In this document: one piece after another, positions 1 to 64,000 of the stretch | Layout: every line of letters starts with the position of its first letter | Numbering within the stretch: the first letter of the stretch is position 1 | From: Paramoeba atlantica | Lineage: Eukaryota > Protista > Discosea | Direction of reading: 5' to 3' | NCBI GenBank assembly: GCA_977017575.1 | Contig: CDRNVI010000073.1 | Span: forward strand, 62,001-126,000 | DNA: 64,000 nucleotides | Made by a program: the position numbers and the translations under genes | The notes under the pieces: generated by a model | Seen by the model: the letters and a program-made list of their open reading frames with translations, nothing else | What the model was told of the DNA's origin: nothing | Databases searched by the model: none

Positions 1-1511
1 CCATTGTAACAATTTTCAATGATTTGGAAAACATTTTTATGGGTCGACTTTAACACGCTGCGTTATTATGTGATTATAGTGCAGAGGTTTTCTTCACCAT
101 TATTAACCCTACACCCCCTTTCATTAATAATGATAATTGGAGAGTCTGCAGGTGGGCTAGGTTTGGGTTCAAAAAACCTACAAGAACCGAGTACAAGAAC
201 CTACACGGATCTACCGCCGAGAATGTCGTAAAGAAAGGGAACGGACTCGAGAAACTAAGATGGAGTTTTCAAGTTCTCAAAAGCGATGGTTAAGAGATTT
301 GTTGGGAAAGTATTGCCGTGCTTGCAAACAAATTTTGGTCAAAGTGAAGCATTATTGCGTCTTTCTTGAAAAAAAATAGACGAAGATATTTGTTTTAGGT
401 TTATGGACCGCTACTACATATTTCTTTCGATTTCGCTTCTAAAAAGCTGAGTCTGCACATTAATTAGAGATCCCAGCGAGCGACTCGCTCGCCAGCAATC
501 AATGCTCGCTACGGTTCGGCTTCCAGCAGACAATTTAATCAATTGTGCTGTTGTGCGCAGTTCATAGTGATCAACCGTAAAAAAAGGTTGTGTTTTTAAT
601 AATCTGACACACTCTAAAGGAAAACATATTTGTTTTAAACCTATATTTGAAAAATATTAAAAATATTTTTTTTGGCGCAATGATGCTTCACTTTCACCCA
701 AATTTTCCTTCGAGTCGCTTCGTTTGGTTCATCAACAAGTATGAAGATCTACGTCCAGAGGTCCCTGCAAGCACCATCAGAATGGCAATTCCGCAGAAAA
801 ATCTAAAAACGTGGCATGAGAACGTTAGTATCTCCCACTGTACCCTGGGTTTATTCTCTTTTTCCCCTTTATGTCAATGCAATATCGATAAAGCCCATCC
901 TCCCTAGCACACGGTTCAGCCGCGCGCCACCACGAACGCACACCACATCATCTTCGGAGGATTCGGAACACAAAACACAGAAAGAAAATAGAAAGGGAAA
1001 GGGAAATAAAATCAGTTTCTATGACTTAATGATGTATTCTTTCTATGACTTAATTCAAATGTAGTAAATTAAGCATCCATGATTCATGTTGTATGTACTC
1101 AGTACAACAAAGTATGTTTGTATGTGCTCATGTTGACACATTATAAGGGCAGACAGATACATGTTAGGGATATATAATGTATGCTAGGGCAGGCGTCCTT
1201 TAGCCGAAATGGGCTACGGCGTTTGTGTAGGCAAAGAAGTGGTAAGGCATGGGGTATATACAAGTATAGTGTATAAAAAGGAAAGGGGTATATAAGGTAA
1301 GCAGAAAAAGAATATGATTTGAGGATAAATTGTTTATTTCTCTTTCCCAAATAATTTTTTATCGCATGTGACTAAACTAAAATATATTTTAAATAATAAA
1401 TATTCTTTTATCTGTTCTTGGCTACATTTTTATGAGCTTCCGCCCAAATAATCTTTTTTGCGTCGATTACTTTCTTTAAGTTTTTTAAACGGAAGCTCGA
1501 AAATTTAACGT

Positions 1512-1606
1512 GCCTGTAACACCATAACATGCCTGTAGCACCATAACATGTCTGTAGCGCAATAACGTGCCTGTAACACCATAACATGCCTGTAGTACAA
1601 TAACAT
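1512..1606 (+). repeat. 19-bp tandem repeat x5 (GCCTGTAGCACCATAACAT consensus) followed by hairpin ACATGCCCCCTCGGCATGT
   Basis: Units at 1512, 1531, 1550, 1569, 1588; two units in the second copy near 2538; one unit plus the hairpin again at about 6286-6330. Confidence 0.85.
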
Positions 1607-1711
1607 GCCCCCTCGGCATGTTAACCTGTAGCGCCTTTTACTAGTTTACTAGTCCAAGCTATGGCCAAACTGTTTCACCGGTAATGTTTTCACGGTAAAA
1701 TACTTTTATTT

Positions 1712-1957
1712 ATGACTGCTCTTGCTCATCTCCTGAAGCTACATCTTACAACGTTTGCTGTGATCCGCACTGCCGACTCGCACATGTCTACGTCGCGTCC
1801 TTCTAAGGTGAGAAACACAGAACTTCCAGATGAATACAATCTGGAGCGTTTTCTTAGAAATGTGGGGAAGCAGCATGATTCGTGGAAGGTTGAGAATCCT
1901 GTTTCTATGTGGGATGGCGTCACATGTAACATGCTGGACATTGTGCATACAATGTAA
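1712..1957 (+). pseudogene. Truncated LRR-family gene (5' part only)
   Basis: Nearly identical to 2681..3331 up to DIVH, then runs into Tc1-like sequence and stops. Confidence 0.88.
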
Positions 1958-2160
1958 ATCCAATCGAAAACGTTTGGGGGGAACTCATGCAGCGCCTTGC
2001 AGCGCACTATGATCCACCAAGCGGGGTCCGAGAGTTGTGGGAGAGGGTAAAAATGTAATGGGCGAACATACCACCCTCAGTATGTCGTGCCCAGGTGGAC
2101 AGTATGCCTGCCCGTATGAAGGCAGTGCTGAAGGCTCGTGGGGGGAATACTAAATACTAA
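1957..2160 (+). mobile_element. Tc1/mariner transposase C-terminal fragment (one internal TAA)
   Basis: Own translation: NPIENVWGELMQRLAAHYDPPSGVRELWERVKM*WANIPPSVCRAQVDSMPARMKAVLKARGGNTKY*; matches the Tc1 NPIENxW...SMPxRxxAVxxAxGGxTKY tail. Confidence 0.9.
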
Positions 2161-2680
2161 TTTTACGGGCATAATCTCTCTTGGGCGATTACGTTTCATC
2201 TATTTTTTGGGACAAGATTTTCTCTATAATAGGTAGCAAAAAAACCTTTCGAATGCTAAACTTTTTTATATTCATTCTTATTTCTTTGGTAGAACGAACT
2301 GAGGTGAACTATCTACGGGTACTATTAGGTGACACTCATGCCTACACTACTAGCACACATTACCAGCGCAACGGTGATATTTAGTCAATAGCTCTATACA
2401 AAAGGAAAAAAACCGAAACATTCGAACGGTTTTTTTGCTTATCTTGGCGATATTTTCATGAGCTTCCGCCCAAATAATCTTATTTGTGTCGATTACTTTC
2501 TTTAAGTTTTTTAAACGGAAGCTCGAAAATTTAACGTGCCTGTAACACCATAAAATGCCTGTAGCACAATAACATGCCCCCTCGGCATGTTAACCTGTAG
2601 CGCCTTTTACTAGTTTACTAGTCCAAGCTATGACCAAACTGTTTCACCGGTAATGTTTTCACGGTAAAATACTTTTATTT

Positions 2681-3331
2681 ATGACTGCTCTTGCTCATCT
2701 CCTGAAGCTACATCTTACAACGTTTGCTGTGATCCGCACTGCCGACTCGCACATGTCTACGTCGCGTCCTTCTAAGGTGAGAAACACAGAACTTCCAGAT
2801 GAATACAATCTGGAGCGTTTTCTTAGAAATGTGGGGAAGCAGCATGATTCGTGGAGGGTTGAGAATCCTGTTTCTATGTGGGATGGCGTCACATGTAGCA
2901 TGCTGGACATTGTGCATAGTACATGTATCTCGTGGACAAACCGCGACCTTACTGGAACTTTTCTGTGGGAATATATGCCGAAATCGACCGTTGCGTTCGA
3001 CGTTCAACAAAATAGACTAAGTGGTGAAGTGCGCTTCGAACTTTTGTCACCTAGTCTAGAATCGCTCAATTTAGCTCAGAATCTGTTTTTCGGTCCTATT
3101 GATCTCAGATTTGCTCCGGTCACTCTCACTGTGTTTTTCGGTGCGATGAATAAGTTCAGCGGCGAAGTTCTTCTTGGTAGTTTAAACCAAAACTTTCAGT
3201 ATTTATACCTAATGAATAATCCGGATCTCAAAGGAACAATTTGCAGATCTGAACTACCCCGTAGGCTTAAAACAACTGGAGTGCTTCCGGGTCTTGATGT
3301 GGGAGGCACGAACATTAAACTAATTCCATAG
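2681..3331 (+). CDS. Leucine-rich repeat protein (LRRNT_2-like cap plus 24-aa LRRs)
   Basis: RPSKVRNTELPDEYNL...SW...WDGVTC cap and LxxLxLxxNxFxGxIDL repeats; near-identical paralogue at 18021. Confidence 0.88.
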   Translation: MTALAHLLKLHLTTFAVIRTADSHMSTSRPSKVRNTELPDEYNLERFLRNVGKQHDSWRVENPVSMWDGVTCSMLDIVHSTCISWTNRDLTGTFLWEYMPKSTVAFDVQQNRLSGEVRFELLSPSLESLNLAQNLFFGPIDLRFAPVTLTVFFGAMNKFSGEVLLGSLNQNFQYLYLMNNPDLKGTICRSELPRRLKTTGVLPGLDVGGTNIKLIP

Positions 3332-3621
3332 AAGATTTTCACATCGATATATGAGCCTCTATTATTGCGGAGCCTAGAATTGAAAAAAAGAGTGAATACG
3401 TCCAGATTGCGGTGGTCGTATAACTACCGCTCTACCCTCGATTATTGAAAAAAAAATGAACAAAAACAGTGAAAATACTCCCCCTTTCATAATTCTTTCA
3501 TAATTATTCCCTTAATTAGCGTTCCCTTAATTGGCGTTCCCTTATTTAATGTGTCTTTTAATTAATGTTTCCACGGTATTATCATTACATCACTTAGGCA
3601 CGATATTAAATACTAACAACA

Positions 3622-4176
3622 ATGTTCGTCGCTCTCTTCACTCTGTGGGTAACAATACCGCCTCAACTTTATTTTGAGGACACAGCACCTCAGTTATCTC
3701 GACTAGGCAAACCCCTTGCGGCTATGTTGCCCGAAGAAGTTTTACTTGTTCAATTTATTTCCAATCTCACCAACACAGACCGTAGTTGGCGAGCGACGAA
3801 GAAAAATATATTTCAAAAGACAAAAGTTGTGTCAGCTTGCACGTGGAGGGGTGTGCAATGTACCTCGGAGTCCAGAGTACAAGGATTGTGGTGGAATTAC
3901 TTCAATCTGTCTGGAGAGCCAAACTGGCATTTTCTTCCGGCACATCTTCGTGATATTGATTTATCGTTTAATAAATTGACCGGCGAAGTGCCATTTTCTA
4001 TTCTTCCACCGACCGTACGGATACTTTATTTACAAAATAACCTGTTTTTTGGCGAATTGCACTTAAAAGAGCTTCCGTTTGGTTTGCGGAGTGTGCAGTT
4101 GCAAAACAACGAATTCATCAAAAACAAGGGCTTCGCAGACGAATGTCCGGAATCTCTCATGGATCTTCAGTACTGA
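3622..4176 (+). CDS. LRR-family protein (short)
   Basis: CTWRGVQC cap; LRDIDLSFNKLTGEVPF and VRILYLQNNLFFGELHL repeats; hydrophobic N-terminus. Confidence 0.85.
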   Translation: MFVALFTLWVTIPPQLYFEDTAPQLSRLGKPLAAMLPEEVLLVQFISNLTNTDRSWRATKKNIFQKTKVVSACTWRGVQCTSESRVQGLWWNYFNLSGEPNWHFLPAHLRDIDLSFNKLTGEVPFSILPPTVRILYLQNNLFFGELHLKELPFGLRSVQLQNNEFIKNKGFADECPESLMDLQY

Positions 4177-4243
4177 AGTCATGAGCCCAGTATCATGAAA
4201 AGTCAAAAATAAATGGATCAATTGACGCAAACCGGGGGTGCAG

Positions 4244-5217
4244 ACTACTCCTTCTCCCATAAGTAATTATAATTTCATCTTCGGAGACCTGAAATTTGTA
4301 TTTATAATTACTTATGATTTATAATTTTGTGCACCGAAATTATAATTTATAAGTCCTATCCACGAGAAAAGTTTCGTCCGACTATGAATGAATTTGATGT
4401 CAAAAAATGCATGTGAAAATTTGAGACATTTGAGAATTGACTCCTCTCACCCACCTTTTTCCACACGCGCCCCATCTAACAATCACCGGGCCATGTTCCT
4501 TTAATATTTCACGTTTGACAGTGTTTCCGTCTACTATCATGAATTTAAATTTTAGCAATCGCTCCTGACTTGGCGCTCCTGACCTGGCTGGGTTTGCCTG
4601 GGTTTGCATTTTACTGGTTTCAGCCCTCTTAAAAATGCGGGACCCGCATTGGGAGGCTTTTATATGCGGGACCCGCAGTGGGAGAGAGCGGCCCGTCTCC
4701 GGTACGTGGTCGCCCCGACCTCGGAGCCCAAGCTCCAGTTCTTGAGCTGTCCCATACGTTGTGGATGGCCGAGGCCAATAAACGGCGCACTCACGACGAG
4801 ATGGCGCTCGTTAGGGGGATGGAATTCCACCCCCTGGCCTTCACCACGTAATGTATGAGATCCCGGGCCCGGAGACCTTAACTTTCCTCAACAAGTCCGA
4901 TAAAATGGGCTCACAAGTCCGATAAAAACGGTTGTCTATCGCACCTCGCGATGGCCTTGGGAGTGGCCATTCAGAGGAGAAATGCCCAGATCGTGCAGGC
5001 GGCGGTACAAGACTGGTGCCTCTGCGGTGCACGCGGGTAGCTGGATGGGGGGTTTAAGGGGGAAAACATTGAAATACAATTCCAAAATATTTTTATTAGA
5101 TACATTTTTTTCGTACAACGACCATAAATAATTATAATTATAATGTAGTAGTTATAATTTATAAATTCAAAAAAGTTATAATTTATAATTATAATTACTT
5201 ATGAGAGGCGCAGTAGT
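4244..5217. mobile_element. Degenerate TIR element (ACTACT...CATAAGTAATTATAAT arms) enclosing a retrotransposon fragment
   Basis: Left ACTACTCCTTCTCCCATAAGTAATTATAAT vs reverse complement of right end ACTACTGCGCCTCTCATAAGTAATTATAAT; a related arm at about 17127-17155. No clear TSD. Confidence 0.55.
4745..5040 (+). mobile_element. Frameshifted 3' fragment of a CRE-like RLE non-LTR retrotransposon
   Basis: Pieces in shifting frames: AEANKRRTHDEMALVRGMEFHPLAFTT / GPETLTFLNK / RLSIA / ALGVAIQRRNAQIV, resembling the RLE tail AExxK...FxPxAFxTxG..GPEAxxFL...RLSxAxQRGNA. Confidence 0.5.
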
Positions 5218-5571
5218 TATATTGCAGTCGCAAAAAGGGTTTTAATTTTATTTTCTATTTCATTATGAATAAGGTACCCGCAAATGATGCATATCATATA
5301 AAGAGCATTTAAAATGGTATTTAGCCTTTTTTTACATTTCTATCCTTTACATTTTCATGACTTTCATAAAATTCCACACAGCTTACATGCTTTCAAAATG
5401 TATTGTCTAATAAGGGCTCGACGAGAGTAAACGTTTCGCTCTCATACCCGCTTGTAGATTCGTTGTCAACATGTATAGAGCTACTTGATGAAGCAATAAC
5501 ATTCTGAGTCTAGTTCTTCACCTTCATCGCGGAGAATTTGTTTTGTGGGATGTCCCGGTCTTTGGTACCTA

Positions 5572-5849
5572 CCGTAGACCCCCCAGTAATAGAATCGATT
5601 TTGGGTCAAAATGGACAAATCCTTGTTACTGGGGGGTATGCTTTTTGGGTGAGAAAAGATATTTTTTGTACATGAGAGCGTTGACTTTCACCCCATTCAA
5701 CCCCGCAACCACGCCATTCGCTCCCTCGCAACCGCCCTCACCCCGCCCAAACACCCCCTCCCCCCTCCAACGACCCTCCGGAGCCAAATCCTTGTTACTG
5801 GGGGTCAGCCGAAAAAGGGTCAAATCCTTGTTACTGGGGGGGTCTACGG
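5572..5849. mobile_element. MITE with CCGTAGACCCCCCAGTAA TIRs and TA TSD
   Basis: TA|CCGTAGACCCCCCAGTAA ... TTACTGGGGGGGTCTACGG|TA; internal repeats AAATCCTTGTTACTGGGGG at about 5618, 5787 and 5823. Confidence 0.75.
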
Positions 5850-5851
5850 TA

Positions 5852-6137
5852 TTATATTACTGTGTTCCTCTTTATAGTTTCACTGTTTTTGTTTACTTTT
5901 TTTTCAATAATCGAGGGTAGAACGGTAGTTTTACAACCACCGCAATATCCTATCATTTTCCTATCATTTTCTTGTTTTAGATCTTATCCTATCATTTTCA
6001 GTTTTGGACCACCGGAGCCCCCTTTTATAAATTTTTCTTCTATTATATTACTGTTTTCCTCTATATATTTCCACTGTTTTCGTTCACCTTTTTTTCAGTG
6101 ATCGAGGGTAGAGCGGTAGTTATACAACCACCGCAAT
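5852..6137 (+). repeat. Two copies of the hairpin-ended terminal module (...GTAGAGCGGTAGTTTTACAACCACCGCAAT)
   Basis: Copies end at about 5946 and 6137; same module at about 12130-12218 (+) and 3407-3478, 49932-50060, 50822-50950 (-). Confidence 0.8.
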
Positions 6138-6149
6138 AATTATTATTGA

Positions 6150-6222
6150 GGGGGAGTAGTGCAGTGGGTAGAACACGGGGCTCGTGATCGGGTGGACGCG
6201 GGTTCGACTCCCGGTCGTTACA
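6150..6222 (+). pseudogene. Degenerate tRNA-like sequence (possible SINE head)
   Basis: A-box TAGTGCAGTGG and B-box GGTTCGACTCC at tRNA spacing; D and T arms pair, acceptor and anticodon stems do not; loop CTCGTGA (CGT, Thr-like). Confidence 0.6.
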
Positions 6223-6656
6223 GTTTCACAACACGTGGGTCTGAGCCATTCGCGACGTCGTTAGTCCCAAAACCACTGGAGCGGGATTGTAGCACCATAA
6301 CATGCTCCCCGGGCATGTTAACCTGTAACGCCGTTTACGAAAAATAAATTTTTAAAAATGACCAAGGGCAGGGGGCTATCACGTGACATATCCTCCCTAA
6401 AACTGTCAAAAGCGGATATGTCACGTGGTAAAAGTGACAAAGTTTTAGTGGCGAACACACGAAGAAGCTCGACGTTTACCGAGCTGGGTTGTCTATACTC
6501 AGTTAGTGTATCGGGGAACACAGTAAACTGTGCAGGGCTTTGCTATTTTGTTTAGTGAAATCTCTTAGATGCAATGTATCTTCAAATCAAACCTTATTTA
6601 CAACACTGTCTCCATCCACTTTTTAGTATTTTCTGAAGACCCTAACACGATTCTTT

Positions 6657-7463
6657 ATGCCTTTTTTTGCGATTCGATCTGTGGACGAAACGAAGTCGTC
6701 CTTTACGGGAACTCGCGCACGACTCGGAAAAGCGCGTGCATCATTATCCCAGGAATATTTCCTTGCCCAATTCATTTCCAATTTCACGAATTTAGATTCC
6801 TCGTGGAACGTCAATATTCCCGTTTGTAATTGGGTTGGAATCGATTGCCTACGCGAAGGAGAGGTTGCGCATATTTATTGGTCAATACATCGTCTTTATG
6901 GTATCCCACAGTGGAATTCTCTGCCATGTACACTCCAACATCTGTATCTTGATACCAACAAATTGTCCGGAACAATCCACATGGAGGACTTGCCTCGTCA
7001 GATTGCATGCGTCAATGTGGGTGGGAATTTATTTTCCGGGGAAGTGGATCTCTTTTTTCTGTCGGATACAATGCGATCGCTTTGTATTCTTTATAACAGT
7101 TTTGAAGGCCCACTTGACGTCACACGCCTCCCTCAGAACTTCAAAGTCTTAGATGCGAGCTCGAATCAGTTTACCGGACGACTTAATCTTTTACATCTTC
7201 CGCCGGTTATGGAACGTATCGCCGTTTCTAATAACGACTTCAGTGGTTCCGTTGATTTAGATCATCTGCCTTGTGATCTTTCTTTGTTTGATATTTCGAA
7301 TAATCCAAATCTTTTCGGTATGTATCGTCCTTCAACTCTTCCAGCTCAGTTACGGGAGCGAAGCCTTTTGTTCATACTCTTTGTTTATGCGATTGACGAG
7401 GATACGTTTCGGGTGAAAGGTACAAAGCTTGCAAAGGCTGTTGACCGGACTTGTTGCATTTGA
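6657..7463 (+). CDS. LRR-family protein
   Basis: RLGKARASLSQEYFL, SWNVNIPVCNWVGIDC cap, six LRRs of the NxFxGxVDLxxLP type. Confidence 0.88.
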   Translation: MPFFAIRSVDETKSSFTGTRARLGKARASLSQEYFLAQFISNFTNLDSSWNVNIPVCNWVGIDCLREGEVAHIYWSIHRLYGIPQWNSLPCTLQHLYLDTNKLSGTIHMEDLPRQIACVNVGGNLFSGEVDLFFLSDTMRSLCILYNSFEGPLDVTRLPQNFKVLDASSNQFTGRLNLLHLPPVMERIAVSNNDFSGSVDLDHLPCDLSLFDISNNPNLFGMYRPSTLPAQLRERSLLFILFVYAIDEDTFRVKGTKLAKAVDRTCCI

Positions 7464-7978
7464 CGTTATCGCCCGAACGTTTGCTTACAGGGACCGTAGC
7501 ATTTCTTTCATTGAGCTTTACTTTTACAGTTTCTTGTGGTAGATACGGAGGTATTTAACTCGTCTACTTAACGCCCCTACGTGCAGTGACGGCCGATGCA
7601 ATTCTCCCTTTCTGGTTTTGGAAAGAAATGCGTCTTTTACTATTCTGCATGGCTCTTTCAAATCACAAGTAAGGTGAATCAAATCGAATCACAATTAAAG
7701 TGCAGATTGTTTCCTAAAAACAACGGAGCGAATCAAAGGCTGGTGAATTTCAGTTTGAAACTGATCAAAGGAGACAATGATTTTGTTGGAAAGGGGACAA
7801 TGGTTTTGTTGCGATGTCTGGAGTTAGGTCCATGCATCATAATATTGTTCATGTAAATCATAGAACTCATTTTGCATACAGTGATTATAATTAATGAATA
7901 TGATGAATTATAATTCAGCTATCTTTTTTTTAAGAAGAAGAAGCGCTCTTTCGCCATATCAATAATATCTTCCCTAAC

Positions 7979-8590
7979 ATGGATTCCTCAATTGCGTCAC
8001 GCCCGAGTAAAGTGCGGGGCTCTTTTCTCCCAGAGGAGTACGAACTAACTCGCCTAATCGAAAATATTACGATCCCTCTTAAAACATGGAACGATGCCAC
8101 GCCAGCGTGCAAATGGGATCACGTCGTATGTAACGATCATGAAAGAGTGACAGAATTGCTCTGGTCTGTTGTATACACTCGAGGGACACTTTCAGGTACC
8201 TTACAGTGGCATCATCTCCCGAAAGCAATACGTGGTGTATTACTACAGGGTAACTATTTTAGAAACGAAATAACGGGTTCGATTGACGTTTCTACATTCC
8301 CACAGACGTTACAAAGATTTAGTGTTGTGACCGGTCGTTTTTCCGGGACTATCGATTTTTCAACTCTTCCTATCTCGTTGATATCACTGAATTTGTCCTA
8401 CAATTTTTTTACAGGACTCGTTGATGTTACATGTCTGCCTCCGAAGATTATCGAAATTAAGCTGAACGATAATATTTTTTTGGGCACACTGGATCTTTCG
8501 AGACTGCCAAATAGTTTGAAATTTTTCGCAATTTCTCACACGCATCTGGCTTTGCCGGACGGCACAGTTCCCGAATGTATGAGTGTGTAA
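7979..8590 (+). CDS. LRR-family protein
   Basis: RPSKVRGSFLPEEYEL, TWNDATPACKWDHVVC cap, LRRs. Confidence 0.88.
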   Translation: MDSSIASRPSKVRGSFLPEEYELTRLIENITIPLKTWNDATPACKWDHVVCNDHERVTELLWSVVYTRGTLSGTLQWHHLPKAIRGVLLQGNYFRNEITGSIDVSTFPQTLQRFSVVTGRFSGTIDFSTLPISLISLNLSYNFFTGLVDVTCLPPKIIEIKLNDNIFLGTLDLSRLPNSLKFFAISHTHLALPDGTVPECMSV

Positions 8591-8750
8591 CATGCCGTCT
8601 TCGTGATGTTTTTTTTCGACGTCGAAGTCACTCCTGTTGCGCGCCTCTCGGTGAAAACAACCTCTGTGCTTATTTTTTCTTCCTAATCTTTAAGAACAAT
8701 CCGCTCGGCTTTCTTGTTCAGTAGAAATTAATCATTTTGTTAATAAAAAT

Positions 8751-9281
8751 GGAGGATTAGTACCTAAATTGCGCAAAAAAATATTTTTTATATACACTTT
8801 TAATGTTCTTCTAAATCCCTTTATAAGTACCTTAGGTCATCTTTTTTCACTTTTGATGACGTGCGAGCTTGGCACTCAGTTCCCTTGTGAACCACAAATT
8901 TGTAAACCATCGAGTAGAGTGGGTTACGAGCGAAGGTGTTTCTACGAACACCGTAGAAAGCATGAACAACCAGTTAAAGGTTGAACTAAAGTGTCGAGCT
9001 AACAGACTAGGAATTGAAGACGACGATCGGGAAGAAAAAATGAAATTCCTCACGGAGTGCGTGAACGGAAAGTTGAAAGTAAACGGCGGGTCTAGATTTC
9101 GGCTTATTTTGGCAGACATCCGTCTCTTTTGTGAATCTGTGGTGATGCAATAAGAAAGAATGGGCCAAAAAAAGTCGAGGAAGTGACTAAAAGATAGATG
9201 TAGTCATGTAACGAGAAGCACGAAGAATTCGAGAATAAATTTAGGAAAAAAAAAATTGCGCAATTTAGGTACTAATTGTCC
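8751..9281 (+). mobile_element. Internally deleted Merlin (IS1595-like) DNA transposon
   Basis: GG...CC termini, TIR GGA(G/C)(G/A)ATTAGTACCTAAATTGCGCAA, 8-bp TSD ATAAAAAT (8743-8750 and 9282-9289); internal frame 8869..9153 has VNHKFVNHRVEWVTSEGVSTNTVESMNNQLK, the Merlin VNH...G.xTNTIES motif. Confidence 0.9.
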
Positions 9282-9390
9282 ATAAAAATATTATTCGCTT
9301 TAATAGTACGTTGTAAATTGCATCACCCATATACGAATCGGTTTACACATATCGAATGACTTTTGCCCACCCCATACAAAATCCTCCTTT

Positions 9391-10245
9391 ATGCACTTCA
9401 CGACACGAATACGTCAAGCGCAGCTCGCAGACACACAACTACCCGTGACAAAGGAACAAAACAAAGGAGACATCATCGCAAGTGATGAGGCAACAGGTGA
9501 AGTCCGTCGTACCGCGAAGGTACGAGGAGCAAAACTACCACAGGAATACGAACTTGTGGGATTCGTTGAAAACATTGAAAATCCGCATCTCTCCTGGAAC
9601 ACCTCGATACCGGCATGTCAGTGGAACGGTATAGAGTGCAATCATGAAGGTCGTGTGACGCGCATAGACTAGAGTATGATGAGCTATGCGGGTTCATTAC
9701 GCTGGGAACGGTTACCTCGATCAGTGATGGAAATTGTGCTATGTTCCAATGCGTTGTCTGGGACTCTTCCGTTCAATCTACAGAATAATTTATTTAGCGG
9801 TCACCTGGAGTTTAGTCAGCTACCGCATCGATTAGATAAGATTAATTTGGGTCAGAATATGTTTGAAGGGGGGATAGATTTGTGCCACTTACCTTCGCGT
9901 TTGGTCTCGCTGTCAATCTACTCAATGAAGAGCGTTGAAAAACTTTATGGTGATGTTGAACTCCATTGTCTCCCTCAAACTATTCGATTTCTTAATTTAT
10001 CTGGAAACAGATTCAGTGGAGCTCTTGACCTGGAGCATTTGCCGCCTTCCTTGGCATACTTCAGTTGCAAAGACAATTGTTTTAAAGGCTTAGTACGGCT
10101 TCGCAACCTTCCTCCAAATATGAGGCTACTCACTCTCGATAAAAATAATGAACTTTATGGTGAAATTGATTTTGCGCGTCTCCCCGCGTCTCTTACACTG
10201 CGCGTCGAAAACACAAGGATAAATATCATAAATCAAAATGAGTAA
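9391..10245 (+). pseudogene. LRR-family gene with in-frame TAG at 9670-9672
   Basis: ORFs 9391..9672 and 9676..10245 are one frame: RVTRID*SMMSYAGSLRW where paralogues have Trp; also an in-frame half-repeat deletion (LPF/NLQNN). Confidence 0.82.
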
Positions 10246-10994
10246 TTTTGAAATTTGCCAACCATTTTCGAAAAGACAACATTATTTTGATTAGTCCTTG
10301 TGGCTTCAATAGAGCCCGTGCAAGTGTGGCTGGCACTGGCTGGCACAAGTTGGGACTGTCTTGCAGTGGCGGTATGCATGGGGTCCCATACAAAGTTACC
10401 TGTAACGAACTTCAGCTTCACTTTTTTAAAGTTTCAATTATACACTAAGGGGTTCACTTGTACCCATACTTCTGGAAACATTGCTATATTTTTACTTTAT
10501 AAAAATCTACTGCGCTATACAGTAAAAGTCACAATTCTGAGAATGGTCAGTTGCACGTTACCGCGTACAAAAACACTTTTTTTGCGAATTTTGGTCACTA
10601 TTCTCAGACCTGTCGCATGTTGGCAGCTCTCTTTTTGGCAAAGATTGAATGGATTCTCATTTTTCCACCAGGCTAAAGTGAGCGAGGGAGATGCGAAGAG
10701 CATACAGGGGGGGGGGGGGGGCACAAAAACTGTTACACCTTCCATTTTTGGTTCATGTGACCGTTTTGGCTAATTTTTGTTGCATTTTGCAGAGAGGGTT
10801 GCATAAACATAGAAATATTGCATAACCATCTAAATACGTTCCCTAGAACTTCAATACAATAGTGGAAAAAATCACTCCAATCTAGACTCGAACACCCCTC
10901 TTCTGTTGGGTGAAAAGGACGATTGGGTCAAAAATCACTGTACCTATACCTTCGTAACATGCCGGAAGGTGCTGTACCCCCCCGTTTATAATTA

Positions 10995-12218
10995 GACTCT
11001 TCGTTAAACGCGGTGGTTGTTTTCAACTTAGAAGTCACTCATGCTGCGCGTTGAAAACTACCGCCGCGTTTAACGAAGAGCCTAAAAAAGAAAATTTGGC
11101 CGGGGACGCTGAAGAAAACGGAAGGATTTGAGCCATAAATAACCAATTTTTAGGTAAAAATGGGGTGATTTTTAGGTATTTTTGCTCTCGGAGCACTAAA
11201 TTCGACTTTTGCGTGTGAGAAAACACTCGTAGGCATGTATTCGAGGCTACAGAACGTATTGGGTAGAGAATGCGACTCCAACCACACCATTCTTCCGACC
11301 CAACTTTTCTTCCTCCCCCCTTTTTTCGCCTTTTTTCGTCAAAAATGTGTCATTTTGGGACCACGGTTTCATGAAGCGACATCTCGCGAAAACAATGGCG
11401 CAGAATGCTAGAATAGGTCCCAAACTATCAAAATACAGTAGAGGAAACAATTTTGGAAAAATATTTTTTTTACCATTTTTTTCGTCAAGTTGAAGTTTTT
11501 TTCAAAAACAAAATCCGAAAAAATCCGAACTTGACGGACCCGTCCTGGGGATACGCGGGGGGGTCACCCCCGGGTAGGGGGGTGGAAAATGCGCGCCAAG
11601 ACCCCGGCTACCCTTTCTGCGGTTTTTTTCGAAAACTAATTTTTTCGAAAAAATTTGCTCGACCATGCCCCCCCCCCTGGACCCCCCCTGGACCCCCCAC
11701 TGGACCCCCCACTGGACCCCCCAAGGGTCCGATTTTTTTTGAAAATTTTTGGACCACCGGAGCCCCTTTTATAAATTTTTCTTCTAAAGGGGGGGTTCGC
11801 CTATTATTAACAACCATCTATTATTAACAATGGTATTAAATTTTATTTCATCTATTATTAACAAGAATTAATTTCCTTCACTTTTCGCAGCTTCCCTAAA
11901 GGAAAATGCGCTAAAACCAACTTTCATGAAGCCTTTTTTTCGTAAAAGTGGGGTTATTCGTGGGGACAAGGGTAGGAAACAAGCCTAAAACAAGCCTAAA
12001 AGGTTGATTGTTAATAATAGATGAAAAGTTCATCTATTATTGAAAAAGGGGGTATTATTTCATCCATTATTAACAAACCGTCTATTAGTAACAAAAGCGT
12101 TTGTTAATAATAGACGAACCCCCCCTTTATTACTGTGTTCCTCTTTATATTTTCACTGTTTTTGTTCACTTTTTTTTCATTAATCGATGGTAGAGCGGTA
12201 GTTTTACAACCACCGCAA
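10995..12218 (+). repeat. One unit of the palindrome/hairpin repeat family, interrupted by a MITE
   Basis: Starts with the long palindrome (10995-11082), body is an inverted copy of the 49.2-51.7 kb units, ends at ...CAACCACCGCAAT. Confidence 0.8.
11787..12127. mobile_element. 341-bp MITE with AAGGGGGGGTTCG(C/T)CTATTATTAACAA TIRs and TA TSD
   Basis: Near-perfect 27-bp TIRs; TA at 11785-86 and 12128-29; subterminal CATCTATTATTAACA repeats; removing it largely restores the host repeat seen uninterrupted at about 6040. Confidence 0.88.
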
Positions 12219-13121
12219 TAAACCACATACCTGTTTAACATACCTATACCTTGGATAACATACCGGGGGGTATGTTATTCTGGCCTGCGACACTTAACAT
12301 ACCCCCCCTCGTCCCACGGCTTTTTTTGTGCAACGGTACAAAAATCCAACCCTAATATCACGTACGGTTTTAACAAAATGTTTCTTTTATGCGTTTTTAG
12401 ATATATTTTGATACGTTTTAGCATTTAGTACTACACGCGGTACATTTTACCATTTCATTCTTATTTTTACCAATAGGGCGTTGACAGCCCAATTCTCATT
12501 TTTACTCTCTGAATGGTGACTTTTACTGTAAGTGAAGTGAAGGAAGTGAGGCTCAATAAGCCTTCAATCCATAAACTTTTTCTGAAGTAGGATATTATAG
12601 TAACGTTGAATGAATATCCTAATTCGGCTTTTTTCAGCTTAATATCCTAATTCAGTAGTATCCTTAGTAGTATCCTCAGTAGTATCCTTCAGAATTATCC
12701 TAATTCAGCTTAATATCCTAATTCCGAATTACGATATTGATCCGACCCCCGGTTTATAAAGGGGGGAGGGCGATTAAAAGTTGGCACAGAAATCGCCCTA
12801 CAATTGGGAGCAAGGGACGAGGAATTATCCAATCGTTAAGTGGGTCCCGGCGCTCTCCCAAAGGAAAATGTCCAGCACCAACCCGCGCCATACCTCGAAG
12901 AACCATTTAAATATATCAAAATATTTAAGACGGTGTAAGAAAAGAAAAAACGAATCTTCCTCGGTTCGCCAAAAAAAAGAACCTATAAGTGGGGGAGGGG
13001 TTGAGGCTATTATAAACAGATGGGTACAGTATATTCTTTGACTTCTATTTTTTTCTTTTTATTCTTTGTTGCCTAAGGTGCAGATTTCGGACGTACTCTC
13101 ATCAAAAAAATCTCTTTATTT

Positions 13122-14603
13122 ATGATGGAACCGACCAAAGACGAAATTCTTTGTGGCCTATGTAACGAGGGCAATACTTGCTATCTCAACAGTACATTAC
13201 AAGTCCTAGTTTCACAACGGGATTTTATGAACGCCCTTCGACACGTAAAAACTAACTCCTCTGCTTCATATGTCACAGAATCGTCAAATTCTCTGCTTGT
13301 TGTGCGAAGAAAATTGTTTTGTTTGTTTTCATCTCTTCCCAGAGAAATGGGAAAGTCGTCAAAACCTGTTCTTCCATCGGGAATTCGACGTCTTCTTTTC
13401 GAACTTAATTCTGTTTTTACGCATTGCGATCAAGCAGATGCTGCAGAGTGCCTTTTAACTCTTTTAGCTAGTTTGGAAGAGCACCTTTCGGATAAGGTTC
13501 TCATAGAAAACGAGTCGAGCACGTGTGTTCCATCAAAAATTAGGAGTTCCTCCTCGTATTATTCTCTTTATGACACATTACAACGTATAGCACAACAACG
13601 TGCGGCATTGCACCACAAGCACGAGAGACGTAAATTTTCCCAGGAAATCTTTCACCATTCAAACCTTCTCTCGTCGTGTAAAATCGACAGAACGTCAACC
13701 TCTGATGATACTTCGACCTCTCAAAAGCATCACGCACCTGAACCATTTTACATCCACTCCCCAAAGGCCTATGTTCGTCGTGGGGTGGTAAATACCTTCT
13801 TTGAGGGTTATCACCTGAATACTTTTTATTGCCATCACTGTCAATATTCTAGTCACTCCGCAGAGCCTTTCCTTATGCTCGAATTACACATTCCCTCTCA
13901 CACTCAACTCAGCTCGTTAGACAAAATAAATATAAAAAGGTTACAAAAATCCTCGCCTATGTTTTCTGCTCTCTTTTCTGTACTTCATCCTTTTACAGCC
14001 TTAGCAAAGTCGGCCTGGGACTTTGTTTCTTCTCTTTTTACTCTCTCAGATGGAATTTCTCCTGCTCTTCGTTTGCAGGATTGTTTTGCCTCACACGAAC
14101 GAGGTGAACGCCTATCGCACGAGAATGCTATTCTGTGCGACCACTGTGGGGTACGGTCGGAAGGCATTCGTACCACACAACTCCTTCATCTTCCCCCTAT
14201 TTTAGTCATTCACTTGAAACGATTCTCCCATGGGCTCTGGTCCACAGAAAAACTGCACGCGGCAGTCTCGTGTCCTGAGATTTTGGATCTTAGCACGAGC
14301 GTGTGTTCTTTGGAGAAGGATACGGTCTGTGGGACCGATTCCTCACTAGAAAACAGAGCGAAATCCAGTGATTTCGATCCCCCTGCGCTTTGTTTTTCAA
14401 AGGATGCCCATAAAACGGCGTTGTATGAACTTAGCGCGGTGATCAATCATCACGGAAATCTAAGCTCAGGTCACTACACAGCGTATGTCAGGAATCCCTC
14501 CGTGGGTTGGGTTCTGTGTAATGACGAGCATTTGCTTCGTGTATCCTCGGAGGAGGTTTTACAAAGTGAAGTCTATGTTGCGGTGTATCGCCGAAAAGAT
14601 TAA
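13122..14603 (+). CDS. Ubiquitin carboxyl-terminal hydrolase (USP, peptidase C19)
   Basis: Cys box GLCNEGNTCYLNSTLQVL, QADAAECL, CxxC pairs, LVIHLKRF, His box HHGNLSSGHYTAYV, WVLCNDE. Confidence 0.95.
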   Translation: MMEPTKDEILCGLCNEGNTCYLNSTLQVLVSQRDFMNALRHVKTNSSASYVTESSNSLLVVRRKLFCLFSSLPREMGKSSKPVLPSGIRRLLFELNSVFTHCDQADAAECLLTLLASLEEHLSDKVLIENESSTCVPSKIRSSSSYYSLYDTLQRIAQQRAALHHKHERRKFSQEIFHHSNLLSSCKIDRTSTSDDTSTSQKHHAPEPFYIHSPKAYVRRGVVNTFFEGYHLNTFYCHHCQYSSHSAEPFLMLELHIPSHTQLSSLDKINIKRLQKSSPMFSALFSVLHPFTALAKSAWDFVSSLFTLSDGISPALRLQDCFASHERGERLSHENAILCDHCGVRSEGIRTTQLLHLPPILVIHLKRFSHGLWSTEKLHAAVSCPEILDLSTSVCSLEKDTVCGTDSSLENRAKSSDFDPPALCFSKDAHKTALYELSAVINHHGNLSSGHYTAYVRNPSVGWVLCNDEHLLRVSSEEVLQSEVYVAVYRRKD

Positions 14604-14896
14604 GAAACATATTCGGCATGTTAAGAACACATCAAGGACAACGGAAATAATAACAATGGCGAGAAGTACTTTTTGGGGTGCGTTTTTTTTTTTGACTGTT
14701 ACTAAGAAAAAGGTAACATCCGTCTTCCCTTTTTATAAATCTTTTTCCCAACGCAACAGTGGAACGATCTGTACGTATCCTTGGACATGTATCAGTATCG
14801 TCGAATTCTATTTCTACCTGTAAACCTCAGTATGCATTCTTTTATGCTTTAAGTTTCCTTTACAGCGTTTCTGCGTAACTTTGCAAGAAGACACCT

Positions 14897-15724
14897 ATGA
14901 CTTTTCACCTAGCGATTTTCCTTGTTCACGCAGCCGATGATTCGAATACAATTATTACACAGCGAACCCTTCCGGGTAAGGTACGAGGTTCCCATTTACC
15001 ACAGGAATACGAACTTTCACGCTTGATTGCCGATGTAGATAATCCGGATCATACCTGGAACACGTCAATACCTGCGTGTGAGTGGAAGGGCATAACTTGT
15101 AATGAGCATCTAAAAGTTACAAGGATTTGTTGGGGCAGTATGGGTCTTACTGGAATGCTTCGATGGGAATACCTGTCTTCTACGTTACATCATTTCCTCA
15201 TTTGGCGGAGCATGCTTACGGGAAACGTTAGCCTTGACACGCTACCTTCCCAACTTGTTCAAATACATGCATCCACCAATGCTTTCAAAGGTTCGTTGGA
15301 TTTTATTCATTTGCCACATACATTGCAGTCGCTTGATCTGCATGAAAATCAGTTCACTGGCAGTGTGAATTTGGTCCAATTGCCTCAGAGCATACAACAT
15401 TTCCTTGTGGGTAACAACAAGTGTTCAGGAAGCATTGATCTTACCTGTTTGCCTTCAACTATATTACAGGTCAATTTATCAAACAATTTATTCACGGGAC
15501 CTCTTGAATTGCAGCGCTTACCTTTATTACTCGAAGTTCTCGACTGCAGCAATAATTTTTTTTCAGGTTTCGTGATTTTTAAAAATCTTCCTAAACTTCG
15601 ACTTCTCTCGTTAAAGAACAACGCTGAATTGAGCGGAACAGTTGACACATCCGAACTTTCCATACGAGTGGAAGAGATTAAAGTCACAGGCACAAAAGTG
15701 GTAAAGGGGGGTCCCGTCTATTAA
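14897..15724 (+). CDS. LRR-family protein
   Basis: PGKVRGSHLPQEYEL, TWNTSIPACEWKGITC cap, about seven LRRs. Confidence 0.9.
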   Translation: MTFHLAIFLVHAADDSNTIITQRTLPGKVRGSHLPQEYELSRLIADVDNPDHTWNTSIPACEWKGITCNEHLKVTRICWGSMGLTGMLRWEYLSSTLHHFLIWRSMLTGNVSLDTLPSQLVQIHASTNAFKGSLDFIHLPHTLQSLDLHENQFTGSVNLVQLPQSIQHFLVGNNKCSGSIDLTCLPSTILQVNLSNNLFTGPLELQRLPLLLEVLDCSNNFFSGFVIFKNLPKLRLLSLKNNAELSGTVDTSELSIRVEEIKVTGTKVVKGGPVY

Positions 15725-15993
15725 ACGTCCCGTTTATGAACAAACGGTCAAGGAGGATTTTTTTCTCTGAATGGAAATATACACACAGCGCTTTTTAGAG
15801 GAAAATTGCTTTTTTTAGTATTGCAATTAGTACTAAATGGGTGTGACCAATAAAGGTGAAAAAAGTGCAAAAACCGAAAATATGAATGAAAATAGCAATC
15901 AAAACCTATTTTCCTTATTTTTGGTCAGGGGAGTAGCTATTTATCATTCATATAATTTATACCTAAGTTCAAAAGTGGAGTTGTACATTTTTT

Positions 15994-16899
15994 ATGTTTC
16001 GTTTTCTGCGTACGGTGCTTCGGTCTCCTCCTCCCGTACCTCAGCAAATTCTGAATGAGAAAGAGTGGTATACCTCGGAGAAATGGTGTAAGCTTTGCGC
16101 ATGTCCAATGCCGACTGCGGGTATACATACCGGGGAGAAAGATCATCAGACTCTGGAGGTCTTTGTTGATAAAATATGGCAAGGCAATCACATGTCTTGG
16201 TGGGCTCATCACGTGTATGAGTCTGTTGGCTTACTTCGGGCACCGTATGCATCGCTTTACAATGTTTTTGATAAATTTGAAAATCAAAGATTATTTGTCT
16301 TGCACGAGGCCATTAAAACTCTTAAGGAGAAAAAAATCTCTCGTGGAACGAGAACGATTCGCGATGGAGGTGGAACAACTCAATACCTAGTTGCCGCTCG
16401 CATGAGTCACATGACGTCCAAGATTTTGATAGGGCTTCTACCCCACGCCGCTAGTCGCCATCTTACGTCATATCTATCTATGATAACCTCGGATTTTTCT
16501 ATGGAAGCAGTGTATGATATCCTTAGATTGGATCTACTTTACGGAAATTTAGATAATCGACGGTCCTACATATTGAAATCCATACTCGGAAATTGTTTTG
16601 ATATTACGTCGGACTATTCCCGCGGCTTCTGTCATGGAAGAAGAGCCTTGATCAAGCCTATAATAAAGGAACTGTGTTACTACGTTCAATGGGGTATCAT
16701 TTGTGAGGCGATTATTTCTCGCATGCAAGAGTACGTCGCTCGAGGGCAAATAGTGTGGGTGAATGAGCTGCACTGTGAAACGAGAAAAAATTTATTGGCT
16801 GACAAAATTATTCATAAATTGGCTCCCGTACACGAATCTACATCCGACGTGTTAAAAACTAGATTTGAAACCGATTTATGGAAACGTGATATCTGTTAA
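15994..16899 (+). CDS. Putative KREPB-like mitochondrial protein (U1-like zinc finger plus degenerate RNase III)
   Basis: Presequence-like MFRFLRTVLR; CKLC...IHTGEKDH zinc finger; segment KILIGLLPHAASRHL...SDFSMEAVYDILRL recalls the RNase III-like region of kinetoplastid editosome KREPB proteins (from recall, not searched). Confidence 0.5.
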   Translation: MFRFLRTVLRSPPPVPQQILNEKEWYTSEKWCKLCACPMPTAGIHTGEKDHQTLEVFVDKIWQGNHMSWWAHHVYESVGLLRAPYASLYNVFDKFENQRLFVLHEAIKTLKEKKISRGTRTIRDGGGTTQYLVAARMSHMTSKILIGLLPHAASRHLTSYLSMITSDFSMEAVYDILRLDLLYGNLDNRRSYILKSILGNCFDITSDYSRGFCHGRRALIKPIIKELCYYVQWGIICEAIISRMQEYVARGQIVWVNELHCETRKNLLADKIIHKLAPVHESTSDVLKTRFETDLWKRDIC

Positions 16900-17313
16900 C
16901 ACATCACATCATTATGTACCCTAGTTCTAAACGTGGGTCCGGTTTATCCTCTTCTTGATCTTGATTAAAACTAGAGCGCACAAAGTTTTTTTCCTAATGA
17001 GTTCAATCTTCACGCGCTGAATTTAATCTTAGTAAATTATCGTTGTCGATTCTTTTGGCATCCCGCTGCTAGGGTGGCAGCGCTGCTACTACGATAGCAA
17101 TCGTGTGGCCCCCGGTTTACTAAGGTACTACTGTCCCTTTCATAAATAATTATAAATTTGCCAGAATTTATAACGCTCCATATTTATAATTATTTATGAT
17201 TTATAATTTCTTGACGCTATAATCATAATTTTTTGGGGGTAAATTTAAAATCACCCCATTTTTACCCGAAATTCGGCTATCTTTCCGTTTTCCAGGCTAA
17301 ATTTTCTTTTTTA

Positions 17314-17408
17314 GGCTCTTCGTTAAACGCGGCGGTAGTTTTCAACGCGAAGCGCGCAGCATGAGTAACTTCTAAGTTGAAAACAACCACCGCGTTTAAC
17401 GAAGAGCC
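17314..17408. repeat. Long-armed palindrome GGCTCTTCGTTAAACGCGG...CCGCGTTTAACGAAGAGCC
   Basis: 33-bp inverted arms plus T/A-tract flanks; further copies at about 10995, 38717, 49814, 50704, 51602; half copies at about 32710, 48735, 49210. Confidence 0.9.
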
Positions 17409-17433
17409 TAAAAAAGAAATGAAAAGGACAGTA

Positions 17434-17598
17434 TCCCCCCTATCCCAGCGTTGCCTCAGTACCCCCCCTCATTAGCGTTGCTTTTTAGACTGTCTCTTCA
17501 AGACTCTCTTGCCGCGAAGCGGTGATTTTTTTTTTTTTTTGACCCCCCCTCCTAGCGTTGCTTTTTCCCAAAACCAGGCAGCGCTAGGATAGGGGTGA
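17434..17598. mobile_element. 165-bp MITE, TA-flanked
   Basis: Left TCCCCCCTATCCCAGCGTTGCC vs reverse complement of right TCACCCCTATCCTAGCGCTGCC; TA on both sides. Confidence 0.65.
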
Positions 17599-17681
17599 TA
17601 GTACCCTCAACCCCACTCTCACTCCCCTCCACACCACAGTAAGCCCGAACTCAAACTTCGACCTTCAACTTGCAAAGAGAC

Positions 17682-17700
17682 AAAGATACGGTTTCTGTAC
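17682..17700 (+). other. Partial SL-like relic
   Basis: AAAGATACGGTTTCTGTAC matches 17/19 nt of AAAGATATAGTTTCTGTAC in the 39-mer at 43964-44002. Confidence 0.45.
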
Positions 17701-18020
17701 TGATTTTCAGGTTAAAAAAAAGTGTCTCTATCCGCGCCGAATGACATCAACCCCCTAGTCATTTGTCATCCACCCGACACCCCCCCTAGTTATTTGTGTC
17801 AGTTAAGTAGGGGGTACAGTACCTATACCTTCGTAATATACCGGGGGGGTGGTAAGCTGAACAGTGGTTTAATATCAAAATTACCAGCTTGATCTCAAAC
17901 TTTGATTTTGAAATTGGAATGGCCCCCGGTTTATTTCCTTTACTAGTCCACGACGTCAAAGTGGTATAATGAGTACCTCAATATTTAAGGAAAGTATACT
18001 TTGCAAAAATACTTTTATTT

Positions 18021-18665
18021 ATGGCTGCTCTTGCTCATCTCCTGAAGCTACATCTTACCACGTTTTCTGTAATCCGCACTGCCGACTCGCATATATCTAC
18101 GTCGCGTCCTTCTAAGGTGAGAAACACAGAACTTCCAGATGAATACAATCTGGAGCGTTTTCTTAGAAATGTGGGGAAGCAGCATGATTCGTGGAGGGTT
18201 GAGAATCCTGTTTCTATGTGGGATGGTGTCACATGTAACAAGTTGGACATTGTGAAGAGTATCTCGTGGACAAGCCGCGACCTTACTGGAATTTTTCTGT
18301 GGGAATATATGCCGAAATCGACCGTTGCGTTCGACGTTCAACAAAATAGATTAAGTGGTGAAGTGCGCTTTGAACTTTTACCACCCAGTCTAGAATCGCT
18401 CAATTTAGCTCGGAATATGTTTTTCGGTCCTATTGATCTCAGATTTGCTCCGGTCGCTCTCACTGTGTTTTTCGGTGCGATGAATGAGTTCAGCGGCGAA
18501 GTTCTTCTTGGTAGTTTAAACCAAAACTTTCAGTATTTATACCTAATGAATAATCCGGATCTTAAAGGAACAATTTGCGGATCCGAATTACCCCGTAGGC
18601 TTAAAACAACTGGGGTACTTCCGGGTCTTGATGTGGGAGGCACGAACATTAAACTAATTCCATAG
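18021..18665 (+). CDS. LRR-family protein, recent paralogue of 2681..3331
   Basis: Near-identical protein lacking the 6-nt insertion present in the 2681 copy. Confidence 0.9.
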   Translation: MAALAHLLKLHLTTFSVIRTADSHISTSRPSKVRNTELPDEYNLERFLRNVGKQHDSWRVENPVSMWDGVTCNKLDIVKSISWTSRDLTGIFLWEYMPKSTVAFDVQQNRLSGEVRFELLPPSLESLNLARNMFFGPIDLRFAPVALTVFFGAMNEFSGEVLLGSLNQNFQYLYLMNNPDLKGTICGSELPRRLKTTGVLPGLDVGGTNIKLIP

Positions 18666-18862
18666 AAGATTCCCATTTTCTCGAAATTGACGTTGTTCAA
18701 CAACGCATTCCTTAAATAGAACTCATTCTGCACATGAACATGTTTGTCCATAAAAGAGGAGCCGCTAAGCGGCGCCATATTTTTTTTACCTTTTTTTGGT
18801 TTTTTCCTACATTTATTTACTGTGCCTAGAGCCACGTATTGTGCCTAGAGCCAGTTATTGTG

Positions 18863-19960
18863 CAGGGGGGGCACAATAACCCGGAACACGGTTTAAGTGT
18901 CACAAGGCCACTTAGTATACCTACCCCCCCCAAAAACAACTGAAGCGGAAGATGTCCCTTTTTAGAAACGACAGAGCCACTTTTCTAGCAAGCACAAGCC
19001 AAGGAGTCATATTTCAAGGCCAAGTCACCATTTTTCTAGCAACTAGAAAAGAAAGGGTATACCTGGTTGCAATGGCCAGCGAAGTCCCCGGACCTAAATC
19101 CGATTGAGATCGTTTGGTCCAATGTGGATGCGACAAAGGGCAACATTCACCCCCGAAATCGAATTCAATTGCTCGATGCCATCCACGTTGAGTTTCGCAA
19201 ATTGGAAAACGAGCAAAACAACTGATTGCCTAAACACGCTTCGTAGCTTTCGAAAGCGTTGTTCCATCGTTGTCCAGAGAAATGGCAAGCACTTTTGGTA
19301 TTAGTGGGCTTTTTTAAGGTAAATTGAATAGTGTAAAATGTAAGTGACAAATCTCGTTTGGGAGCCATCTGACGATTTCGATTTCTACCCCGTGTTCTAA
19401 TAGTTTTTTGGGTGAAAAGGGCATATTTTTGTACCAACTCTTCCGATTGACCGAAAACGATTTTTGTAATATTTGAATAAATTTAAATAATTTATTGGAA
19501 TCTTCCATTAGAAAGGAACCGTTATAAAAAGAAAGTTAGCATCACCTTTAAAATTCTATTTCGCGCAACAATATGAGCTTCTACTGCGAAGGGTGTGATG
19601 TATTTGAGTGAGTAAAATCCTACCATTTGCTTACCGGATGAACATTCCTTCCTAGAATTTCCGAAAGCTCTTCAGCTCCGTGCTAAGGTGATTGCAATTC
19701 CGCAATGCAAGCATTTGTAATATTTCTGTACATTATTAATGAGGAAGAATAAAATGTTTCTGTAAGTTTAAGAACTTTTTTCTACTCGTCGGGGAGAAAT
19801 TTCATTGAAAACAAAAATTGGTATAAAAATATGCCCTTTTGACCGTTTTTTGTATTAAGACATGTAACTCTGAGAGAGCTCTCGAATGCGCTATTATTTT
19901 TCAAAATTGGACAGTGTTTACAAATTTTAGACCCCCCCCAGGTGCAAGTGCCACCCCCTG
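18863..19960 (+). mobile_element. Decayed Tc1/mariner element with frameshifted transposase C-terminus (about 19045-19304)
   Basis: WLQWPAKSPDLNPIEIVW then, after a frameshift, LRSFRKRCSIVVQRNGKHFWY*; CAGGGGGGGCAC at 18863 and GTGCCACCCCCTG|TA at 19960 as possible ends (boundaries tentative). Confidence 0.7.
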
Positions 19961-20233
19961 TATATCTCCACCTGTAAATTGCAAGTTAATATTTAAATAT
20001 TAACCCGCACACTGGGTTACGATATTATTCAATCAAGATCATTTTCGCCGTAAAAAAAAGCCGTAAAATCGTAATAGAGTACAACACTGTACACAAATTA
20101 AAATTCTCAACTTTGTTCAAGCACGGTACAAACTCTTTCTCCTCTTTTTCGATCCTTAAACACAAAAAAACGTACGTCCAACACCTCTTTTTTCCTCACC
20201 CTCTCTTCCCTCCCCTCTTCCCTCCCTCCCCCC

Positions 20234-21451
20234 ATGGAGCTCCAAATGCCCAACCCGCAGCTCCTGTGCCGCTCCCTCCGCTGTCTTCTGGAGCTGTGCG
20301 ACACGGCCTGGGTGGAATTCGACCCCAAGGGGGTTTATTTCCAGGTCATGGATGAGGCCCGGGTCTCCCTGGGGACGCTGGAGATCCGAGGCAACCCGCT
20401 GCGCCACTACCGCACCTACTCCCCCACCCCCACCGCTGTGGGGTTCCCGCTGAAATCGGCCATCTCGATCTTAGCCTGTATGGGACCCTCCGATTTGCTG
20501 TCCCTGCATCTGGTGGCTCCGTTTGATGAGCTCAGGCTACGGAATGATGTGGATTGTGTGAAGAAACAACAAGGGGGGTTGGGGAGTGGTGGAAATAACA
20601 CGAAACCAACACATAAGAATAACGAAGGCAACCGTCGTGGAAGCGCGAATGAAACACCAAACGGTTCAGAAACCTCAACAAACGCATCTTTTCCCGGAGG
20701 GGTTCGAAAATTCGAATCTTCTGTTTCTTCTCATCCTTTTTTATCCTCTTCCTATGATTCCATTGCCTTCGCGGAGGCGAACCCGGACGGGTCGCACTTC
20801 GGGCGGTGGGTTTTAAAACTTTGTGAGATCACCGACGCGCGGCATCCGCTGCCGGTACTCGCGTACCCCGTCGAGGTCGTCATGCCCTCCGATCTACTCA
20901 AGGAGGTGCTGAGCCTCTATGAGGGGGCCACCGCGGTGTCGTTTACCGTGGAGGGGGGGAGCAACACGTTAGTGATTGCCCCCGAGGGGTGGGAGAAGGA
21001 AAAGAAGAAAACACGACGTAGAGGACGAAGGGGAAGAGGGGGGAATGAGGAAGAAGGAGAAGGAGAAGAGGATGAAAATGGGGAAAATGGGAGTGAAAAT
21101 GAAAACCATGAGGATGAAAACGAAACGCAAGCTCCTGCTGTTCCTCCTTCTACGGTGGATACGTTTGCGTTAGCATCTGGGGTGACGAAACTTCACGCGA
21201 AACCGGATTGTCCAAAATCGATTTCGGTGCTCTGGCGTCCAGAGTTGGTGCCGAACCCTAAAGCAACGATTGTTCGTGTGGTTCTTGGGTCTCGCTTCCT
21301 GGCGACACTTACTAAAGGACGGGAGGTGGTGAATACAGTACGTCTGTTTCTCGGGGATACCCATCCACTTCGGGTGCGGTATGATTTAGGGGATTTGGGC
21401 CACCTGCAGTTTTATCTGGCTCAAGTGGTGGCGAGGGGGGAAGGGGGGTAG
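20234..21451 (+). CDS. PCNA: Highly divergent PCNA-family sliding clamp with two large insertions
   Basis: QVMDEARVSL (QxMDxSHVSL), VVMPSDLL (MPS), HPLRVRYDLGDLGHLQFYLA (PLxVxYxIxxxGHLKYYLA); 405 aa versus about 260 aa for typical PCNA. Confidence 0.8.
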   Translation: MELQMPNPQLLCRSLRCLLELCDTAWVEFDPKGVYFQVMDEARVSLGTLEIRGNPLRHYRTYSPTPTAVGFPLKSAISILACMGPSDLLSLHLVAPFDELRLRNDVDCVKKQQGGLGSGGNNTKPTHKNNEGNRRGSANETPNGSETSTNASFPGGVRKFESSVSSHPFLSSSYDSIAFAEANPDGSHFGRWVLKLCEITDARHPLPVLAYPVEVVMPSDLLKEVLSLYEGATAVSFTVEGGSNTLVIAPEGWEKEKKKTRRRGRRGRGGNEEEGEGEEDENGENGSENENHEDENETQAPAVPPSTVDTFALASGVTKLHAKPDCPKSISVLWRPELVPNPKATIVRVVLGSRFLATLTKGREVVNTVRLFLGDTHPLRVRYDLGDLGHLQFYLAQVVARGEGG

Positions 21452-21788
21452 TATGAGAGGAGCAGAGGGGATGGGGATAACAGGTCTTGGGGAATTGGGG
21501 ATAAATTTGCGAGCTTGAAGATCACAATTTTGAGTGGACAAAACATCTTTTTTGAATGAATGTGTTCAGGAATACATGTAGCGCTAATGGGTTTGCAATG
21601 TAGATTTAGGTCGAGTGCAATTGTGTAATCCAACGTGATTTTTTTTGCAATTTAGACTGGCACTTCACATTTCTTCCCTCATATTTCTACCTCAAAGTTT
21701 CGAAAGTTAACCTTTAATCTCTCTTACTGAACCTCGGAACAACATCCGTGCAATTTGATTACTGGATATAAATTTACAATCTTATTCC

Positions 21789-22607
21789 ATGTATACCACT
21801 AGTATTTTGTATAATACGCGGCAATCGGATACGCAGCCATCCGCATCAAAACGAGGCAAGAAAGAAGAAATCACATCAATAGCATGTGGCGAGACAACAC
21901 TAACCAGTATCGCTGTTGGTCGTACTGGAAAAATACGTGGGACATATTTACCTCAAGAATATCAACTCGCGTTTCTTGTTGAAAACGTCACAAATCAACT
22001 TCTTTCCTGGAATACATCGACACCTGCATGTGAGTGGCACGGCATAAAATGTGATGACGGTTTAAATGTGTCTCAGATTGAATGGAAATTTTTGATTTCA
22101 TTCAAATTGAAAGGAACACTGCGATGGGACAAGATCCCCAAAACGGTACTCTACTTTGATGTAAGCAGCAATCACTTATCTGGCACCATAGAACTTGCAC
22201 AATTACCTCAACCTTTGGCCCAACTTTGGCTGCACTGCAACCGATTCGAAGGCACTGTAGATCTTACCCATCTTCCACCGAATTTAACGAAACTATGCTT
22301 GTGGGACAATAATCTTTCCGGTGGTGTTGATCTCAGCTGTTTGCCATCCAAAATTACATATCTGAACTTGTCTTCGAATAAATTTACTGGATCAGTAGAT
22401 CTCGAACACCTTCCCCCGTTTCTTCACGCGCTCAACTTGCAAGACAACGAATTATCTGGTCTTGTGTCATTTGATAGTCTTCCGAGAGGAATTGCCACAC
22501 TGGGACTAAGCGGTAATGGGGAACTTTATGGCCAAACTGATTTCTTAATTCTTCCTCGTTCTTTAAGAGATTTCAGTCGAGGACCAAAGATAAAGCTTTT
22601 TGGATAG
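21789..22607 (+). CDS. LRR-family protein
   Basis: RTGKIRGTYLPQEYQL, SWNTSTPACEWHGIKC cap, about six LRRs. Confidence 0.9.
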   Translation: MYTTSILYNTRQSDTQPSASKRGKKEEITSIACGETTLTSIAVGRTGKIRGTYLPQEYQLAFLVENVTNQLLSWNTSTPACEWHGIKCDDGLNVSQIEWKFLISFKLKGTLRWDKIPKTVLYFDVSSNHLSGTIELAQLPQPLAQLWLHCNRFEGTVDLTHLPPNLTKLCLWDNNLSGGVDLSCLPSKITYLNLSSNKFTGSVDLEHLPPFLHALNLQDNELSGLVSFDSLPRGIATLGLSGNGELYGQTDFLILPRSLRDFSRGPKIKLFG

Positions 22608-22755
22608 GGCCTACTGAAAATGTATTAGAAACTTAGAGGGTAGCCATCGCCCAAGTGACAGTATTCCGCCATATTCTGCCGATCACAGGAGAATTATCCC
22701 ATGGCAGGTAGAGTATCAAGCAATAAGCTTTCGCTATTGTGCCTATTCACGCATT

Positions 22756-22823
22756 AAGATAAGATAAGATAAGATAAGATAAGATAAGATAAGATAAGAT
22801 AAGATAAGATAAGATAAGATAAG
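22756..22823 (+). repeat. Perfect (AAGAT)13 microsatellite
   Basis: 13 uninterrupted units plus AAG. Confidence 0.97.
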
Positions 22824-24245
22824 CGTGGCTGAGAGGGCGGTGGGAACGTGGCGGGGAGAAGGGGAACACAAAGGGAAAACGTGGCGGGGAGACTAAAATA
22901 CAATACGTTTACGCGGCTTTGTAAACTCAACTATGGATATAAACAACATTGATAGATCAAAAAGGTTTTACAAGGGTTTTACAAGGATCTCGTATCGGCG
23001 CGGCGAGCGAGAAGCCTCAACCTGGTCGGGGTTAAGGGTTCCTCTTCGTCGCATATGGGGCTCCGGAGCCTCTAGCGGAAATGGGTACGGGCTAGGGAGG
23101 GAGCTCGCCGGCAAACTGGGAAGGTGGTTCGCGGGCGGGTCTGAGCGCTCTACCAGAAGGGCGTACCTTTCGTCGCACCGGGACAGGAGTAGGTGGAATC
23201 GGAGGGGGTCGCTGCTGCGTGGGTAGAGGGGGGCGCACGGGAGGGCACGAAAGGGACTTTCCGCTTCGGTGATCTATCGCGCTCCTGGCGTGGCTCCGAC
23301 GGAGCCCGGAATCGTTGGGATCTCATGACACTAAAACTACTACAAAAAACGTAGTACGAAGTAACAGCCAACAAGGTAGAGAATTTTTTGCTTCACTATC
23401 TATCACTATCGTCAAACACGCAAAAGTACTGCACCCTGAGATGTCCATAATAACAAAAGTAAAAGCACAAGACGTAAACAAAGCCAAAAAGTGGGTGTAA
23501 ATGACTCAAAGCTATCAAGAAAATCCTTTTTCGTGTAAATTTTTTTGTTAAAAGAAATTGAAAAAAAAGATTGAAATTTAGGGTACAGTTTGACTGCATA
23601 TTACCCAAGGAATTTACTTCCCCACCTTCGTTATTTTTTCACCCATCAACTCCATATTTGTGTAACATAGAAACTTCACAGCATACTAAAAAATGCATAT
23701 CCTTTCCTCTTCCGACAGCCCCGAACGTAAGAAACGTAAATTGACCTCCTCCCCAAGCCCACAGAGCGTCCAAAACGACAGCTCTATCCTCCCTGCTCGA
23801 CGCAAACCCTCAAAGGTCCGAGGGACCGATCTCCCTCATGAATACGCCATGGAGAAATTTTTGCACAATGTTTCCTACCGGGATACCTCCTGGACGGTAC
23901 ACAATCCCATACAGGACTGGGCCTGGATCTCCTGTGATGTTTCGCATCAAGTCACATGGGTTTCATGGGGGAGGCACCCGCTCGGGGGGATGCTCGCATG
24001 GTAGAGTCTCCCCTCTACGGTTCATTGGTTAAATTTAAGTGGAGAGACGAAGCGAGAGATATGGCTAAGTGGCTCCGTGCCTTTTTATGCTCTTCCCGAT
24101 ACGTTGACACGTCTGAATTTGTTTCGTCAAGAATTTGTGGGGAAGGTAGAAATATCTGCTTTGCCTCGGTCCTTGGTGAATATGGGGTTGAACTTTAACC
24201 AATTTTCAGGGCCTCTTGATCTCACGTGTTTACCGCCGCAGAGTA

Positions 24246-27200
24246 ATAATATCTGTACCTTGTTGTTGTTTTTTTTCTTCCCTACCCTTTACAACGACAT
24301 GTTTTGCTTACTACTAGGGAAGGGCACACACCAGGCGTCGCAGGACTCTCCTAAGAGACCACGCGACGTGTCTAACCAAAACAAAAACCTGTCCCTGAAA
24401 GGCACTCCCACAGACAGGGTTGCAAAATCTGCTACCCGAACCGTCCAGGCTCTCATATCCCAAAAGAACAATGAGTCCCTTACCAGCGACACAGGAGAAG
24501 CACCCCCAGCTCCATGCAAACATCCTTGTAAGGACAAAAGCACCTGCGGACACCCCTGTTGCAAGCGGGGTGTAACGCGGCCACATATCCTGGTCACTCC
24601 TCACACAAACGAACTTCCCCCTCACCCCGTCCCCCCCACCACACAACAAACGGTTCCGGAATGCAAACACCGCTGCAAGGACAAAGCTCACTGTGAACAC
24701 CCGTGCTGCAAACGACACCTGGTACGCGTAGCAAAACCGGATACGTACAACAATAAGAGAAGTGACGCACCGGTGGATGCAAGAGAAGACGTGAAGGTGA
24801 TCACGGCTGTGAGTGTAATGCCGGTACAACGTAGCACACCCTGTAAGCATGTCTGTAAAAACAAACAGACCTGCGGGCACCCATGTTGCAAACGTAATCT
24901 TACACCAACAACATACGAACTCACGAGCACTACGGCGAGCGGTCAAGAACCCGGGCCCAAAGAAGCTCCAAGTACGCGACAAAGGGACGAAACGTCACCG
25001 CCATGCACGCGTGACCGCGTAACACAGGATGTGAAAGTACCGAAATCAAGCAACCTACTAGGCATGGCAGCGCGAGCTGCAACACGATATCTGTTTTCAA
25101 GCCGCACTCAACCGTACGCTAACGGCACTCCCTCAACCCCGGCGGTAACCGTACGACCTCACAGCAGCACCGGACAGGAACGCTTGTCGTACACGATAGC
25201 ACCCTGTCCAAAAGACGAACACGATTTACATGTACCCCCACCCAAGGAGGTTATTCCCCATCAAAAATCACCCACTGTTACCGTCGGTCGTGCCGTCGCA
25301 TCAACTGCCTGCTCGCTTGCCAAATTCCTACTTTTCAACGGCGTTCCATGTCAAACTCCGGACTCCCAAAGCCTCCCCAAACCTAAATCTCCAACACAAC
25401 TTCAGGTCCACGCCTTAACTAGCGTATGCAAGCATATCTGCAAGAGTAAAGATCAATGTAAGCACGTGTGCTGCAAGCAAGGCCTAGGCCCCGCCTCCGA
25501 ACAAGCAGACCGTGTCGAGCCCTGTAAGCATAAATGTAAGAACAAAGCAGGGTGCGGCCATCCTTGCTGCAAACGCACTGGCACACCGTTGACTTCGCTC
25601 GACACACCGATAAACAAACTCGATGGGCAGGATACTCTACCCACCGGCCCATGTACCCTTCCCAAGAATCTCGTCACACCGTCCCTAAACGCAACCACTA
25701 CGACAGCTGACCGTGCCGTTGCCAGGGAACCAACCATCCCGACTCCCAAAAACAAGGCACCGGAAAGTATCATTCTCTTGGACTCACCTTCCCCAGCACA
25801 CCAACACAGTCCGCGGAATGAGAATGGCGATGACGAAGTCCCATCCTGAGTTTTCCAACAAGCGCACAGCGTAGGGCGAATACAAAGCCCGCCGCTTGAA
25901 CAAGGAAGCCTCTTACCCCCATCACAACTGGACACCCATTTACATTCGGATGAATCCGAGGGTCCCCAGATTCCCACACAAACTCCCGACAGCCCGTCAC
26001 AGTATCTCCCGCCGCCCCAGGACCCCGTAACCCATAACCGACACAAGCAACGTTTCCACTTTATCCAGTCCCGGTCAAAACCTGTCAAACTCCGCCTCGT
26101 CAACGACAACACATGGAGATATTTCCCGGATGTGCATGCAGCATGCGTAAGCCAACTTGTGCGTAGTCGTATCCCTTCCCCCCAGGGGGCTGAAGCCGCC
26201 CTGTCCAAAGCGCTCAATGGGAAAAGTGCAGCACACGACATCGTCGTAGAAACGTGTACCGTAGACGAACTTATGGAAAAGAGAGCGTGTGACTTTTTAG
26301 AAGTTAGTAGAGTAGACTCAACAAGTCACATTTCTTGCCACGCGAACTGGGTATCTCTTTTTCACGACAGCCGCCTGGAATTATACAACCTCTACGCATC
26401 ACCTAGCTCAATGGGTAAAGCGGTAAACAAGGTACTGAACGGGAGAGCGGTCCCTGGGTTATCGGCGTTTCGGATCGTTCTGCTCCTTCGCACCGACGAC
26501 AAAGAAGAAGTACAGCCATCAAAGCCCCAAACGGTCCCAACACTTCCACCATACGAGATTATTTCGCGTGACCACGCCTCCTCCTTGAAGCGGACGCACC
26601 CATGCCAACATCGATGCATAAGTAAACTCAAATGCAGCCATCCATGCTGCAAAATCTATGGACCATCCCTCGATCAGGGAATCGAAGGAGACTCTGAGGG
26701 GAGCCCCAACGCAGGACAAGAGCAAGAACACCCCGAACTTAACCCCCCCACTTCCGCTTCCTCTCCGAGACTACTCGACGAGACGGAGTACCTTTTCCGC
26801 ACGGCACGATACATCCAGGGGGGCAAGTTAAACATAAACTTGGCTGACGCGCACTGGCACGAGGTGGAACGTAGGGCCCTCCACAGATGCAACACCTTGC
26901 TCACTGTCTCTGGCGACGCACTCTCCGCCGTCCATAACGCAGAACTACTGAGTGCAATACTAGCGGTGTCGGCATATGAAGTGGCGCGAGACGTCGACTC
27001 CAGGAAGGGTTTCATTATCCGAACGGCTCGAGGACATATAAAGGGGAAAGTCCGTCCATTAGAAAGCGAAAAAGTTGCCTTTTCCTTCTCTCGACATGTA
27101 AAACAACTACAAATGAAGCTGCGATACACACACGGCAAGGCTCCCCGCATGGCGTTGAAACAAAAGATTAAGGAAACCAAAAAGGCGGAACGTATATACA

Positions 27201-29810
27201 GCGCAGAAGCCATGGCCCAAAAACGGGAACTGGAAAGTCGCTGGGCACTTCAACAATTCAACCGCAATCCATGGACGGCTGCGAGTCAAACCTTGGACAA
27301 AAGGACAGAAGCAGAAAGTGTACCGGCCTATCCGACTTGCAATGTACAGAAAGTGGAAAGTGTGTTCACAACATTACTTACGGACCCCACTACAGTGCAT
27401 CACTTACCACCCCACGACGTCCTCGGAAACCGTCCTCTGGCAGAAATGACCTGGGACGAACTGGCTTCAATCGACATTTCGAACGCTCTCACATCAAAGA
27501 AAAACAGCAGTGCTCCAGGCCAGGACTCCATTACGTACCAGACTCTAAAGCGATGCCACAGCTCCCACACCCACATGGCAAACGTCTTCAACGCGCTAGT
27601 GCGCTTCAGCACATGTCCGACGTCGTGGAAAATATCCGTCACTCGCCTCATTTACAAAAAAGGGGAGCCTGACAACCCACAAAACTGGCGTCCCATCAGC
27701 CTGACTAGCGTACTAGGGAAACTCCTGCATTCCATCATCAGCCGGAAAATGACGAAATTCCTACTTGAAGCCTCTGTCATTGACCCCAAGATACAGAAAG
27801 GCTTTCTCCCCGCCATTAACGGTACTCTCGAACATACGCAATCCCTCTCAGAGCTCCTACGCCACTACCGGAAGAACAAGTGGAACTACTGCATGGCCCA
27901 GCTAGACCTCAGTAACGCCTTTGGTTCAGTCCCCCGCAACATCATCTTTGAAGCACTGGAATGGGCGAGAATCTCCCCAAACATTATTAAATACGTCCAA
28001 TGCTTATACACTGACGCAAGTACCCGCATTAAATGTTACGAAGGTCTGTCCAGCGCGATCCCAGCTAAACGAGGTGTCTTACAAGGTGACACTCTCTCTC
28101 CTACGCTCTTTCTGGTGATTATGGAGCTAGCCCTACGTTACATGGCAAAATCGTTTCCCTCATTTGGGTTGAACCTCCCTGGATTTCCAAAAAGCTTCCT
28201 AAAAGCGTACGCCGACGATCTCACGGTCCTGACGAATAGTGAAAAAGAAATGCAACTGGCTGTTGAAACACTATCCACGGTACTCGGTTCGCTTGGCCTT
28301 TCCATCAACGTCAAAAAGTGCAGAGTCCAATGTATGGCGTCCAAGAAAAATGATGAACACCCCGGCTACATGACACGACGTCCTCAAATTTTCATCAAGA
28401 ACGAAGCTATACCGCATATATGCGACGAAGGAAGTACGTTTCTTGGCATGAATATTGCCCCCGGTTCCCAACAATCCCGAGCCCTTTTCACGAAAGTTAG
28501 GCCCTTATTGAAGCGATGGCTTCATAACATTGACCAGTCGGCCCACGACCTCCCATCAAAAATTTGGATATATCAACACGCAATCATCTCTCGGCTACGC
28601 TTCACCTTTACTATACACCCATGTATCACGCTCAACTTTATTTTACGCCTTCAGAAAATGTGTACTCACTCCCTGAAACGGTGGATCAATGCGGCTAGAA
28701 CTACATGCAGCGAAGCAATCTACTCTCAGCGTGGATGGAACATCTGCAGCTTGTCCAGACTCTGGGAGGACTGTACAGCTGATCTTCTCTGTCAAATGAA
28801 GCGGTCCCGAGACCCGAACGTTACCGCCGCACTGCAGGAAAGAATACGGGCTGAAGAACATAAGCGCAGGAAAGGCCAAATTCGACCAGCATGTGACATC
28901 ACACACATACTGGAGGATCGCGACCTCGCAAAACGAACTCTTCTTGAGCTTAATGAGGACCGAATGATCAACGCACTACGCCGCAGGTCAACGTTCGCTA
29001 TTCAGTGGTGGGATATAGCCTCCGAGGAAGAACAGGCGAAAGATTTCAGCGCCGCGATAAACGGACTACGTAGCACTTCCCTTAGCCGCTTCGCAACTTC
29101 TTTAATGGTACAAAACACTCTCCCTACTAGGACAATGCTAAGGACATGGGGAATTCACGGCACAGATACAGTACAATGCCGAATTTGTAAACAAGAACCG
29201 GAAACATTACGACACCTCTTATCCTCGTGCAAGGTATCACTAGAACAGGGACGTTACACATATCGCCATGATTGTGTACTCTCCACCTTTGCAAACGCGA
29301 TACTCTCTTCCCCCCATACCGCAGAGGCACATTTTGATCTCCCACACCTACGTCAACTACCCGCATGGTGGTCCGACCTGGAAACACAGCTTCGCCCAGA
29401 TGGAATCGTCAAACTCAACGACGGAACTGAATTTATCGTTGAGTTGACGATGCCCTGGGAGGAAAACGTACACGAAGCCCACTGCCGAAAAGTAGAAAAG
29501 TACATAAATATTCTACACCGACGAAAAATAAGGTACTCAGACTGCCACTTAATATGCTTTGAAGTTGGAGCTAGAGGTCTCCCTTCTACGACGCTGCGTC
29601 ACATCAACCGTCTCTTTTTGGGTGACAAGGCACTCTCAGATAAGTGCCGTGTCGAAGTCATCCGAACGGCGATCCGGAGCAGCTTTCAACTCTGGCTGAA
29701 AAGGGAATCCCCTTTATGGGACAACCAAAGCTTTGGTTAGCAAATGGTCTAGCAGGCGACGTCATATGCGTACGTCCTGTTAGACTTTATTACTCTACAG
29801 GTAATGCCCT
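24246..29810 (+). mobile_element. Full-length RLE-type non-LTR retrotransposon, HERO-clade-like
   Basis: GTA on both sides (24243-45, 29811-13; 3-bp TSD or microhomology); intact RT motifs (WRPISL, QKGF, DLSNAFGSV, GVLQGDTLSP, YADDL); CCHC knuckle CRICKQEPETLRHLLSSC, RHD, RPD, IVELTMPWE, KVEKY, EVGARG; 70-nt 3' UTR without poly(A). Confidence 0.93.
24299..29740 (+). CDS. Retrotransposon polyprotein: six CxHxCx5CxHxCC motifs, RT and RLE, one frame with a single internal TGA (25847-25849)
   Basis: First ATG inside the element is 24299; I read the frame codon by codon from the TGA to 26132 and found no further stop, so track ORFs 24077..25849 and 26132..29740 are collinear. Confidence 0.85.
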
Positions 29811-30192
29811 GTATAGATATAATATTGAATAATAATTATTTTTCAGGGAACATCGATCTTAGTTCTCTGCCACCGTTGCTTTTTATTTTTCACTTGGAAT
29901 GGAATCTATTCGAAGGGATCGTAGACGTCTCATCTCTTCCAAAGCGTATTTATATACTCAATCTTAGTAGAAATCCGTTGGATAAGATTATTCCAAATCC
30001 TTTACCTCCTTGTGTTGTATTCGCCCCCTCTTAGAATGTGGGTACAAAACTTTTTTTTGCACATCAAAGTTTGAAAGAGCTTCTTATAAGAATTAATGGT
30101 TCCTCTTCAATTTGCCATACGAAAGCATAACTTATTTCAACAATTTATTTCGGCTTTATTCTCACAGTTTCTAACAAAAAACCCACTGAATT

Positions 30193-31008
30193 ATGAACAG
30201 CACACTATTACCCCGATCAACAGGAAAAGTACGGGGCGCTTCTTTGCCCGCGATATATGATCTCATTCGCTTTTGCAAAGGCCTTGAGAATCCACATGCC
30301 AGCTGGTCGGAGTCCACTCCTGTTTGCGAGTGGGATGGAGTGCAATGTACCCCGGAGAAGGAGGTGAAAAGTATTTTTTGGTATCGTCGATCTCTTCGCG
30401 GTGCGCTACACTGGGCGTCTCTCCCAGCAAGTATCCGAGAACTGCACATGTATGGAAACTCTTTTAGAGGAACTCTTCCTTTGCAGGATATTTCTATGGG
30501 GTTAGAGATATTGGATGCTCACGCGAATGTGTTGCAAGGTGAACTATCTCTAAGCAATCTTGTTTCGTCCTTTTTGGTGATACGTCTTTCACGAAATTCG
30601 TTTTCTTCTACAATAGATGTAACTCAGCTTCCTGATCTTCGTGTGCTGGAAGTCGCAATAAACAAACTTTACGGAACTGTTGATCTTTCTTACTTTCCAC
30701 CAAGTCTATTGCAAGTTTCTTTTTCTCGCAATCAGTTTAGCGGTCCGCTAAATTTGGGCCAACTCCCAAACGGTATACGCTCTTTCGACGCTTCTCATAA
30801 TTCTTTTAGTGGAGATTTAGACTTGCGCTTCCTGCCCGCCTCTTTGGAATTCTTACGCCTTGCGAATAATGAACTAGGACCTCGTCTTCTTCAGTGGGAT
30901 GAGGATCATATCCCTCCGTATCTCCGTTGTGTTATCATCTCTGAAAATTGTTTTTGGAGAACTGAAATCAGATCATTGTCATCTATTTTCAAACTAGATG
31001 CTGCATAG
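30193..31008 (+). CDS. LRR-family protein
   Basis: TGKVRGASLPAIYDL, SWSESTPVCEWDGVQC cap, LRRs. Confidence 0.88.
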   Translation: MNSTLLPRSTGKVRGASLPAIYDLIRFCKGLENPHASWSESTPVCEWDGVQCTPEKEVKSIFWYRRSLRGALHWASLPASIRELHMYGNSFRGTLPLQDISMGLEILDAHANVLQGELSLSNLVSSFLVIRLSRNSFSSTIDVTQLPDLRVLEVAINKLYGTVDLSYFPPSLLQVSFSRNQFSGPLNLGQLPNGIRSFDASHNSFSGDLDLRFLPASLEFLRLANNELGPRLLQWDEDHIPPYLRCVIISENCFWRTEIRSLSSIFKLDAA

Positions 31009-31446
31009 GCTCCAATTTAGAATTTAGGGCTTGCGAAACAGACATTTTTCTCTATTGAACCACTGCCCAGTTTAACGTGTCTATGACATGTTGCTCTGTC
31101 GGGAGTACACTGTAAACAGCGCGGGGGTTTAAATTTGTTATTGCCACAACCCGGGATTCGGATTACCGTTTAACTTGCATATTACCGTTTAAATTGGCAC
31201 GTTACCGTTTACGAATGTAAACGGTAACCCGACAGACGGGTTACTTGTCGTTAATAACACTTGCCGTTACATTCAATATTTCTCACAGCATACCCTCTAA
31301 TGAGATGGGTTGATTACTTCATACAATAAAACAATAGTTTCCATGTATGAAGACTTACTCCATTTATGCCACTAATATTTTGTATCATAATAAATTATTT
31401 TGTATCGGATGCACAGCCACCAATATTTTAATTTATTCATCTTCCA

Positions 31447-32553
31447 ATGTCACCCCATTCCGTAAATATTTTACAGCGTAGATACTTTGTAGCACTAGGC
31501 TTCGTGCTCACAGTATTCTTTAGCTCTAGTATTCGAACAGCTGACGAGTTCCCCCAACCACCCCCACAAAAACGACGCAAATTTGGCAGCAAAGTGAGCT
31601 CTGTGACGCTCTCTGAGATTGACCTCATGCGTCAGTTTGTTCAACATGTGAAAAATGCTCCTCCCTCCTGGGGTAAGCGATCCTCTGTGTGTAAATGGAA
31701 AGGGATAAAATGCAACTCTGACTCACAAGTTACACATCTCAATTGGAGTCGTAGTGATATTGGTGGGAACCTCACGTGGAGTTATTTACCTCTTCACCTT
31801 GTTGAACTTATAGCAAACCAACCATATCGCGGAGGGTTCACAGGAACATTAGCCTCAACCGATTTAAATGCCCCACTGACAACATTTCACGTGTCGTTAC
31901 ATTCGCATCACGGATTTTTCGGCTTTGCCAACCTTCCCTCACAGATGATAAGTCTTGATATCGGAAGAAATCATTTGGAAGGTCCCGTTGATCTTACTCA
32001 GCTTCCTCCACTGATTGAAAATATTGTAGCGCATGGAAATCGTTTTCAGGGCAGCATAGATCTCACCGCAATGCCCGCAACCTTACATAGGCTTCTACTA
32101 CACGAAAATCAATTGAGCGGCGCACTTAATCTAACTCAGTTGCCAAAAACTCTTAAAAGGCTTAATTTATCAGTGAATCAGTTCGAAGGTCGCATTGAGC
32201 TCTCCGCGTTACCCGCAGCATTAGATGTGCTTAATCTAAATGAGAATCGTCTAAGTGGAGCGCTTCATTTTGAAAATTTTCCTCCCTCTCTCGGGGAGAT
32301 TTCATTGAACCACAATGCGTTTGAAGGGCCATTGATTGTACCGCAAGTTCCGCCCTCTATGCATTTGCTCGATGTTTCTACAAATAATATCACTGGCGTG
32401 TTTGATACAACACCTAATCGTTATCAAAAGGTGGGTTTCCGCGTGACTGACAACCATTTTGATGCGTTGATTCAGGAAAAGAAGGTTAAACACATAGTCT
32501 ATATTGAGCCCGAAGTTTTACGGTACACTGAAAAGGAATACGCCGCCCTCTAA
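31447..32553 (+). CDS. LRR-family protein (longest member, hydrophobic N-terminal segment)
   Basis: YFVALGFVLTVFF, SWGKRSSVCKWKGIKC cap, about nine LRRs. Confidence 0.88.
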   Translation: MSPHSVNILQRRYFVALGFVLTVFFSSSIRTADEFPQPPPQKRRKFGSKVSSVTLSEIDLMRQFVQHVKNAPPSWGKRSSVCKWKGIKCNSDSQVTHLNWSRSDIGGNLTWSYLPLHLVELIANQPYRGGFTGTLASTDLNAPLTTFHVSLHSHHGFFGFANLPSQMISLDIGRNHLEGPVDLTQLPPLIENIVAHGNRFQGSIDLTAMPATLHRLLLHENQLSGALNLTQLPKTLKRLNLSVNQFEGRIELSALPAALDVLNLNENRLSGALHFENFPPSLGEISLNHNAFEGPLIVPQVPPSMHLLDVSTNNITGVFDTTPNRYQKVGFRVTDNHFDALIQEKKVKHIVYIEPEVLRYTEKEYAAL

Positions 32554-32846
32554 GAATCTAGCCATACACACGAATACCTTCACTAAATTAGCAAATTTCT
32601 GTATTTTGTGCCTTTTTGATAAATAGATTATACATAGATTGCATCATAGATTCTTATATTGTGTTTTCTAGAATACAATTGGTTTTATTTTGCTTTTTGG
32701 GCTCTAATCTAAACGCGGAGGTAGTTTTCAACGCGAAACAATGACTGCTAACAACCTCAGAATTGCTTACCCAAAATTCATTACTCGTTAGCATCTGTAT
32801 ATTCCCTTTTTTACAAATTCACAATGTTAATCGAACCTATGTCCTC

Positions 32847-35800
32847 ATGAGGAGCATCGAGCGCACTTCTTGCGCAGCAATTCCACATTTGGCGAATCAC
32901 GGATCCTTCTGTAGCATTTGCTCTTCAAATTCTTCTTTCAGCGCCCTTGGTTTTCAAAGGGCGTCTCTGTCATCCGTTGCGTCGGCAACATGGCAGGAAT
33001 CACTATTATTTTATCAAAATCAACTCCAATGTCCAGTACCCCAATTTCGTACACGTGTCCATGCAGCCGACAGCACACTTCATTCTCTTCATCGGCTATC
33101 CTTAACAAATGCACATCCTAAAATTGGTTCAATGGCTTGTTTTATTCTTCGAACGTTGCATGCCCGAGCTCCTAAGCACGGCAATCGGATCCCGCAAAAA
33201 ACTATTTTTGATGCTCTCCGCCTGTTAATCTCTCAAGGCGTTTGTGACCTTGATAAAGAAATATCCTGTTTCAGTGATATCAGGGAAAGTGGATTTTCCG
33301 ATGCTCCCTCTAAATGGAAGCTTGCAACATTATTTCTTACTACGTATGGCTCTTCTGGCTCGCTTCTTTCAACGGTCAAGTCTTTGTACTGCTATGAACT
33401 TCAATCGTACTACTGGTTGTCACGTGTGGGCAAACTCTCCGTACAAGATGATGTGCTCCCGAGTGTTTTGGATATCCTATCAGAAGGAAACAAAATACAT
33501 TATCCAACAACTTCAATGCATGATGAATTCCTAAAGATGATGAGGATGTTTCTTGACCATGTTTCCTCCAGGAAGTCAAATTTGAATGACGTCAATGCTC
33601 TTGCTGCACCTGGAACCTCTCTCACTCTTTTATGCTTCTTCTTGCATTCAGCTTTGGCGTGTCTCTCTTTTTCAAAGCCGAGTGATTCCCAGGAGGGGTT
33701 ACCTCTTTTGTCAGACACTAATTGTTTGCGAGCTAACAAAAGCCTTGCCGATTCTCGAACAGAAGATGTCTCTGAACATATTTCAAAGAATGTGTTACAA
33801 GTGCTTCAATCTTTAAATGTTATCATTCAAACAGAATCTCCTTTGAAAGGTCAACAGAAAGCTTACGGGGCCCATTATACCGTCTTGGACAACCTTTTAC
33901 AAACACCATCTCGCGATTTTACGAAAACAAGTCTATGCGATAAGCGTGGTAAAACAATACTTTTCTTGAACGCCTTACTGCACTTTTTTCTATGCTGGGT
34001 CCCACAAAACACAGCGCTTGAAACTTTGCACACATTTTTCTTGCGTCAAGATCCACCTTCACAAACTTGCGCTTCAAGCAGTGCAGCACATGGATCACTT
34101 AAAGATCCAAACAAAGACTCCGTTGTGTTTCCTTTGTACTCAAAGTGCACATACACTTCTCAATTGTTAGAGTTCTACGCATCGCATCAAAAATTTGAGC
34201 TTCACGAACAACTAATTGCACGAATTATTCCTTTTCCGACGCAACAAGAAATTCAAACTGTTCTTTCGAAAAATATACTTTCGATCATTTCCTCAGATGC
34301 GCATTCTCCTGCTTCTTTTCTTCCCTCCTCTGCATGGGATTTACAACAGAGAAATGGCGCACTTGACTCAAATGCTTCGGAAAGTTATCGTTCCTTTCGG
34401 TTGGCTCTTTCCAGTGCTTCTCTGTCTGAAATGACACAAAACCTTACCGTTCGGAAAGCTTCACGTCGTGAACGCTACCGGTCGCTTTGCAAAGTATACC
34501 GAAAAACCTTACGTATTGGATCAAAAGGCAAAAAAGTGATTTCTTCCTGTTCTCCCCCTCCTGTTCTTTCTTCTGTCAAAAATCTGATCTCCCTTTTATC
34601 TCCACGAATCCCTTTTTCATCTTTTTCCAAACACAGTGAAGCATTTTTCGCTCTGCTTCGTTTCTCCCACACCCACAAAATGTCTTCTACGCAAACAAAA
34701 ACGCTTCTTCATCTTTTACGCCGGCGTCTTCCCGAGGGGACGCCTGTTTTAAAGACACTCGGAGACGCTTCGTCTGTTTTTACCCATTCATTCGTTTCTG
34801 AATCTTTTTTACCTCATTATTCGCACCATCAAAATCAAATTCTTCTGCAAACTTTAGCCAACGAAGGAAAGTGGGATTCTCTCCTGCAGCTATGGCCGCA
34901 TCTTTCCACAACCCATCCGGAAAACCGACACAAACTTTTGTACTGTTTTCGAAATGCCATCGTGTCGACCACACAAACTATAAATCGAGTAAAATTATGG
35001 CAACAAGCGCTGCAATTTGTGTCCTCTCAGGATTTTGCGGATCAAAACGTGGCGAGTGAGGTTTTGTTGTTGTTGAGTTTATCTCCCGGAAAGGCTTCGT
35101 GGTCAAATGTTCTCTATGGATATGCGAGGGGGCAAGCAAGTGGGAAACAGACCAATACAGAGGCTACCTTGGAGTCCTCCTTAAATGCCTCACATGTACT
35201 GCACGCACTTTGTAGTGTGGTGGAAAAATACTCGTACGGAAAGGAGACAAGGGAGGGAAAGTTTTCGTCGGTGAAACAAGCACAAAAATATGACCTTCAA
35301 AAAAATACAAATGCGGATTTATGGTCTCTCGCGTTGCAATGTTACCAGACGAGTTCTTTTCACAAATTCTTCACAGCGAATCACGTACTTCGTGTTTTGG
35401 TTCACAGCTCGCCCCGTTCTTGTTGGAAAACAGCTTTGTCTCTTTTATGCCAGGAGCCTCGAGTTTTCAGCCATCACCTTCACCGATCTTTATGGTGTCG
35501 TATTTGGGCGAGTCTTCCCTCTTCTGCATTTTTACGAAACGACAAGGCAAAAAACACAACTTCTGGAGTTGTGTGGGACATTTTGGAAAAACTTCCCTCC
35601 ACCACTTTTCCGGATCTTTTTTGGTCACTTGCGCTGACTACGCTTCGTAGATGTGATCTTATGAGGTCTGAAAATACTGAATTAAAGCGTTTTGCTTCGG
35701 ATTCAATCATGCAAGGTGATGCCTTGATCAAAACAAATCCTGGTTTACAGCAAGCGTGTCTGAGTTCGACGTATTTTACGGAGATCATGGAACATCTATC

Positions 35801-37355
35801 TCGGCGTTCGATTTTACCGAATAAATCTTTGCGTGAGTTATTTCGACGTTATCATCGAAGATCTCAGGTCCATTCGTCTCTCATTACACACAAAGGGGGT
35901 AGTGGCAAGAATGCCTTTCAAACCGATGATGCTGCTTGGCTCAACGTGCCGCTTATTACAGAGAGAGAAAACAAATCTCTCAGTACTTCCGATATTTCGT
36001 CTGATATTCCGTTGAATTCGTCAACTTCTAGCACACGTAGCCGTCGCGAAGTTCTTTCTGAACTTCGCTCTCCTATTTTGCTTTTTTCTGACCAATGCTG
36101 GGCAGTTGGTTGGTGCCCTCCCGAGTGCAACACCATAGAAAATATTTTACAAAACCTTCAAAAGTTAAACTCGAGGCCTTTTAGTCCATCCAATGCTTTG
36201 AAAACCGGGAAAAGTGAAATGGAGGAAATCTCTGGTGAAACAGATAGTGAATCGAAGTTGGAATTATCGCATTCACATCGGTGGGTGAGTTCGTCTGATT
36301 TATACTGCGAGGCCTCATCGCAATCTGCTCCTTGTTACGTTTTCTTTCGGCGAGTGAATCCTTTGCGAAGTGCATCAGGGCCTATAAGGCCGGAGGCAGA
36401 TTCCTCTACTCCTATAAAAGGTTTCAGTAATAACACAAACCAAAAATGTCTGCCAATTCGTACGAAAACAAAAAATACGCTTCGTTCCAAATTAATTGAT
36501 GCATCCAACGTGTCTGCATCGGATTTTCCTACGGGAATTTGTACGTGGCGTTATTTTGCCTTGGCAACTCTTTCTTCTCTGTCCTTTGACGTGACAAATG
36601 TGTCTACGACATCGGAAGCTCTTTGGAAGTCGTCTCCCTTTCTTTCCGCCCTTACTTCTGAAACAAACAATTCTGAAGATGCTCTTTACTGGGATGTGGA
36701 TCTTAACAATCAGACGATTTATCAAGGCAAATTACCGCAATCCAACGCATGGCTTGATGCAAAACATCGTACTTTTTCTAAATGGGTGCCTTTTCCTCAA
36801 TTTCTAGACTTTGTAGCTTCCATAACTTCCTATCCTCCATCTTCCCGATACGCTCGTGTTTCCCTCTTAAAACAAATGCCTACCGTTTCGAATCCTCACA
36901 TCTCTCCACGTTTCTTATCAAAATTCGGCACAGATTCTCCTTTTTCGATTTCTCCAGAAAACAAATCCAACAGCGTAAAAACAAATCCTGCTTCTTCTCC
37001 CCGTATAGTTTCGAATTCTGTATTTGCGATACAAATTACTACACGACACGACACGCAACATTATCCGGTAGAAAGTACCGTTCTGCACGAACACACGCTG
37101 CGACATTCTGTTCTGAAACCTCTAGGGCTGAAACTATTTGGAGAGCAACCTGAAATTGGACAGGACGACTTATTCTTGCTATCTGGAAAACCCTCGGATA
37201 GACAAAAAGAAATGGGAAAAAAGACTTTGTTGGCTATTCCTAAAGAAGGGGTGTCGTGGTGTCCACTGGAAATACGACTGGGTCCTTATTTTGTCGAGTC
37301 AACACCTCCACGAGATATTTATGAATGGTATCGTTCGCAAAATATGGGAGGATAG
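32847..37355 (+). CDS. Large helical-repeat protein of unknown function (PPR-like WxxAL motifs)
   Basis: Open frame of about 1500 aa (first ATG 32847; track starts at TTG 32763); recurring LWQQALQF, LWSLALQC, CWKTALSL, FWSLALTT motifs. Confidence 0.7.
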   Translation: MRSIERTSCAAIPHLANHGSFCSICSSNSSFSALGFQRASLSSVASATWQESLLFYQNQLQCPVPQFRTRVHAADSTLHSLHRLSLTNAHPKIGSMACFILRTLHARAPKHGNRIPQKTIFDALRLLISQGVCDLDKEISCFSDIRESGFSDAPSKWKLATLFLTTYGSSGSLLSTVKSLYCYELQSYYWLSRVGKLSVQDDVLPSVLDILSEGNKIHYPTTSMHDEFLKMMRMFLDHVSSRKSNLNDVNALAAPGTSLTLLCFFLHSALACLSFSKPSDSQEGLPLLSDTNCLRANKSLADSRTEDVSEHISKNVLQVLQSLNVIIQTESPLKGQQKAYGAHYTVLDNLLQTPSRDFTKTSLCDKRGKTILFLNALLHFFLCWVPQNTALETLHTFFLRQDPPSQTCASSSAAHGSLKDPNKDSVVFPLYSKCTYTSQLLEFYASHQKFELHEQLIARIIPFPTQQEIQTVLSKNILSIISSDAHSPASFLPSSAWDLQQRNGALDSNASESYRSFRLALSSASLSEMTQNLTVRKASRRERYRSLCKVYRKTLRIGSKGKKVISSCSPPPVLSSVKNLISLLSPRIPFSSFSKHSEAFFALLRFSHTHKMSSTQTKTLLHLLRRRLPEGTPVLKTLGDASSVFTHSFVSESFLPHYSHHQNQILLQTLANEGKWDSLLQLWPHLSTTHPENRHKLLYCFRNAIVSTTQTINRVKLWQQALQFVSSQDFADQNVASEVLLLLSLSPGKASWSNVLYGYARGQASGKQTNTEATLESSLNASHVLHALCSVVEKYSYGKETREGKFSSVKQAQKYDLQKNTNADLWSLALQCYQTSSFHKFFTANHVLRVLVHSSPRSCWKTALSLLCQEPRVFSHHLHRSLWCRIWASLPSSAFLRNDKAKNTTSGVVWDILEKLPSTTFPDLFWSLALTTLRRCDLMRSENTELKRFASDSIMQGDALIKTNPGLQQACLSSTYFTEIMEHLSRRSILPNKSLRELFRRYHRRSQVHSSLITHKGGSGKNAFQTDDAAWLNVPLITERENKSLSTSDISSDIPLNSSTSSTRSRREVLSELRSPILLFSDQCWAVGWCPPECNTIENILQNLQKLNSRPFSPSNALKTGKSEMEEISGETDSESKLELSHSHRWVSSSDLYCEASSQSAPCYVFFRRVNPLRSASGPIRPEADSSTPIKGFSNNTNQKCLPIRTKTKNTLRSKLIDASNVSASDFPTGICTWRYFALATLSSLSFDVTNVSTTSEALWKSSPFLSALTSETNNSEDALYWDVDLNNQTIYQGKLPQSNAWLDAKHRTFSKWVPFPQFLDFVASITSYPPSSRYARVSLLKQMPTVSNPHISPRFLSKFGTDSPFSISPENKSNSVKTNPASSPRIVSNSVFAIQITTRHDTQHYPVESTVLHEHTLRHSVLKPLGLKLFGEQPEIGQDDLFLLSGKPSDRQKEMGKKTLLAIPKEGVSWCPLEIRLGPYFVESTPPRDIYEWYRSQNMGG

Positions 37356-37773
37356 TAAAGAATTTCCTTCGGAGTGACGTTTGGGTAATCCTATTTGTTT
37401 TATACCCGTAGCTTTGGTTTCTTTTATGAAAGTTTTGTTTTTTTTTACTACATTTTCTGTGCAACTTAAGCTGCGCAAATTACTTGTTTTCTTGCTGTCG
37501 CATATTTTTTCCACATCTTTTTGTAGGCAATAGAGTTGCAACACGGTTGTTAATGTTATCCCTATACAGGAATTTCCACTCACCATTACCTTTACTTTTG
37601 TATTTTATGTTCATCAATTTCGTTGTTTCTTTAACTTCCCCTTCTTCTTTTACATGAGCCAAACTTTTTCATTGAGTCAGACATATTATAAAGGGGCTAA
37701 CGCAATTAGCCCGGCCTCTGTCATACTCACTCCCCCCTCTCCCCTTTCCTCTAACTCTCTCTGCACTACAGGG

Positions 37774-38610
37774 ATGAGATCGCGGTACACGCGATCCTCT
37801 TCCTCATACGAGATAAAAATCTCACAGTGTCCGGTGCTTCAAGAGGCACAAACCTCAGAAAGGGAAGAGGAAAATCCTACAGACACATTTCTTCCTCCCC
37901 CCCACGCAATATCCGCGTGCTGCTGTTCCTTATGCAGCTGTGGGGGAAACGGAATTCTGTCTTCCCCGGAATCCTTTTTATATTCCCCCAATGCCCGAAA
38001 TCCCCATCGGGTCGTCGTTCTGGATTTCGAAACGACCGGGCTTTCGAAAAAAGCCCAAATCATACAAATTGGGGCAGTGGAGGTTGTGGGGAGTTTACCC
38101 ACAGGGAATACGTTTTATACCAACGTACTTCCCTGTACGGAGATCGAGAGAGGGGCTACGAGGGTCCACGGATTTCGAAACGCGGACCTTGAGGGGGTAA
38201 ATTCTTTTTCCCGCAGCCCCTCTTTCGACATTGTATTTCTTTTTCTTATGAATTTTATAGCCGGATCCCCGATTGTGGGGCATAATATCCAATACAATAT
38301 AGGTATATTAAGAAAGGAGGCGAAGCGCATTGGTTCAAATCTTCCAATGTGCGAAATTATTTGTACAATGAAAACGTTTCGTCGGTATTATCCGGGGAGA
38401 AAATTGGCACGGCTAGAAGCTGTGGCCAATTTCTTCACTTTAAATACAAATAATAAAAAGCCTGTTTGATTTTCGCAGTCTGAGGTGCACGATGCATTGA
38501 CAGATGCACTTCTTACTGCTAAAATTTATTGTATTTTTCATCGCATGGCATATGTTCACATAGGACACGATATTGAAGAGTCTTGTGTGGTAAAATCAGA
38601 AGACATGTAA
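37774..38610 (+). pseudogene. DnaQ/Pol III epsilon-like DEDDh exonuclease with in-frame TGA at 38467-38469
   Basis: ExoI VVLDFETTGL, ExoII GHNIQYN (Asp replaced by Asn), ExoIII HDALTDA lies in frame after the TGA; ATG 37774 follows a pyrimidine tract and CAG. Confidence 0.78.
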
Positions 38611-38716
38611 CGTTTATGCGATTTCTCCTTTCTATAGAGTCGTTTTTTTGTACAGTAAGCGTAAGCATGTAAATATGTAGATATAGCCTTAAATATTTTT
38701 TTATTTTTCTTTTTTA

Positions 38717-39230
38717 AGCTCTTCGTTAAACGCAGTGGTTGTTTTCAACTTAGAATTCACTCGTGCTGCGCGCTTCACGCTGAAAACTACCATCGCGTTT
38801 AACGAAGAGCCTAAAAAAGAAAAATTGACAAAAGATTATGAATAATCTACTTTTTTGGGGGGAAAAGCTCGATTTTTCAGCAAACATTGCGAAATTTTAC
38901 ACCGAATTTGGGCCGTTTTGGATGCCTTACCAGTAGGGGTAAGAGGCGAATCTGACGAAAACGACGTCGTAGAATGGTAGCTGAGGTCACAAACTCCTAA
39001 AGCACGTTCTAGGAGTCGATTTTGGAAAAATAATATTTTTGCTTTTTTTTGGGTCAAAAAAAAAAAATTGGTCGCCCCAAAACTTTTGACCTTGTCGGAA
39101 TCCTCCTGCGCGTACCAGGGGGGGTACCCCCCCCGGGGGGGGGGGGGGGGGTGAAAAATTATCGCCGCGGCTTACTCTACTACTTACCTGCTCTCGATTT
39201 TGAAAAGCAAAAAATTCGAAATAAAAAATC
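38717..39230. repeat. Palindrome (38717-38811) plus a diverged relative of the repeat-family body
   Basis: Same arms as 17314-17408; GGGGGGTACCCCCCCGGGGG...GTGAAAAAT segment resembles about 11550-11590. Confidence 0.7.
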
Positions 39231-39887
39231 GCGTCGTATACCCCCCCATGGATCTTACAAAAAACTCGATCTTACATATAAATAACTCGATCAGCATGCA
39301 TACTTCTTATTCTACATATAAATGCTTTAATTACTTTCACAAGTTCTCAGTCTTAGATTCGGAGTCAGTGCACTAGCGGAGGCGCATTGTTCCGCGTTTT
39401 AGAAGGCATATTCCCGACTTTTATCTTCCTTGCGAAGGTATCGACTTAGCTGTGAATATGCTACCGCCCCGTTAAGCTCCTGCAGCAATAACTGAAATTC
39501 GGCGTAGACCCGTTTGCGCTGCATTCCACAGGCATCTGCGAGGGCATCCATAAGAGCCTTCGTGTTTGAATGCATTGCACCCCCTGAGAGGACATTGAAA
39601 GCTTTCGGCCATGATCTTCCCGGTCTTGACATACATGTGTAACATACATACTGTATGTGTAATGTTTTCGTCGACAGGCGTCGTGGAATAAATGTGCACA
39701 CTTCGTGTCAAGGTTTGAGGGTGCCAGTTCGTGGATGACTGTTAGATCGTAGTATACGTAGTATACACACTCTTTTTTTCGAATTCATCTTTTATCTTCA
39801 AAACGAATTGATACCAAAACGACTTTCCTTGTATTTTTTTCACAAAAACGGCCACTTTCTCCTTAGTCTTTTTTCTCTTCTTCCTAC

Positions 39888-40751
39888 ATGCTCTGGTCTT
39901 TTTCCTTTTGCGACACCTTACCTCACATCCCCCCCTCGCGTCCCGCCAAAGTGAGTCTTGCGAATCTTCCACACGAGTACGAACTCGCACGTTTGATCCG
40001 AGACGTCCAACCCCACTCTCCATCCTGGACCACAGACACTCGTGCGTGTCAGTGGTACGGGGTGAAATGTGACACCACAGGGGCTGTGCTGGAAATTCGA
40101 TGGATTTATCAAAATCTTGTCGGCCCTCTTCACTTTGTTCACCTCCCACGAACCGTAAAAACGTTTCGAGTGATTGAGAATGCGTTAAACGGTGCTGTTG
40201 AACTGACAGCGTTGCCGCGCAGTCTTCACACATTAGGCCTCTCGTATAACCGTTTTTCCGGGAGTTTAGATTTGACGGCTCTCCCCAACGGTGTGCAGTT
40301 TCTATATCTCAATGAAAACGGGTTTACGGAAAACGTTTGTTTAAGTGATCTACCGGTACAACTGGTACGGTTGTATCTACAGAACAATCAACTCACGGGG
40401 TCAGTAGACCTCACTTCACTCCCCAACAATATGATGTATTTATTGTTACGTCATAATCTGTTCTCGGGAGAGGTCTCTTTGCATTCTCTTCCGCCCGATT
40501 TGTTTGAACTCTCGCTTCACCATAACTATTTTACGGGGGGCTTATCGCTTACCCAGCTATCTCCTCGACTAAACTACATGGACATAAATGATAACGTATT
40601 AGTGGGGCCTGTAGATGTTAGAGACCTTCCAAAGTTTTTACGTTGTCTGGATTTGTCAAACAACATTGGGCTATATGGAGAAGTGAGGCGAAGCGAAATT
40701 CCGGGAACCATGGATCTTTGTGTCAAGAACACAAAGATTGTCATCTTTTAG
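39888..40751 (+). CDS. LRR-family protein
   Basis: RPAKVSLANLPHEYEL, SWTTDTRACQWYGVKC cap, about eight LRRs. Confidence 0.9.
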   Translation: MLWSFSFCDTLPHIPPSRPAKVSLANLPHEYELARLIRDVQPHSPSWTTDTRACQWYGVKCDTTGAVLEIRWIYQNLVGPLHFVHLPRTVKTFRVIENALNGAVELTALPRSLHTLGLSYNRFSGSLDLTALPNGVQFLYLNENGFTENVCLSDLPVQLVRLYLQNNQLTGSVDLTSLPNNMMYLLLRHNLFSGEVSLHSLPPDLFELSLHHNYFTGGLSLTQLSPRLNYMDINDNVLVGPVDVRDLPKFLRCLDLSNNIGLYGEVRRSEIPGTMDLCVKNTKIVIF

Positions 40752-41125
40752 GGGTCGTTTAAAACACTGTTCCTTATTGCTCCTACGCAAAAACAACTAC
40801 ATGTAGCTTTGCACGTGTCAAGATATGCACACAAAGGTTCAAATTACGAATACCGCCCTAAAATACCACCCTTTTGCGTCGACAGAAGCTGTGTCAAATC
40901 TTTGTCAAAAATTTGTTTCTGCAAAAACTACACTAGCATGTGTCGGCCTTAATATGCCTTGAATGAGCGATGATTGATAATGGGCGAACTTAGATCATAT
41001 CTGAGGCTTAACACTTCTTAAAACTACGGTGTTTAATTAAAGATGGTCATTCTTCGGCTCCATTTTTTTTAACTGTTTCTTCTTGCTTTTTTATCTTCTT
41101 TTCTTTAAAGGGAAACGACATCTCT

Positions 41126-41788
41126 ATGGTTATGCGAAAGGAAGGCAAATCGAAACGTCCTTTGTCCTCTCCTGGCCGTAAGATGACACAACCCACTCCT
41201 CGCACTTCTCCAAAAGTCTCCCCAACAAAGACTCAATCTACACACACATTCGAAGATATGAAAGAACCTCTTACGTTAAAACGATTGTCTTCTCTCTATC
41301 ACGCACTGTTGGATGATTCTTCTGTATTGCCGCGAGAGGTTTGTGGGAAAATACGACGCATCGGCTCTCTGGATCATAAATTACGTGCCGCACTACACAC
41401 ATTGCTCATCTATACGGAATCGGATGTAAATGCCAACTTTCCGGACGCCTTTAGTGATTATTCAAACGAAATTGTAGAGGCATCAAAAAGGACAACATCA
41501 CAAAACATTGCTGATAGCTCTCCTTGTGATATCAGGCCTCTTTCAAATGATTTAGATTCTACTAAGAACATCTCTACACAATCGGATACGATAAAATATG
41601 AACACATCAACTTGGGTGACCTTCCATCAAGTATCGAAGGAGGCGTAGTTACCGAACTTGAAGACCAGGTTTTGGAATTCTCGCTCGAAAAAGAAACTTT
41701 AGCAACGGAGGCGTTGGGCTTGTGTCACGCACTTCAACTCAGAATCCTTGATTGCTTAGAAAAATGCAAAGCTATTTCTTCTACATAA
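41126..41788 (+). CDS. Hypothetical protein
   Basis: 220-aa ATG-initiated ORF on the coding strand with a basic N-terminus and helical C-terminus; no family recognised. Confidence 0.55.
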   Translation: MVMRKEGKSKRPLSSPGRKMTQPTPRTSPKVSPTKTQSTHTFEDMKEPLTLKRLSSLYHALLDDSSVLPREVCGKIRRIGSLDHKLRAALHTLLIYTESDVNANFPDAFSDYSNEIVEASKRTTSQNIADSSPCDIRPLSNDLDSTKNISTQSDTIKYEHINLGDLPSSIEGGVVTELEDQVLEFSLEKETLATEALGLCHALQLRILDCLEKCKAISST

Positions 41789-42139
41789 TTAATTTTCTTC
41801 CCTCTGGTACTTTAAAACTATTCCCTTTCCAAATCCCTTATGATACAATCCCAAAACCACAAATTCACTTTTTCCTCAATTTTAAATTTTTTTCTCCCCT
41901 CTTCGTATTTCTCCCCCATGTCTCTCCAACCCCAATCCCCTTACCCCCTCCGAAAACCTTACCATTCATCTTTGAACCGAAACTTGTGACGACTCCCCGA
42001 AGGTACTCCAACCACATGCCAAATCCCGTTTCACCGCACTTTCCTCCTTAGCGCGGTGAAGACAACACGCAGCATGTCTAACGGGAACGCACGCATTCCC
42101 TTCATGTCCTATCGTATAGTTGCACTCGGAGCATGGTCA

Positions 42140-42990
42140 CCCTGTCACAGCTCTTGACGAATTATGTCTCGAATGGAATCTCGTGATCGATGGAGGGTGT
42201 TTACAATGACTCGTCAACATTCCAACCGTGCGATCCAACTTTACACCTTTACCAACTTTACCTGAGAAATCTCCGATACGTTCGATGGGACGTTCGACGG
42301 GACATGCCCTGCGGGTCCCGGTCTCTGTAAAGTGTACAAGATCCAAGTGTACCCTAGATCGACCAAGAACATTTTGTCTTGGTGGTGAGTGAACAGAGGA
42401 GTTCGACGCACACTAGTATCTCTCTTATAAATTTTGGCATCATGCATGCTGCCAACAACTGGTCCGCGAAAAAAGAATAGAACTCCGGCCAGAGTTAGCC
42501 AAACTTCCATCTTGATGCAGTGCTGCTGGTGCTTTCCCGAATAGGTGCTGTCTTGGGTGGTTCCATCAGGTGTTTCTCTCGGTTTCCCGAGAGATCCCGT
42601 GAACGACACGGGATCGTCGTGACGTCCAGCATGCAGGTTACGTCAGATAACCATGATACTCCCTGGGTAAACCGGAGCTCGGGGTTCATAAGCAGGGGTG
42701 AACGGCACACGAGTAAAATCATCCCGGAGAGTCCGAATTGAAATCAACGGGGCGTCCAGTGGGATCCACGCCCTTTGAACATCGTACAACTGTTCCCATG
42801 TGCAATTCAGAGAACAGATGCACAATGATGACTGAACGCGACGGTAATCAGTCTCCGTAACATCGGATCCATGCACACGTCGGAGCTCGTTGTAGAACTC
42901 CCGCACCTGTGCAGCCGAGATGCCAAACGTAGAGAGAGGGAATGAAACAATTGAAAGAAATTTCGATTTAGAAACAAAATGAGTAGGATT
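42140..42990 (-). mobile_element. Frameshifted PIF/Harbinger-superfamily (DDE_Tnp_4-like) transposase remnant
   Basis: CMLDVTTIPCR (IDGTHIP-like), YSGKHQQHCIK, GSMHDAKIY and LVDLGY across shifted minus-strand frames. Confidence 0.65.
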
Positions 42991-43963
42991 GTATTATAAT
43001 TGGGCGGAAATATTTTAGCGTGCACTCGTAATTAGTGGAATGAAATAGCAATTAGTGGAATGAGCTAGTAAATGGGGATAATTGTAATTGCCGAAATCGG
43101 CGCTCCTTTCCTCACAGCATCAAGATAATCAATAGATAAAACTTTTGGGGAGGGGGAGCACTCGATGAATATTCATCGAACGGACAGTGCGTTCGATGAA
43201 TATTCATCGAACAGGACATCCTGTTCGATGAATGGATTGCAGTACGACCCGTTCGATGAATCATTCATCGAACAGGATGTCCTGTTCGATGAATGAAAAC
43301 GCAATTTTTTTTTGTAAAAAAAAAGCTCGTTTCGGTCTGCATCATGCTCCTGGCTGCTACCTTGATCCGTAAGACAAAAACAAATCCGAAACGTTATCAA
43401 AAAGCGGAAGGATTCTTAAAACTATTGCCTCATAAGTTTACAAAGATAAAATCATAACTTACAAATACACAAACCTGCGGAAGTGGCAGACACAGGTCCT
43501 CAGTGCGCGACCCAAAAAATATTGGGTTGGGGGTACGTTCGTTGTACTCAACGAACTGCCGGATTTTCGTTGAGTACTCAACGAACGGAAATTTACGGTG
43601 CAAGTCAAGGACTTTTGCATATGTCAAGGACTTTTGTGGAACACCCAAGAATTTTTTTTGAATTTCATTTTCCGTGCGTTCAGTATCCTACACTTCACTA
43701 TATACGTTGACAACGCCTGCGTAGCGAAAACTACGAAATTCAGTGAGCTTCGCAAATTGCTTCCCACTAACGACGCACAGGGGAATCCTACGCGGGGTAC
43801 GGCTCAGGCCCGCTCACGCGGGCCCTCGCCGTTTCGCGGCCGCGCGCACCCCCGCTCACGCGGGGGCCCCCGCGCGGCCAAAATGGGTACTAAAATTTGT
43901 TATCAAGGTAGCTGGGCTTCGCAAATTGCTTCCCACGAATCTAGAGAGAAGCACACGTACAAT

Positions 43964-44002
43964 AATCTTTAACGATAAAGATATAGTTTCTGTACCTTGT
44001 TG
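43964..44002 (+). other. Full-length 39-nt spliced-leader-like exon AATCTTTAACGATAAAGATATAGTTTCTGTACCTTGTTG
   Basis: 39 nt, starts AA, ends TTG; last 20 nt match the T. brucei SL 3' end (ACAGTTTCTGTACTATATTG) at 16/20; not followed by GT; ATG 23 nt downstream. Confidence 0.72.
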
Positions 44003-44025
44003 ATTATTTACTTTTTTTACCTTTC

Positions 44026-44325
44026 ATGGGAGTGTTCACACGCTCCAAAGCAAAAGAATCAGGAGTAGCTCCTGAGATTTTGCCGCTCCCTCGTGCCCGA
44101 TGGAAAAAGAAGGCCGTGATGCCAACTCATCCGCCCGCCGTGCTAATATCCACCACCTCCGCATGGAGCGCGCGGGTCGCCAAAAAATATAATTATGTCC
44201 CAGGGCTACGCTCACAGTTGGGCCTTGCTCGCAAAGGGGGGCTTTTGCCTCCAGAAGCGGGCTACGCTCACAGTTGGGCCTTGCTCGCAGACGGGGGCCT
44301 TGCTTGCACACTTGGGCTTCGCTGA
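44026..44325 (+). CDS. Short basic ORF behind the SL-like exon
   Basis: ATG 23 nt after the SL-like exon; 3' half built from a 55-56-bp tandem repeat; no family recognised. Confidence 0.3.
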   Translation: MGVFTRSKAKESGVAPEILPLPRARWKKKAVMPTHPPAVLISTTSAWSARVAKKYNYVPGLRSQLGLARKGGLLPPEAGYAHSWALLADGGLACTLGLR

Positions 44326-45153
44326 CAGTTGGGCCTTGCCTCCAGACATGTAAACGAGATGGTAATGTTCAAATTCCCCCCAAAAAAAATCGAGACGAAA
44401 AATTCGTGCAGCAGTGCCCGGTGGATGAATGATTCATCGAACGCACTGCCCGTTCGATGAATATTCATCGAACGGGACGCCTGGTCATCGAACGGGACGC
44501 CGTTCAATGAATATTCATCGAACGCACGGTGCGTTCGATGAATTTTCATCGAATGCCCCCCCTGGCCAAACTTTTTACTCACTCTTTTTAATGATTCTAT
44601 ATAAATAAGTTATTTTTTTAAAGAAAATATATAGAAACCATTTCAATAAAGAATTACGTGGTACGATCGTCGAATTTATCTTTCATAAGTTATCCGAGAA
44701 TCATTTGAGTCTACTTACCGCGTCCTCTGGGTTCTCTTCGGATTTCACGTATCGGAATTTAATACAAATATCTCTCTTTTGGTTCATGGTTAAGACGCGT
44801 TTAAGCTCACCTGCAATGAAGTCGGATCGTGCTACAACCCCATTCTGGCCATTTTGAAACCGTGCTCTACTGATCTGTTGTCGGTTTATCGCTGAAAGTA
44901 TGTTGCAAATGCATCAATTAGTGTGAGGAGAATACAGGAAAAATACTCAAACTTTTTGCAAGATAAGATGTACTGCCTTTACAAACGGTGAAAACTCATA
45001 AAAATGAGAAAAGTTCGACCAACAAAAAGCTCTGTAGAAAGCCTTTTTTACAGGAAAATGTACGACTTTTTCTTCAAAAAATAATTGGTATGGACTAATA
45101 AGGACTGCGTGGAACAGCATGCGACAAGGGATTAATTTTACTAGAATGAGACC

Positions 45154-47298
45154 TTAATAAGGTAGTTTCCGTCCCTTAGCCTCGATACACAAGCATAGAC
45201 GTCGTTTGAAAGATGCATGCAATTTTTCAGAAAATTTCTTTGAGTCACTACTTTTTAGATATTTTTCACAGCTCTCTTCTATCTCTCTTATGGAGGACGG
45301 GTTATATATATAGAGGACTATATATATGTATATAGAGGACGGGTTCTCCTGATTTTTGATTTGTTTGAGACGGCACCATAAATTCTCAATCGGATTCAAA
45401 TCCGGGGAATCCGCAGGTCAAAAAGGCAGATGGGTCCCATCGACAGAAACGTATCCCCTCAAGCAAGAGGAAGTTCTCGATCTGGCGATCATACTTTCCC
45501 ACCACAAAGAAGTAAGCTTAGAACGATGCGGAGGGGCTCCATCGTCCATGTAGATCACCTGGGGATTTTTCCTGGCATATGGAATCCAATGATCCCGAAG
45601 AATCATCTTTCTATAATACATGCTGCCGAGCCCTTTCCCTTTTTGAGGCCCTTTTTGATTTTGACAAGTGTCATGGCGATAAAAGTGTTCAAAATCATCG
45701 CACCATCGAAATAGGATTTCCCCATTGGAATCAATTGCACCCCAGAGAAGGACTTTCGTAGGATGATGGGTTCGACTCCTTGCAACAGGATCTGTTGGAG
45801 ATTGCCACGCTGAGCGTGACAAATCACCCGCATGAATGTACACCTCGTCACTAAAGCACAAATTTTTCTAAAAGGTGCCCCCTGTCACTTCATCTTCTTT
45901 AAGCAGTGCGCGACAGAAATTCACACGGGCCTCCCTTTTCTCGGCAGAAAGATGAAGCGTACTAATTTTGGACCTAAACTTGTAATCATAATATGTAAGC
46001 AGAGCACGCATGCGATGCTGCGAGATAACAAATTGGTGTCCGGATGCTTCGGCCATTGCACACATCAGTCTGTTCAAAGTGCGATGGACAGGATTGGCCG
46101 CCATTATCTGGGGCAGCAAGACTCTGGCATTCTCAAAGTGTTCCCATTCCAGTAGCGTATTAGCGGTTTCTTTCACTTTTTCGATTCTACCATCAGCTGA
46201 AGAATGAGTCATCAGCAAACGATGACAAGTCGCTTTATTGAGAGTAAGCGTATGACACAACTGTGCCTGGGTAAAAAGTCTTGTGCTGTGCAAAACTTTC
46301 AAAGCGACGACTCCCGTTTCGGATAAGCTTCCCCTTCTTTTCCATATAACCGGAAGTCCATTCAGGTGCGTCGTTTTGCGCTTCATAGGTCGGACGCGTT
46401 TCCGCTTAGAGTTCTGGCCCGAGATTTGAGAGGCTAACCGTGTTCTAAGAACAGCCATCGCGGTCAGAAGGGAATGCTGATCCTTCAAAACAGAGTTATG
46501 TTTCTTTTTAAGCTCATCGTATTTCTCTTGGAGCTCGAAGTGTTCTCTTTTTAGAAGATTGTATTCAATATGTGTTGCTTCGAATTTTACTCGAAGACGA
46601 TGAGCTTCAGCTTTGTGCTTTTCCTTTTCGCGTTCTACGCGTCGTAAGCGCGTGTTCAATTTTCGAATTCGCGTTTTCGCCTTCCTCATTTCCTTAGAGC
46701 TCGAGTGGAGAGAATGGCGGGCGCTGCGAATATCAGGTTGTGGATCAGAGGTCTGAGGGTCAGTAGGTGGAACATCAGGGGTCTGAGGGTCAATAGGTGG
46801 AACATCAGAGGGTTGAGAGTCAATAGGTGGAACATCAGAGGGTTGAGAGTCAATAGGTGGAACATCAGAGGGTTGAGAGTCAATAGGTGGAACATCAGAG
46901 GGTTGAGAGTCAATAGGTGGAACATCAGAGGGTTGAGAGTCAATAGATGGAACATCAGGGAGCTGAGGGTCAATAGGTGGATCATCAGAGGGATGAGGGT
47001 GGGAAGTTCGTGGATTGGAGGACTGAGGCCGAAACATTTGGCATAGGCCTTCTGCTGCTTCGATAAGCCGGATGTCAAAGCATTTTTCAGGTTCCACGAA
47101 ACTCGGAGGAACTGGATAAAGATGATTATCATCTTGGACAGAGCCCTGTATTTCTTGATTTATTTTGAAAAGAGTCTCTTCTTCAAAAAAATCAGACTCA
47201 GAGTCCGATATGTCCGAGTCTGTTGACTCATCTTCTGGATCCCAGTTCGGATCATCCTCTGAATCAGAGCTTGCGTACTCCGGTGAGTGCGAAGACAA
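45154..47298 (-). pseudogene. 714-codon transposase frame with two in-frame stops (TAG 45868-70, TGA 45418-20)
   Basis: Track ORFs 45868..47298, 45418..45861 and 45154..45399 are one frame: F*KNLCFSDE, WGAI, MDDGAPPH, LPF*PADSPDLNPIENLW. Confidence 0.88.
46744..46990 (-). repeat. 30-bp coding minisatellite, about 8 units, encoding (PPIDSQPSDV)n
   Basis: GTTGAGAGTCAATAGGTGGAACATCAGAGG repeated on the + strand inside the transposase N-terminal extension. Confidence 0.95.
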
Positions 47299-48299
47299 TG
47301 ATGAAACGTCAGAAGAGCCTGATCGGCAAACTGTTGAATTTTTAGAATTGCTCTCCGAAGTTGCCTCCGAACTCGTGTACTCCTAGTTCGTGTAACCTGA
47401 GCTCATGCTATCAGAGCTCCCATGCGCCCTGGGAGATATGTGTGACATGGACATCGTATAAAAAAAAAGTACTTGTTAATCAAGTTTTGTAAAAAGCGTA
47501 TGTCAAACAAATTTAGTTCAGCAAAAAAAACGATTTTTTCAAACGTTAACGTACGTCAATTTAAACTATTTTTCCTGTCCTCTTGTGGTATTCCCATAAA
47601 CTTAGCTTTTTACAGAACTAAAAACAAAGCCACGGTGCTCTCTATAGAACGTTTTCAAAATTTTGGGACGGAGTTGTACTTTGCGATTAAAAGCCGCCTG
47701 GCAGGAAGTATTGTCAATGTATAAATCACTCGTAATTCGTCTCCCGATTCTAACCATGGACGTGATCCCCACGTGAGGGGGCCGTTAGCGGTAAAACGAG
47801 CAGGATCAGTAATAGGAGCAATAGGGTTTTTTTGGCTCGTCATTCGCTTTGCGACCCCCCGGTATCTTAGCACGTACACGGGCAATTTCTAGCGAATAGT
47901 AATCAATGTCCAGTAATGGAAAATCATAGGCAACGGTTGGATCGTCATTCCATACTGCTTCCATAGCACCCTACTCGTCACTCTTAAGACGGACGTTTCC
48001 AATGACGGTTTCACGCACAGGATCGCCATGAGGTCCCCACACCGCCTCAACTAAAGAGAGAACATGAAGATTATGCCCTCCATCGCCTGTTTTAGCAACT
48101 CAAATGACATTGTGAGTAGAAATCGTTCTACACCCAAGCCAAAAATTATTATCGCTAAAATTCATGGCAATTATTGTTTTTTTAATTAAAATTTGCATAG
48201 CTTCGACAATAATTAAAAACTCAATAATAAGTCGGCAGTGTAAAACAAGTGCAAGAGAGTTAATTTTTTCTTTTTTTGCCAAAAAAGTGTGAAATAATG

Positions 48300-51200
48300 C
48301 TTCACTTTGACAAAAAAAATCAACTTGGCGGAAAAAAACGTATTTTTCCAAAATTGATTCCCCTATTGTAGTTTGAGAGTTTGGGACCTACACTAGCCTT
48401 CTACACCGTTGTTTTCACAAGATACCCCTTCTTAGAGCAGCGGCACGCCTCCCAAAATGACGCATTTTTGACCAAAAAGTGCGAAAAAGTAATTTTCGGA
48501 CCCAAACGGGTCTTTTTGTGACGGAAGAATGGTATAGTTGGAGTCGCATTCTCTACACAATACGTTCGGTAGCCTTTAATTCATGTCTACGAATGATTTT
48601 CCACACCAAAATGTTGGATTCAGCGCTCTCAGAGCAAAAATACGCAAAAATGCCCCCATTTCTACCTAAAAATCGTCAATTTTTGGCTCAAATCCTTCCG
48701 GTTTCTTCCGCTTTCGTAACGAATATTTCTTTCTTAGGCTCTTCATTAAACGCGGAGGTAGTTTTCAACTTGACACGCGCAGCACAAGTGACTTAAGGCA
48801 AAGCCTAATGGCAAAACAATTATTTTTCCAAAATCGTTTGCCCTTTTGTATTTTGATAGTTTGGGACCTATACTAGCTTTCAATGCAGTTGTTTTCGCAA
48901 GCTCTCTTCGAGACGTGGTATGCTCGCGAAAATGTCCCATTTTTGACTAAAAAAGGTGAAAAGGTAATATTTGGACCCCAAGGGGCATTTTTGTGTCGAA
49001 AGAATGGTATGGTTGGAGTCGCATTCTCTACCAAATACGTTCTGTAGGATTTGATTCGTGGCTACGAGTAATTTCCCGCACGAAAATGTCGGATTTAGTG
49101 CTCTGAGAGCAAAGTTACCCAACAATGACCCCATTTTTACCTGAAAATCGGCTATTTTGGTTATAATCTTTCCGTTTTCTTCAGCTTTCCAGGCCAAATT
49201 TTCTTTTTTAGGCTCTTCGTTAAACGTCGAGCAAATTTTTTCGAAAAAATTAGTTTTCGAAAAAAAAACCGCAGAAAGGGTAGCCGGGGTCTTGGCGCGC
49301 ATTTTCCACGCCCCTACCCGGGGGTGACCCCCCCGCGTATCCGCAGGACGGGTCCGCCAAGTTCGGATTTTTTCGGAAAAAAATTTTTGAAAAAAAATTC
49401 AACTTGGCGAAAAAAATGACAAAAAAAATATTTTTCCAAAATCGTTTCCCCTATTGTATTTTGATAGTTTGGGACCCACACTAGCTTTCTCCGCAGTTGT
49501 TTTCGCAAGGTATCACTTCTTCGAACCGTGGTGCGCCCCTCAAAATGACCCATTTTTGACTAAAAAAGGTGAAAAAGTATTTTTCGGACCTAAAGGGGCA
49601 TTTTTGTGTCGAAAGAATGGTGTGGTTGGAGTCGCATTCTCTACCCAATACGTTCGGTAGGCTTTCATTCATGCCTGCGAGTGATTTCCCACGCGCAAAT
49701 GTCGGATTTAGTGCTCTGAGAGCAAAAATATGCGAAAATGACCCCATTTTTACCCGAAATTCGGCTATTTTTGGCTATAATCTTTCCGTTTTCCAGGCTA
49801 AATTTTCTTTTTTAGGCTCTTCGTTAAACGCGGCGGGAGTTTTCAACGCGAAGCGCGCATCATGAGTAACTTCTAAGTTGAAAGCAACCACCGCGTTTAA
49901 CGAAGAGCCTAAAAAAGAAAATTAACAAACCATTGCGGTGGCTGTAAAACTACCGCTCTACACTCGATTATTGAAAAAAAAGTGAACAAAAACAGTGAAA
50001 ATATAAAGGGGAACACAGTAATATAATAGAAGAAAAAAATATAAAAGGGGGCTCCGGTGGTCCAAAACTGAAAAAAAAAATTGAAAAAAATGGGGGGTCC
50101 AGGGGGATGTCATGGTCGATCAATTTTTTTCGAAAAAATTAGTTTTCGAAAAAAAAAATCGCAGAAAGGGTAGCCGGGGTCTTGGCGCGCATTTTCCACC
50201 CCCCTACCCGGGGGTGACCCCCCCGCGTATCCGCAGGACGGGTCCGCCAAGTTCGGATTTTTTCGGAAAAAAATTTTTGAAAAAAAATTCAACTTGGCGA
50301 AAAAAATGACAAAAAAAATATTTTTCCAAAATCGTTTCCCCTATTGTATTTTGATAGTTTGGGACCTACACTAGCTTTCTCCGCAGTTGTTTTCGCAAGG
50401 TATCACTTCTTCGAACCGTGGTGCGCCCCTCAAAATGACCCATTTTTGACTAAAAAAGGTGAAAAAGTATTTTTCGGACCTAAAGGGGCATTTTTGTGTC
50501 GAAAGAATGGTGTGGTTGGAGTCGCATTCTCTACCCAATACGTTCGGTAGGCTTTCATTCATGCCTGCGAGTGATTTCCCACGCGCAAATGTCGGATTTA
50601 GTGCTCTGAGAGCAAAAATATGCGAAAATGACCCCATTTTTACCCGAAATTCGGCTATTTTTGGCTATAATCTTTCCGTTTTCCAGGCTAAATTTTCTTT
50701 TTTAGGCTCTTCGTTAAACGCGGCGGGAGTTTTCAACGCGAAGCGCGCATCATGAGTAACTTCTAAGTTGAAAGCAACCACCGCGTTTAACGAAGAGCCT
50801 AAAAAAGAAAATTAACAAACCATTGCGGTGGTTGTAAAACTACCGCTCTACACTCGATTATTGAAAAAAAAGTGAACAAAAACAGTGAAAATATAAAGGG
50901 GAACACAGTAATATAATAGAAGAAAAAAATATAAAAGGGGGCTCCGGTGGTCCAAAACTGAAAAAAAAAATTGAAAAAAATGGGGGGTCCAGGGGGATGT
51001 CATGGTCGATCAATTTTTTTCGAAAAAATTAGTTTTCGAAAAAAAACCGCAGAAAGGGTAGCCGGGGTCTTGGCGCGCATTTTCCACGCCCCTACCCGGG
51101 GGTGACCCCCCCGCGTATCCGCAGGACGGGTCCGCCAAGTTCGGATTTTTTCGGAAAAAAATTTTTGAAAAAAGTTTCAACTTGGCGAAAAAAATGACAA

Positions 51201-51710
51201 AAAAAATATTTTTCCAAAATCGTTTCCCCTATTGTATTTTGATAGTTTGGGACCTACACTAGCTTTCTCCGCAGTTGCTTTCGCAAGGTATCCCTTCTTC
51301 TAGCCGTGGTGCGCCCCTCAAAATGACCCATTTTTGACTAAAACAAGGTGAAAAAGTATTTTTCGGACCTAAAGGGGCATTTTTGTGTCGAAAGAATGGT
51401 ATAGTTGGAGTCGCATTCTCTACCCAATACGTTCTGTAGCCTTTAGTTCATGTCTACGGTGTTTTCCACACCGAAATCTTGGATTCAGCGCTCTCAGAGC
51501 CAAAATACGCAAAAATATCCCCATTTTTACTTAAAAATCGTCAATTTTTGGCTCAAATCCTTCCGGTTTCTTCCGCTTTCGTAACGAATTTTTCTTTCGT
51601 AGGCTCTTCGTTAAACGCGGAGGTAGTTTTCAACTCGACACGCGCAGCATAAGTGACTTCTAAGTTGAAAACAACCACCGCGTTTAACGAAGAGCCTAAA
51701 AAAGAATAAA
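48300..51710 (-). repeat. Head-to-tail array of the palindrome/hairpin repeat family (890-bp period)
   Basis: Same landmark TTTTTTCGAAAAAATTAGTTTTCG at about 49236, 50126 and 51016; two near-identical units plus diverged partial units on both sides. Confidence 0.92.
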
Positions 51711-52000
51711 ATTGTAAAGTGCGTCACCGGTAGTGTCATTTTCTCGACCGACACCACTTAAAAATACACTAATTTTTACGAGCACTGTATATGGCATATC
51801 CTGACTATCACTGAACTTACGTAGGCATTGATTTTACAATTCTAAATCAATTGAAATACAAACGAGCACGACCTTTTTGACCCTTTTTTTTCTCTCTCGT
51901 ACTCTAAAACACGTTTTCATACCTCACCCAACCCCAAAACCAAAACCACAACCCTCATATCTCTTTTTTTCCTTCAAAAACCCTTCCCTACCCCTCCCCC

Positions 52001-52744
52001 ATGTCTCTCCCACCCCCCTCCCAAAACCCCCCCAACCCCCCCCATCCCCTCTCCCAAAACGAAAACCAAAACCCCACCCCTTCCCACGCTCTCCAACGAC
52101 CCCCCACCTTCTCCCCCTCCCCCTCCCCCTCCCCCTCTTCCTTACCCTCTTCCTTCATCGCCCTCTACCGCGCCCTCCTCGCGGCCTCCCCCCCCCTCCC
52201 CCCCGCCCGGCCCTGGGCCGACTTCGCGGACCGCTCCGCGCTCACCCCCCCCGCCTCCCCCCCCGACGCCCTCGCCCGCGCCACCGCCAACCTCCCGCAC
52301 TACGCCGGGAACTACGCCGTGGTGGCGCTCGCGGTGCTGGCGCTCGCGGGGCTCGGCAACCTGCTCTTCGTGGGGGCCATGGCCGCGTGCGCCGCGCTCG
52401 CGGGGGCGTACCGCCGGAGGAGGGCCCAGCAGGCCGCGGAGGGGGGGGAGGGGGTGGTGGTGGTGAGTGGAAGGGAGATCACCCCGGCCCAGGCCTACGG
52501 GGGGTTGGGGTTGGTGACGCTTTTTTTGTTTTGGTTGACCGGGGGGGGCGGGACGGTTTTTTGGGCGTTGGTGGGGAGTACGGTGGCGGTGGTGGGGCAT
52601 GCGGTGATGCATGAGAGGGGGTCAGGGGAGTTGTATGAAGGGGGTGGGGGAGGGTATGAGGGGGGGAAGCGTTTGGGGGAGTGGCAGAGGTTGTCCTCAC
52701 AGGGGTCGGTTTCACGGGGGTCGTATATGGAGCATGTGGGGTGA
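52001..52744 (+). CDS. PRA1: PRA1 (prenylated Rab acceptor 1) family protein
   Basis: RPWADF...DALARATANLPHYAGNY, two hydrophobic hairpins, VVGHAVMH. Confidence 0.88.
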   Translation: MSLPPPSQNPPNPPHPLSQNENQNPTPSHALQRPPTFSPSPSPSPSSLPSSFIALYRALLAASPPLPPARPWADFADRSALTPPASPPDALARATANLPHYAGNYAVVALAVLALAGLGNLLFVGAMAACAALAGAYRRRRAQQAAEGGEGVVVVSGREITPAQAYGGLGLVTLFLFWLTGGGGTVFWALVGSTVAVVGHAVMHERGSGELYEGGGGGYEGGKRLGEWQRLSSQGSVSRGSYMEHVG

Positions 52745-52999
52745 GGGGGGATAAAGGGGGTGATTTGTAAGATAGAAAGGTTTAGTATAGTTAGGTCCGT
52801 GGGTAAAGATCATGGGCTTGGTTTTAGTGTAAATTTCGAATTTTATTGTTTTTTTACGGATGACGCATCCTGTTGAGAAGCACGTTTTACGGAATCTTCT
52901 TATTGTTCTTTGTTGATTCTACAGAACTATTTCTATTTTCTAAAGAATCTGTCCAACACAACACTATACTTTAGCACAATGAATTGATTCATATCGTCG

Positions 53000-55900
53000 A
53001 TGGTTCTACTTTCTACTCATTTGCCGAGTTCCCGATCGCAGAAACATCGATCTCAATTGCACCGAACGCAAACTGAACACTCCGATTGCAAAGATCACGT
53101 AAATGGTTCAATCACTTCCTCTCAAAGTTCCGAACACTCAGACACATCATTGGTCCCACAAGAATCGAATTCACCGAGTTCCTCCAATTTGAAGCCCTCC
53201 TCCCATTTACATGACTTGGAGGGAACAAAAGTTTCTTCTTTGAGCAAGGCCCAATGCTCACACGAACTGTTTTCGTCTTCTCAACTTAAAACTTTATCCC
53301 AAAGCAAAACAGATCTTTCTGCTTGGAAAGATTGGATACACACCTTAAACGTCATGGATCACGCAGTTCGCGTATTTCAAGTCACGCAACATCTTTCTTC
53401 AGGTGCGTCTACGAAACCCTTTGCTAAGCCCCTTGCCTTCGAAGTGGCTCATATACTTCGGCAGAAAAAATGCGATTCTGTGGTACTTAAGTGGCCGTTT
53501 GAATCCGATTTTATCTGGGAATCTTTGGATGACGTAACTTTACATGGACGAAGTCAACTGCCTCTTTGCTGCTCTCTTTATATACAAAGCGTGCTTTTTC
53601 TTCTCCTGCTGGCGCTCTATGACGCAACAGAACGTTATTCCGAAGATAATATTGCTAAAGCTGAGACTGACGATCTATCGTCTCTCAATTCCTCTCTTTC
53701 TCTTCTTGCTTTTTGTTTTTCTTACGCGAACGATGCTTCCCAAAGCATGGAAAATCAAAGACTGTCTTCGCCAAAGCCTGAAAAACATATGGATCAGAAT
53801 CTAGAAAAATGCAAAGATCTGTGCGACAAAATATATTTGTACGGGTTACATTTCGTATGTAAAATTGCTATGGGGAATTTGAAGGACGCAAGTCACCCCA
53901 TATGGATCCTTTTAGCCCATTTGTTTTCGAGGCAAACCCAACAAGCCAAGAACAAAGACCTAATGATTGTCCCTGAGAACTCAATCGTTTCCAAAGGCCA
54001 AGGGAATCCTTCCAAAGATTCTCTAAGCAAAGAATTCACAAATCTGAGATTTCCTATCAATCTTTCGTCAAGCATTTTTCAAAACGTAGAATCGTGTTTA
54101 ACGGCCCTTCTTGCCCGGCTTATTCAGGAATCTTGGAAAGACTTTCAGTTGGGGCAACAGAAAACCTTTGATTTCTTAGAATCAAAATTGGATCGCACAG
54201 TTTTGTGTCATGTTGTAACGCAATCTAGATCACGAACTTCGCCAAAGTGCTTTCAAATTGATTTAGGGAACGATAGCTCGAAATACATTCCCGCACTCAC
54301 GACGACCTCTTCTTTGTTTTTGATACGATTTGCAGCTGTTTGCCTTCTACCGTGGATAAGACGTATGAAGTCTGAAAAAGGAACTTCTGTAGTTCTCCCA
54401 AAAAAGATGCACACATTATTGATGTTTATTGCCCACAGTTTACACTACGAGGGCTATACTCCGCTGGCTTTAGAACTTTGGAATTCTCTTTGTGATGAGA
54501 AGTGTTGTGATCAAAGTGATCTTTATAAAAAGGACGCATATTTGAGTCATGCACTCACGATGAGCAATCTGGAGATTATTTCCAAATGGGTCGATTCCAC
54601 TCAGGACACCTTGGAATTTCTTCAAAAGCTGCACATTTCGGGCCAATCCCTGAAAGCTGAGACCGGAGCCGCAGATCCCTTGCAACGTGGTTCGCAGATT
54701 GCCGAAACGGAGACAACGCTTAACGATCTCTCTGTTTTCAAAAGAATTTTCACACTTTATCATAACAGTTTCTCGGAGTCTTCGTCATTTCCTGCGGAAA
54801 ACATTTTGACCGATCTCCTGCCTTTGCTGCAAAAGTACATTCCATGGATTGTGGACACTCAACATTTCCGTGATGCATCCCATCTTAATTTGTCGAATCA
54901 AAAGGGAACGAATACGCCTCAGGACACGCAACCACAAAACACTGTTATTCCGAAACGAAACACAGAAAATGATACAGAGAAAACTGCCGATGCAATTTCC
55001 AGCCTCCCTGCAGAACACAGCAACGAGAAAACATCCAATACGAATGAAACCGTAATAAAAACACAAACAAAAAACAAATCTCACTCCATTTCTTCCTTGG
55101 AAACGGCACACTATATTATCGATTCTTGTTTTTTTGTCGCTGAACTGTTTCTCTCTCGCGGAGATATTCCGAGTTCCACAAGATCTCTGTGTGCTGTTCT
55201 TTCAGTACTCCTTGGAAGCGCTACCCTCTTGAGTACCCGACATCTTTTACGTGTCCTTGAATGTTTTAGTCTTCTATCGGGCTCAGTAGAATCTCTTGTC
55301 TCGTTTTCATCCAATGATTTCAATGATATGGTACAGACATATCGAACGCGCTCTCTGTTTGCGTTTGTTTCTCCTGTTTCGTTTACGCGTTGGGCTTTTA
55401 GAGAACGTGAATTTGAAATGCGGATATCTCCAGCAATTCTGTATTCTTCCCTAAACAATAGTGCTTCCGATTCCATTGAGGATGACCGAAATGACAAAGG
55501 AAAGAACGTGCTTTCTCTAGTGGAAGCGGAAGAACGGATTTATCTTGCTCCGCGCAGTTTGCATGACATCAATGATGCATTCAATTCTCTACACTCGATG
55601 CAAAGGACGTTAGCAGATGTCAAAAAAGATGAGCACCGACAAATCGAACTTCTTATTTCTACTGCACTGGACGCAGACCGAACTTTGCAATGTCCACAAC
55701 TTTTGTTCGTTCTCAAAGAGTTCATGTCTCGGATTGAACGTCTCTTCCGTCGAACGCTAAAATTACGGTCAGAGGCAACGAAAGATCGACTTTTTCCCAT
55801 ACACTTTTGGTCGCTGCATCAATCTTGTTCGGGACACTGCCACACAAGCGATCGCAAAGAATTTCGTCTGACACTTGCACGTATTGCCATTTTATGCGGG

Positions 55901-58540
55901 TTTACTTCCCTTGCGGCTACTCAGCTGTTATCCTGCTGCAATCTAAGTTTTGATGCCATTTCTGGAGCACACACTGTTCCTCTCGAATTTACCTTTTCCA
56001 AGAGTTTTCCCCGAACGCAGTCTTCACCTAAAACCAATGTAGCGCAAAGCAACACAAAGGAAGGCCATTTTTCGTACTCTTCGAAGGATAAAAATTCTTT
56101 TTCGCTTGAAAATATTCCATGTGATGTTACACTATGTGCCATCGTACGAGATTCTACTCGAGACGTACTTTATTTTGTACGATGGGAAAATTTGCCTTTT
56201 GCCTCTGCCACGGAGCCAACAGATGCAGAACCCTGTGTTTATTTGTGCGAAATACCCGCGCCTTCCCTGTTGTTTGATCTTGTCGAAAAAGCGCAAAATA
56301 TTACAAACGAGGCTGCGAATCAAGTTGTGCAACATGATCTTGAACTCAACAAAGAACCTCCAAAAGAGGATGCAGAAAAAAAGAATTCTTCCTCGGAGAT
56401 TTTATCTAAAAATACGGCAGTCAGCAACAAACGCGGTTCTCATTCAGAGCGCAAAGCTTTTTGGTCACAGCGTGAAGCATTTGACCAAAAATTGGGAGGC
56501 GTTGTAAGCTCTATGCAGGAAGATGTTTGGGGTTCTCTCTGCTATGCGTTACTTCCCTCTTTTCGAATGGATGCAGATCGATTTGAACATGTAGAGAATA
56601 CAGAACCCACAAAAAGTGAAACAACCTCTTTATCTCATGAGGAAAAATTCTCCTTAAAGGAAAAAGCGCTGCTTTCTAAATATCGCACTCGAATTTATGC
56701 ACTCTTTCTTAAAGGTAATTCCGATTCTGAAATAGATTCTTCGCGAGCACAAACAATGCAAAATGATAACTTTTCCTGTGTCTTGGGCGTGCTATCCGCC
56801 TTCATACGATCGGTTCCTTTTCTTGAAAATCCTCCCACCATCGAATCATGTTCAAACCGTATTGACACCTCCAAAGCATCCACATCGTCTACGACTCCAG
56901 CCGACCGGCTTTTAGATCTTATATCCTATTCGATTTGCTCCGACGCTTCTATTCTCATGGAAACAGAACCTTTTAAGAAACGTTTAAAAGACCTCTTACT
57001 AGAATTCTATGAAGACTCTTGTGAAATGTACGATTCCATTTTTGATGGGATGCTGCCTCAAAAACTTTCATTCAATGTTTCGGAGAATCCATCGTACACT
57101 TCTACGCTTTCTGGAACGTCTCCAAAGTTGAGTTCTTCGCCCCTTTTAACGAATCTCTCCGAAACGGATTCAACTTCCTCGTCTTTCTCAAGAACAAAGC
57201 GCTTGCTTTCTCACCGTAAACTTTGGCTTTTGTTCGACCAGCAACCTCTGAATTCTCAAGGTCTCACACTTCATCATTTCCCATGGGAATCTCTTCCCTG
57301 TTTTCGATGGTTTCACAAAGGCAAACCATCTTCTCATATGGTTCGAATTCCCTCTTTGCGATATGCGATGCAAAGCGTATCGAATTTTGCATTTTTGAAT
57401 GCACAAAAATGCTCCAAAAATACACAGCTTAATGCTGTGTCTCCAAAACAGAACATCAAAGGATTAAAAACGAATACTTTGAGATCGGATCAAGCCTATC
57501 CCTATTCTCTGTATTACTGTTTGAATCCGATGGGCGATACCCATCGGTCACAGGAAACGTTAGAACCTCTTTTACGCAAACTTCCCAACAGCACGGGAAG
57601 TGTTGGAAAAATAAAGAGAGATGGATACTCAACGGTGGACTGTTGCGATCCGATTTCAGGTTTGCATACAGGAGGGACGTTTCTGTATGTTGGACATGGC
57701 AGCGGCTATCGAATTCTTCCTCGACATAAATTGCTGACTTGTGCAGGAAAAATGAGACGAAGGGAAGCCGAGCAATCCAAACGATATTCGGAAGATCGTG
57801 AGGGAGATCAGGAAACTTTGACAGAAAATGAAGAGCCCACGCCAAGGAAAAGTTTTTCGGAGTATCTAAAAACACCGTTTTCTCTTTTGGGGAAACTAAA
57901 AGAATATATCAAACCCTCATCCGAATCCTCTACGAATAATACGGATAATAACAAATCCTCGGAAGTCGAAATGTCGACGGGAAAAGAAGATTCCGAAGAA
58001 GTTTCTCGACACTCCCATACATTACTGGATGAAGCGCAAGATGGGAATTTTACAGAATTGCAAGCTTCCACCCGTAGTGCATCTTCATTGGTCTCATCTT
58101 CTATTCTTCCTTCTCACACTGTGCTACTTATGGGTTGCTCCAGTGCATCCTTGAGTGAAGGTCCGTATGCGATTCCTTACACTTTACTTCACTTTGGGGT
58201 GCGTCAAGTCCTGTGCACTTTATGGGATATAACAGATGGCGAAATTGATCGCTACACGAAGCAATATCTCAAAACTGCATTTTTACCTCAGGAAACCGAT
58301 TCCGATGGAAAACCAGAAGCGAACGGGTCTGCTCGATCTTTGAGCGAAAACGTTGAAACAGAAATGGGGAATCTTTGCTTGAAGAAAGGAAGCGCCACTT
58401 CATCTAAAATCGTTGTCCTTGAAACAGATCGAAACGTGCTCCCCAAAGATTTTGACCTGCACCACAACATGTTACGCGCACGAGAAGCCCCAAGGCTGTT
58501 TTATCTCACAAGTTCATCTGTAGTCTGTTATGGCACCTAA
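53000..58540 (+). CDS. ESP1: Separase (peptidase C50)
   Basis: LHHFPWESLP, RIPSL, YCLNPMGD, FLYVGHGSG, LLMGCSS, LWDITDGEIDRY, VVCYG at the C-terminus of an 1846-aa ORF. Confidence 0.93.
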   Translation: MVLLSTHLPSSRSQKHRSQLHRTQTEHSDCKDHVNGSITSSQSSEHSDTSLVPQESNSPSSSNLKPSSHLHDLEGTKVSSLSKAQCSHELFSSSQLKTLSQSKTDLSAWKDWIHTLNVMDHAVRVFQVTQHLSSGASTKPFAKPLAFEVAHILRQKKCDSVVLKWPFESDFIWESLDDVTLHGRSQLPLCCSLYIQSVLFLLLLALYDATERYSEDNIAKAETDDLSSLNSSLSLLAFCFSYANDASQSMENQRLSSPKPEKHMDQNLEKCKDLCDKIYLYGLHFVCKIAMGNLKDASHPIWILLAHLFSRQTQQAKNKDLMIVPENSIVSKGQGNPSKDSLSKEFTNLRFPINLSSSIFQNVESCLTALLARLIQESWKDFQLGQQKTFDFLESKLDRTVLCHVVTQSRSRTSPKCFQIDLGNDSSKYIPALTTTSSLFLIRFAAVCLLPWIRRMKSEKGTSVVLPKKMHTLLMFIAHSLHYEGYTPLALELWNSLCDEKCCDQSDLYKKDAYLSHALTMSNLEIISKWVDSTQDTLEFLQKLHISGQSLKAETGAADPLQRGSQIAETETTLNDLSVFKRIFTLYHNSFSESSSFPAENILTDLLPLLQKYIPWIVDTQHFRDASHLNLSNQKGTNTPQDTQPQNTVIPKRNTENDTEKTADAISSLPAEHSNEKTSNTNETVIKTQTKNKSHSISSLETAHYIIDSCFFVAELFLSRGDIPSSTRSLCAVLSVLLGSATLLSTRHLLRVLECFSLLSGSVESLVSFSSNDFNDMVQTYRTRSLFAFVSPVSFTRWAFREREFEMRISPAILYSSLNNSASDSIEDDRNDKGKNVLSLVEAEERIYLAPRSLHDINDAFNSLHSMQRTLADVKKDEHRQIELLISTALDADRTLQCPQLLFVLKEFMSRIERLFRRTLKLRSEATKDRLFPIHFWSLHQSCSGHCHTSDRKEFRLTLARIAILCGFTSLAATQLLSCCNLSFDAISGAHTVPLEFTFSKSFPRTQSSPKTNVAQSNTKEGHFSYSSKDKNSFSLENIPCDVTLCAIVRDSTRDVLYFVRWENLPFASATEPTDAEPCVYLCEIPAPSLLFDLVEKAQNITNEAANQVVQHDLELNKEPPKEDAEKKNSSSEILSKNTAVSNKRGSHSERKAFWSQREAFDQKLGGVVSSMQEDVWGSLCYALLPSFRMDADRFEHVENTEPTKSETTSLSHEEKFSLKEKALLSKYRTRIYALFLKGNSDSEIDSSRAQTMQNDNFSCVLGVLSAFIRSVPFLENPPTIESCSNRIDTSKASTSSTTPADRLLDLISYSICSDASILMETEPFKKRLKDLLLEFYEDSCEMYDSIFDGMLPQKLSFNVSENPSYTSTLSGTSPKLSSSPLLTNLSETDSTSSSFSRTKRLLSHRKLWLLFDQQPLNSQGLTLHHFPWESLPCFRWFHKGKPSSHMVRIPSLRYAMQSVSNFAFLNAQKCSKNTQLNAVSPKQNIKGLKTNTLRSDQAYPYSLYYCLNPMGDTHRSQETLEPLLRKLPNSTGSVGKIKRDGYSTVDCCDPISGLHTGGTFLYVGHGSGYRILPRHKLLTCAGKMRRREAEQSKRYSEDREGDQETLTENEEPTPRKSFSEYLKTPFSLLGKLKEYIKPSSESSTNNTDNNKSSEVEMSTGKEDSEEVSRHSHTLLDEAQDGNFTELQASTRSASSLVSSSILPSHTVLLMGCSSASLSEGPYAIPYTLLHFGVRQVLCTLWDITDGEIDRYTKQYLKTAFLPQETDSDGKPEANGSARSLSENVETEMGNLCLKKGSATSSKIVVLETDRNVLPKDFDLHHNMLRAREAPRLFYLTSSSVVCYGT

Positions 58541-58755
58541 TATCACATTCTCTTTTCAACTCTGTCTTACGCACAAAAATACCGCAAAATATTTCAAGGA
58601 AAAATACACGTTTTCCTTCAAAAACATTTTTTTTTTCAAATTTTTATCTTCAATCCAAATTTTTTAATCATAATCCTATTTATATTATTATTATTCCTAT
58701 ATTTTTTTGAAGCTCATTTTTTTCTTCCCTCTTTTTCTCCCTCCTTCCTTCCTCC

Positions 58756-60036
58756 ATGTCCTACGCCCTTGCGGAGCTCCCCGCAGGCTACGCCCTCATC
58801 CGCCTCGAAACCGCCGACACCCCCACACTCCACGCGCTCCACAAATTCAAATCCACCAAGGAGGCGCTGCAATCCACCAGCGCTCTTCTTCAAAGCGAAC
58901 TCTCCCAGCCGCTTAAAAAATTCCTAAAACGCAATCTCCCGAAAGAGCAGGTCGAGAGCCTCAGCGTTCTGGATGCGAAATTGGGCAAACTGATCAAATC
59001 GGAGCTCAAACTCCCGATTATCCATGGGGATGAGGTGCTGGACCAGATGCGGCTGATTCGTGGCGCCATGCACAATCTGCTTACGGAGATTTCCCCCACA
59101 CAGATGCACCAATCCAGTCTGGGACTCTCCCATCATTTGAATCGCTACAAACTTCGGTTTTCTCCGGAGAAAATTGACATGATGGTGGTGCAAGCCGTAG
59201 CCCTGCTCGATGATTTGGATAAGGAATTAAACAAATACGCCATGCGTGCCCGTGAGTGGTACGGCTGGCATTTTCCGGAACTTAGCAAACTGATTGCGGA
59301 TAATGTGGTGTATGCGAAAATCGCGTGTGCCATGAAAACACGCGATCACGCGAAAGAAGCCAACCTCGAGTCTTTTCTCTCCGAGGGGGAGGCCGGGAAA
59401 ATTCGAGAAGCCGCTCGACTCTCCATGGGGACCGAAATCAGTGAGGACGACGTGGAGAACATCTGTGCGCTTTGCACGGAGGTGATCTCGACGTCTCACT
59501 ACCGCGAGCAGCTCGCGGCGTACCTCTCGAACCGGATGAAAGCGATTGCGCCGAATTTAACCACCATGGTGGGGGAACAAATCGGGGCCCGGTTGATTCA
59601 AAAAGCCGGGAGTTTACTGGCGCTAGCAAAGTTCCCCGCCTCTACGGTACAAATTTTAGGCGCCGAGAAAGCTCTTTTTCGTGCGCTGAAGAAGAAGCAG
59701 GCCACTCCGAAGTATGGGCTGCTGTATAACGCCTCCTTGGTGACGCAGGCCCCGACACAGAATAAGGGCACCATGTCGCGTGTGCTGGCCGCGAAGACCT
59801 CGTTAAGCGCCCGGGTGGATAGTTTCGCGGAAAGTGAAATGGCCCCGGCCGCGGGGTACCGTGAAAAAGTGCTCCAGCGCTTGAAATCGTTTGAGGAAAC
59901 CGTGGCGTACGGGCGTACCGGAAAAACGAGAGGCGCGAACGTGGGGGCGTCTGGAGGAGGAGAGGGGGGACATCCGAAACGGCATCGAGGGGAGGAAGGG
60001 GAAGGGGGGAGAGAGGGAAAGTCGCGAAAGATGTGA
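58756..60036 (+). CDS. NOP58: Box C/D snoRNP protein NOP58
   Basis: LGLSHHLNRYKLRFSPEKIDMMVVQAVALLDDLDKELN, REWYGWHFPEL, STVQILGAEKALFRALK, TPKYGL. Confidence 0.96.
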   Translation: MSYALAELPAGYALIRLETADTPTLHALHKFKSTKEALQSTSALLQSELSQPLKKFLKRNLPKEQVESLSVLDAKLGKLIKSELKLPIIHGDEVLDQMRLIRGAMHNLLTEISPTQMHQSSLGLSHHLNRYKLRFSPEKIDMMVVQAVALLDDLDKELNKYAMRAREWYGWHFPELSKLIADNVVYAKIACAMKTRDHAKEANLESFLSEGEAGKIREAARLSMGTEISEDDVENICALCTEVISTSHYREQLAAYLSNRMKAIAPNLTTMVGEQIGARLIQKAGSLLALAKFPASTVQILGAEKALFRALKKKQATPKYGLLYNASLVTQAPTQNKGTMSRVLAAKTSLSARVDSFAESEMAPAAGYREKVLQRLKSFEETVAYGRTGKTRGANVGASGGGEGGHPKRHRGEEGEGGREGKSRKM

Positions 60037-60487
60037 AAAGTTGAAGAAAGGGGGTAAAAAAGTGGGAGTGGGGGTATTTTTTGAAGTAATTGGAGGGTAG
60101 GGGTAAGGAAATAAGGGGGAATGGTTTTGTTTAAGAGCGTATTGAATGGTTTTTAATAGCAGAATAAATTTGCAGGTTTGAATCATTTTGTAGTACAGTA
60201 AATTCCCGAAACAATTTTTTGGACGCAAGTAGAGAGAGTAGTTGTTGTCACAAACTACAAGTACCCGAAAACATTTGTGTACAAATTTTTGGCTCTTTTT
60301 TATTTATGTGAACTTAACGTTGTCATTTTGCAAAGTGGTCAATCTCGCACGTGTTTTACATGATAATTTGAAACAAAAGATAATTTTCTTTATCAAGTCC
60401 TGTATTTCCAGCAGTTTTTTATTTCATTTGTCCGCTAGTCTAACTTCGTTTTTTTCAATCCCATTTCGCCCTCTTCAATACATAAAA

Positions 60488-63400
60488 ATGCCATCTGCGC
60501 TAAGGAAACCTACCGAAGCACGTTCTTATATACAATCCCTAAGGCGACTTTCCCTTTTATTTACGCTTCTTCTCTGCAGTTTCGGGTACGGACCTTTTTT
60601 CTCGCATCGGAACACGAAATCTTTCCACCCGCACTCCTCTTTTTCCCTTCCGGGAGTTCGTGCCGAAATGGTGGGTATTGATTTGGGATCGGAATTTGTA
60701 AAACTTGCCAAAGTGCAGTCCGGTCCCTCCCGAGGGGCCCCGATTGAGATTGTGCTCAACGAACAGACACGACGAAAAACACCCAACGTGGTGGGGTTCC
60801 GAAATTCTGATTTATACGTGGGTGAGAACGCAAAGGCGTTATGTGGTCGTTTTCCTCAACATATGGCGCCTATGATGAATCGAATTGTGGGGGAAAGTTT
60901 TGATTCGAACGGATTTACGGATGAGAAAGAATCGGAAAACGGTGATTCGGAAGCCCATCCCCACGAGCGCACCTCTTTAAAAGACTGGTTTTCACGTGAT
61001 TTAGCCTTTACCAATCAAATCGAGCGTAACCCCGCACGTAACACCATTTCCGTCGTTCTCCCGGCTGCCCCTTCTCCCTTTCTTCCCACCGAAGAAAATG
61101 TCGACCCCTCGGAGGGAACCTCAGAAGAAACCTCACCCCCTGCATCCCCAAATACCCCAATCTCCCCTCTACCCTCCGGCATCCACCCCTACGACCCCGA
61201 AACCCTTCTCGGTTTCCTCTTTTCCTATCTCTATGATCTCACCAAAGCCGCAAACCTCCACCTCCCCTCCTCCCCTTCGTTGTCTCCAAAACCGAGGGCC
61301 CAAAAAATAAAGAAACAAAAATCAAATCAACCTAAATCTTTTTCAAAAGAATCAGAAGATTCTAAAGAAGAATTTCACGAATCTTTTATGGCGCCTCAAA
61401 TGAAGAATATTGAAGCCGCTCTGGTCGTTCCCTATTTCTTCAACACACGACAACGCGAGGGTTTGGTCCATGCCGCGGCGCTGGGAGGGATTGCGGTGAA
61501 CGCCATCCTCCACACCACAACCGCGGTCGCGCTGCACTACGGGGTCCAAAACCGAGGCCTGGGCAACGCCTCGCTGTATTTTATGGTGTTCGACATGGGC
61601 GCCTCTCGCACCGAGGCGGGGATTTATCACTATGAGCCTCCGGAACCGGGCGCCCCGAACGCGGAGGCTTTTGGCACACTTCGCACCGTTTCACTCGCGA
61701 GTGATCGGTTTTTAGGCACCCGATTGTTTGATCGTCGTCTCGCGGAGGTGATCGCTGCGGAATTCACCGCGAAAACGAAAATAAAGATTGACCTTTCATT
61801 AGGGGCAAAGGCCTCGGCTGCGGAACGAAAAGGTTCAGCCTCGTTGTTGCGCGCCGCAAATGGGCTGCGGGAAGTGCTAAGTGCGAATCGGTACGCTCCG
61901 GTTACGGTGGAGAGTATTGTCCAGGATCGGGACTTTTCGACCACCATCACACGTGAGCTTTTTGAATCAAAATGTGTGGATCTATTTGAACGTGCACGGC
62001 GGGTCGCGGAAAAGGCCCTGCAAAGAGCGAATCTTTCGCCGGATGATTTAGCCTCATTGGAGATTCACGGTGGAGGGGTACGGATGCCCAAGGTTCTGGA
62101 CGATTTAGCGCAGCTTTATGGTAAACCGGTTGATCGCACGTTAAATGGGGACGAAAGTGCAGCGCTGGGGGCTGCTTTTTATGCTGCAAAACGAAGCGGA
62201 ATGTTTTCTGCTCGAGGCTTTCGCATTGAAGAGCTAAATCCGCATTCGCTGGACTTCGTAGTGTCCGATGGGAAGGCTGTGCCGGAGAGTGCAGAGCCAA
62301 TGGCAGAGGAAAATTCTGAAATCGACACCAATTCGGTACTAGGGGATGACACAAAGGCGGCCGTTGCAAAAGGTAAAATCTCGACTCCCCGAACTCTTTT
62401 TGTGGGATATAACTCATCTTATCCGAGCTCACGAAAAACTATTACGCTTCATCGCACAGAGGATTTTTCAGTTTCTTTTCGTGAGGACAAACGTCTTGAA
62501 AACACAGTCACGCTTTCTCCGATTCATGACGCACTTACGTCCTGGGGTTACTTCGACCCCGAGTTGTCTCATCCGGATAATAAACAGAAGGTACAGCTGG
62601 AAACCAGAATTGGGGAAAACGGCATTTTAGACGTTTCACAAGCGGAATTAGTATTCAACGAGTGGCGTAATATTTCTCGAATGGTCCGAAAACGAGCTGT
62701 AGCAAAACCGAATCAAGGTGGAGAACAGGGAAACTCGGAAATGCAAAACGTTGAAAAAGGGGAAAATCAAAAGGATTCGGCACTATCCGAAGATAATTCT
62801 GCGGTATCACAAGAAAAGACAACATCTGACGTCGAAAATGAAGTTGAAACAATGAAAACAAATGAAGAACCTGCGACGAAAGAATCAAATTCTTCTGTAC
62901 AGTCAGACAACTCATCTGCCAAAGACTTCACAACCCCTACCGATCTCAACAACGACCTCGTTTTTGAACGCGAATACAAACTTGAGCTCACTGAACATCG
63001 CACCCCGTTAAATCTTATCTGGACCTATTCCTTCCCTCAACCCCTTAGTTCACACGACAGAATACAAACGCAGTCGTTTCTGCATCGACAACTTGCCTAT
63101 GAGACACACAAACGAAAAACAGCCGCGGCTAAGAATGATCTCGAGGCTTTGCTTTTGGACACTCTTACCGAATGGATTCCCCATCACCGAACGTATGGGT
63201 TTATTAAAAAACATGAAGAAGAACCGATACGCACAATTATGGAAGATATTAAGGCATGGCTGGAAGAGGGAGATGGATGCACCATGTCGGTAACACATTT
63301 CCATTTTGAGGAAAAAATTCGTGAGGTTCATGCCGAAAAAGAAAAAATTGAGGAACGCAAAAGGCCGAAAAGGGAAGAGAAAACTATGAGTAATGAAACG

Positions 63401-63529
63401 GCAGGAAATGGAAGCAATGCTTCGCAAGCTGCGCCTTCTTCTGGTGTAGACGGAAATGATACCTCTACCGAAATGGACACAGAATCCGTATCCTCAACTA
63501 ATTCTGCTACGCAGAAAGAAGAATTGTAG
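60488..63529 (+). CDS. HYOU1: ER HSP70-family chaperone HYOU1/GRP170/Lhs1
   Basis: Hydrophobic signal segment, VGIDLGSEFVK, IVLNEQTRRKTP, FDMGAS, NGDESAALGA, C-terminal KEEL; first ATG 60488. Confidence 0.92.
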   Translation: MPSALRKPTEARSYIQSLRRLSLLFTLLLCSFGYGPFFSHRNTKSFHPHSSFSLPGVRAEMVGIDLGSEFVKLAKVQSGPSRGAPIEIVLNEQTRRKTPNVVGFRNSDLYVGENAKALCGRFPQHMAPMMNRIVGESFDSNGFTDEKESENGDSEAHPHERTSLKDWFSRDLAFTNQIERNPARNTISVVLPAAPSPFLPTEENVDPSEGTSEETSPPASPNTPISPLPSGIHPYDPETLLGFLFSYLYDLTKAANLHLPSSPSLSPKPRAQKIKKQKSNQPKSFSKESEDSKEEFHESFMAPQMKNIEAALVVPYFFNTRQREGLVHAAALGGIAVNAILHTTTAVALHYGVQNRGLGNASLYFMVFDMGASRTEAGIYHYEPPEPGAPNAEAFGTLRTVSLASDRFLGTRLFDRRLAEVIAAEFTAKTKIKIDLSLGAKASAAERKGSASLLRAANGLREVLSANRYAPVTVESIVQDRDFSTTITRELFESKCVDLFERARRVAEKALQRANLSPDDLASLEIHGGGVRMPKVLDDLAQLYGKPVDRTLNGDESAALGAAFYAAKRSGMFSARGFRIEELNPHSLDFVVSDGKAVPESAEPMAEENSEIDTNSVLGDDTKAAVAKGKISTPRTLFVGYNSSYPSSRKTITLHRTEDFSVSFREDKRLENTVTLSPIHDALTSWGYFDPELSHPDNKQKVQLETRIGENGILDVSQAELVFNEWRNISRMVRKRAVAKPNQGGEQGNSEMQNVEKGENQKDSALSEDNSAVSQEKTTSDVENEVETMKTNEEPATKESNSSVQSDNSSAKDFTTPTDLNNDLVFEREYKLELTEHRTPLNLIWTYSFPQPLSSHDRIQTQSFLHRQLAYETHKRKTAAAKNDLEALLLDTLTEWIPHHRTYGFIKKHEEEPIRTIMEDIKAWLEEGDGCTMSVTHFHFEEKIREVHAEKEKIEERKRPKREEKTMSNETAGNGSNASQAAPSSGVDGNDTSTEMDTESVSSTNSATQKEEL

Positions 63530-64000
63530 CCTCACAAAATCACAAAAGACGGACGTGGTTCAACGAAACAGGGATGATGAAATCTTAAAATAGACGCCAT
63601 TTTGCTTCTTTTTGCTGTCTTCATCTTTTAAGTCATTTTCTAACACGTTTTGCGTACAGAAACTTATGGGCGATGCATTTCGTTGTTATTGAATGAATAA
63701 ATTATGTCCCTTTTTTGGTTAAAATTCGTAATATGCACCATTGTATTACTTACCATAATGACTTCAATTTTATGATCTGCTTTTTAAAGCTCCTGATTTC
63801 TCACCTATTTTTTCAGTAAATTAGACCCAAACGTTCGCTTGGTACGCTTCCTATTTTTAATGCCATTTTCTTCGCTCCCTCGCTCTTGGGCTTTTTCACA
63901 ACCTCTCCTACGTCATCTCGCGCTCCTTTTTTCTGTGTCTCTTTTCTTTATCCGAGACCGTTACAGAACTTCCCCCTTTCCGAGTGTTCTCTCCTCCGAC

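What the first reader, a model, noticed from the sequence alone, without database searches (positions are those of the whole stretch)
43964..44325. Complete spliced-leader-like exon fused to a short ORF inside a Merlin-type DNA transposon
Seen: the 39-mer AATCTTTAACGATAAAGATATAGTTTCTGTACCTTGTTG begins AA and ends TTG, is followed by a 23-nt T-rich spacer and an ATG rather than a GT donor, and lies inside a TIR element with an 8-bp TSD (43147-44567). Known: the trypanosomatid SL is 39 nt with a conserved AGTTTCTGTAC core and TTG end, and is normally DNA-encoded only in SL RNA genes, where GT follows. Inference: this is a reverse-transcribed, trans-spliced mRNA 5' end now carried as cargo by a cut-and-paste element, or a DNA-encoded SL that might let the cargo bypass trans-splicing. 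I know of no described SL-loaded DNA transposon.
Basis: partly seen in the sequence, partly recalled or inferred. Interest (0 to 1): 0.9.

Follow-up and report, generated by a model that had tools for sequence, protein, structure and literature searches.

The report
Spliced-leader retrotransposon stub in DNA transposon
A 1.4-kb cut-and-paste DNA transposon of a kinetoplastid protist carries, as dead cargo, the first ~130 bases of a retrotransposon RNA still wearing the cell's spliced leader: a DNA fossil of a trans-spliced retrotransposon RNA that was reverse-transcribed and is now copied around by DNA transposons.

Summary
The spliced-leader (SL)-like sequence, the 23-nt spacer, the ATG and 99-codon ORF, and the TIR element 43147-44567 with an 8-bp target duplication are all present.

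- **A real mobile element.** Two further full copies (99.1-99.6% identical) share its ends, each with its own perfect 8-bp duplication. Both split reverse-transcriptase ORFs at contiguous residues.
- **The organism's true SL.** RNA-like contigs carry its last 22-23 nt on two genes of this window. An environmental SL RNA/5S gene has the same exon followed by GTATGAGAAGC.
- **Only 36 nt derive from the SL (43967-44002, SL nt 3-38).** The leading AAT belongs to the neighbouring repeat.
- **The cargo is not a host gene.** 44017-44097 (end of the 5'UTR plus 24 codons) is 96% identical to the 5' end of a non-LTR retrotransposon in the same assembly. The rest of the ORF is unrelated repeat DNA, so the ORF is chimeric.
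- **A second carrier.** The same block sits in another TIR family with different ends.

It is not a decayed SL RNA gene, and nothing supports a function for the DNA-encoded SL. "Merlin-type" fits GG termini and 8-bp duplications, but no transposase was found. The scan noted the same phenomenon elsewhere in this genome (s1-370127).

The parts
43139..43146 (.). Target-site duplication, left copy (AAACTTTT)
   Evidence: Identical 8-mer at 44568-44575. Other copies have different perfect 8-bp duplications.
43147..43296 (+). Left end of TIR family A: a 36-nt terminal inverted repeat starting GGGG (43147-43182), then subterminal palindromes built on TTCGATGAAT/ATTCATCGAA
   Evidence: The boundary at 43147 is shared by L004 and L006 copies.
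43297..43528 (+). Internal family-A sequence, including the 'M' module (43461-43513) that recurs in related repeats
   Evidence: M copies at L006:189-241, 375-419, 1026-1074.
43529..43596 (+). Left end of another TIR family (B'-type, GGGGGTACGTTCG... with CAACGAAC palindromes), nested inside the element
   Evidence: The same end precedes the same downstream sequence in L007:196-245 and 3957-4010. pal2 hits are.
43597..43966 (+). S1: a repeat unit that also exists without any SL and is then tandemly arranged.
   Evidence: 97% identical to L013:2657-3024; also present in L014. There the sequence continues TGCACGATTTTT... and the unit restarts. Many variants appear.
43967..44002 (+). SL-derived 36 nt (SL nt 3-38), ending at the exact exon end TTG
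   Evidence: Matches the exon of the SL RNA gene L010:24-61(-): 36/36 in the other copies, 35/36 here. The last 22-23 nt are attached to Nop58 and HSP70-like transcripts in run X4.
44003..44025 (+). 23-nt pyrimidine-rich 5'UTR of the source RNA; its last 9 nt are shared with the retrotransposon copy in L016
   Evidence: Short pyrimidine-rich 5'UTRs of 29-46 nt are also seen for Nop58 and the HSP70-like gene.
44017..44097 (+). Retrotransposon 5' end: end of the UTR, the ATG and the first 24 codons of the short ORF that precedes the RT ORF
   Evidence: blastn gives 96.3% over 81 nt to L016:1247-1327, E=1e-32. 20/22 residues are identical. The downstream ORF is 1225 aa with RVT_1.
44026..44325 (+). 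99-codon ORF, chimeric: codons 1-24 come from the retrotransposon and the rest from unrelated repeat DNA. Probably not a functional gene.
   Evidence: There is no Pfam hit. Residues 24-70 recur behind other starts in related small TIR elements (P0122, P0127).
44160..44357 (+). Repeat DNA also found without SL: one hairpin arm, AAAAAATAT, and three 55-56-nt tandem units (44182-44347)
   Evidence: family D2; L008, L006:245-368.
44358..44567 (+). Right internal part and right end of TIR family A (TIR 44532-44567, ending ...CCCCCCCTGGCC)
   Evidence: TIRs match at 31/36 positions by direct comparison of the two ends.
44568..44575 (.). Target-site duplication, right copy (AAACTTTT)

Best explanation
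The window comes from a kinetoplastid whose genes are densely packed on one strand, consistent with polycistronic transcription and SL trans-splicing of mRNAs.

Step 1 (inferred from the anatomy): a non-LTR retrotransposon RNA was trans-spliced, gaining the SL in front of a 23-nt pyrimidine-rich 5'UTR and its first ORF.

Step 2 (inferred; the exon-only homology is shown): reverse transcriptase copied that RNA to within two nucleotides of its capped end. The new DNA copy therefore began with SL nt 3-38.

Step 3 (the junctions are shown, the route is inferred): one such copy came to lie next to an S1-type repeat inside a non-autonomous TIR DNA transposon. All but its first ~130 nt were then lost. 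What remains is SL + UTR + 24 codons fused to unrelated repeat DNA, which happens to stay open for 99 codons.

Step 4 (shown): the composite was multiplied by class II transposition. Family A (1.42 kb, GG termini, 8-bp target duplications) has at least three full copies plus truncated or near-full ones (L005, L007, L015), all about 99% identical. The same block also sits in family C, which has different ends.

The DNA-encoded SL is a passive fossil. It has no intron, no SL-gene promoter and cannot carry a cap.
For: **True SL**
- RNA-like contigs of run X4 carry GATACAGTTTCTGTACCTTG(TTG) ahead of 58707 and ATACAGTTTCTGTACCTTGTTG ahead of 60459. Neither sequence is encoded at those loci.
- The metagenome contig L010 has the same exon followed by GTATGAGAAGC, next to a 5S rRNA gene.

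**Exon-only match**
- The 36 nt are identical to the exon.
- No similarity was found upstream: 477 of 500 shuffles score as well.
- No similarity was found after TTG.

**Retrotransposon origin**
- 44017-44097 is 96.3% identical to L016:1247-1327, E=1e-32.
- 20 of 22 N-terminal residues are identical.
- A 1225-aa RVT_1 ORF follows in L016.
- Another retrotransposon in this window (5' end at 24266) is also preceded by the SL's last 14 nt.

**Mobility of the carrier**
- Identical boundaries with three different perfect 8-bp TSDs.
- Copies are 99.1-99.6% identical.
- In L004 the insertion splits an RT ORF at about residue 538/539, and in L006 at about 634/635.

**Second carrier**
- L009:3438-4507 has different TIRs, a perfect TSD (CGATCTTT) and the same block at 98%.

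**SL-less S1 units**
- L013 and L014 fix the left junction.
Against: - No full-length master retrotransposon with SL + complete UTR was recovered. The L016 copy starts 14 nt into the UTR, and a different repeat lies upstream of it.
- No poly(A) or target duplication of the retro-insertion itself is visible. How the stub entered, and how its 3' part was lost, is therefore inferred.
- 44098-44159 has no identified origin.
- The record does not state whether run X4 is RNA. RNA is inferred from gene-wise depth and contig ends at gene borders.
- SL nt 3-15 are supported only by L010, whose species is unknown, and by the element copies themselves.
- Both observed trans-splice junctions lack an AG acceptor, which I cannot explain.
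Confidence: 0.8

Rival explanations
1. Same fossil, different route. The stub was never inserted by retrotransposition into the TIR element. Instead it was copied at the DNA level from a genomic SL-headed retrotransposon copy, or from free cDNA, during repair of the double-strand break left by transposon excision (template switching or filler capture).
For: - Internal regions of families A, B' and C are mosaics of shared modules with sharp breakpoints. This is the pattern expected from abortive gap repair.
- Only a 5' stub is present, whereas non-LTR insertions normally keep 3' ends.
- No poly(A) or TSD of a retro-insertion is visible.
Against: - No donor locus with the same S1|SL junction outside TIR elements was found in about 130 kb of sampled loci.
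- The left junction lies at SL nt 3. That position is what a reverse transcriptase stopping near the cap would give, and a DNA-level copy has no reason to start there.
Confidence: 0.3
2. One reading: a host mRNA 5' end (SL + 5'UTR + start of a cellular gene) was retro-copied and captured. The 99-aa ORF would then be a real, possibly expressed, cargo gene.
For: - The anatomy is that of an mRNA 5' end, with a short pyrimidine-rich UTR and a first ATG, like Nop58 and the HSP70-like gene.
- The exact 99-aa product is kept in four copies.
Against: - Its N-terminus matches the ORF that precedes an RT ORF.
- No homologue was found outside this repeat family in 1.84 billion representatives or in 5.8 billion clusters.
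- There is no Pfam hit.
- Residues 24-99 are encoded by repeat DNA, including 55-nt tandem units.
- The copies are 99% identical at the DNA level everywhere, so conservation of the ORF says nothing about selection.
Confidence: 0.05
3. The DNA-encoded SL is functional. For example, it might let element transcripts behave as if trans-spliced, or serve as a landing pad for SL-specific retroelements.
For: - The SL copy is intact in 8 sampled copies.
- Unverified scan notes report retroelements inserted inside SL exons elsewhere in this genome.
Against: - All copies are about 99% identical throughout, so intactness reflects youth, not selection.
- The window copy already carries a substitution in the conserved ACAG.
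- The SL lacks nt 1-2, and no SL-gene promoter similarity lies upstream.
- By established knowledge, the SL's function resides in its cap4 structure, which is added to the SL RNA itself.
- None of the 8 copies has an insertion in its SL.
Confidence: 0.04
4. A decayed SL RNA gene, or a chance resemblance.
For: Only the shared AGTTTCTGTAC core, which also occurs by chance elsewhere in the window (63654-63664, minus strand).
Against: - A 36/36 match to a real exon.
- No GTATGAGAAGC intron start.
- No upstream similarity and no 5S linkage.
- Rfam finds nothing.
Confidence: 0.01

Closest known systems
Relict spliced leaders of dinoflagellate retrogenes (DinoSL relics; PMC6050394, PMC5585692, PMC12014239)
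   Same: A DNA-encoded SL sits directly in front of a 5'UTR/ORF, without an SL intron, and is read as the mark of a reverse-transcribed trans-spliced RNA.
   Different: Here the organism is a kinetoplastid. The RNA was a retrotransposon's own transcript rather than a host mRNA. Only a ~130-nt stub survives, and it is being multiplied by DNA transposons rather than by further retroposition. My two literature searches found no kinetoplastid counterpart.
Merlin superfamily DNA transposons and their non-autonomous derivatives (PMC8101967)
   Same: TIRs with terminal 5'-GG and 8-bp target duplications; tandem repeats inside the elements.
   Different: No DDE_Tnp_IS1595 transposase was linked to these ends. 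In kinetoplastids only TIR-less Merlin remnants (Bodo saltans, Perkinsela) had been reported, whereas these copies are 99% identical with perfect duplications.
SL-gene-specific retrotransposons of trypanosomatids (SLACS / CRE / CZAR; from my own knowledge)
   Same: Retrotransposons physically associated with SL sequence.
   Different: Those elements sit inside SL RNA genes, between exon nt 11 and 12, and keep the gene's flanks. Here SL nt 3-38 are fused to the element's own 5'UTR at the exon end, with no SL gene around, as trans-splicing would produce.
Gene-fragment capture by DNA transposons (Pack-MULEs, CACTA/Helitron captures; from my own knowledge)
   Same: A class II element carries foreign sequence as passenger and amplifies it. 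Chimeric ORFs arise.
   Different: The passenger is a cDNA-derived 5' end of a class I element, recognisable by its SL tag.

Membership tests
Kinetoplastid SL RNA gene (intact or decayed) | SL exon followed by a GT donor and the conserved intron start | tested here: not met
   44003 onward reads ATTATTTAC... The genuine gene L010 reads GTATGAGAAGC after TTG.
Kinetoplastid SL RNA gene (intact or decayed) | Upstream promoter region homologous to an SL gene; tandem array, often with 5S rRNA | tested here: not met
   There is no upstream similarity to L010. There is no 5S or Rfam hit in 43100-44600, whereas L010 has 5S at 450-568. Caveat: L010's species is unknown.
SL-relic retro-sequence (reverse-transcribed trans-spliced RNA) | The DNA copy equals the organism's SL and ends exactly at the exon end, joined to a non-intron sequence | tested here: met
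SL-relic retro-sequence (reverse-transcribed trans-spliced RNA) | Poly(A) tail and target duplication of the retro-insertion | tested here: not met
   Only a 5' stub remains, and no A-tail or flanking repeat could be assigned.
Merlin superfamily (class II, TIR) | TIRs with terminal 5'-GG | tested here: met
   GGGGAGG... at one end and (reverse complement) GGCCAGG... at the other. Families B and C also start GG. The criterion is from PMC8101967.
Merlin superfamily (class II, TIR) | 8- or 9-bp target-site duplication | tested here: met
   Four perfect 8-bp TSDs: AAACTTTT, ATCTGATA, GTTAAATG and CGATCTTT.
Merlin superfamily (class II, TIR) | Mobilised by a DDE_Tnp_IS1595 transposase of an autonomous partner with matching ends | not tested
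   No such ORF was found among the 20 neighbouring ORFs scanned. Scan notes of Merlin transposases in this genome are unverified.
Non-autonomous TIR element (MITE-like) | TIRs, TSD, no transposase ORF, several near-identical copies at unrelated sites | tested here: met
   At 1.42 kb it is larger than a classic MITE.
SLACS/CRE/CZAR-type SL-gene-specific retrotransposon | Insertion between nt 11 and 12 of the SL exon inside an SL RNA gene | tested here: not met
   SL nt 3-38 are contiguous and are followed by the element's own 5'UTR.

The most novel reading that the evidence does not exclude
DNA transposons in this kinetoplastid act as vehicles that spread SL-tagged retrotransposon 5' ends. These DNA-encoded SLs would be more than fossils. 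For example, they could serve as recombination or landing sites for SL-specific retroelements, or yield transcripts that interact with the trans-splicing machinery. The cell's universal mRNA leader would then have become a mobile DNA module shared between class I and class II elements.
Probability: 0.05. Interest if true: 0.85.

Novelty: new variant of a known kind. Interest (0 to 1): 0.55.

Why it matters
- **Evidence of reverse-transcribed RNA in the genome.** The SL is added only at the RNA level, so an intron-less SL in DNA is a clean tag of reverse transcription. This stub shows that a retrotransposon RNA in this kinetoplastid is trans-spliced and copied back into DNA almost to its cap. 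That gives physical support to cDNA integration into kinetoplastid genomes, a process invoked only indirectly for RT-mediated intron loss (PMC11613528).
- **Active DNA transposons in a kinetoplastid.** At least two TIR families show perfect 8-bp duplications and 99% copy identity. The group was long thought to lack class II elements, and only TIR-less Merlin remnants had been described (PMC8101967).
- **A practical warning.** DNA-encoded SLs will mislead SL-read-based mapping of trans-splice sites and gene starts in this genome.

Tried and rejected
- **Source-gene searches.** Rfam found nothing, at gathering scores on the whole window and at E<=1 on 43100-44600 (only sub-threshold hairpin hits from the palindromes). 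The 99-aa ORF found only members of the repeat family in 5.8 billion clusters and 1.84 billion representatives. Pfam gave no hit on the ORF.
- **Look-ups and literature.** An exact look-up of the full Nop58 ORF found nothing on record. A literature search for the SL 3' 16-mer gave no paper.
- **Empty sites.** No paralogous empty site was found at the DNA level for the three full copies. The protein-level continuity of the split RT ORFs served instead.
- **Transposase partner.** Pfam on 20 neighbouring ORFs gave only a PIF/Harbinger DDE_Tnp_4 fragment and retroelement domains.
- **Other retrotransposon copies.** No other copy of the window's own retrotransposon 5' end appeared among the fetched loci. 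The ESM Atlas look-up of the 1225-aa RT protein gave only generic RVT_1 clusters. Its exact-sequence look-up returned only its own contig.
- **Rejected candidate target duplication.** I considered ACACGTA, seen at 43953 and in the family-C copies after the repeats. I rejected it because SL-less S1 units continue differently.
- **Rejected upstream SL-gene homology.** I considered that the ACGTA motif upstream of the SL hints at SL-gene flank homology. Shuffles rejected it.

Full report
**What organism and setting**

The window has long ORFs packed on the + strand: UCH, PCNA, separase, Nop58, an HSP70-family protein and LRR proteins. Its Nop58 is at most about 70% identical to any named protein. 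The best named hits are kinetoplastids: Perkinsela 67%, isolate PhM_4 66%, Neobodo and trypanosomatids about 62%. It is therefore a kinetoplastid without a close named relative in the databases.

An ENA assembly (ERZ24900291) holds the same locus at 100% identity (ctg3096l) and a roughly 99% haplotig of the right part. This allowed other copies of the repeat to be fetched. The interval 42000-47500 between gene runs looks like a transposon graveyard. It holds a PIF/Harbinger DDE_Tnp_4 fragment at 42241-42609 on the minus strand, and broken ORFs at 45154-45861 (minus strand) that resemble Tc1/mariner transposases by eye but were not confirmed by Pfam.

**The observation**

- the 39-mer at 43964-44002;
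- a 23-nt pyrimidine-rich spacer;
- ATG at 44026 and a 99-codon ORF ending at 44325;
- no GT after TTG;
- a TIR element at 43147-44567 flanked by AAACTTTT.

**The carrier is a real, recently mobile class II element**

The exact 99-aa product is encoded on four contigs. Alignment gives two more full copies with the same first and last base: L006:1814-3233 (99.6%) and L004:4123-5541 (99.1%). There are also truncated or near-full copies in L005, L007 and L015.

Each full copy has its own perfect 8-bp duplication: AAACTTTT, ATCTGATA and GTTAAATG. Pairwise identity is 99.1-99.6%. In L004 and L006 the element interrupts reverse-transcriptase ORFs whose two halves continue at adjacent residues, about 538/539 and about 634/635. 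That is equivalent to an empty-site proof.

The ends start GG. They carry a 36-nt imperfect TIR (31/36) followed by palindromes built on TTCGATGAAT/ATTCATCGAA. The element holds no transposase, so it is non-autonomous.

**The SL is the organism's own**

Reads were laid on 57700-63600. Run X4 behaves like RNA, although the record does not state its kind: depth differs gene by gene, and contigs stop at gene borders.
- Its Nop58 contig has GATACAGTTTCTGTACCTTG lying loose before 58707.
- Its HSP70-like contig has ATACAGTTTCTGTACCTTGTTG lying loose before 60459.
- Neither sequence is encoded at those places.

A scan of metagenome contigs for the SL 3' end plus GT found one contig, L010. On its minus strand the same leader is followed by GTATGAGAAGC. 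From my own knowledge this is the conserved start of kinetoplastid SL introns. A 5S rRNA gene lies 400 nt away. Such linkage was described for bodonid SL arrays in the paper listed as reference 41 of PMC7859406.

The exon there is 38 nt if it starts AAC, which I infer by analogy with other kinetoplastid SLs. The element's 43967-44002 equals exon nt 3-38. The match is 36/36 in all other copies and 35/36 in the window copy, which has a private T at 43984. Upstream of the exon the gene and the element are unrelated. Downstream they diverge exactly at the donor site. Homology limited to the exon is what a trans-spliced RNA gives and an SL gene does not.

**The SL copy is not complete**

The sequence upstream, S1 (43597-43966), exists elsewhere without any SL. 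In L013 and L014 it runs through ...ACGTACAATAAT and then continues TGCACGATTTTT..., after which the unit restarts.

The cDNA-derived part begins at SL nt 3. Loss of the two cap-proximal nucleotides is what one would expect if reverse transcriptase stops at the heavily modified cap4 nucleotides. This is an inference from general knowledge and was not tested.

**What the SL is fused to**

Protein searches with the 99-aa ORF found only copies of the repeat. The origin appeared in contig ctg3761l.
- 44017-44097 is 96.3% identical (E=1e-32) to L016:1247-1327.
- That stretch is the start of a 74-codon ORF lying just upstream of a 1225-aa RVT_1 ORF.
- The first 22 residues agree at 20 positions.
- Homology ends at about 44097. 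The remainder of the ORF is other repeat DNA: a stretch of unknown origin (44098-44159), then one hairpin arm, AAAAAATAT and three 55-nt units, all of which occur elsewhere without SL.

The 'short ORF' is therefore a chimera. The cargo is the 5' stub of an SL-capped retrotransposon cDNA. The L016 copy itself lacks the SL and the first 14 nt of the UTR, and a different repeat lies upstream of it. I read this as ordinary 5' truncation.

The idea fits the window's own retrotransposon. Its RT ORF lies at 26132-29740, and its 5'UTR at 24266 is preceded by the last 14 nt of the same SL with no SL gene around. Short pyrimidine-rich 5'UTRs are normal here (46 nt for Nop58, 29 nt for the HSP70-like gene), so the T-rich spacer is unremarkable.

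**The block travels in more than one family**

L009:3438-4507 is a 1.07-kb element with different TIRs (GGGTACGAGGACACTTCCGTGAG...). It has a perfect 8-bp duplication (CGATCTTT) and carries the same S1-SL-ORF block at 98%. L006:1-1250 holds the right end of the same family.

Inside the family A element, S1 is preceded by the left end of a third family (43529-43596). The same arrangement occurs twice in L007. A small family-B element (L007:3440-4299) keeps only 44093-44226. All families share CATCGAA-type subterminal motifs.

The interiors are thus mosaics of shared modules with swapped ends. I counted the SL block at eight loci on seven contigs. ORF variants that read through the SL suggest more copies (P0139 and P0142).

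**Mechanism and its limits**

Shown:
- the identity of the SL;
- the exon-only homology;
- the retrotransposon origin of the UTR and N-terminus;
- the junction with S1;
- the mobility of two carrier families.

Inferred:
- that the retrotransposon RNA was trans-spliced;
- that reverse transcriptase stopped two nucleotides from the cap;
- the route by which the stub entered the TIR element.

On the route, direct retro-insertion followed by internal deletion is one possibility. Capture of cDNA or of a genomic copy during gap repair is the other, and I cannot separate them.

No evidence supports a function for the DNA-encoded SL or for the ORF. The uniform 99% identity of copies reflects youth, and the window copy already has a change in the conserved ACAG.

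**Classification**

By the criteria quoted in PMC8101967 (terminal GG, 8-9-bp TSD), the ends fit Merlin better than hAT or P, whose usual termini differ (my own knowledge). The defining transposase was not found or tested.

**Relation to earlier scan notes**

Notes on other pieces of this genome report the following:
- SLs at the 5' ends of retroelements;
- in s1-370127, two Merlin-like elements with different ends carrying the same SL plus retrotransposon-5'-end cargo.

I used these as leads. Within my own data I confirmed the retrotransposon origin and the two-family carriage.

Noticed in passing
window 58700-58712 and 60450-60462: Both SL junctions seen in RNA-like contigs lack an AG acceptor. 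For Nop58 the genome reads TTTTTTTG|AAGCTC. For the HSP70-like gene it reads TTTTCAA|TCCC. Both haplotypes agree at these sites (one haplotype has G for T a few bases upstream of the HSP70-like junction). That is two of two non-AG trans-splice sites, which would be unusual for a kinetoplastid.
   Followed up: partly
window 24246-29740 (+): A non-LTR retrotransposon (RVT_1 + zf-RVT ORF at 26132-29740) has a pyrimidine-rich 5'UTR starting at 24266. It is preceded by TCTGTACCTTGTTG, the last 14 nt of the SL, with non-SL sequence further upstream. It is only about 22% identical in the RT domain to the L016 element, so it is a different family showing the same SL mark.
   Followed up: partly
window 23340-23420 (-): A degenerate SL-like stretch (...ACGATAGTGATAGATAG...TCTCTACCTTGTTG) lies on the minus strand next to the retrotransposon. 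It may be an older SL relic with an internal insertion.
   Followed up: no
L010:1-600 (metagenome contig Ga0316204_10168667): An environmental kinetoplastid SL RNA gene (minus strand, exon at 61-24, cut by the contig end 23 nt into the intron) is linked to a 5S rRNA gene (450-568, 98 bits). Its exon is identical to this genome's SL over the 36 nt that could be compared.
   Followed up: partly
L008:6549-6581 (-): Another SL copy in the same assembly, diverged in its 5' half, is followed by GTACATTTTGC. It lies between an RVT_1 ORF and an RNase H ORF of a retroelement.
   Followed up: no
window 42241-42609 (-) and 45154-47298 (-): A PIF/Harbinger transposase fragment (DDE_Tnp_4, E=1e-9). There are also broken ORFs with Tc1/mariner-like motifs (not confirmed by Pfam), next to a 476-aa ORF with seven PSDVPPIDSQ-type repeats. 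More class II remains in a kinetoplastid.
   Followed up: partly
L013:2657-3141 and L014:60-554: The S1 unit (GC-rich core flanked by GTCAAGGACTTTTG repeats) forms tandem arrays without SL. At least 14 protein clusters at 90% identity come from its spurious ORFs, so it is an abundant repeat of unknown nature.
   Followed up: partly
L011/L012 (ctg3643c): The same 153-aa ORF and the same neighbouring genes occur twice on a 22-kb contig about 10 kb apart. I read the 'c' in the contig name as meaning circular (an assumption). This may be a tandem repeat, an assembly artefact or an extrachromosomal circle.
   Followed up: no
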